Below are positions 1 through 28,454 of a stretch of 28,454 bases of DNA, piece after piece; within the stretch, counting starts at the first letter, position 1, and the number at the start of each line of letters is the position of its first letter. Origin of the DNA: an uncultured virus (IMG/VR IMGVR_UViG_2775507110_000002) (lineage: Duplodnaviria > Heunggongvirae > Uroviricota > Caudoviricetes); IMG/VR virus record IMGVR_UViG_2775507110_000002, one strand, 5' to 3'. The position numbers and the translations under genes were made by a program. A model generated the notes under the pieces. That model searched no databases. It was not told the origin of the DNA and saw only the letters and a program-made list of their open reading frames with translations.

Positions 1-1857
1 GTCCCGGAGACTGGCGGCCCGCACTGGGTGGGGGATTTGCGGGTCGACCTGGGGGACGCCCCGACCGGGGGCAGCACCATCGTGTACGTGCCGGGCCCGG
101 CGGGGGACGACGGGCAGGACGGTGCGGACGGCCTGTCGGCTTACGAGGTGTGGCTGGAGGCCGGGAACACCGGCACCGAGGCGGACTATCTGGCGTCGCT
201 GGTTGGCCCGTCGGGGGCGGCGGAGGCCCAGGAGTACACGGACACCGCCGTCGCTGCGGAGGCGGCGCGCGCGGACGAGGCGTACGACCCGGCCGGCGCG
301 GCAGGGGCCGCCTTCACCGCAGCTGTCGACGCCGCATCGTCCGACGCCGCCACCAAGGCCGCTACCGCCCGAGACGCTGCGATCGCCTCGGCAGCACAGG
401 ACGCGGCCACCAAGGCGGGTAACGCCCAGTCGGCAGCAGTACAGGCTGCGGCAGTGGCAGCTGCCGGTCTCTACCTCCCCAAGGCCCTGTTGACGGTCGA
501 TGCCTTCATGTCCCAGCCCGGCACGAAGGTCTTCGGACACAGGGGTGCGGGGATGGTGGCACCGGAGCACACCGAGGCCGCCTACGACTACGCAATCGCC
601 CACGGCATCCAGGCCATGGAACTCAGCGTCAACGTCGACAGCGAGGGCCAGCTGTGGTGCCTCCACGACCTGACGCTCGACCGGACGACGTACAACACCG
701 GGGCACTCAACACGTATCCGTCGACCGGGGTCGCCCAGCGGATCCTGACGAACGGCCGGGTGATGCTTGGCCAGGGCTGGACGGATCAGCCGATGGTGCC
801 GCTCCGGCGGATGCTCGACAAATACCTCGGGAAGGTCGTGCTCTTCGTCGAGCCCAAGGGCAACGACGCCGTCGTCCCGCTCCAAAACCTCCTGGCCACG
901 TCGTACCCGCACGCGAACCAGTCGGTGATCTGGAAGGCGCACGTCGGCACAAGCTTCGTCTGGCCGAAGAACAACGGGTTCCGGACCTGGTGCTACGTGA
1001 ATGACGACTCCGAGAACTCGGCGCTCGACGCCAAAGACTCCCTGGTGGACTACTGGGGTGTCTCCACATCGATGCCGTCCGCTCGGCGCAAGGAGATCGT
1101 GCAGCGGCCGGGAAGCAAGCCCGTCTTCAGCTGGCCGGTGTACCGCCGGTGGCAGCGGGCCGCCCTGGAGGCTGACGGAGTGGTCGGGCTCATGTCGTCG
1201 GACCCGGTGTACGTGCGCGGCACCACCGCCCAGGCCACCGCGTCCCGGTGGGACCAGCAGGTCAAGGAGTCCGGCGGAACCCCGCAGACCGACTACAACG
1301 TCGACGCGGCGTTGAAGTTCTCCGAGACCGGCGGATGGGTGTCCATCAACCGGTCCCGCGGTACGTACGGGCTCGGCCGGTACTGCCCGATCGTCTCCGG
1401 GGCCGGCGGGTACCGCATCCAGGTCGAGATGAAGTACGACCAGATCAGCAGCGACCTCAACGTCCACGGCGGCCTCTACCTGGGGAAGGCCAGCGACGAC
1501 CCGTACGAGTTCAACACGATCAACCCGAGCAACGGCTATCACCTGATCCTCCGCCACAACGGGGTTCTCCGCCTGTACCGGCATGTGACGACGCAGACGG
1601 GCGGCATCTTGCTCGGCGCGGGGGACATCGGGACTGACGCTCCTGTGGCGGGCCAGTCGATGACCATTCAGGTGGACGTGACGCCTACGACGATCGAGGC
1701 GCGGCGGCTGGGCAATCCACTGTGGACGACGGGGCCTATCTCGGAGACGAATCCGAACGACCGCTACCGGGGCGGCTACTTCGGGTTGAGTAACGGCAGC
1801 ATCAGCGACACGGCGGTGCGCCCGTTCTGGCGGAACCTGGTGATCACGCAGCTGTAG
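1..1857 (+). CDS. Phage tail fibre/spike-like protein with glycerophosphodiester phosphodiesterase (GDPD) domain, probably 5'-truncated at window edge
   Basis: Frame is open from base 1. Collagen-like GPAGDDGQDGADG followed by SAYEVW..G..GTEADYLASLVGP tail-fibre motif, Ala-rich stalk, GDPD motifs GHRG/PEHT/ELSV/HDLTLDRTT/GLMSSDP, and a C-terminal beta-rich lectin-like region. Confidence 0.8.
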   Translation, partial: VPETGGPHWVGDLRVDLGDAPTGGSTIVYVPGPAGDDGQDGADGLSAYEVWLEAGNTGTEADYLASLVGPSGAAEAQEYTDTAVAAEAARADEAYDPAGAAGAAFTAAVDAASSDAATKAATARDAAIASAAQDAATKAGNAQSAAVQAAAVAAAGLYLPKALLTVDAFMSQPGTKVFGHRGAGMVAPEHTEAAYDYAIAHGIQAMELSVNVDSEGQLWCLHDLTLDRTTYNTGALNTYPSTGVAQRILTNGRVMLGQGWTDQPMVPLRRMLDKYLGKVVLFVEPKGNDAVVPLQNLLATSYPHANQSVIWKAHVGTSFVWPKNNGFRTWCYVNDDSENSALDAKDSLVDYWGVSTSMPSARRKEIVQRPGSKPVFSWPVYRRWQRAALEADGVVGLMSSDPVYVRGTTAQATASRWDQQVKESGGTPQTDYNVDAALKFSETGGWVSINRSRGTYGLGRYCPIVSGAGGYRIQVEMKYDQISSDLNVHGGLYLGKASDDPYEFNTINPSNGYHLILRHNGVLRLYRHVTTQTGGILLGAGDIGTDAPVAGQSMTIQVDVTPTTIEARRLGNPLWTTGPISETNPNDRYRGGYFGLSNGSISDTAVRPFWRNLVITQL

Positions 1858-1892
1858 GGGAGGGGGGGGGCGGGAGTCCGGGCCATCCTCGC

Positions 1893-1936
1893 TGTCCTAT
1901 AACTTTGCGACATTAATAACGTGATCTTGCTCAGCT
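1893..1936 (+). repeat. 44-bp site A, inverted copy of site B (13725-13768)
   Basis: TGTCCTATAACTTTGCGACATTAATAACGTGATCTTGCTCAGCT; 40/44 identical to the reverse complement of 13725-13768; AT-rich in a high-GC background. Confidence 0.9.
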
Positions 1937-2050
1937 CTCCGGCAGCGCCGCACCCCCTCTGATCTGCCATCCTCGGCCCGTCTCAACGGACAAGCAGCAG
2001 CACGAGGCACCAGGGGCAGCAACTCGCCCCACCGGGCGCACCCTTGAACC

Positions 2051-2239
2051 ATGAGCGCCGAACTGGACCCCCGCTGGGAATGGATCCACGTCCCCGACGT
2101 CTGGAACCTCAACCAGTGGATCAAGGGGGAGTGCAACCACCTCACCCCCGAACCCGTACACGCCGAGCCGACCGGCGAGCTCGTCGCCCACCTCTGCCCG
2201 GACTGCAACACCCAACTCCCCGCCGAGTGGCAGCCATGA
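2051..2239 (+). CDS. Small putative Zn-binding protein (CxH...CxxC), paralog of 3176-3436
   Basis: 62 aa, GC3-rich codons, CNHL..EPVH..GELVAHLCPDC..LPA; CACCCT-N6-ATG leaderless start. Confidence 0.7.
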   Translation: MSAELDPRWEWIHVPDVWNLNQWIKGECNHLTPEPVHAEPTGELVAHLCPDCNTQLPAEWQP

Positions 2240-2388
2240 GCACCGACCCGGCTCCCCGCGAGGTCGAGGCGCCCAGCCCCGACACGGACACTGCCCACCC
2301 CGGCGAACCACCCGACCCCGCACCGCCGGAGCGCCCACACGAACCGGGCGCCCGGCCGGCCCCGCTGTCCCGGCTGCTGTACCCGTGA
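2236..2388 (+). CDS. Small Pro-rich hypothetical protein
   Basis: ATGA overlap with the upstream stop; 50 aa. Confidence 0.45.
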   Translation: MSTDPAPREVEAPSPDTDTAHPGEPPDPAPPERPHEPGARPAPLSRLLYP

Positions 2389-2424
2389 CGGGCCGCGAGC
2401 GGGTTGTCTCAGAATCACGCCAGC

Positions 2425-2561
2425 ACCCGGCTTTCCCTGGCTCCGCGCCCACGAGTCCCACTACGGTGGGCAGTGCTCCCGGTGCTACGGGGGCTCCAAC
2501 CGGTACGAACGTGGCGCGGTCCTGCGGCGGTCCCTTTGGCGAGGGCGCGGGGCCGCGCTTT
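2425..2561 (+). ncRNA. Candidate structured small RNA ending in a terminator-like hairpin
   Basis: CCCAC-TACG-GTGGG hairpin (cUACGg tetraloop), GCTCCCG/CGGGGGC hairpin, and a long stem 2514-2558 with an apical TTGGCG loop followed by TTT. Confidence 0.35.
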
Positions 2562-2755
2562 GCGTTGTCGGTGCCAGTGGTGACGCGGATGCTGGGCGCT
2601 TGGTCGTCGCCGTGGTGCCCGTACTGTCGTGGCCCGGCGGGGGTGGACTGCCCGTCGCGCAGCTGGTCGAGGAAGACGCAGCGGGCACGGGAGAAGCGGG
2701 CCTGGCGGCGGGAGGCAGGGGCAGGGCTCCGGGCCGCCCGTGCCACGCTGGAGTC

Positions 2756-2995
2756 ATGAGCCTTCAGCAACCCGCATCGTCTGGCTGGTGCCAGCTCCTC
2801 GACGGCATCACCATCCTCGACAGCAACGGCCAACGCCAACCGGACTGCCCGAACCCCCCGGTTGCCCGGATCACGCATCACCACGGCGGCACGACGATGC
2901 TCTGCCGAGAGGATCTGGACAGGTGGCTCGACAACGCGGACGACGACCCGGGCATGGAACCCGCCGGGCTCCACCTGCTGCCGGTGGGGCGGTGA
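2756..2995 (+). CDS. Small hypothetical protein with Cys residues
   Basis: 79 aa with typical codon usage; CACGCT-N6-ATG leaderless start. Confidence 0.65.
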   Translation: MSLQQPASSGWCQLLDGITILDSNGQRQPDCPNPPVARITHHHGGTTMLCREDLDRWLDNADDDPGMEPAGLHLLPVGR

Positions 2996-3093
2996 AGTAC
3001 CGGGCGCTCGCCGTGACGGTCTGGGTCGCGGGAGCCGTTGTGATCTATGGGGTCACGGTCCTGCTTCAGCGCCTCGGCTTGTATCCGAGCTGA
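2992..3093 (+). CDS. 33-aa single-pass membrane peptide
   Basis: GTGA coupling to the upstream gene; KYR followed by hydrophobic ALAVTVWVAGAVVIYGVTVLL. Confidence 0.5.
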   Translation: MKYRALAVTVWVAGAVVIYGVTVLLQRLGLYPS

Positions 3094-3175
3094 TCCTTAG
3101 GATTGCGTACAGCGCAGAAGTGGCGGGCCCCTTCGGTTCGGCCCGGCTTGTACGCGCGACCGGTACCTTGGGCGT

Positions 3176-3436
3176 ATGAGATTCCTGCGCCGCAGCGCCC
3201 CGTCGGCCCCCGAATCTACGGCGGCCCGCTGCCGCCACCTCACCGAGAACGTCGAGCCCGTGCACGATGTCGACGGCCGCCTGGTCGCTGCTCTGTGCAC
3301 CGCGTGCGATGCGAGCCTTCCGGCGTGGCAGGCGTGCAAGGACTGCGGCTACATCACTGTCGGTGCCTTCGGCGAGCGTGGCGAGTGGCGCAACCTGATG
3401 TCGCCCTGTGAGCAGCACGCCGCCGACGCGCGCTGA
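3176..3436 (+). CDS. Small putative Zn-binding protein, paralog of 2051-2239
   Basis: CRHL..EPVH..GRLVAALCTAC..LPA plus extra CKDC and C..H; TACCTT-N6-ATG leaderless start. Confidence 0.7.
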   Translation: MRFLRRSAPSAPESTAARCRHLTENVEPVHDVDGRLVAALCTACDASLPAWQACKDCGYITVGAFGERGEWRNLMSPCEQHAADAR

Positions 3437-3465
3437 CCGACCGCGCCGCAACGTACAGTCGGGTT

Positions 3466-3784
3466 ATGACAGTTCGCATCGTGATGCACGCTTCGTCCTT
3501 GCCCGATGGCTACCCGGCGGACGAGCGGGACCAGAACTACGAGGACACCTCCGGAGCCCGGTACACTTCGCTATCGATGCTCCGTCAGCCGCCCACCAGG
3601 GACGACGAGGGCTTAGCGCACGATCTGACATGGATGTTCCTCAAGCCCCTACACGTACACACTGCACCCGAGTGGGGCGTTGACCGTCTTCAAGAAGGAG
3701 GCGGGCATGCCCATCGCCGACATTGAAGTGATCTACGGCCCCACGGCGTGGGAGAGCGTGCAGGGCGACGGAGGCAACTCCTAG
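3466..3784 (+). pseudogene. Hypothetical protein with apparent one-base frameshift at GGGG 3674-3677
   Basis: TACAGT-N6-ATG start; removing one G continues the frame EW-ALTVFKKEAGMPIADIEVIYGPTAWESVQGDGGNS to TAG 3784 with GC3-rich codons. Confidence 0.55.
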
Positions 3785-3828
3785 CCCTGAGCTTAGGATC
3801 GCGCTCACAGCAGATTCGCACTGTTCGA

Positions 3829-3866
3829 CTGATGCCCCCTCCGGATGGTCACGGCGGGGGCATCAG
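3829..3866. terminator. Strong hairpin, probable terminator
   Basis: CTGATGCCCCC...GGGGGCATCAG 11-bp perfect arms plus an inner CCG/CGG stem. Confidence 0.6.
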
Positions 3867-3938
3867 CGCGTGTCACTCCAGATAATGTAAAGACCTCCCA
3901 GCGTTGACCCGCGTGTTTGTTGTGCGCTTTGTATCACC

Positions 3939-3962
3939 CACCTATAATTTCCCTTGTACGTG
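3939..3962. promoter_or_regulatory. Candidate tyrosine-recombinase core site
   Basis: CACCTATAA-TTTCCC-TTGTACGTG: 9-bp imperfect inverted arms (7/9) around a 6-bp spacer, in an AT-rich patch upstream of the recombinase operon. Confidence 0.45.
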
Positions 3963-3991
3963 CCTGCGTACCTGAGAGGGGATCTCCGCGC

Positions 3992-4642
3992 ATGACGCTC
4001 ACTCGGCAAATCATCCTTGCCCGCCTTGTCCTCGCTGTGTTCGCAGCGATGATGGCTTACGCGCTGATCGCTGGAGTGGCGAGCGGCTACTGGGGTGGCG
4101 TGGCCATCCTCGTTCCGCTGATCGCCATAGGCGCATGGGCGCTCCGCCTTGAGTGGGGGATGCTTGACCAGCAGCGCCCCATCGCTGAACTGGGCACCCA
4201 ACTCCGCGAAGCGGCACGGGTGGTGCCCACCGGTGTGACTCGGATCTTCATCAGCAGGACCTCGGACGAGGTGATCCTCTGCCACCCCTCCCGGAAGCAC
4301 AGCAGCCCTGACCAGTTCTCCCGGGTGCAGATCGAAGACGCGGAGACGATGAACTTCGCGGAGCCGGGCGCTCTGATCCACCTGCCCGCCACCACCTACC
4401 GGGTAAGCCGGACCCTCCCGATGGTCTGGCGGCACTCCTGGGTTGGGGAAGCCGTCAAGGGGGCGGAGGGGGAGTACCACTCCAGCACGCCCACGCCGAC
4501 AAGCTACCGCGCGGCGCTCAAGGCTCTGATGCTGAACCACCGGACCGGCGTGATGGTCCCGGACGGTCAGGAGCTGCGCGAGGTGATCGACCTGATCCAG
4601 CGCGCTGACCGCGCCCTGGACGTGCCGGGCAGCCCGGCGTGA
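3992..4642 (+). CDS. Membrane protein (two N-terminal TM helices plus soluble domain)
   Basis: GAGAGGGG RBS; two hydrophobic segments in the first ~50 aa; stop overlaps the recombinase start (GTGA). Confidence 0.7.
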   Translation: MTLTRQIILARLVLAVFAAMMAYALIAGVASGYWGGVAILVPLIAIGAWALRLEWGMLDQQRPIAELGTQLREAARVVPTGVTRIFISRTSDEVILCHPSRKHSSPDQFSRVQIEDAETMNFAEPGALIHLPATTYRVSRTLPMVWRHSWVGEAVKGAEGEYHSSTPTPTSYRAALKALMLNHRTGVMVPDGQELREVIDLIQRADRALDVPGSPA

Positions 4643-5793
4643 CCGACAACCTGGAGGTGGTCGACGCCGAGCTGGTAGACGACGACCGCCTCCCCGCCAC
4701 CATCCAGCCCCACCCGCCCGCCACCGTGCGCCCGGCGGTCGACCGGCACACCGTGCTCTACCCCGGGCAGGCTGTCCCCACCAAGGCAGACCAGCCGACG
4801 TACACCGAACGGGACCTGTACGTCTCCGAGCGGACCGCCGAGCGGATGGAGAACCACTCCGCGCCGAAGAACACCAGCGCCAACTACACCTCCCAGCGCA
4901 ACCTGTTCAAGGCTTGGTGCACCGCGCAGGGCCGCGTCGCCCGGCCCTGCACCACCGCCACGTACATCGAGTACGCCGCCCACCTCATCGACCTCGGCCG
5001 GTCCCCGAACGCCATCAGCGCCGCCCTGTCCGCCGTCCGCACCTGGATGCCCGAGGACAAGAAGCCCGGCACCCGAGAGGCCCGGGGGATGCTGAACGAG
5101 TACAAGAAGGAGTGGGCGAAGCGCACCGCCGTCCGCAAGGCCCCGCCCATCAACGACGCGCTACTGCGGGCCATGGTCGCCACGTGCGACCTCACCACCC
5201 CCGCCGGGGTCCGGGACCGGTGCATGCTCCTCCTCGGCCACGGAGCGCTCAACCGGCGCGTCGAACTCGCCGACCTGTCCATCGCTGACGTGGCGGTCGA
5301 CGACGACTTTGTGACCCTCCACATCCGGTCGTCCAAGACCGACCAGGAGGCCAAGGGCGAACACACCGACATCCCCACCGACCCCGACCCGCTCCTCGAC
5401 CCGGTGGCCGCCGTACGGAACTGGCTGACCGTCCTCCACCGCCTCGGCGTCCGCGACGGCGCATTCTTCCGCGCCTTGACCTCCCGGGGCACCCTGCAGA
5501 GCCGTGCGGCCGCCAAGGAGCGGGGGGCATACGTCACCGGGGACGCCATCAACGACTGGGTACGCAACCGGGCACACAAAGCCGGGGCACCCAACTGGCA
5601 GCAGATCACCGCCCACGGGCTCCGCCGAGGCGGCGCACAAGCCATCGCGGAAGCGGGCCAGGATCCGACGAAGCAGGGCCGGTGGAAGCCCGGCTCGACC
5701 GTGGTGAAGCGGGAGTACCTGGACCGGGCCCAGTCCAGGGCGGAGAATCCGTGGCTCAAGGTGCAGGCGAAACGGCGCGAGGAGCCCACGTGA
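4639..5793 (+). CDS. Cre-like tyrosine site-specific recombinase
   Basis: Core-binding domain (NTSANY...FKAWC); catalytic R (LNRRVEL), K (SSKTD), HxxR (AHGLRRG), W (GRW) and Y (REYL). Confidence 0.9.
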   Translation: MTDNLEVVDAELVDDDRLPATIQPHPPATVRPAVDRHTVLYPGQAVPTKADQPTYTERDLYVSERTAERMENHSAPKNTSANYTSQRNLFKAWCTAQGRVARPCTTATYIEYAAHLIDLGRSPNAISAALSAVRTWMPEDKKPGTREARGMLNEYKKEWAKRTAVRKAPPINDALLRAMVATCDLTTPAGVRDRCMLLLGHGALNRRVELADLSIADVAVDDDFVTLHIRSSKTDQEAKGEHTDIPTDPDPLLDPVAAVRNWLTVLHRLGVRDGAFFRALTSRGTLQSRAAAKERGAYVTGDAINDWVRNRAHKAGAPNWQQITAHGLRRGGAQAIAEAGQDPTKQGRWKPGSTVVKREYLDRAQSRAENPWLKVQAKRREEPT

Positions 5794-6881
5794 CCCCCAA
5801 GGCGTACAAGGCGGCGTCGGTGCGGCAGCTGTCGGCGGTGGTCGACGGCATGGCCGGCACCGTATCGGAGGGCCGGTTGCGGCAGTTGCGGATGGTGGTC
5901 GGCATGTTCGACCGGGCGGTGGGCCGGGACGAGATGCCGGGCCGGGCAGCCAGGTCGGCGGCCCAGTTGTTCACGTGGGCGGCGTTGCGCCCGTTCTGGG
6001 AGTTGGCGGCGGCCGGGGAGTTGCGGCACTGGGAGAAGGGTGTGGGGAAGCCGCTGCCGGTGACGACGCTCAGGGTGGTGCGGAACTGCCTGGAGATCCT
6101 GGCCGGCCGGGTGTTGCCGGAGGGGCGGTGGGTGCGGTTGCCGGAGCTGGAAGTGCCCGTGCTGAAGCCGACGGTGGATGACCGGTCGCTGGCTGCCTTG
6201 TACCGGGGGATGGTGGATCTGGCCGCGCAGGGGCCGTTGGTGCGGGACGGGACGGCGTTGTCGGTGGAGGACCGCACCCGACTGTTGGCGATGGTCGCGG
6301 TGCTGCTGGACGCGGGGCCGCGGTCGGGGGAGATGGCCGCGCAGACGTTGGCGGACCTGGCGCCGGGTGAGGTGGCGGTGGGGGTGCGGCGGCGGTCCCA
6401 GCGTCTGGACGAGTACCGGGTTGGGGAGGTGGCCGCGGTGACGGGGGTGCATCCGGTGACGGTGTCGAAGGTGTTGTCCGGGTTGGGGAACGACCGCTTC
6501 TCGGAGGCGACGGAGGCCCTCGTGCTGGAGGCGGCTGCGGCGTTGCCGCCGGTGCCGGAGGTGGAGTGGTTCGAGTTGCGGGAGGGGTCTCGGGTGGTGG
6601 TGCGCCGGTGGTTGGCGTTGCGGGAGCGCCTGGTGTCGGAGGATGTGCCGTTGACGGGTCAGCGGACCGCGCTGTGGGTGTCGTTGGTGCCGTCGAAGGC
6701 GGGCCCGATCGGGATCCCGCTCAGGCCGCAGGGGTTGAGGCAGGCGTATGCGCGGGGGATCACGGCGTTGAACTGGGTGATGGCCGGCCAGTACGGGTGG
6801 GAGCCGTTTCCGACGACGATGGAGCAGGTGCGCCGGTCGGTGGATGTGGTGCCGTTGCTGGATCCGCCGCCGGGGGTGTGA
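5790..6881 (+). CDS. Degenerate tyrosine-recombinase-fold protein with inserted LacI-type HTH
   Basis: GTGA-coupled start; RTRLLAMVAVLLDAGPRSGEM (box I), LacI-like RVGEVAAVTGVHPVTVSKVLSG...SEATEALVLEAAAAL, VRRWL and ALWVS patches; ends TMEQVRRS with no catalytic Tyr segment. Confidence 0.7.
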   Translation: MTPKAYKAASVRQLSAVVDGMAGTVSEGRLRQLRMVVGMFDRAVGRDEMPGRAARSAAQLFTWAALRPFWELAAAGELRHWEKGVGKPLPVTTLRVVRNCLEILAGRVLPEGRWVRLPELEVPVLKPTVDDRSLAALYRGMVDLAAQGPLVRDGTALSVEDRTRLLAMVAVLLDAGPRSGEMAAQTLADLAPGEVAVGVRRRSQRLDEYRVGEVAAVTGVHPVTVSKVLSGLGNDRFSEATEALVLEAAAALPPVPEVEWFELREGSRVVVRRWLALRERLVSEDVPLTGQRTALWVSLVPSKAGPIGIPLRPQGLRQAYARGITALNWVMAGQYGWEPFPTTMEQVRRSVDVVPLLDPPPGV

Positions 6882-6888
6882 GCCGAGG

Positions 6889-7095
6889 TCAGGTGCCGGG
6901 GAGGGTGTCTTGGTCGACTTCGTGGGGTGCGGCGGCGCCGGGGTGCCGGTTGGGGTCGCAGTCGGGGCCCCAACCGTTCAGGCGTGAGCTGAGGGCGGTC
7001 AGCGGCCGTCCGCAGCGTCGGCAGTACCGGTGCCGGTACCCGGTGTTGGGGTCGTCGATGAGGGTGGGCTGCTGGTTCCGGTCGGTTCGGGCCAT
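6889..7095 (-). CDS. DUF6011-like zinc-finger protein
   Basis: CRRCGRPLTALSSRLNGWGPDC motif. Confidence 0.7.
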   Translation of the reverse strand: MARTDRNQQPTLIDDPNTGYRHRYCRRCGRPLTALSSRLNGWGPDCDPNRHPGAAAPHEVDQDTLPGT

Positions 7096-7175
7096 GGGTT
7101 CAGTGTCCGGTTTGGTGGCGGCTGGCGCGAGGTGCGGTCTACAATCACCGTGATCTCACGGTTCTGCCCGTGAGC

Positions 7176-7206
7176 GAGGCCACCCCCGGGGACGGAGGTG
7201 GCCTTC
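7176..7206. terminator. Hairpin, probable terminator
   Basis: GAGGCCACC...GGTGGCCTTC stem 13 nt after the stop of 7220-7474. Confidence 0.5.
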
Positions 7207-7219
7207 GGCGTTCACGGGG

Positions 7220-7474
7220 TCAGGCGGTCTCGCGGTGCTTCTCAACCAGATCCCGGATCCACGGCTCCCAGAACTCCTGGAGGTCGACCCGATAGGCGAT
7301 CGACACCAGCAGCTTCGACTCCCGGTCGATGGTCAACGCCGTGACGCTGGTGACCTCCTCACGGTGGTACGCGATGCGCAGCCCCACCACATCGCAGTGG
7401 ACGAAGTCGTACTTGATGGGCGGCACGTCGGAGACGGAGAGTTCCAGTGTCCGGGCGGTGATCTCGGTCTTCAT
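7220..7474 (-). CDS. Hypothetical protein
   Basis: 84 aa; AAGGAG RBS; GC3-rich codons. Confidence 0.7.
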   Translation of the reverse strand: MKTEITARTLELSVSDVPPIKYDFVHCDVVGLRIAYHREEVTSVTALTIDRESKLLVSIAYRVDLQEFWEPWIRDLVEKHRETA

Positions 7475-7492
7475 GGGGCTCCTTAGGTGGGG

Positions 7493-7642
7493 TCAGGCGC
7501 GGGTGCGCATCCAGTGCTTGGGGTCGTTGCCGGTTCCGCAGCAGGTCGGACAGTTGCCCGTGTCCGGGTCGCAGTCGACGCAGCCGGCCCCGTCGCACTG
7601 GGGGTGGGCGCCTTCGCCTTTACAGGTGCGGCAGTCGTTCAT
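7493..7642 (-). CDS. 49-aa Cys-rich protein with DnaJ-type CxxCxGxG zinc-finger repeats
   Basis: MNDCRTCKGEG...CPTCCGTG; AAGGA RBS. Confidence 0.7.
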   Translation of the reverse strand: MNDCRTCKGEGAHPQCDGAGCVDCDPDTGNCPTCCGTGNDPKHWMRTRA

Positions 7643-7656
7643 GGGGTTCCTTCGGG

Positions 7657-8103
7657 TCAGGCGGCGAGGCCGGTGTCGGACTGGATCAGGGTGCGCGGGG
7701 TGTAGTCGGCGTCGTCCTGGTCGCGGGCGAGCTCGTAGAAGAACAGGGCCTGCGCGTCGGAGACGGGCGCGGGGGCGGGCCGGATGTACTTGGTGGGGGC
7801 CGGGCGGTCCAGGACGTGGGCCATGCGGTGGACGGTGTAGCTGAGAATGCCCGACAGGTGGAATTCCCGGGCTTCTCCCCGGAGCCGGCACATGGCGATG
7901 ACGATGATGCCGCCGCCCTTGACGGTGCCGTCCTTGCGGATGCGCACGCTGGTGGTGCGGAGTTCGGTGATCTCGATGGTCCTCACAGTGGGCTCGGTCT
8001 CGCCGGGCTTGAGGTAAGTGATGGTCACGGCGTTGGCGCGGTCCAGGGCGCGGTAGAGGTCGGCGAGGGTCTTGGTGCTGGTCTGCCGGTCGGTGTGCTT
8101 CAT
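7657..8103 (-). CDS. Stand-alone WYL-domain protein
   Basis: AVTITYLKPGETEPTVRTIEI...VIAMCRLRGEAREFHLSGI matches the WYL pattern; 148 aa; no HTH seen. Confidence 0.7.
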   Translation of the reverse strand: MKHTDRQTSTKTLADLYRALDRANAVTITYLKPGETEPTVRTIEITELRTTSVRIRKDGTVKGGGIIVIAMCRLRGEAREFHLSGILSYTVHRMAHVLDRPAPTKYIRPAPAPVSDAQALFFYELARDQDDADYTPRTLIQSDTGLAA

Positions 8104-8147
8104 CGATACCCCCGCGTGTTGTGGTGTGCGACCACCATGACACGAAA

Positions 8148-8181
8148 CGTATTGCCAATGCAATACGAAACCAGGTACTGT
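8148..8181 (+). promoter_or_regulatory. Promoter with overlapping palindromic operator (copy 1)
   Basis: CGTATTGC-caat-GCAATACG over TTGCCA-N18-TACTGT; near-identical copy at 23084. Confidence 0.75.
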
Positions 8182-8259
8182 GGTGTTCACCGGGACGGTC
8201 CCGGGTCGCAGACACCCCCGATCTGTATGGCGTCTGCAATACGAATGGAGGAAACTGGC

Positions 8260-9132
8260 GTGGCCAACGCCCCCAAGAAGCGCCCGCCGAACATCAGGTC
8301 CAGTGGGCGCCCCCCGAGAGGACCCCGCCCCGTGCCGACCAGCCCCAACCTCCGCGCACAGCTCCAGGACGCCGCTGCTTTCTGCCGCACCGGAGGAAAG
8401 CCGGCCCCCCACCTCGCGGACGCCATCACCCAAGTCCTCCGCCCCGGCGGGTGGAAGGCCCTCCAGGGAGTCGACGAGACCAGCACGGGCAGCAACCTCG
8501 CGATCCGCATGGCGGAGTCTCACCGCGAGAAGATTCGTGACGGAGTCAACCGGCTCTCCACGGCCGTCACCATCACCTCGCTCGTCAACGAGGGGTTCGA
8601 GAAGTTCCTCGCCGGGGAGTTCCAGCCCCGCAACCGCACCACGAAGGAACGCCGCGCAACTGGCGAGAAGATGGTGAACCTGAACGTCAGGCCGAAGGCG
8701 CACCTGTACGAGCAGGTTCGCGAGTCGGGTGTTCTGCCGATGTACGTGGCGGAGGACTACCTGATGTCGCTGTTCAACATCGGCCCGTACGCCTGGGAGG
8801 CGTCGGAGCGTCTGCCGTCGGGTGCCGACCGGCAGCCCCGGGTTCCTCTGCCGCTGCGTGACGCGATCCGGAACAAGGCTGCGTCGCTCGGCCGCATCGT
8901 TCACGACGACATGAACGAGGGCTTCCAGAAGTACCTGGCCGGCGAGTACGAGCCGCCCGTCATGGAGTGGCCGGAGGGCGCGGAGATGGCGATCCTCAAG
9001 GTCCGTCCGAACAACGAGCTGTTCGACGAGGTGAAGATCAAGGCTCAGGGTTCGCCTGAGCTGTCCCCGATTCGGATCGGGATCACGTACGTGATGGAGA
9101 AGTACGGCATCGACCCTGCGGCTACGTCGTAG
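8260..9132 (+). CDS. Putative DNA-binding regulator with internally duplicated ribbon-helix-helix-like units
   Basis: GGAGG RBS before GTG; two similar halves (VNEGFEKFLAGEFQP...NLNVRP / MNEGFQKYLAGEYEP...ILKVRP). Confidence 0.65.
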   Translation: MANAPKKRPPNIRSSGRPPRGPRPVPTSPNLRAQLQDAAAFCRTGGKPAPHLADAITQVLRPGGWKALQGVDETSTGSNLAIRMAESHREKIRDGVNRLSTAVTITSLVNEGFEKFLAGEFQPRNRTTKERRATGEKMVNLNVRPKAHLYEQVRESGVLPMYVAEDYLMSLFNIGPYAWEASERLPSGADRQPRVPLPLRDAIRNKAASLGRIVHDDMNEGFQKYLAGEYEPPVMEWPEGAEMAILKVRPNNELFDEVKIKAQGSPELSPIRIGITYVMEKYGIDPAATS

Positions 9133-9206
9133 CCCCCGCCGGGGGCGGGTTCCGGTGAGCACACCCGGGCCCGCCACCTGGTGGCGATAACCCCATAGGA
9201 GACCTC

Positions 9207-10136
9207 ATGGCCCCGGCCACCGAGGCCCCCGCCAGCGTCACGGCGGAGGGCCCCACCTCGCACACCCAAAACCAGGTCAGCCGCTTCACCGCACCGCAGC
9301 TCCGGCTCCTTCACCGCCAGCTGGACCCCAAGCGGATCGGCAAGGACGACAAGGGCTTTGCGCACATGCAGGCCTGGGACATCAAGCGGTACCTGCTCCG
9401 CGTCTTCGGGTTCGCCGGGTACGACACGGAGAACCGGGAGCTTGCCCTGCTCCGCGAGATCGAGACCCCCAACGGCAACCGGTCCAAGTGGACCGTGGTC
9501 TACCGGGCGCAGGTCCGGCTGACCGTGAAGGACGTCCACGGCAACGTCCTGGGCTACTGGGACGGAGAGGCAGCCGGCGCTGGCAACAACCTGCCGAACC
9601 TGGCCGACTCGCACGACATGGCGATGAAGACCGCCACCTCGCAGGCCTTCAAGCGGGCCGCGACTCACCTGGGCGACGCGTTCGGACTGTCGCTGTACAA
9701 CAACGGCTCCCCGCAGCCGGTCGTCCAGTTCTCTGCGGCTCACCCGCCGGAGCAGTGGGAGAAGGTCGCCGCGCCGCTGCCGGAGCCGGAGGACCCGCCT
9801 GTGCTGCCGGAGCAGGATGCGAAGCCGGCCGACGAGGAACCCGCACCGGCCGCCACCGCATCCCGCCCGCGGGGTATGTCGCCGGCCGAGACGCAGCAGC
9901 AGGTGCTGGGGCCGTTCCTGGAGCGGGTCCGCAACGGGTGGGACACCTTGGAAGCCACGCTCCAGGCCCTCGCCGAGGCAAAGGCGAAGGCGTTGCTGAA
10001 CGAGATGGTGCCGTTCGGTGAGCCGAAGGTCCCGACCCGGGTCGAGGACATGCTCAACGCCCGCATCAAGCAGCTCCGGGCCCGCCGTGACGAGCGAAAC
10101 GGGCACGCCGACACCCACGAGAGGAGCGCCGCCTGA
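9207..10136 (+). CDS. Rad52/Rad22-family (Sak-like) single-strand annealing protein
   Basis: FAHMQAWDIKRYLLRVFGFAGY, YRAQVRLTV, HDMAMKTATSQAFKRAATHLGDAFGLSLY; AGGAG RBS. Confidence 0.85.
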   Translation: MAPATEAPASVTAEGPTSHTQNQVSRFTAPQLRLLHRQLDPKRIGKDDKGFAHMQAWDIKRYLLRVFGFAGYDTENRELALLREIETPNGNRSKWTVVYRAQVRLTVKDVHGNVLGYWDGEAAGAGNNLPNLADSHDMAMKTATSQAFKRAATHLGDAFGLSLYNNGSPQPVVQFSAAHPPEQWEKVAAPLPEPEDPPVLPEQDAKPADEEPAPAATASRPRGMSPAETQQQVLGPFLERVRNGWDTLEATLQALAEAKAKALLNEMVPFGEPKVPTRVEDMLNARIKQLRARRDERNGHADTHERSAA

Positions 10137-11110
10137 TGGCCTCGGTGGATCTCTTCGCCGGCCCCGGTGGTATCGACCTCGCCGACCAGGCGGTCGGGAT
10201 CGAGTGGGACGCGAACGCGGTCGCCACGCGGATCGCCGCCGGGCTGCCGACCGTGCACGGTGATGTTCGGGACTACGGGCCGGCGGACTTCCCGGACGCG
10301 ACACGGCTCACCGGTGGCCCCCCGTGTCAGACGTTCACCGTGGCGGGTGCCGGGTCCGGGCGTGCGGCCCTGGGCGGCATCCTGTCCGCGGCCCGGAGCA
10401 TGGCTGCCCGCAGGAAGGTGTCGCACGTCTTCGACGACGACCGGACCGGCCTGGTGTTGGAGCCGTTGCGGTGGGCGTTGACCGCGGTGGACATGGGGCG
10501 CCCGTACGAGACGATCCTGTTGGAGCAGGTGCAGCAGGTGCAGCAGGTGTGGGACGAGTACGCGGTGTTGTTGGCCGCGGAGGGCTACCACGTTGCTACG
10601 GGCGTGTTGAGGACGGAGCAGTACGGGGTGCCGCAGACGCGCCGCCGGTCGGTGCTCCTGGCTCGTCTCGACGGCCCCGTTGCACTGCCGGTACCGACGC
10701 ACCGCCCGTATCGGAAGGGTGTCGCCCAGTCTGTGGGTGATCCGGGGTTGTTGCCGTGGGTGTCGATGGGTGAGGTGCTGGACCGGCCCGGCCCGTTCGA
10801 GGTGATCTCGAACTACGGCACCGGTGGTGACCCGAAGAACCGGGGGCGGCGTACGAGCTTCGAGCCGGCGGCGACGGTCACGGGCAAGGTGTCCCGGTCC
10901 CGGATCGTCGGCCCGGGCGGTGTGGAGTTGCCGCGGTTCTCCCCTGCGGAGGCCGGGTTGTTGCAGTCGTTCCCCGCGGACTACCCGTGGTCGGGCAAGG
11001 ACGTCGCCCAGCAAATCGGGAACGCCTGCCCACCGCTGCTGGCGCGGGTGCTGCACGACGCGCTCTCTGGGGCGCCGGAACCTGCATCTTCCCTGTTCGC
11101 CGCCGCCTGA
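10136..11110 (+). CDS. Orphan C5-cytosine DNA methyltransferase
   Basis: Motif I DLFAGPGG, IV GPPCQ, VI LEQV, VIII YGVPQTRRR, IX LQSFP, X QQIGNACPP. Confidence 0.9.
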   Translation: MASVDLFAGPGGIDLADQAVGIEWDANAVATRIAAGLPTVHGDVRDYGPADFPDATRLTGGPPCQTFTVAGAGSGRAALGGILSAARSMAARRKVSHVFDDDRTGLVLEPLRWALTAVDMGRPYETILLEQVQQVQQVWDEYAVLLAAEGYHVATGVLRTEQYGVPQTRRRSVLLARLDGPVALPVPTHRPYRKGVAQSVGDPGLLPWVSMGEVLDRPGPFEVISNYGTGGDPKNRGRRTSFEPAATVTGKVSRSRIVGPGGVELPRFSPAEAGLLQSFPADYPWSGKDVAQQIGNACPPLLARVLHDALSGAPEPASSLFAAA

Positions 11111-11200
11111 TCCGGCTACTGCCAACCTGCTGCAAACCATCGGCCGGTCCCATCCCGGGGCCGGCCGCAGTCATCTTCACCACCTGTTGGGAGGCCCGTC

Positions 11201-11434
11201 GTGGGCGTTGTCGTGCTGTACCTGTCCCTCTCGTTCGCCGTGTCCGCGCCGTTCGGTGTGGCCGTGTGGCGCCACCTGGCCCGCCGCCCGCAGGAGGTGC
11301 CCGCCCCGTACGCCCGGTACCGGCCGGAGCGGAACTCCGCGGTGGTGCTGGCGGAGCTGATCGTGCGTACCACCTATGTGGGCCTGGCCGACCTGTACGA
11401 GCCGCCCACCCCGACCGGGGGTGTACCGCGGTGA
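11201..11434 (+). CDS. Small membrane protein
   Basis: GGAGG RBS; N-terminal hydrophobic segment. Confidence 0.55.
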   Translation: MGVVVLYLSLSFAVSAPFGVAVWRHLARRPQEVPAPYARYRPERNSAVVLAELIVRTTYVGLADLYEPPTPTGGVPR

Positions 11435-11508
11435 CCCCGAAGCCCAGCCCGAGACCCAAGCCCGTGCCCACGCTGTGCCGACGCCCCGGAGAGGAGGCGA
11501 AGACCGCC

Positions 11509-11838
11509 ATGACCACCATCCAGCAGTACGCCGCTATGGCCGCGGTGCTCGCCGTGTTGGCGGGTGCCGGCCGGGTGTGGTGGCAGTTGCACCGCCTGCG
11601 CCGTGTGCTGCGGACGGAGCGCGCCGCCGCCCTCCTGACGGACGCCACGCACGAGAGGGACATGGAGGTGTTCCGTACCCGGGTCGCCCGCGCGGTCGCC
11701 GAGCAGCGGGCCGCGGAGGACTTCGCCGCCCGGGCCACCGCCGACCTCGCGGTGATGGCCGCGGCCGATGCGATCGTCACCGCCGAGCTGGCCCGCACCA
11801 CACACCACAACCCGCAGCAGGAGGGGGAAAACCCATGA
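11509..11838 (+). CDS. Membrane-anchored helical hypothetical protein
   Basis: GAGGAGG upstream; TM segment YAAMAAVLAVLAGAG; ATGA-coupled to the next gene. Confidence 0.6.
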   Translation: MTTIQQYAAMAAVLAVLAGAGRVWWQLHRLRRVLRTERAAALLTDATHERDMEVFRTRVARAVAEQRAAEDFAARATADLAVMAAADAIVTAELARTTHHNPQQEGENP

Positions 11839-12794
11839 CCACGACCGTCGATGCGATTGCCGCCCGGCAGCGCCTGGTGGACGACCGGCACTACCGGTAC
11901 CGGGGGTGCGCCCCCGACCCCGACCTGCCGGGCATGTCCGCGGGCGACCCGGAGGTGCCGTTGGATGCGTGGGGCCCGTACACGGGGGATGGTGCGGAGG
12001 CACAGAAGACCCGCCTGGACCGGGAGCAGACGGCCCTGCAGATTTGCAGCCGGTGCCCAGTCCTGGCCCTGTGCCGCACCTACGCCAACACCACCACCAC
12101 CGAAACCGACGCGAACGGCCGGCAGGTGGAGCACCTCGTCGAACCCGAAGGCGTCCTCGGCGGAGAGCTCGCCCTGACCCGGCACCGCCGGCTGATCGCA
12201 CGGCGGCACGACACGGTCACCGCCGACACCACCCCCACCCCGGTCGGCGACATGGTCGAGGCCCGCACCCCGCAGCGCCGCGAACTCCTCCTCGCCCTGG
12301 CCCGGGAGACCGACCCGGAGCGGGTGGCTGCTCTGGCGGGGATGGATGTACGGACCGCGAACTGGCACCGCTCCGCCCTGGTGGGCATGTTGGGCCTGGA
12401 CCGGGACCGTGCAACCCGCGATCAGCTGCTCGCCGCGGCGGTGGAGAACCGGCTGATACCCCGCTCGACCCGGATCCGCCCGGACGGGCCGTGGCCGTAC
12501 GCGGCCGCCCCGACGGCGGACGGGGTACGGCAGCGCAGGATCGCCCCCCGCCGCCCGGTACAGCTGGTGCTGCCCGCCCTGGAGGACGTGCCGCGCCGCC
12601 CCCGCCCGGCCCCGGAGGTGCGGGTGGTGGCCTCCCGCCCGCGCACACCCGCCCGGTTGGGGTCTGACCCGGTGCAGCTGCGCCTGGTGTTCCTTACCCC
12701 CACCACCACAGCGGCCGCGCTGACCCCCGCCCCGCCCCGGGGTGCGCGCCGACCCGCCCCTACCCCTTCGACCGTCCTGGAGCCCGCAGCATGA
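11835..12794 (+). CDS. Divergent WhiB-like Fe-S protein fused to an HTH and Pro/Arg-rich tail
   Basis: RGC...ICSRCPVLALC...GVLGG, then PERVAALAGMDVRTANWHRSALVGMLG (LuxR/sigma4-like HTH). Confidence 0.75.
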   Translation: MTTTVDAIAARQRLVDDRHYRYRGCAPDPDLPGMSAGDPEVPLDAWGPYTGDGAEAQKTRLDREQTALQICSRCPVLALCRTYANTTTTETDANGRQVEHLVEPEGVLGGELALTRHRRLIARRHDTVTADTTPTPVGDMVEARTPQRRELLLALARETDPERVAALAGMDVRTANWHRSALVGMLGLDRDRATRDQLLAAAVENRLIPRSTRIRPDGPWPYAAAPTADGVRQRRIAPRRPVQLVLPALEDVPRRPRPAPEVRVVASRPRTPARLGSDPVQLRLVFLTPTTTAAALTPAPPRGARRPAPTPSTVLEPAA

Positions 12795-13441
12795 ACCAGC
12801 CCACCACCGCAGGCCCCACGGCCGCGCCCGACGCCCCGTCACCCGCCCATGTCGACCGGGCCCTTGCCGCCCGCTGCCAGTCCTCCGGGGACCACATCGC
12901 CGGGCTCCTCGCATACGGTCACCTCGCCGCCGCCGGAACCGTCACCAAGCTCCCCACCGCCCTGTTCCCGGACTGGCCGGCCGACATGGTCCAGGCCGTG
13001 TGGGACGCCGCCCTCCCGGTGGGGTTCCAGGCGGGGAAACTCTCGGTGCGGCCGACGTGGACACGGGATGCCCTGGACCGGTTGCGGGCCGCCCTGGACG
13101 ACGCCGGGTACACGGCGATGGGTGGCCTGGTCGCCCGGTCCGCCACCGTGCACCCGCCCCGGCACCCCGCCGACGGCGAACAACCGGCCCCCGGTACGCG
13201 AGCACAGACAAGGAGTTCGCCACCGCCCTGGAGAAGGCCAAGGCAGCAGGGGCGAAGGTCCGCCGGGAGGGGGTGCCGCACGGCGAGTACCGGTACAACA
13301 TCCTCGGCTGCCGATGCCCGGACTGCGGCCTCGCCGCCACCGTCGCCCGCGCCGGACGCCGAGCCGAAGCCGCCACGAACACCACCACCGACGACGAGTC
13401 CCCGGCCAACACTGCCGGGGACGTCCACCCGATCCGGCTGA
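12791..13441 (+). CDS. Hypothetical protein; 3' part probably out of frame after ~13193
   Basis: ATGA-coupled; protein-like for ~134 aa, after which the codon bias moves to another frame. Confidence 0.55.
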   Translation: MNQPTTAGPTAAPDAPSPAHVDRALAARCQSSGDHIAGLLAYGHLAAAGTVTKLPTALFPDWPADMVQAVWDAALPVGFQAGKLSVRPTWTRDALDRLRAALDDAGYTAMGGLVARSATVHPPRHPADGEQPAPGTRAQTRSSPPPWRRPRQQGRRSAGRGCRTASTGTTSSAADARTAASPPPSPAPDAEPKPPRTPPPTTSPRPTLPGTSTRSG

Positions 13442-13445
13442 ATCT
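13193..13445 (+). pseudogene. Start-less fragment of an HG..Y..GCRCxxC zinc-finger gene
   Basis: Frame of ORF 12742 reads RYASTDKEFATALEKAKAAG...PHGEYRYNILGCRCPDC with GC3-rich codons. Confidence 0.5.
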
Positions 13446-13496
13446 GAAGAACGCCCTATCCGCACCTACACGTCACAACGGATACAGCGTGCACGC

Positions 13497-13631
13497 CTAC
13501 ACCCTCGGCCAGTCGTCCACCGGCGGCCAGGGGTCCTCGGGTCCCAACTCCATCTCACGCTCGGCAAGGGCGTCGCTCATCATCTCGTCGGCAAGGTACG
13601 CCGAGTCGTCGGCGTCATCCCAGTGAGTCAT
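13497..13631 (-). CDS. 44-aa strongly acidic peptide (not in ORF track)
   Basis: MTHWDDADDSAYLADEMMSDALAEREMELGPEDPWPPVDDWPRV; mostly G/C third positions; no clear RBS. Confidence 0.5.
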   Translation of the reverse strand: MTHWDDADDSAYLADEMMSDALAEREMELGPEDPWPPVDDWPRV

Positions 13632-13724
13632 ACCCAACTAACGACCAGCCGGTTCAACGCGTCACCCGACTGGTTCTTCTACTTCCTTTTTGCTGGCCAG
13701 GGCTTCCTGAAGGGGTACCAGGCC

Positions 13725-13768
13725 AGCTCAGCAAGATCCCGTTATTAATGTCGCAAAAGTATAGGACA
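13725..13768 (-). repeat. 44-bp site B, inverted copy of site A
   Basis: Minus strand TGTCCTATACTTTTGCGACATTAATAACGGGATCTTGCTGAGCT. Confidence 0.9.
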
Positions 13769-13806
13769 ACGGCACCGGGAAGCCGTGGGAGCGTGATGAG
13801 CTGCGG

Positions 13807-13960
13807 CCTCTGACGCCAGACGACCATTGACGTCCCCTACGCGGGGTTCCTGCTTCATCAGAGCCTGCCCATAATCGATCGGGTCTTCCAGCTCCTCCAC
13901 AGGCGTTTCACCTCTCCGCCCGTCCGGCGGCGAGGATGATTCGTGCAGCGTTAACGTCTC
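13807..13960 (-). ncRNA. Putative TnpB omega/reRNA: scaffold ending TCAA at 13827 plus ~16-20-nt guide (5' boundary approximate)
   Basis: After the tnpB stop: AACGCCTGTGGAG...GAAGCAGGAACCCC...GGGGACGTCAA, resembling IS200/IS605 right ends; the guide would be TGGTCGTCTGGCGTCAGAGG. Confidence 0.6.
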
Positions 13961-15026
13961 GATCGTGAACAGCTCCGCACGCCTCGCACGTCCACTGCCG
14001 AACACTGAGAGGCTTCGGGCCGTCAATGACCAGGCACATGTGACACGTCTGCGAGGAGGGAAGCCAACGGTCAACGCGATCGAATGTGCGTCCGTAGCGC
14101 ACAGCCTTGTACTCCAGCATCGCAGTGAACTGCGACCATCCGGCGTCATGAACTGATTTTGCAAGCCGTGTGCGCGCAAGGCCCTTCACTGCAAGGTCTT
14201 CCACGTACACCGCTTGGTTCTCGCGGATGATCGTGGTCGACAGCTTGTGGTGAAAGTCCCTACGCGCGTCAGCCACGTGAGCGTGAAGTCGCGCAACACG
14301 ATTCGTCGCCTTGCGGCGGTTCGCTGACCCTTGCCGCTTTCTTGAAACTGCCTGCTGGGCCTTCCGGAGCTTGCGCTCAGCTCGCCTCATGAACTTCGGG
14401 GAGGAGATCTTTCGCCCATCAGAGAGGACCGCAAAGTGTGTAAGCCCCAGGTCGATACCCACGTCTTGAGCGGCTTCCGGAAGGACCTCTGCCGGGTCAG
14501 TCTCGACAACGAACGAAGCGAAGTAGCGCCCGCTGGCATCCATGATGACTGTCACTGAAGAGGGGTCAGACGGAAGGCTGCGCGACCATCGGACGGCCAC
14601 GTCGCCGATCTTGGCCACATAGAGTCGACCGTTGGGTCGCAGGACGAAGGCGTTGCGGCATAGGCGGATAGCCTGATGCCGATCTTTCCGCGATCGGAAC
14701 TTCGGCTTACCTACCCTGCCGCCCTTGCGGGCCCCATTCAGAGACCTGAAGAAGTTGCTATATGCCACGTCAAGGTCTCGGAGTGCCTGCTGGAGAACCA
14801 CGTTGGAGGTCTCAGCAAGCCAGGCTCGTTCGGGCGTCTTCTTGGCTTGAGTGATCAGCAGCTTGGCGAGGTCTCCGGACCTGGGGAGCGGATCCCCCTT
14901 CTCCATCGCCTCTCGGCGCACTCGAAGAGCGTCGTTGTACACAGTTCGCGCGCACCCGAACGCGTTGGCCAGCGCCTTGCGCTGATCCTGCGTTGGGTAG
15001 AGCCGAAACTTGTACCGAAGCTGCAT
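13908..15026 (-). CDS. tnpB: IS200/IS605-family RNA-guided endonuclease TnpB
   Basis: RYKFRLYPT...FGCARTVYN, RuvC-I GIDLG, RuvC-II VEDL, Zn finger CHMC/CEAC, RuvC-III DRDVNAA. Confidence 0.95.
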   Translation of the reverse strand: MQLRYKFRLYPTQDQRKALANAFGCARTVYNDALRVRREAMEKGDPLPRSGDLAKLLITQAKKTPERAWLAETSNVVLQQALRDLDVAYSNFFRSLNGARKGGRVGKPKFRSRKDRHQAIRLCRNAFVLRPNGRLYVAKIGDVAVRWSRSLPSDPSSVTVIMDASGRYFASFVVETDPAEVLPEAAQDVGIDLGLTHFAVLSDGRKISSPKFMRRAERKLRKAQQAVSRKRQGSANRRKATNRVARLHAHVADARRDFHHKLSTTIIRENQAVYVEDLAVKGLARTRLAKSVHDAGWSQFTAMLEYKAVRYGRTFDRVDRWLPSSQTCHMCLVIDGPKPLSVRQWTCEACGAVHDRDVNAARIILAAGRAER

Positions 15027-15070
15027 GTACATCAGTGTACATGAACGTCTATGGTAGTACCCTGCGGTAC
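15025..15070. promoter_or_regulatory. Divergent leaderless promoters covered by a phased GTAC/TGTACA operator array
   Basis: GTAC at 15027, 15037, 15057 and 15067; TACACT-N7-ATG (tnpB, minus strand) and TACCCT-N7-ATG (antitoxin, plus strand). Confidence 0.7.
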
Positions 15071-15241
15071 ATGGATGAAGAATCGATCGAGATGTCCTCC
15101 GCTGAAGCCCGTCAGAACTTCGCCGATGTACTGAACGCCGCATCTGCACGCGGGCGCATCACGTACATCACGAGCCGAGGCCGGCGCGTCGCCGCGGTGG
15201 TTCCCCTATCGGTCGCCGAAGAGGCGGAAGCCCTGAAATGA
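15071..15241 (+). CDS. Orphan Phd/YefM-family antitoxin-like DNA-binding protein
   Basis: MSSAEARQNFADVLNAA...ITYITSRGRRVAAVVPL; 56 aa. Confidence 0.85.
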   Translation: MDEESIEMSSAEARQNFADVLNAASARGRITYITSRGRRVAAVVPLSVAEEAEALK

Positions 15242-15506
15242 CAGCAAAGCAACCTACGTCCTGGATTTCCGTTCAACATGTAGGCTGCGCCTAGCGTTAG
15301 ACGAGTGATCAGAACGGCAGCAAGTCGGCTCTGGGGCGCGCAATCGAACTGCAACTCCCTGTCGATGACGCAGAACGGCTCGCGCAGCAAATGCTCCGCA
15401 TGGCCGCCGCCGCACGCAGGCAGGCCAACCGAACTTCCCGTGCCGACCAGGCGCAGGGGCAGACCGAACCCGGCAAGGGGGATCAGGTGACGTGGCGATC
15501 TTCTGA

Positions 15507-15660
15507 GCGGGAGGTCCTGGGCCCCTTGGCGGGGGCACTTCCTCTACCGCTGGCCGCTGATGTTGGCGCATCGTGCGCGGCCACTTCCACGGCTCGGTTT
15601 GGCGACCGAGCTAAGGCCCGACTTCCGGATCCGGTTTGGCGACCGGGGCCAATCAGGTCG
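15507..15660 (+). repeat. Array of four stem-loops with identical TTGGCG loops in the rep leader
   Basis: Loops start at 15526, 15563, 15599 and 15636; stems GCCCC/GGGGC, GATG/CATC, GGCTCGGT/ACCGAGCT and TCCGGT/ACCGGG. Confidence 0.8.
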
Positions 15661-15741
15661 AGCGACTTCAGGTTCCTCACGAACCCACCCCGCGAGCGGG
15701 GCCCTTAGTGCATCCACCTACAAGAAGAGGACGGGTACATA

Positions 15742-17127
15742 GTGCAGTACGACGCACCTGCTTGTCAGCTTGAGCGCGCAAACGATGGCGATTCGCGGCA
15801 AAAGTCCACCCCCCAGGTCGGCACCGAGTGCCCCCCGATCGCCCCGTGGGCGCCCGTCAGTGCCACCGCCATGGAGATCCACACCACCGCCTCCCGGCAC
15901 ACCGCACCCCGCAACTGGCTCCGCAGCGTCGAGTGGCTCATCGCCGCCGGCCTCCACCCCAAGGCCAACCAGACGACTCTCCTCGTCGCCCAGGACCTCG
16001 CCAAGCGCATGGACTACAGCACGGGGCACGTCCGCTACGGACTCGAGGACATGGCCGTACGGCTCGACCTTGACCGGTCCAACGTCGCCCGGCACGTGAA
16101 GTACCTCCGCGAGCTCGGCTCCCTCGCCTGGGCTGCGCGCGGCTCCCGCAGCAACATCAAGCGCATCCTCGGCCGCCCCGGGTACGCCGCCACCGCCACC
16201 GTGTACGCCGCCACGATCCCGGCCGTCTACGACCACGCCATGGGCCACCGGATCATCGGCGAGGGGTACGAGGCGCGGGCCATCGCGGTCCGTCAGGAGA
16301 CCAGCGTCGCCGGGGGTGCGAATGCCCCCGAATCGGCTGTGGATAACTCCTCTTCGGGCCCTGTGGATAACCCCGCTAAACGATCTCTTGCGACCCCTTC
16401 CCTTACCCCAGCCACCTATGAGGATCAGGTTCAGATGGTGGGGGGTGTAACTACTACCGCGACGCGGCAGCAAACCACCTTCAGCTCCCCCTCCCAGACG
16501 GCCAAGACCAACAGCGGCAGCAAGAAGCGGGCCACGATCCTCGGCAACCCGGTCACCGCACCCGGCATGCGCCTCGGAGACCGCCTCGCCCGCGCCATCC
16601 GCCGCGCCGTCCCGTGGACCCGCCGCGCCACCCACGACCAGCTCCGGTGGATCTGCGCCGACATGGGCGAGCAGCAGTGGACCGAGGACCAGGCCGTGCG
16701 GTTCGCCATCGAGACCGGCCACCAGCACGCCGCCGGCTTCGTCTGGAACCCTCAGCACCCCCACCGGGTCCTCGCTGCCGCCCTGCGCACCGTGGACGCC
16801 GACCAGCTCGAGGAGGTTCCCTTCGACCCGACGCACTCCGTCGCGTACGAGGACTCCACCGTCGCCCGTGACTGGGCCTCTCTCGAAGCGATCTTCGCCC
16901 TTGGCCAGCCAGCCTCCGAGGCCGCGCACCCGGACGACATTCCCGCCGACCGGTACACCGACGACGACCGGCTCCGCGCCCGCCTCGACTGGAACGCCTG
17001 GCCCGAGGTCGCCCGCCACTACGCCGACGACCCCGACGACGCCCTCGACCTCTACGGCACCAAGCTCTGCTGCTACGCCGCACGCCGGGACGCCGCAAAC
17101 CGAAACCGACAGGAGGCGTGGGCATGA
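15742..17127 (+). CDS. Putative replication initiator with N-terminal winged HTH (start may be ATG 15871)
   Basis: GLEDMAVRLDLDRSNVARHVKYLRELGSLAW HTH; low-complexity linker carrying DnaA boxes; operon with DciA genes next to parAB. Confidence 0.7.
   Translation: MQYDAPACQLERANDGDSRQKSTPQVGTECPPIAPWAPVSATAMEIHTTASRHTAPRNWLRSVEWLIAAGLHPKANQTTLLVAQDLAKRMDYSTGHVRYGLEDMAVRLDLDRSNVARHVKYLRELGSLAWAARGSRSNIKRILGRPGYAATATVYAATIPAVYDHAMGHRIIGEGYEARAIAVRQETSVAGGANAPESAVDNSSSGPVDNPAKRSLATPSLTPATYEDQVQMVGGVTTTATRQQTTFSSPSQTAKTNSGSKKRATILGNPVTAPGMRLGDRLARAIRRAVPWTRRATHDQLRWICADMGEQQWTEDQAVRFAIETGHQHAAGFVWNPQHPHRVLAAALRTVDADQLEEVPFDPTHSVAYEDSTVARDWASLEAIFALGQPASEAAHPDDIPADRYTDDDRLRARLDWNAWPEVARHYADDPDDALDLYGTKLCCYAARRDAANRNRQEAWA
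16338..16370. promoter_or_regulatory. Two perfect DnaA boxes, candidate intragenic origin
   Basis: TGTGGATAA at 16338-16346 and 16362-16370 (reverse complement TTATCCACA), followed by a locally AT-richer stretch. Confidence 0.75.
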
Positions 17128-17789
17128 CCGAGACCGACAGCATCGTCCAGCAAATCGCGACGATCTGGCGCGACACCTACCAGCAAGGCCAGGTCATTCC
17201 CGTCGCATTCGACTTGGAACGCGGACGCCTGGTTGTGGAGTGTGCTGACCGCCCCTACCTGGTCCAGACCCGGCTCATCGGCGGCTCGCTCGCCAAGAAG
17301 ATCAACGCAACGCTGGGTGCCGAAATCATCCGCAGCGTTGTCCCCCTCCTGCGAGAGATCCGCATCCTCGTCACCGGCTCACGCTCATGGGAAGACGTCC
17401 AAGGCCTCGACGACGCCCTCCGCGACACCTGGCACGACGTCACCCAGGTCTTCAGCCCCGAGCACCGCGTCGTCATCGTCCATGGCGACTGCTACAAGGG
17501 CGCCGACTTCTTCGCCAGGCACTGGGCCGTCGCGAACGGCATCCGCCAGGAGAAGTACCCCGCGGACTGGACCGGCCCGTGCGCACCAGAGTGCCCGGAC
17601 GACCACCGCCCAATCCGGGCCAACGGCAAGTCCTACTGCCCCACGGCCGGCCCGCGCCGCAACGAAGCGATGGTGCAGCTGGGGGCCGACATCCTCGTCG
17701 CCTTCCAGCGAGGCAACAGCAGCGGCACAGCCGACTGCATTCGCCGGGCAACAGCCGCCGGAATCCCTGTCAGGAGGTTCACCGCATGA
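17124..17789 (+). CDS. DciA-like domain fused to YspA/DUF2493-type SLOG domain
   Basis: N-terminus GRLVVECADRPYLVQTRLIGGSLAKKINATLGAEIIRSV; C-terminus ILVTGSRSW, IVHGD..GAD, PADW, AGPRRNEAMV, SSGTADC. Confidence 0.75.
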   Translation: MTETDSIVQQIATIWRDTYQQGQVIPVAFDLERGRLVVECADRPYLVQTRLIGGSLAKKINATLGAEIIRSVVPLLREIRILVTGSRSWEDVQGLDDALRDTWHDVTQVFSPEHRVVIVHGDCYKGADFFARHWAVANGIRQEKYPADWTGPCAPECPDDHRPIRANGKSYCPTAGPRRNEAMVQLGADILVAFQRGNSSGTADCIRRATAAGIPVRRFTA

Positions 17790-18556
17790 CCGACCAGCCC
17801 GCGTCCGGTGCCGACCTGGCCCGCCTCGCCCTCCAAGCCGCCCGCGCCGCCGCGAAGACCCGACCCACCAACAAGCCCCGGCTCCGCACCGCACGGCCCA
17901 TCCGCGGCGAACGACGCGACCCCGCCGGGCTCGGCAACGTCCTCGGCCAGCTCACCACCGAACTCGGCTGGCAGCACGGCATGAACGGCGGCGACCTCCT
18001 CGAGCAGTGGCCCGACCTCTGCCCCCAGTACGTCGGCCACATCGAACCCGCCCACTACGACCCCCAGACCCGGCGCCTCGACCTCCGGCCCGCCTCACCT
18101 GCCTACGCCACCCAGCTCCGCCTCCTCGGCGGCAAGCTGTGCAAGCAGATCAACGACAAGGTCGGCCAGGACCTCGTGCGCAGCATCCGCGTCCTGCCCG
18201 TCGGCCCCATCACGGCGAAGCCCGCACCGGTGGCGGCCGCGACTGCACGGCCCGCCGTGGAACGCCCGGTCAACACCCGGGACACCGCGTGCGACGGGTA
18301 CAAGGCCACCCTCGCCGGAATCCGCCGGCTCGAACTCCCGCGGGAAGACCCGAGGGTCGCCACGGCGCGCGCCGAGCAGATCCGTACCGCGGCCCGTGAA
18401 CCCGAGGACCGGTTCGCTCCGGTGGTTGCAGCGGCGGAGGAAGATGCGGCCGGCCCGCAGCTGTCCGACTCCGAACGCGCCCGCCAGGCCGCCATCGCCT
18501 ACAAGCACACCGGCGACACCACGGTGCCCGTGCGGCAGGTCTTCGACGTCGCGTGA
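17786..18556 (+). CDS. dciA: DciA (DUF721) family helicase-loader-like protein
   Basis: GADLARLALQAAR, RRDPAGLG, WPDLC, ASPAYATQLRLL...INDKVG..VRSIRV. Confidence 0.8.
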   Translation: MTDQPASGADLARLALQAARAAAKTRPTNKPRLRTARPIRGERRDPAGLGNVLGQLTTELGWQHGMNGGDLLEQWPDLCPQYVGHIEPAHYDPQTRRLDLRPASPAYATQLRLLGGKLCKQINDKVGQDLVRSIRVLPVGPITAKPAPVAAATARPAVERPVNTRDTACDGYKATLAGIRRLELPREDPRVATARAEQIRTAAREPEDRFAPVVAAAEEDAAGPQLSDSERARQAAIAYKHTGDTTVPVRQVFDVA

Positions 18557-18559
18557 CTG

Positions 18560-18660
18560 TTTACCGCGGTAAAGCGATGCGCTCGGCAAGTGGTGACCAA
18601 TGGTCACCACCTTTGGGTCAGAAAGACGACAAGGTGGTGACCGCGTGGTCACCACCTTGT
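18560..18660. repeat. Palindrome cluster, parS candidate and/or bidirectional terminator
   Basis: TTTACCGCGGTAAA; GTGGTGACCA-A-TGGTCACCAC; ACAAGGTGGTGACC-GCGT-GGTCACCACCTTGT. Confidence 0.7.
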
Positions 18661-18677
18661 TCACGAGACGGCTGAGC

Positions 18678-19604
18678 TCACCCCGTCTCGAGGTTGCCGT
18701 CCAACTCCTCCACCAGCTCCCGCACCGCGGCCTGCAACGCGGCCGCCTCACGCCGGGCTGCCGCCAGGTCCTTCTCCGCCAACGCCCGGAGCCGCTCCAC
18801 CACCCGCTCCGGCTCGCTACCCGCCGGCGCGGGCACAGGCTTCGGCTTCGGAGGCTCCACCTGGAGAACCGGCTGCACCGTCGGCGGCGCGTACCCCAGG
18901 AAGTTCGCCGCTTCCTTCAGCGCCGTGTCCGTGACGTTGCCGTGCCGGGCAGCCTCCGCCCACGTCTCCCGCACTGCATCCGCGCCATGCGTGTCGAGTA
19001 TCGGCACCAGCACCCGCAGCGGGCGCTCCTTCAACTCCTGAGTCGTAACGTCCTCAAGCGCCTGGGCCACCCCGAGAACACGCAGGATGTTGTTCGCCTG
19101 ATGCTTCTTGATCCCGAACCGGGCATCAGTCAGCGCACCGAACGTCTCGAACCCGGTGTGCTTGTGGAGCTCCTCGTCCTTGATGGCCTGGAGCCGCAGC
19201 CCGAGCCCGATGAGCTTCTGCTGCTCCGCTCGCTCGTGGTTGGCCTTCGCCGCGTACTGCACCGCGAAGATGCCCTGCGAGTAGAACTCCAGGCGCTCCG
19301 CAGGGTTGACCGTGTCCGGCTCCGAGAAGTCCGGCATCTTGAGGTACCCCGGGGCAGACTTTGGCGCTACCGCCGCCGCGGACGCCGGCTGAGACTCAAG
19401 GTCCGCTGCCGCCGCATCCGTTGCTGCCGGTTCCGTTGCCGGAGCAGGAACAACCGCCAGCGGTGCCGGGGCGGGAGCCTGCTCAGCCGCTGGCTGCTCC
19501 CGGCGCAGGCGCTCCTTCTCCTCCCACGCCAGCAGCTCCGCTTCCCGCGACGAATCCTGCGACGCCCCGATCACCGGGATGGGCGGCGGCTGCTTCTTCG
19601 TCAC
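18678..19604 (-). CDS. Putative centromere-binding partner of ParA (non-canonical ParB)
   Basis: GTGA-coupled downstream of parA; disordered N-terminus, central HTH-like TFGALTDARFGIKKHQANNILRV, C-terminal coiled coil. Confidence 0.6.
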   Translation of the reverse strand: MTKKQPPPIPVIGASQDSSREAELLAWEEKERLRREQPAAEQAPAPAPLAVVPAPATEPAATDAAAADLESQPASAAAVAPKSAPGYLKMPDFSEPDTVNPAERLEFYSQGIFAVQYAAKANHERAEQQKLIGLGLRLQAIKDEELHKHTGFETFGALTDARFGIKKHQANNILRVLGVAQALEDVTTQELKERPLRVLVPILDTHGADAVRETWAEAARHGNVTDTALKEAANFLGYAPPTVQPVLQVEPPKPKPVPAPAGSEPERVVERLRALAEKDLAAARREAAALQAAVRELVEELDGNLETG

Positions 19605-20746
19605 GCGGCCAGCTCCTTCGCCAGCGCCCGCATCACGTTCGCCTGCGGAGAGTCCGGAGCATGCTCAAGCAACGGGATCTGGTAGTCCGAAGCCTCACGG
19701 CCCTCGATCGAGTCCTTCAGCGTCCCCAGCACACCCGGCACCGTCAGCTGGTTCCACCCCTCGTAGAAGCTCCGGGTGCCGACACCCTTCCGCGCGTCGT
19801 AGGCGTTCACGACGAACCCCAGCTCGTCGACCACCGCCCCCGTCATCTTCGAGTGGGTGGCGATCTGCGAGTGGAGCATCTCGTACGCGTCGAACGACGA
19901 CCGGTCCGACCACACCGGGATCAGGAGCCCCGAGTGGTCGATGAGCTCACCCGGCCGGCGCTGCACGTAGTTGATCGCAAGGTCTATGGCCAACCCGAGG
20001 TTCGGCGGCCCGTCCAGCACGATCACGTCGTAGGAGTCCTCGAGCGGCGCCAGCGCCCGGGCCAGGCAGGTGTCCCGGCCGACCTGGAGCAGGGCCAGCT
20101 TCGCGTCCATGAGGAACGCATCCTTGCTCGCGGGCAGGACATGCAGCCGGCCGCCGAACCGCTCGTGCGGCAGGGCCACCAGGGACCGGGCCAGGTGCTT
20201 CGTCGCCTCGCCCAGCATGTGCGTCAGCAGGCTCTCGCCGCCCTCCGGTAGGCCCTGGATCTGCATGCGGGTCGTCAGGTGCCCCTGCGGGTCGTAGTCG
20301 ACGAGGAGGACCCGCAACCCCATCTCCGCCATCGCCTGGGCCAGCCCGGCCGCGACGAATGTCTTGCCGACGCCGCCCTTCTGGTTGCCAACCAGGATCC
20401 GCTTCGTCGGCTGCGCGACGAGACGCTCGATGGGGGAGGGGTGCGCGGCCAGCCACAAGGTGATGGCCTGTGCCATGCCCTGCACCTTCGTCAGACTGCG
20501 ACGCTCGCACTCCTGCGTGAACCGCTCCGGGCCGCCGGCGGGAAGGAACACGCCCCACGACTTCGCACCGCGGGTCTCCACCTCCGGGACCTCGGCGGTC
20601 TCGTACCAGAGGGACAGTGCGGAGGCTGCCGCGTCCTGCATGTTCAGCCCGTGTTCCGCCGCCCGGATCCGCAGGTCCCTGCGGAGTTCCGGCGTCAGGT
20701 TGACGAGCAACTTTTCGCGCGCTTCATCGGCGCTGGGATGGGTCAT
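19601..20746 (-). CDS. parA: ParA-family ATPase with N-terminal RHH-like extension
   Basis: NQKGGVGKT, RVLLVDYDPQG, YDVIVLDGPP; TAATTT-N7-ATG leaderless start. Confidence 0.92.
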   Translation of the reverse strand: MTHPSADEAREKLLVNLTPELRRDLRIRAAEHGLNMQDAAASALSLWYETAEVPEVETRGAKSWGVFLPAGGPERFTQECERRSLTKVQGMAQAITLWLAAHPSPIERLVAQPTKRILVGNQKGGVGKTFVAAGLAQAMAEMGLRVLLVDYDPQGHLTTRMQIQGLPEGGESLLTHMLGEATKHLARSLVALPHERFGGRLHVLPASKDAFLMDAKLALLQVGRDTCLARALAPLEDSYDVIVLDGPPNLGLAIDLAINYVQRRPGELIDHSGLLIPVWSDRSSFDAYEMLHSQIATHSKMTGAVVDELGFVVNAYDARKGVGTRSFYEGWNQLTVPGVLGTLKDSIEGREASDYQIPLLEHAPDSPQANVMRALAKELAA

Positions 20747-21409
20747 GGCGAGCAAATTACCAGGGAACACCGCAAGGCCCGAAGACCCGGGGGCCGTACG
20801 GCCTGGTCGTCAGCCCAACGAGCGCACAGGGCTTGCCGGTTCGGTTTTCAGCCGGATTCCGTCACCTTGCCGGGGTTTTTCGTTCACACGTCCGAGTGAC
20901 TCCGCAACCGGCCCCTTCCCACCCGGGTCGGCCGCGGCTTGGCTGGGAACGCCGTACGCCCCTGACGCGTCCGGCAGCAGGGGCAGAGGTGTATCCCCAC
21001 CCCCGGGTATCGCAGCGCCTCCGCCCCTGCACCCACACCACCAGGAACCTTCCCCAACAGCATTCCGCTGACGGCACCCCAGGTCTACAATCACCATCAC
21101 CTGATGGGCATGCCCAGTAAGGTCCCCAAGCCCCCGCACAACTGGAAGCTGTCGTCGGCGAAAACGCAGCCCCCAACCCGCGGGGGCTTCCCCATGCCCG
21201 CACCCGGACAGCAGCACGGCCCACCCGGACACCTGACCGGACAGTGGCCGGGACCCTACCCCCAGCAGGGTCACACCGGTATCAAAATCCAGACGTGCCT
21301 TACCCACATGACCGAATCAGTGTCACAGTGAACATCCCCCCGGCACCGGCCACCGGCAGCCGGCCGGGGGGAGGCCCCACGGACTGCGATCGTGGGGTCG
21401 CCCTTCCCA

Positions 21410-21838
21410 ATGCCGAGGAGCGGAGACGCCCCATGCCCTCATCCGTCGAGCCCGCCCACCCCGTGGGCCACCACACCGGCCCCCCCAGGCCCCACCCCTG
21501 TCACACCCTCCTCCAGTGACGGCAACCGGGTCATCCCCTTCGGCCGGCGCACCACCCGCACCGGCCGCGGCCGCCGCACCCCGCAGCCCGCACAGCCGGA
21601 ACGCGTTGTTGCCCCAGACAGTCCGCAGCAGCGCCTCGCCCTCGACGTCGAGAGCTGGTTCATCGCGCACAAGGCGACCCTCACCGACGAGGCGGCCGCC
21701 CACGTGTACCGCACCACCCTGGACTTCCTCCAGGTGATGCTCGACAGCTCCCGCGCCGAACAGCGCCTCAACCCGGACGAGTATCAGCACCTCACCGGCA
21801 TGATGCGGGTACTCCGGGACGCCCCTGACGCTCTGTGA
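21410..21838 (+). CDS. Hypothetical protein (start uncertain)
   Basis: C-terminal ~80 aa is helical and has strong GC3 bias. Confidence 0.55.
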   Translation: MPRSGDAPCPHPSSPPTPWATTPAPPGPTPVTPSSSDGNRVIPFGRRTTRTGRGRRTPQPAQPERVVAPDSPQQRLALDVESWFIAHKATLTDEAAAHVYRTTLDFLQVMLDSSRAEQRLNPDEYQHLTGMMRVLRDAPDAL

Positions 21839-22057
21839 ATATGCCAACTGGCAATGCGGGCTGATTGGTGACGAGTCGCCAACCGTCACACACAGCGCGT
21901 AGATCACTTGGCACGTTCTGTTCAACACGGGACGAAACAGTGGCATCATGGGGCGTCCGGACTTACCCGGAGTGACAACCTCCGGCCACCGGCGTGCGCC
22001 CCGGCCCCACACCGCTCCGCACTACGCCCCCGGCCGGCTCAGTGGGACGGGGACACC

Positions 22058-22597
22058 ATGCTGGGAGACAACACCACCGAACAACGGCTCCGGCTCCTCC
22101 AGGCGGAGTTCACCCAGCACCAACGCCGCGGACCCGGTGACGGTCGCACCGCCACCCGCACCACCTCACCCGCACCCCTCGACATCAACGTCCTCGACCG
22201 CATCCACACCGCGGTCAACGAGGTCGTCGAGCACACCAGGGCCGCCGACTGGTCCACCCCCGCCGGCCCCGCACCCACAGACGCCTCCCGCGTCTACGAC
22301 TGGGCCCGCCAGCACACCACCCACCTCGACGAGGGGCACCAGCAAGCCCGCGAGACCCTGATCTACCGGCAGGGCCTCGAACACGCCATCGCCATGGGCG
22401 ACACCGGCGTCGTGAACAAGCACCCCTGCCCCTCCTGCGGCTGCTGGGGGCTCCTCTGGCGGGACGCCGTGCAACGCGCCGCCTGCATCAACCGGTACTG
22501 CGTCGACGATGACGGCCTCTCCCACACATGGCAGCTGGCCACGCTCGCCCACCACCACATCGCCCGGCAATTCGCCGCGAAGAGCAGCGCAACCTGA
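22058..22597 (+). CDS. Hypothetical protein with C-terminal zinc ribbon
   Basis: CPSCGCWG...ACINRYC; GGGGA RBS. Confidence 0.75.
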   Translation: MLGDNTTEQRLRLLQAEFTQHQRRGPGDGRTATRTTSPAPLDINVLDRIHTAVNEVVEHTRAADWSTPAGPAPTDASRVYDWARQHTTHLDEGHQQARETLIYRQGLEHAIAMGDTGVVNKHPCPSCGCWGLLWRDAVQRAACINRYCVDDDGLSHTWQLATLAHHHIARQFAAKSSAT

Positions 22598-22733
22598 CCG
22601 CCCTTCCGGCGGTCAAACAACCAGCACCCCCCGCAACAACCTCATCACGCACAACCCTCACGGGCCCACCAGCCCACCCCGTGTCGGCCGCCGGAGCTGC
22701 GAACGATGGCCGCCCGACCCCGGGAGAACCGCC

Positions 22734-23000
22734 ATGGCCATCGAGCACTTCGTCCCTCACCCGGCACCGAACGACCTGCTGCCCCTGTCGGCGGTCTTCG
22801 ACCTCCTGCGGCAAACCGGGCACCCCGCGTCCGAGTCGACGATCCGCCGGTGGATCGACCAGGCGGAGGCCCGCGGTGAAGCCATGTACACCGAACGCCG
22901 GCGGTTCGTGACGGGCGGGCGCCGGGTCTACGTGTCGTATTCCGACATCCTGATGGCCCACCGGGACTGGGTGCTCGCGAAGGACGCCAACGAGCCCTGA
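22734..23000 (+). CDS. Small HTH DNA-binding protein (excisionase/MerR-like)
   Basis: LPLSAVFDLL...ASESTIRRWI...RVYVS; GGAG RBS. Confidence 0.7.
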   Translation: MAIEHFVPHPAPNDLLPLSAVFDLLRQTGHPASESTIRRWIDQAEARGEAMYTERRRFVTGGRRVYVSYSDILMAHRDWVLAKDANEP

Positions 23001-23029
23001 CCGCACCTGACCTGCGCCACTCTGAGACC

Positions 23030-23064
23030 AGCCCTCACCCCAATCCCCCGGGGGTGGGGGCTTT
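23030..23064 (+). terminator. Intrinsic terminator
   Basis: AGCCCTCACCC...GGGTGGGGGCT followed by TT, just after the HTH gene. Confidence 0.65.
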
Positions 23065-23083
23065 CTCATGTCATCACCCCGAA

Positions 23084-23116
23084 CGTATTGCTTAGCAATA
23101 CGAGAATGGGTACTGT
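23084..23116 (+). promoter_or_regulatory. Promoter with overlapping palindromic operator (copy 2)
   Basis: CGTATTGC-tta-GCAATACG over TTGCTT-N17-TACTGT. Confidence 0.8.
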
Positions 23117-23174
23117 GGTGCCACCGGGAGGGAGAACACCCCCACCGGACCACCACCCCAACCAGGAGGCCGCC

Positions 23175-23519
23175 ATGGGCCACGCCTTGATGACGCACGC
23201 CCCCACACAGCCCTCCGAGATCCACCCCCACCACCTCCCGGCCACCCTCGCCACCCTCGTCGACGAACTCCTCGACCAGGCCAACGAGTACGCCGACCGG
23301 CGCGAACTCACCGCCAGCGCGATCCTCCACGCCCAGGTCATCAGCCTCACCGGCATCCGACCCCCGGCCTCCGGAGAACTCACCCGCTGCACCTGCCAGG
23401 CCTGCTACTGCGGCTGCATCTTCGACGCCGCCAAGGCCCGCACCTACCTCGACGGCACCGTCGAGTTCGTCCAGTGCATCCGCTGCGCCGACGAACATCG
23501 CCTCACCGGCGACGAGTAA
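23175..23519 (+). CDS. Hypothetical zinc-binding protein
   Basis: AGGAGG RBS; CTCQACYC...CIRC. Confidence 0.75.
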   Translation: MGHALMTHAPTQPSEIHPHHLPATLATLVDELLDQANEYADRRELTASAILHAQVISLTGIRPPASGELTRCTCQACYCGCIFDAAKARTYLDGTVEFVQCIRCADEHRLTGDE

Positions 23520-23626
23520 CACCCCAAGCCCCCCGGCCCCGAGTCGAGCACCACACCTATTGGGTGCGCAGTAGCTCCCGGGGCCGGGTGAAGACCCCTT
23601 CCACATCACCGAACCCGGAGACAGTC

Positions 23627-23953
23627 ATGCCCAACACCACCGTCGAGACGTTCCAGACCCCCGAGGGCAAGCAGTGGCGCCTCGCCGGAACCGACAGCAA
23701 CGGCGTCCGCCAGTTCGTCCCCGCCCACCTCGACCCCACGACGATCTCCCGCCTCGTTTGGGCGTCCGAGGACTTCCTCCGTAGCGAGCTGGGCGACCTC
23801 GCCCCCGTCACCACGGCCGACGCACCCGAGACCGAGGCGCCTCGTCTGGGCGCCAAGTGCTCGTGCGCCCACGCCCGCCGGTGGCACTTCCCGGACTGCC
23901 GCGACCCCAAGGGGCAGGCCTGCGACTGCATGTCCTTCGCAACCGCCGCCTGA
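23627..23953 (+). CDS. Hypothetical protein with C-terminal Cys/His cluster
   Basis: GGAG RBS; CSCAH...H..C...CDC..F. Confidence 0.7.
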   Translation: MPNTTVETFQTPEGKQWRLAGTDSNGVRQFVPAHLDPTTISRLVWASEDFLRSELGDLAPVTTADAPETEAPRLGAKCSCAHARRWHFPDCRDPKGQACDCMSFATAA

Positions 23954-24009
23954 TCGCCGCCCGCCCGGGGCCACCACACCCCGGGCCCCACACCGGAACA
24001 GGACACCCC

Positions 24010-24285
24010 ATGAGCATCCCCACCCTCTACCTCGACCTCCTCGACAACCCCAACAACCCCGACCACGCCCACGGCCGCGCCACCGCCTACGACCACATCC
24101 ACAACGGCGACCCCCTCACCACCCTCGAAGACCGCCTCGCCTGGATGGAAGACCCCACCGTCTCCGGCACCACCTACACCGCCGCATTCCTCACCGGCTA
24201 CCGCGCCCAGATCGCCGACTGGCGGGCCTACGACTACGCCCAGCGCATCGCCACCACCCACAACGCCTGGGAGACCTCCCGATGA
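24010..24285 (+). CDS. Hypothetical protein
   Basis: AGGA RBS; near-uniform C at third codon positions. Confidence 0.7.
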   Translation: MSIPTLYLDLLDNPNNPDHAHGRATAYDHIHNGDPLTTLEDRLAWMEDPTVSGTTYTAAFLTGYRAQIADWRAYDYAQRIATTHNAWETSR

Positions 24286-24761
24286 CCGCCCGCGACGACT
24301 TGATGATGGAACTCACCTACGAGCGCTGTAACGACGACGAGGCTGAACAGCTCATTCACGCCCACCGCATCGAGGTCATCGGCAAACGAGACGCTCAGAT
24401 CATCGAGTGGCTGGAGAAGAAGGCACGAGAGGAAGGCCGCAGCAACAAGGACAGCCGCACTCGCGGTGACGTCCTGTTCCGCATGGCCGACAAGCTCAGC
24501 CGGGGCGCGGTCCGCCCGCCGCTGTCGAAGGGGCCGGCCCCGAAGCCGGAAGCCGACTTCACGCTCACGCTCGACCCGCACGCCGGTGTCGTCAGCGTGA
24601 CCAACATCAGCGACAGGCTCAGGAACAAGCTACGCGCCGAAGCGCTGCGGTACTTCCTGAGTCTCATGGAGTGCTCCGCAGGAGACGCCGCCGCCGAGAA
24701 GCTCCTCGACGACAACCCGGAACTAGCTGCACTGCTCTCCGACGAGGCCGCCACCACGTGA
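24282..24761 (+). CDS. Hypothetical protein
   Basis: ATGA-coupled; 159 aa. Confidence 0.7.
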   Translation: MTARDDLMMELTYERCNDDEAEQLIHAHRIEVIGKRDAQIIEWLEKKAREEGRSNKDSRTRGDVLFRMADKLSRGAVRPPLSKGPAPKPEADFTLTLDPHAGVVSVTNISDRLRNKLRAEALRYFLSLMECSAGDAAAEKLLDDNPELAALLSDEAATT

Positions 24762-24892
24762 TCTGGCCGCCCACCGCACCCGCCGTCATCGCCGCCGTGC
24801 TCGGACTCATCGCCATCGCCATGATCTGCGCCTCCCAGCACGGCATCGGCACCACCAACCCGCAAGACCCCCCGGACGGAGACCCGCCATGA
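24758..24892 (+). CDS. 44-aa membrane peptide
   Basis: Coupled at both ends; AVIAAVLGLIAIAMIC. Confidence 0.6.
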   Translation: MIWPPTAPAVIAAVLGLIAIAMICASQHGIGTTNPQDPPDGDPP

Positions 24893-25461
24893 GCCGCAAA
24901 ACCCACACCAAGAAGCGCCCCGCCGCCACGAAGCCGGCCGTCCTCCGCCCGGTCCTCCCCGTCCGACCCGCCAACCCCGGCCCCGAGTTCATCAGCGAGC
25001 AGCAGATGACCGCCGCCTACGCCGCCCGCCTCCACGGGCTCCCCCTCATACCCATAACCGCTTGGCTACCCCAACCCAACGGGGCCGTCCGCGCCCACCT
25101 CCCCGGCGGCACCAGCCTCACCCACCAGCCGGCCGGATTCACCGCCCACACCCCCTGCCCCAACGGCGCTCACCACCACACCCCGGTCACCAACGGCCAG
25201 GACCTCCGCAACGCCACCATCACCGCCGCCCACTGCACCGACCTCCACGGGCAGCCCCGCACCCTCACCCTCCACCAGGCCGCCGCCACCGCCGAGGACA
25301 CCCAGCAGCTGTCCCGCGACGACATCGACGCCGGCCTCACCGCCGACCACGACCACGCCCACCCCCATCCCGCCGAAACCACCCCCGGCTACGACATCGC
25401 CCTCGCCGCCGCCGAAGCCCACGGCAACGCAGCCGCCCAACACCAGGAGACGAACCAGTGA
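24889..25461 (+). CDS. Hypothetical protein
   Basis: ATGA-coupled; C..G.HH...C..H motif. Confidence 0.7.
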   Translation: MSRKTHTKKRPAATKPAVLRPVLPVRPANPGPEFISEQQMTAAYAARLHGLPLIPITAWLPQPNGAVRAHLPGGTSLTHQPAGFTAHTPCPNGAHHHTPVTNGQDLRNATITAAHCTDLHGQPRTLTLHQAAATAEDTQQLSRDDIDAGLTADHDHAHPHPAETTPGYDIALAAAEAHGNAAAQHQETNQ

Positions 25462-25969
25462 CCACCAACCCCAACCTCGACGACGACAGATCACCGCCCT
25501 CGCCGACACCCTCTACGACGCCCTGTACGCCATCACCCCCCTCGCCGAACCCCACTTCGCCGACGAGACCGAAGGCCTCAACAACGCCGTCCGCGCCGTC
25601 CTCGCCGAGGAAGCCGCACACCAGTGGATCCAGAAGCAGCTCGACGAGACCGGCATCCGGGCCATGGACTTCCGCAACGGCATGCACATGGAGATGGAAC
25701 CCGCCCGCGAACTCCTCGCCTCCTGGGTCGCAGCCGCCCGAACCATGCTCGGCGACGCCCCGAACTACACCGAGACCAAGGTCTCCATGGACGTCAAGGT
25801 CGCCGAGTCCCCCGAGATGTACACCCTCGTCGTCCAGCGCCACGCCCCCGGCGCCCTCACCCCGCACGAGGCCCGCCAGAAGGCCGAAGCCCGAGTCGCG
25901 GAACTCGAAGCCCAGCTTGCCGAGCTCCGCGGCGATGCCGTGACCCCCACGGAGGCCCCCCGTGCCTGA
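25458..25969 (+). pseudogene. Hypothetical protein with apparent one-base frameshift near 25487
   Basis: AGGAG RBS and GTGA-coupled start reads VTTNPNLDDD; the protein-like frame QITALADTLYDALY... joining ORF 25664-25969 is offset by one base. Confidence 0.6.
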
Positions 25970-26309
25970 GGCCCACGACCAGACGTACATCAACGCCCTC
26001 GGCGCCGACCTCGCCCAACAGAACCTCAACGCCCTCGTCCTCGCCCAGAACGGCAACAACCAGCTCGGCCAGCCCCACCCCAACAACCCCGAGCTCCGCA
26101 TCTGGAACGGCAACATCCTCGCCATCGGCCACCAGGACCCCCGCAGGATCACCGCCGCCGCCAACAACGTCCTCCCCGCCCACATGCGCGTCGCCGCCGC
26201 CTACCACTGGCACGCACGCCTCACCAACGGCACCTGGACCCGCTGCACCCCCAACACCGACAACGCCATCCCCATCACAGTCACCCTCGCCGTGACCCGC
26301 GATGACTGA
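25962..26309 (+). CDS. Hypothetical protein
   Basis: GGAGG RBS; strong GC3 bias. Confidence 0.7.
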   Translation: MPEAHDQTYINALGADLAQQNLNALVLAQNGNNQLGQPHPNNPELRIWNGNILAIGHQDPRRITAAANNVLPAHMRVAAAYHWHARLTNGTWTRCTPNTDNAIPITVTLAVTRDD

Positions 26310-26523
26310 GTACGAAGCCTCCTGCCTCGGCAAGCACCGCTTCCCCAGCCGACGCACCGCCCGCCGCCGCGCCAGGCAAATACGCGGCGAAGGCGGACCC
26401 CGCTTCCACACCTACCGCTGCCGGTACTGCCTCAGCACACACATCGGCCACGCAGCCGGCCACGCAACGTACCTCCGCACCGGACCCCGCGGCCCCATCC
26501 ACATCCAGGAGTACGCCACATGA
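26302..26523 (+). CDS. Small basic zinc-binding phage-type protein
   Basis: CLGKHRF..RRTA...YRCRYC..HIGH. Confidence 0.7.
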   Translation: MTEYEASCLGKHRFPSRRTARRRARQIRGEGGPRFHTYRCRYCLSTHIGHAAGHATYLRTGPRGPIHIQEYAT

Positions 26524-26915
26524 AAGCCCTCACCATCCGACAGCCCTGGGCCGGCGCCATCGTCCACCAGACGAAGCGCGTCGAGAACCGCACCTGGAAG
26601 CTCCCCGCCGCCCACCACGGGGCCCGCATCCTCATCCACGCCGGAGCCCAGCCCGACAAGACCGCCGAAGTGAACGGCCCGCACCTCGACATGTACTCCG
26701 CGATCGTCGGCATCGCCACCATCACCGGCTCCCACTGGTCCAGCGAATGGCAGTGCTGCGGCTACTGGGCATTCGAGAACACCTACCACTGGGAACTCGC
26801 CGACGTCATCGCGCTCCCGAAGCCGGTCCCCGCCAAGGGCGCCCTCGGCTTCTGGACCCCTCCGGCCGACGTCCTGGACGCCGCACTCGCCCAGCAGGCA
26901 GAGGCGGCCCGATGA
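26520..26915 (+). CDS. ASCH-domain protein
   Basis: KALTIRQPWA...KRVENRTW...ILIHAG...PAKGALGFW. Confidence 0.85.
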   Translation: MKALTIRQPWAGAIVHQTKRVENRTWKLPAAHHGARILIHAGAQPDKTAEVNGPHLDMYSAIVGIATITGSHWSSEWQCCGYWAFENTYHWELADVIALPKPVPAKGALGFWTPPADVLDAALAQQAEAAR

Positions 26916-27349
26916 CCGCCACCCTCACCCGCCCCAACACCTGGCGGCTCGCACTCCCCGTCAACACCCTCCTCATCAACGCCAACGACCGCATGCACCC
27001 CGTCAAGCGCGCCCCCTGCATCAAAGCCATCCGCCAAACCGCCTGGGCCACCGCACGCGCCGCCAAACTCCCCACCCTCCAACGCGCCCACGTCTTCTAC
27101 GTCATCCACCCCGACACCAAAACCCGCCGCCGCGACCCCGGCAACTGGTCCCCCTCCGCCAAAGCCGCAGTCGACGGCCTCATCGACGCCGGAATCCTCC
27201 CCGACGACAACCACCACCACCTCCTCGGCCCCGACCCCCGCCTCGGCACCCCCATCAAGGGCTCCCAACTCGTCCTTTGGATCACCGACCTCGACCAGCT
27301 CACCCCCAACCACACCGCCCTCCTCAACCCTCCCGGAGACCCGTCATGA
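26912..27349 (+). CDS. RusA-like Holliday junction resolvase
   Basis: NAN, RRRDPGNW..SAKAAVDGLIDAGILPDD. Confidence 0.7.
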   Translation: MTATLTRPNTWRLALPVNTLLINANDRMHPVKRAPCIKAIRQTAWATARAAKLPTLQRAHVFYVIHPDTKTRRRDPGNWSPSAKAAVDGLIDAGILPDDNHHHLLGPDPRLGTPIKGSQLVLWITDLDQLTPNHTALLNPPGDPS

Positions 27350-27831
27350 CCATCCTCAACATCGGCAGCCGCCGCCCCACAACAATCGCCGCGCCCCCGG
27401 CGGACTGGCGTTTCAGCGCCGCCTGCGCCGGTGTCGACCCCGAGCTGTTCTTCCCCCGGAGGGAGGACAACCGGCCGTTGGCGCAGCTCGCGGAGGCCAA
27501 GGCGGTGTGCGACGGCTGCCCCGTGCGGGAGACGTGCCTTCAGTGGGCGTTGGAGACCCGGCAGGACACCGGGGTGTGGGGTGGGTTGTCGGAGAACGAG
27601 CGGCGGGTGTTGCACCGCCGGGTCCGCCGGTACGACGGGCGTGAGCCGGGTATGCCGGAGCAGATCATCCGGGACCGGCTGGACGAGTTCCGGGCTGCGG
27701 TGGCGTCGTGTGACGGTGTGGGGCAGGTGGCCCGGGCGTTGGGCACGAACGTGCAGACCGTGAACACTGTCCTGGCGCTCCTCGACAACCAGGCCGCCCA
27801 GTTGGACGCGGCGTCCGAGGCGGTGGCGTGA
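27346..27831 (+). CDS. WhiB-family Fe-S transcription factor with C-terminal HTH
   Basis: AACAGVDPELFFP...CDGCPVRETC...GVWGGLSENERR; GVGQVARALGTNVQTV. Confidence 0.9.
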   Translation: MTILNIGSRRPTTIAAPPADWRFSAACAGVDPELFFPRREDNRPLAQLAEAKAVCDGCPVRETCLQWALETRQDTGVWGGLSENERRVLHRRVRRYDGREPGMPEQIIRDRLDEFRAAVASCDGVGQVARALGTNVQTVNTVLALLDNQAAQLDAASEAVA

Positions 27832-27930
27832 TGGCGACGCCCATCAGTGAGCACGGCACGGTCCGTGCCTACCGGCGCGGGTGCCACTGCAGGCCGTGCA
27901 CCAACGCGGCCACCAAGGCGCGGCCACCAA
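27828..27930 (+). pseudogene. HGT..Y..GCxCxxC zinc-finger gene truncated at the transposon junction
   Basis: EHGTVRAYRRGCHCRPCTNAATK, after which the sequence changes character. Confidence 0.6.
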
Positions 27931-28454
27931 GGCCCTGTTCTCGTATAGCTACGGCGAAGTGCCATGTAGCGCTGTGTAACTACCTTGATCTCGTTTCCCC
28001 TCAGTGGTCGCCTCGTTGAGCTGAATGAGTGATCACGGGTGGGGCGGAGGCATGGGTGCGGCAGGACTGGGAGCCGGAAGACCTGATCGAGGTCTGGACG
28101 CTGCTCGAAGACGACATGAAGCGGCTGCGGAACAAGTCCGGGGCAAACCGGCTGGGCTTTGCGGTGCTGTTGAAGTTCTTCGAGGTGGAGGCTCGGTTCC
28201 CGGAGTCGGCCGGGGAGGTGCCGGCAGCGGCGGTGGCGTACGTGGCCCAGCAGGTGAAGGTCCCTGCCGGGGAGTGGGCGGACTACGACTGGCAGGGCAA
28301 GGCGATCAAGCGTCACCGGGGCGAGATCCGGGCGGCGTACGGGTTCCGGGCGAATACCGAGGAGGACCAGGAGCGGCTGGCCGGGTGGCTGGCGAGCGAG
28401 CTGTGTCCGGTGGAGCTGTCGCGGGACCGGCTGGAGGCCGCGGTGGTGGCCCGC
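27931..28454 (+). mobile_element. Left part of a Tn3-family transposon (end position inferred)
   Basis: Abrupt switch to AT-richer non-coding GGCCCTGTTCTCGTATAGCTACGGCG, followed by the transposase; the partner end is outside the window. Confidence 0.65.
28056..28454 (+). CDS. tnpA: Tn3-family transposase, N-terminal (DUF4158) part, truncated by window edge
   Basis: GGAGG-GTG start; WTLLEDD...NRLGFAVLLKFF..EARFP...AYVAQQV...YDW...KRHRGEIRAAYGFR. Confidence 0.85.
   Translation, partial: MRQDWEPEDLIEVWTLLEDDMKRLRNKSGANRLGFAVLLKFFEVEARFPESAGEVPAAAVAYVAQQVKVPAGEWADYDWQGKAIKRHRGEIRAAYGFRANTEEDQERLAGWLASELCPVELSRDRLEAAVVAR

Follow-up and report, generated by a model that had tools for sequence, protein, structure and literature searches.

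The tnpB-phd pair studied here is most readily understood, at a probability that we put near 60%, as a degraded copy of an IS200/IS605-family element of Actinobacteria in which a small phd gene, with its own operator module of GTAC boxes, substitutes for tnpA and encodes a putative repressor of tnpB. The pair lies in a 28,454-nt stretch of DNA, analysed as a whole and referred to as the window, and resides in the cargo slot of a ZL12-like Streptomyces phage-plasmid. The arrangement is a new flavour of one recently described for the regulator Arc, and not the domesticated, regulated nuclease that an earlier note on this DNA had proposed. Coordinates are collected in Table 1.

Table 1. Features of the tnpB-phd locus in the window
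Feature	Position	Strand	Description and basis
Guide-position flank	13807..13826	minus	TGGTCGTCTGGCGTCAGAGG; backbone DNA read as omega-RNA guide; directly after right-end terminus GTCAA
Right end and omega-RNA scaffold	13827..13952	minus	Overlaps the tnpB 3' end; shortened; nhmmer profile
tnpB	13908..15026	minus	372 aa, intact RNA-guided nuclease gene; Pfam, NCBIfam, structure alignment
Intergenic region	15027..15070	none	44 nt; four GTAC-core boxes; putative Phd operator over both promoters
phd	15071..15241	plus	56 aa; N-terminal domain of Phd/YefM, no tail for toxin binding; Pfam, NCBIfam, structure model
Beyond phd	15242..15277	none	36 nt; probable inner remnant of left end; left-end profile, backbone homology

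Two intact genes, head to head

The canonical start of tnpB is the ATG at 15026 (MQLRY..., the same in all relatives) and its stop occupies 13908-13910; an in-frame ATG at 15032 would lengthen the protein by MY. The product scores 106 bits against the Pfam profile OrfB_IS605, 80 bits against Cas12f1-like_TNB, 64 bits against HTH_OrfB_IS605 and 340 bits in the NCBIfam comparison of guided_TnpB with TnpB. Its nearest solved relative is the TnpB of ISDra2 (8h1j/8exa; E 2e-68), in which the segments GVDVGI, GTEHL and HDRDENAA pair with GIDLGL, YVEDL and HDRDVNAA of the window protein. As the earlier note had read from the letters, the three RuvC acidic residues (D192, E276 and D357) and the zinc finger (C328, C331, C347 and C350) are all in place; in an alignment of 49 TnpB sequences D192 is nearly invariant and the six others are invariant. 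One of the marks by which membership of the IS200/IS605 family was judged, a TnpB (OrfB_IS605) with RuvC and zinc-finger motifs, is therefore present. The tnpB branch has a dN/dS of about 0.08, indicating strong purifying selection, and a GC3 of 0.70 vs 0.85-0.89 in relatives. No Y1 HUH transposase TnpA was found at the locus or in the window region, so that the description of the locus as tnpA-less holds; the IS200/IS605 family admits members with tnpB only (the IS1341 group).

The identity of the divergent gene likewise stands, its coordinates, Pfam, NCBIfam and fold being in agreement. The Phd protein scores 32.5 bits against PhdYeFM_antitox (cut-off 29.8), over profile positions 5-45 of 74 only, and 36.8 bits against the NCBIfam model phd_fam. 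Its AlphaFold model (AF2; pLDDT 91.9) has as top Foldseek matches YefM (2a6q_B) and Phd (3k33_C/4zlx_A), with TM values of 0.65-0.77; as modelled, the fold is that of Phd/YefM and not ribbon-helix-helix (RHH). The gene is under purifying selection (dN/dS of 0.08-0.49 in 21 pairs), and a tblastn search of 50,697 phage records with the protein returned no match. Phd ends after the DNA-binding and dimerisation domain, its relatives share no conserved tail past VAExAE, and the C-terminal toxin-binding segment is absent. The orphan status given to phd was borne out as well: four ORFs scanned in 15257-15705 all fall below the Pfam cut-off, no cognate toxin (Doc, YoeB or similar) lies directly downstream, and this DNA is the 3' portion of a backbone gene. 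The idea that Phd serves as a protease-labile stress sensor gained no support here; the protein lacks the disordered C-terminus that true antitoxins possess.

Transposon ends and the slot divergent from tnpB

The relatives of TnpB were assembled into a set of 95 loci, 15 viral and 80 genomic, the window included. Among TnpB relatives (60-73% identity), an IS200-type tnpA is the usual occupant of the slot divergent from tnpB. By tblastn, backed by Pfam, Y1 TnpA fills it in 53 of the 95 loci, a Phd of the window type in five (the window itself, L009, L021, L048 and L083), a second Phd type in six, with three further fragments, and RHH proteins in three. At least four small DNA-binding genes have taken the same slot independently in this TnpB clade.

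The earlier note had seen no room for a left end in the 44 nt between the genes. This was a misreading, since the relatives have their left end on the far side of phd and not in the gap. A profile of the left end, derived from 17 loci with tnpA, matches immediately past the small gene of L021 (E 4.4e-8), L030, L074, L084, L068, L067 and L008. It finds little or no match in the window and L009, and a weak one in L048; the position of phd inside the element, observed in some relatives, is therefore extrapolated to the window lineage. One genome, G590, contains two copies that share the target motif GCT(A/G)C, the left-end hairpin and phd, with 95% identity over 307 bp, between unrelated flanks, and L037 and L039 are two element copies that are 99.8% identical. 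The right end closes with GTCAA in all 76 non-identical relatives listed. The guide that follows it varies from locus to locus in the comparison of four Phd loci (the window, L009, L021 and L048). A left end beyond phd with variable guides is what the earlier note had named as the sign of an ordinary insertion sequence carrying a passenger, and both were found among the relatives. Since their left end lies beyond phd and the guides vary between loci, we regard the element as an insertion sequence with an internal passenger gene.

Like IS608 and ISDra2, these elements combine TnpB with an omega-RNA overlapping the tnpB 3' end, and the relatives have subterminal hairpins at both ends, a right end in TCAA and a left end after xTAC/TGAC. 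These motifs resemble the TCAA and TTAC of IS608. Unlike IS605-type elements with divergent tnpA and tnpB, the window copy has no tnpA, no detectable left end and a shortened right end. A right-end profile from 31 relatives (nhmmer) matches 13952-13835 over model positions 1-118 of 176 (E 1.3e-22), the other 58 positions being absent. The terminus ACGTCAA is retained at 13827, GTCAA lying 121 nt from the anchor vs 161-200 nt in most relatives. The variable stem of the omega-RNA is missing, the terminal hairpin has shrunk to CCCC-GCGTA-GGGG with a 4-bp stem, and the scaffold is about 50 nt shorter than those of relatives; a scan of the window at Rfam gathering thresholds gave 0 matches. On the other side, the left-end profile has no match in the window at E<=1, and neither hairpin nor target-adjacent motif (TAM) is detectable. 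Segment 15250-15270 (GGAAATCCAGGACGTAGG) was considered as a right-end remnant of another copy, an idea that was dropped because the right-end profile is silent there at E<=10. A CTAC at 15280-15283, which could be taken for the family target motif, may be there by chance, as the left-end hairpin is missing. With its left end undetectable and its scaffold about 50 nt short, the window copy is probably immobile and stranded, possibly with an impaired guide RNA.

Homology to the phage-plasmid backbone extends to 13826, by comparison with L111-L113, and picks up again at about 15290-15307. L111-L113 and ZL12 carry other cargo in this slot, and the nearest record, G001, lacks the pair, position 12794 being joined to 15278. 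G001 was rejected as an exact empty site, since about 1 kb of backbone (12795-13826) that is kept in L111-L113 is also missing from it. Of 12 related phage-plasmid loci, four (L111, L112, L113 and L118) have a conserved backbone site identical, at 16/16 positions, to the initial 16 nt of the guide, and 5 further loci have 1-3 mismatches.

It could be argued, with this match in support, that the phage-plasmid has kept the TnpB-Phd pair for inducible attack or defence, for example against related phage-plasmids, and that the pair is no longer a transposon. Both ends are defective, yet both reading frames are intact and tnpB is under strong purifying selection, which is not obviously expected of a pure decaying relic. 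However, a match between guide and uninterrupted site results from any IS605 insertion, the relatives have CTGAG or CTGAA immediately 5' of that site and not the YTAC/TGAC that precedes left ends in the family, and the omega-RNA scaffold is shortened. Among the related phage-plasmids compared (L111-L113, ZL12 and G001), the pair was not found outside this one lineage. Domesticated TnpBs, TldR-like or host-recruited, keep a conserved guide and locus across lineages and often have a dead RuvC; TldRs are TnpB-like, nuclease-dead repressors, tnpA-less relatives of TnpB with host functions. Here, unlike in TldR, RuvC retains its acidic residues and the loci do not share a conserved guide. We consider domestication decidedly unlikely.

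The occupancy of the slot also bears on a toxin-antitoxin-like relationship, in which TnpB would be a toxin that Phd neutralises by protein-protein contact. A module of this type was proposed for archaeal RHH/MazE-TnpB pairs, in which a small gene of antitoxin-like character lies upstream of tnpB and in the same direction, the RuvC is rearranged and the small protein is proposed to bind TnpB (Altae-Tran et al. 2023, PMC10691335). Phd does have an antitoxin fold, and in L125 and L127 close relatives of it adjoin nucleases of other types (Endonuclease VII and GIY-YIG, respectively). In contrast to the archaeal pairs, however, the RuvC is canonical here, the genes are divergent and form no operon, and the operator evidence points to DNA. 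Phd stops after its DNA-binding and dimerisation domain (5-45 of 74), with unconserved tails, and most relatives have tnpA or nothing in the slot, which argues that TnpB needs no antidote. This relationship is very improbable.

The GTAC boxes of the divergent gap

The start codons of tnpB and phd are separated by the 44 nt of 15027-15070, and four GTAC boxes, at 15027, 15037, 15057 and 15067, are spaced 10/20/10. The array reported by the earlier note is real: GTAC occurs 130 times in the window, and this gap is the only place with four of them within 45 nt (Poisson P of about 6e-5 per position for the cluster). By sequence, a putative palindromic operator is present 5' of phd. The -10-like hexamer TACACT, as read from the sequence, lies 7 nt upstream of the tnpB ATG, within the box TGTACACT, a placement that matches the TAGACT-N7-GTG geometry of tnpA-bearing relatives. 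Since a simple sigma-70 scan of 13600-15400 gave no promoter-like site, the placement of the promoter rests on the reading of this TANNNT box. A terminator scan of the same interval gave one terminator-like site, inside tnpB, which is no more than in shuffled sequences.

The boxes track the Phd family. Two to four are present in all five loci that pair TnpB with the window-type Phd (Phd1) vs none or one in 15 tnpA-bearing TnpB relatives. In 24 of 24 Streptomycetaceae loci, one to four boxes lie upstream of phd (0.3-0.8 expected), and 21 of these genes have boxes without having TnpB beside them. Three loci with the second type, Phd2 (L074, L084 and L067), have no GTAC at all; the operators of Phd2, if any, therefore differ.

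E. coli YefM represses through paired TGTACA boxes across its own promoter (PMC1802561). The present boxes have a 10-bp spacing instead of 12 bp. The boxes go with the Phd family and not with the tnpA-bearing relatives, and purifying selection acts on phd; most likely, therefore, Phd represses its own gene and would also shut off the tnpB promoter, much as Arc does. The repressor role put forward by the earlier note is supported in part, by the association of boxes with the Phd family and by the selection on phd.

The same data were set against a passenger model, according to which Phd has a job of its own, for instance as a regulator or orphan antitoxin in the service of mobile elements, any effect on tnpB being incidental. 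TnpB adjoins only 1 of 30 Phd-family loci from 401 Streptomycetaceae genomes, and the GTAC module occurs without TnpB. In G590, which holds three decayed Phd copies, phd persists beside tnpB genes that are broken by internal deletions, a pattern that fits a function of Phd independent of TnpB. Speaking for the degraded-element reading, all 7 sites with a Phd of at least 65% identity in Streptosporangiaceae (in 5 of 201 genomes) adjoin TnpB or a TnpB remnant. Against the passenger model, the gap is only 44 nt long and the boxes lie over the tnpB start, so that binding could hardly spare tnpB, and the independent capture of the slot by small DNA-binding genes, at least four of them, points to a function connected with the element. 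We hold the passenger model to be unlikely.

For the degraded IS200/IS605-family copy, the following scheme can be proposed. The order in the family is TAM, left end, phd (leftwards), the 44-nt operator/promoter gap, tnpB (rightwards), omega-RNA, right end and guide. Elements of the Phd type would not move by themselves and would need TnpA supplied by tnpA-bearing relatives. Phd dimers may bind the four boxes on one helix face, at 10/20/10 bp, and thereby cover the TACACT hexamer, the tnpB start codon and the phd start. Bound Phd would repress phd and tnpB, together with the omega-RNA transcribed along with tnpB, and so hold nuclease levels down, as Arc does in IS605 elements. The window copy would have entered the cargo slot of the phage-plasmid and later lost its left-end hairpin, its TAM and about 50 nt of right end and omega-RNA, with both genes still intact.

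Relation to known regulators and significance

In IS605 elements, Arc is a repressor of tnpA and tnpB and binds their intergenic promoter (Moon, Zedaveinyte, Wiegand and Sternberg, Oct 2026; bioRxiv 10.64898/2026.09.24.754181). As presented there, Arc resembles Phd in being a small antitoxin-type DNA-binding protein encoded within the element, divergently from tnpB, in the use of the intergenic region as a bidirectional promoter/operator (putative here), and in having homologues beside homing endonucleases and in toxin-antitoxin systems. The gene lies within the transposon ends in relatives of the window copy as well; the ends of the window copy are undetectable. Unlike Arc, Phd has the Phd/YefM fold and not RHH, replaces tnpA instead of sitting beside it, and occurs in Actinomycetota; binding and repression are demonstrated for Arc and inferred for Phd. 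The main text of the preprint makes no mention of Phd, YefM, Streptomyces or Actinobacteria, and no link between TnpB and Phd/YefM appears among the literature matches listed, though TnpB and YefM co-occur in one of them.

The fold is that of the autorepressors of E. coli yefM-yoeB and phage P1 phd-doc. Paired palindromic boxes with a GTAC core over the promoter are shared with YefM (PMC1802561) and Streptomyces yefM/yoeB (PMC3303803). Unlike these antitoxins, the window Phd has no toxin gene and no toxin-binding C-terminus, its boxes differ in spacing, and its neighbour is a divergent nuclease gene.

A bolder extension is a long shot: actinobacterial IS605 elements might possess an exchangeable mini-repressor slot, which across the TnpB tree is occupied by tnpA, either of two Phd/YefM types or RHH proteins, with Phd/YefM as a second, structurally unrelated class of transposon-encoded TnpB regulator; the window copy, which has lost its ends while selection maintains phd, its putative operator and tnpB, might mark the onset of its recruitment by a phage-plasmid, its guide aimed at the conserved site of rival ZL12-like phage-plasmids as an exclusion or homing weapon that Phd silences until needed.

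When a tnpA-less TnpB is found next to an orphan antitoxin, transposon ends should be sought past the neighbour before the nuclease is called domesticated. TnpBs are the ancestors of Cas12 and serve as compact genome editors, Streptomyces included. The natural control of their expression is only now emerging (Arc, 2026). If Phd/YefM proteins act likewise, small antitoxin-type repressors would be a general, repeatedly evolved means of controlling TnpB and, if this is true, a 56-aa protein and four GTAC boxes would provide a defined protein-operator pair with which to switch actinobacterial TnpB systems.

The tnpB and phd genes

Two in-frame ATG codons could open tnpB, at 15032 and 15026; the latter was taken as the start because the codon matching it (M/V-QLRY) is the start in all relatives. 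The product, named RNA-guided endonuclease TnpB by NCBIfam, carries the Pfam OrfB_IS605 domain, the Cas12f1-like TNB zinc domain and an N-terminal HTH, and its residues 7-366 align with ISDra2 TnpB (E 2e-68). In this alignment the catalytic residues of ISDra2 TnpB, D191/E278/D361, are matched by the motifs GIDLGL, YVEDL and HDRD. Across an alignment of 49 family members, E276, D357 and four cysteines are invariant and D192 nearly so, which bears out the earlier note's claim that the RuvC acidic residues and the zinc finger are kept. The branch dN/dS of the window tnpB is about 0.08 and the gene shows no signs of decay.

The Pfam and NCBIfam matches of the divergent 56-residue protein correspond to the N-terminal domain of Phd only. 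Its predicted structure (pLDDT 91.9) is ordered strand-helix-helix-strand-strand-helix and most resembles chains of YefM and of Phd, among them one of the isolated P1 Phd DNA-binding domain. The phd gene is under purifying selection (dN/dS 0.08-0.49, 21 pairs). The two start codons lie 44 nt apart, and GTAC occurs at 15027, 15037, 15057 and 15067, the sole such cluster in the window. No toxin-like gene was found among the ORFs that follow phd at the window locus. The arrangement originally described, an intact TnpB closely opposed to a toxin-less Phd across GTAC boxes, is confirmed in the sequence.

Genes of the element in the window, and occupants of the slot divergent from tnpB in TnpB-relative loci (Phd1, the window's Phd type; Phd2, a second, distantly related type)
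Feature	Position or occurrence	Strand	Remarks
tnpB, 372 aa	13908-15026	-	stop 13908-13910; start ATG 15026
phd, 56 aa	15071-15241	+	divergent from tnpB; passes Pfam and NCBIfam Phd cut-offs
IS200-type Y1 transposase, whole or in pieces	53/95 loci		Pfam Y1_Tnp, 147 bits for L011
Phd1	5/95 loci		gaps of about 37-44 nt
Phd2	6/95 loci, plus 3 fragments
RHH proteins	3/95 loci		L008 and L033 (same element, HicB/Arc-like); L030

A transposed unit with an exchangeable left module

The TnpB relatives comprise 95 loci (15 viral, 80 genomic), nearly all from Actinomycetota and 60-73% identical to the query, except the 100% copy L005, which is the window's own, and the distant L018 (37%) and L019 (28%); a few are cut by contig ends and hence have no slot call. 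Phd1 stands opposite tnpB in the window copy, viral locus L009, Streptosporangium L021, Streptomyces boncukensis L048 and Actinomadura formosensis L083. Phd2 and two RHH-type genes (L052, L053, L074, L084, L067, L068; L008/L033; L030) lie opposite closely related TnpBs, and most of these loci have a canonical left end distal to the small gene. On a quick IQ-TREE phylogeny of 85 TnpB rows, sequences group by host family, Phd-bearing, tnpA-bearing and bare forms are interleaved, and Phd1 requires at least three changes on well-supported branches. Exchange or loss of the left module is therefore frequent, and tnpB stays. A toxin-antitoxin-like pair, with TnpB as the toxin, is a weakened explanation, since this Phd has no toxin-binding tail and many TnpB relatives have no small gene at all.

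The canonical element is defined by a pair of copies (L037/L039) that share one genome and 99.8% identity: behind a CTAC-type motif comes the left end, which has the hairpin CCGGCC-TTCAG-GGCCGG and GGGGTGAAG; tnpA and tnpB come next, and the right end, where this hairpin recurs, has the terminus GTCAA. Just distal to the small gene, a left-end profile built from 17 tnpA loci matches L021 (E 4.4e-8) and also the Phd2/RHH loci L030 (3e-11), L074, L084, L068, L067 and L008; the match is weak in L048 (E 0.26), and none was found in L009 or the window. The Streptosporangiaceae genome G590 holds three copies of the window's Phd type, two of which have 307 bp in common at 95% between unrelated flanks; GCT(A/G)C and the left-end hairpin stand at the start of this stretch, which extends through phd. 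These left ends and the G590 copies therefore place phd inside a transposed unit.

The sequences that follow GTCAA, the guides, are unlike among the window, L009, L021 and L048. Such differing guides, together with left ends beyond phd, were named in the earlier note as refuting its proposal of a domesticated nuclease; with the left ends in L021 and G590, they tell against it here. That this one copy has been domesticated by the phage-plasmid finds little support: its guide matches a conserved backbone site at 16/16 positions in 4/12 related phage-plasmid loci, but any insertion leaves such a match, and the site's base context, CTGAG, is unlike the family's target motif. Moreover, the Phd-TnpB pair occurs in one lineage only, and the nearest record, G001, lacks it.

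A damaged copy in a variable cargo slot

The window is GC-rich (about 70%), with a 60-62% GC block at about 13500-15500. To the right of the element, a 461-aa gene (15742-17127) is 87% identical to gp020 of the Streptomyces phage-plasmid ZL12, and the backbone is common to the window and three viral contigs of 87-92 kb (L111-L113). Between a conserved motif (window 13675-13770) and this gene, L112 and L113 carry small plus-strand genes and ZL12 an adenine methyltransferase. Backbone homology extends on the left up to 13826 and resumes on the right at about 15290-15307, where the window retains just the 3' part of a gene of 155 aa in L112. The element has therefore been inserted into a variable cargo slot. 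With a GC3 of 0.70 vs 0.85-0.89 in all compared relatives, its genes (13908-15241) stand out as foreign to this backbone and point to a donor whose GC content is below that of the present host.

G001 reproduces window 1-12794 at 100% identity and passes directly to 15278-15308, where its contig ends; missing from it is 12795-15277, which comprises the element and about 1 kb of backbone retained in relatives. A CTAC motif (15280-15283) is 1-2 nt away from the right edge of the junction. Because the contig end, 30 nt past the junction, resembles an assembly-graph branch, a single sample may contain both the element-bearing and the element-less form. The conserved non-coding motif (...GCTGGCCAGG...CCAGGCCAGC...GTTATTAATGTCGCAAAAGTATAGGACAA), found at 13675-13770, on the other strand at about 1890-1936, in ZL12 (88%) and in L111-L113, probably serves the phage-plasmid as a terminator combined with a promoter/operator. 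At 12742-13626, the backbone gene that follows the 472-aa ORF seemingly runs on in a second frame, its N-terminal part in the frame of 12791-13441 and its conserved C-terminal part (…EYRYNILGCRCPDCG…) in that of 12742-13626; L112 and L113 show this pattern too, which may come from a frameshift or from genes that overlap.

The omega-RNA region of relatives has conserved stems, with 28 predicted pairs, 21 of them showing compensatory changes. In the window, the match covers profile positions 1-118 of 176 (E 1.3e-22) and the terminal ACGTCAA is retained; the variable stem is missing, and of the terminal hairpin there remains CCCC-GCGTA-GGGG. The lost part seems to have been deleted between GGAACCC and GGAATCCCC, two motifs that resemble each other. 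The ISDra2 pseudoknot is made from the three to five bases that immediately precede the guide; the adjoining stem 4 is gripped by the WED domain, and stem 3 is partly dispensable (PMC10097598). The right-end hairpin needed by TnpA is largely gone and a left end is not detectable; this damaged copy is therefore probably immobile and stranded in a Streptomyces phage-plasmid.

Phd as a putative repressor of the interval

Each of the 5/5 Phd1-TnpB loci has two to four GTAC boxes within -60 to +12 of the tnpB start; 15 tnpA-bearing relatives have 0-1, and their gap holds a different conserved sequence, CATAGACCAAATGCTAGACT. Of the conservation anticipated among homologues, the boxes hold up in the Phd1 loci; the Phd neighbour is infrequent and the guides vary. 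In Streptomycetaceae, GTAC boxes precede Phd-family genes in 24/24 loci (0.3-0.8 expected), often as TGTACA(C) at 10-bp steps, and 21 of these 24 loci are without TnpB; the boxes therefore go with Phd and not with TnpB. YefM represses its own synthesis through paired TGTACA boxes over its promoter (PMC1802561), and similar GTAC palindromes are described in a Streptomyces yefM/yoeB promoter (PMC3303803).

The window box TGTACACT includes a -10-like TACACT, 7 nt before ATG 15026, an arrangement that TAGACT-N7-GTG repeats in tnpA-bearing relatives and that suggests leaderless tnpB transcripts. Phd bound at the boxes would thus sit on the putative tnpB promoter.

The closest TnpB-less relative of this Phd (65% identical; locus L125, 980-1700) is divergent from an Endonuclease VII gene across the same GTAC-box interval, and the Phd module therefore appears to partner several kinds of selfish nucleases. 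In four Streptomycetaceae loci (L126-L129; e.g. L127, 1480-2130), GTAC boxes accompany a 65-aa Phd-like gene, and the gene after it joins a GIY-YIG nuclease domain to a second Phd-like domain (Pfam); the two look like a nuclease/antitoxin-type pair. We know of no earlier description of this pair.

Phd may instead be a passenger with a separate job, as its family is mostly found away from TnpB and phd persists in G590 beside broken tnpB genes: the three copies (L184, L185, L182) have phd genes 95-97% identical to each other over shared stretches and tnpB genes with large internal or terminal deletions. In Streptosporangiaceae, all seven places with an at least 65% identical Phd adjoin TnpB or a TnpB remnant. 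Given boxes that travel with Phd and the selection on phd, this protein probably represses the tnpB/phd interval; this part of the original proposal survives, and its domesticated setting does not.

The closest precedent is Arc, an RHH protein within IS605 elements that binds at the promoter in the intergenic region, repressing both tnpA and tnpB (bioRxiv 10.64898/2026.09.24.754181); here a Phd/YefM protein takes tnpA's place, and the main text of that preprint mentions neither Phd nor YefM. We read the element as a member of the IS605 family in which a putative Phd/YefM mini-repressor replaces tnpA, a variation on the Arc theme.

Follow-up and report, generated by a model that had tools for sequence, protein, structure and literature searches.

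The four hairpins with TTGGCG loops in the window (the whole 28,454-nt stretch of viral DNA analysed here) are part of a conserved, non-coding leader of about 260 nt that lies 5′ of a probable rep gene, and the leader family is that of the pZL12-like Streptomyces phage-plasmids. The leader is real and conserved, and literature searches that covered sources other than the primary pZL12 paper found neither a description of it nor any antisense replication control in Streptomyces. Judged by its sequence, it looks like a variant of cis-antisense replication control, in which kissing between the loops of a sense and an antisense RNA probably sets Rep translation and hence copy number and incompatibility. 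The features of the leader and of the gene behind it are collected in Table 1.

Table 1. Features of the leader and the probable rep gene (window coordinates).
Feature	Position	Strand	Remarks
Shine-Dalgarno-like site and two-codon mini-ORF	15477..15495	+	start-Thr-stop in relatives
Predicted counter-transcript	15505..15732	-	about 145-230 nt; deduced from promoter and strand asymmetry
Hairpin P1	15507..15550	+	loop TTGGCG 15526-15531
Hairpin P2	15552..15582	+	loop 15563-15568
Hairpin P3	15591..15612	.	loop 15599-15604
Hairpin P4	15615..15664	.	loop 15636-15641; complete pairing on minus strand only
Hairpin P5	15671..15685	.	hypervariable loop
Hairpin P6	15688..15701	+	followed by U-rich tract in many relatives, not in the window
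Probable Shine-Dalgarno site of rep	15727..15731	+	read from sequence; at predicted 5′ end of counter-transcript
Predicted antisense promoter	15739..15768	-	overlaps rep codons 1-9
Predicted -10, CACTAT	15744-15739	-	18 nt from -35
Predicted -35, CTGACA	15768-15763	-	followed by 18-nt spacer
Probable replication initiator, 461 aa	15742..17127	+	pZL12.20c homologue, 87% identity
Small hairpin over first rep codons	15742..15757	+	at least 4 pairs in 46/51 leaders, identical arms in 32
Two perfect DnaA boxes	16338..16370	-	inside rep gene; probable origin

The array is real, as the first-pass annotation of this DNA had read it: the four loops fall within 15526-15641, 37, 36 and 37 nt apart, and are closed by Watson-Crick stems of 5, 4, 7 and 5 bp that differ in sequence. 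In the whole 90,454-bp contig, TTGGCG is closed by a stem of at least 4 bp at only five sites on either strand, four of which make up the array, and the largest cluster of loop words per 150 nt is four in the array versus at most two in 100 first-order Markov genomes. Folding energy by itself is unremarkable, both for the whole region (z = +0.80) and for single hairpins (z = −0.2 to −1.6), so the evidence for the array is comparative. Around GTGGCG at 15492, where a fifth and weaker unit had been read, there is no hairpin (−5.2 kcal/mol, z = +1.04); the site lies within the mini-ORF, GTG-ACG-TGG (15487-15495), whose stop codon is mutated here.

For this comparison, leaders were gathered from viral, genome and plasmid loci, yielding 55 distinct sequences after exclusion of L251, L265, L276, L281 and L287, in which the anchor was missing or wrong. 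Removal of 4 near-duplicates left 51 leaders at <92% identity (mean identity 69%), of which 46 parse into modules; 5 of the 55 were not parsed. A pattern scan of genome contigs was too loose (true leaders at 4 of 120 loci), and the unpublished genome G133 supports none of the claims made here. The leader matches 53 plasmid records, all from Streptomyces, and is present in 11 of 401 sampled Streptomyces genomes; it is also found on S. ambofaciens pSAM1, ZL12 is the only match among annotated phages, and the window's own genome (G000) has a single copy. The order of modules is constant: ribosome site, mini-ORF, P1 to P6, rep ribosome site and rep start. The leader sits inside an operon of variable small genes and is conserved while the genes upstream of it are replaced. 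In the window, a TnpB gene (minus strand) and a Phd/YefM-like gene (plus strand), with no cognate toxin seen, occupy positions 13908-15241 and interrupt a gene that a close relative has ahead of its leader, standing where the relative has the 5′ part of it. A comparison with Rfam, as proposed in the first-pass annotation, gave no relevant family for positions 13000-18000 of the window (E ≤ 5) or for six related loci (E ≤ 1).

Some loci depart from this pattern. Six divergent leaders (L262, L265, L274, L276, L283 and L292) keep the layout with other loop words, five of them with a leader ORF whose stop overlaps a start of rep. In L008 (2620-2910), one TGTCA-type word recurs in the loops of five hairpins, P6 among them. 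Many other Rep homologues have no detectable leader or promoter motif (L266-L273, L275, L277-L280, L286 and others), and several of these are on chromosome-sized contigs.

The ORF downstream of the leader probably encodes the replication initiator. Its counterpart pZL12.20c, from the Streptomyces plasmid-phage ZL12, is annotated with the same start, and the pZL12 paper reportedly names a repA. The context fits this role: there are DnaA boxes inside the ORF, DciA and ParA-type genes nearby, and relatives on 133 plasmid records as well as in 58 of the 401 sampled Streptomyces genomes. Searches of the ORF against Pfam, PHROG and NCBIfam returned no match, and neither did Foldseek (E ≤ 0.001) with a poor AlphaFold model (mean pLDDT 46); some relatives are annotated as helix-turn-helix proteins. 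The two DnaA boxes are the only perfect ones in the 90,454-bp contig, and with the consensus given in the part of PMC3583192 that treats it, at least one box occurs in 29 of 46 homologous ORFs and none in the upstream flanks, which points to a probable origin inside the rep gene.

Behind rep come SLOG-family and DciA genes (17118-18556) and then a ParA-type gene on the opposite strand; the SLOG-family gene separates rep from dciA, which had been taken to be adjacent. DUF721/DciA, a helicase-loader family, is also encoded 3′ of rep in pCQ4, pSAM1 and another relative. On the linear plasmid SGLP1 (L292), two sub-threshold CRISPR-DR9 matches (3941-3977 and 4301-4337) lie 360 nt apart downstream of rep. 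A short hairpin-forming stretch, possibly a duplicated small gene, is found near both contig ends (window position ~27828; G000:C1 1-30).

The hairpins differ in how much their pairing reveals. In P1 the basal pairs are nearly invariant and the apical C-G pairs almost all invariant, so its tip, which is absent from leaders of the CGCCAA loop class, is uninformative for covariation. The apical stems of P2-P4, on the other hand, are Watson-Crick in 34/40 to 45/45 sequences per position despite two-sided changes (43-45 of 45 for P2), and apical positions of P3 show up to four pair types each. In consensus folds of each loop class, whichever strand is folded, 12-16 pairs have changed on both sides, in counts that ignore relatedness. 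These compensatory changes support the earlier suggestion that hairpin structure is under selection. P5 is present in nearly all leaders, with both arms replaced in L181, L200 and L260. Two other pairings were tried and rejected. One was a long-range helix joining the linker of P3 and P4 to the region of P6, rejected since the 5′ strand of P4 pairs locally, with covariation; the other was a 4-bp RNAalifold pairing of the mini-ORF with rep codons 8-9, which showed no compensatory change.

We also asked which strand the mismatches favour. In P3, A.C mismatches on the plus strand (equivalent to G.U on the minus strand) outnumber plus-strand G.U by 20 to 0, and in P4 by 32 to 3, versus 0 to 8 in P1, although many of these counts trace to few inherited positions. 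P3 pair 4, for example, is T-A in 33 leaders, C.A in 12 and C-G in 1, but never T.G, and basal pair 3 of P4 is C.A in 33, C-G in 10 and T-A in 3 (n = 46), all three of which pair on the minus strand. P4 folds more stably as antisense RNA in 42 of 50 leaders, P1 as sense RNA in 47 of 50. The whole-leader consensus of the TTGGCG class is slightly better as sense RNA (−103.5 vs. −96.7), the sense strand is not favoured after P5 (13/45), and the GC skew of the leader is near zero.

Loop words fall into two main classes. In class a the loop reads TTGGCG or TTGACG; in class b it reads CGCCAA, TGCCAG, TGTCAG or similar, and CGCCAA is the reverse complement of TTGGCG inside equivalent stems. Orientation is uniform among P1-P4, with mixing in 0 of 46 leaders; two divergent leaders, L274 and L276, by contrast have more than one loop word or orientation. 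The flip of the loops to their reverse complement may have been a single evolutionary event. Leaders of the TTGGCG class have their YUNR U-turn motif on the sense strand, those of the CGCCAA class have it on the antisense strand, and a few loops of a third type have no YUNR motif. In known systems, as far as described in part of PMC4485353, YUNR is found in the loop of one partner or the other, sense or antisense.

The regular spacing is tied to loop class: loops are 36-38 nt apart in most class-a leaders and 45-47 and 26-28 nt apart in class b, so the period of about 36 nt is not a rule of the family. Units of 36 nt are also known from TIGR-Tas arrays; this identification was rejected, since spacing varies by class and the window's genome (G000) has no match to the Nop domain PF01798.

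Leader and Rep appear to have separate histories. On a quick tree of 46 Rep proteins, built without 5 short or cut ORFs, leader class changes 13 times, compared with means of 14.8-14.9 after shuffling. Rep of the window and Rep of pZL12 are 87% identical and follow loops of opposite class, and Rep proteins only ~30% identical to the window's stand behind leaders that match its own at 86-89% identity. Since loop class is uncoupled from the Rep tree and near-identical leaders stand before divergent Reps, the leader is best seen as a cassette that moves between elements without regard to Rep, and its hairpins are accordingly unlikely to be Rep binding sites.

The minus strand of 54 of 55 leaders has a promoter-like motif, NTGACA-18-CANNAT, across the rep start (the remaining leader has CTGGCA). 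The -10 half of this count is circular because the -10 was partly used in choosing the rep start codon; the -35 was not used. Both boxes are invariant or nearly so, whereas the spacer is variable. As a control, the motif was found at 1 of 53 annotated starts of pZL12, namely that of the rep homologue. Among 32 more distant Rep loci it occurred within 800 nt in 7, compared with 0.7 expected, using a pattern that had been relaxed after some of the loci had been seen. A search for in-frame motifs only gave 2 of 33 distant loci, a low yield explained by a search in any frame: the start under the motif opens separate ORFs. At six distant loci such a start opens an ORF of 51-148 aa, and in 5 of the 6, including SGLP1, the stop of this leader ORF overlaps a start in the Rep frame. 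This overlap is as expected if the promoter-covered start is the controlled point of entry. The window's subfamily has no separate leader ORF, and the corresponding N-terminal segment is in frame with Rep.

A sigma-70 scan called no promoter at the site, and the predicted -10 starts with C, not with T as in the S. coelicolor consensus NTGACC / TANNNT (excerpt of PMC4895711). According to part of the supplement to PMC6614810, a start mapped on the opposite strand of S. clavuligerus pSCL4 (TSS-2260) lies 13 nt inside the likely start codon of a distant Rep homologue; this homologue is annotated as a pseudogene, with RNA values of 0-6 vs. 450-1000 for the two genes upstream. The pSCL4 leader is not homologous, so TSS-2260 is a weak analogy only.

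At the 5′ end of the leader, the third codon of the mini-ORF is TAG or TAA in 54 of 55 leaders and TGG in the window. The start varies among ATG, GTG and TTG, and the second codon varies too. In most leaders (48/55), the mini-ORF shares the frame of the variable gene upstream and forms its end. Divergent leaders retain it with other second codons, which suggests that the position of the stop matters and not the peptide. They likewise have a start-codon hairpin with other arm sequences. In the window, loss of the stop opens a 73-codon frame that runs through all four hairpins to a TAG at 15706-15708, 33 nt before rep. Among the 55 leaders, the change from TAG to TGG is private to the window's element and an identical record (L001); related contigs (run X1) read A at the mutated position.

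How might these parts work together? We propose that both strands of the leader are transcribed and that the antisense RNA starts near 15732, so that its 5′ tail, complementary to the Shine-Dalgarno site of rep, would block ribosome binding there. U-turn loops would nucleate binding of sense and antisense RNA, loop to loop. Either partner may carry the U-turn, so that all loops could flip together, and mixed orientation would be avoided because the loops of one RNA could otherwise pair with each other. Should Rep act on an origin within its own gene, the dose of antisense RNA would provide negative feedback, and plasmids that share a leader would be incompatible. The mini-ORF would place a ribosome about 11 nt before P1, where it could steer folding or protect the mRNA. 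Of the two functions suggested in the first-pass annotation, the multi-loop antisense switch is thus the better reading, favoured by the promoter-like motif on the minus strand, the antisense-favouring wobbles and the reverse-complement loops. The annotation's further idea, a choice between plasmid and lytic replication, received no support. An exact antisense partner needs no identical loops, so this mechanism explains loop identity only in part.

A more ambitious version is possible, and we put it forward tentatively. The leader may be a portable, Rep-independent RNA cassette that travels across Streptomyces phage-plasmids and linear plasmids, and whose antisense RNA, initiated within the rep start, makes simultaneous kissing contacts with as many as four loops of one word. 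Loop word and orientation would then form an incompatibility code that recombination swaps between Rep alleles, and the two-codon ORF would gate folding. On this account, the window's element would have become a read-through mutant in nature, once the TnpB insertion had cut the upstream operon.

It is rather unlikely that the sense strand works alone, be it by attenuation coupled to ribosomes or as a multivalent docking site for a loop-reading protein, the second function that the first-pass annotation had suggested. Such a device would make sense of the conserved mini-ORF 5′ of P1, of the sense-strand preference of P1, of P6 with its U-tract in many relatives and of the hairpin over the start codon, and identical loops would suit a single ligand. 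However, a loop and its reverse complement would not look the same to an RNA-binding protein, and the uncoupling of loop class from Rep further weakens the protein-binding variant. A sense-only device also leaves the minus-strand motif and the wobble pattern of P3 and P4 unexplained, and no terminator was called in the window.

An unlikely alternative acts at the level of DNA or primer, with the hairpins as signals of a single-stranded origin in the lower strand, or with the minus-strand transcript as a ColE1-like primer. The G.T wobbles would favour hairpins in lower-strand DNA just as they favour antisense RNA; there are precedents in RepA of Streptomyces pWTY27, which binds a long inverted repeat adjoining rep (part of PMC3583192), and in RNA-based origins reported in mycobacterial prophages (part of PMC7157519). 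Yet the DnaA boxes suggest that the origin lies within the rep gene, near-identical leaders precede Reps about 30% identical to the window's, and ribosome signals flank the leader on both sides.

A structured RNA like C4 of phage P1 or CI of phage P4, processed from the operon or encoded elsewhere, could instead pair with the loops and control immunity or the choice between lysis and lysogeny. Such a regulator would be at home on a phage-plasmid, in a leader within an operon of variable small genes, but it seems very unlikely here, given that the leader is single-copy and has no Rfam match and that a linear plasmid has a leader of this design too. Moreover, no complement of the loops lies downstream in the leader and no trans-encoded partner was found in the contig, which elsewhere has merely scattered 5-7-bp hairpins with CGCCA loops. 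Finally, it is hardly credible that short duplications produced the array neutrally, as folding energies no better than those of shuffled sequences and the similar bases of the helices might suggest; covariation contradicts this, with compensatory pairs conserved in 51 leaders of 69% mean identity while the upstream genes were replaced.

If the leader does exert cis-antisense kissing-loop control, this would account for how copy number and compatibility are set in a large family of plasmids and phage-plasmids of antibiotic-producing bacteria. It would allow the design of copy-up or mutually compatible vectors, and would show why several identical kissing loops are kept. The anatomy of the leader lends itself to direct tests: the promoter is predicted to the single base, the orientation of the loops can be reversed, and in nature there are pairs whose loops are opposite although their Rep proteins are nearly the same.

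To judge from sequence and predicted structure, the leader resembles the antisense systems of R1, IncI/IncB, pIP501 and repABC, and appears, as tested, to be a member of none. R1 has one loop, compared with four matched loops in the window's leader. Like CopA/CopT and tap-repA of R1 (IncFII), the proposed system combines a counter-transcript of the rep leader (here predicted), kissing between loops and control at the level of translation, and the leader ORF of linear-plasmid relatives has a stop that overlaps the rep start, as in tap-repA. In contrast to R1, the leader segment of the window's subfamily shares the reading frame of Rep, the predicted promoter lies across the start codon under control, and there is an extra two-codon mini-ORF; the Rfam family for R1 (IncFII) gave no match in sequence or structure. 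The RNA I/RNA II pair of ColE1 also has several hairpins with similar loops on sense and antisense RNAs. Here, unlike in ColE1, control would act on a leader that precedes a protein gene, one that is conserved, encodes 400-500 aa and has internal DnaA boxes; ColE1 control acts on a primer and needs no initiator protein (as stated in part of PMC7157519).

With the Inc RNA/repY-repZ system of IncIα ColIb-P9 and with RNAI of IncB, the leader shares the loop word UUGGCG, to go by a reference title, and in IncI/IncB an antisense stem-loop sets incompatibility (excerpt of PMC10724649). The likeness does not extend to the activating pseudoknot, which was rejected because a complement of the loop near the rep ribosome site is nearly absent (1 of 29 class-a and 0 of 17 class-b leaders), or to a coupled leader peptide across the hairpins, for which leader lengths spread over all three frames (18/22/11, n = 51) and there is no conserved start. 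The first-pass annotation had assumed one UUGGCG loop per leader as the norm, which was too strong, since many loop-loop regulators need several loops (part of PMC3753616).

Like RNAIII of pIP501 and like pT181, the leader would represent Gram-positive antisense control upstream of rep, and pIP501 needs two loop pairs (part of PMC4981023). It differs from both in that there is no clear conserved intrinsic terminator (P6 and its U-tract are variable) and in that the predicted 5′ tail reaches the Shine-Dalgarno site. The repABC replicons of alphaproteobacteria differ in having RepC, to which no homology was found, in the position of the ParA-type gene, here downstream and on the other strand, and in the multi-loop layout. 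Even so, repABC control by ctRNA and repC shares the overall plan, with an antisense RNA upstream of the initiator gene, an origin inside that gene and, in some replicons, minigenes (part of PMC2783167).
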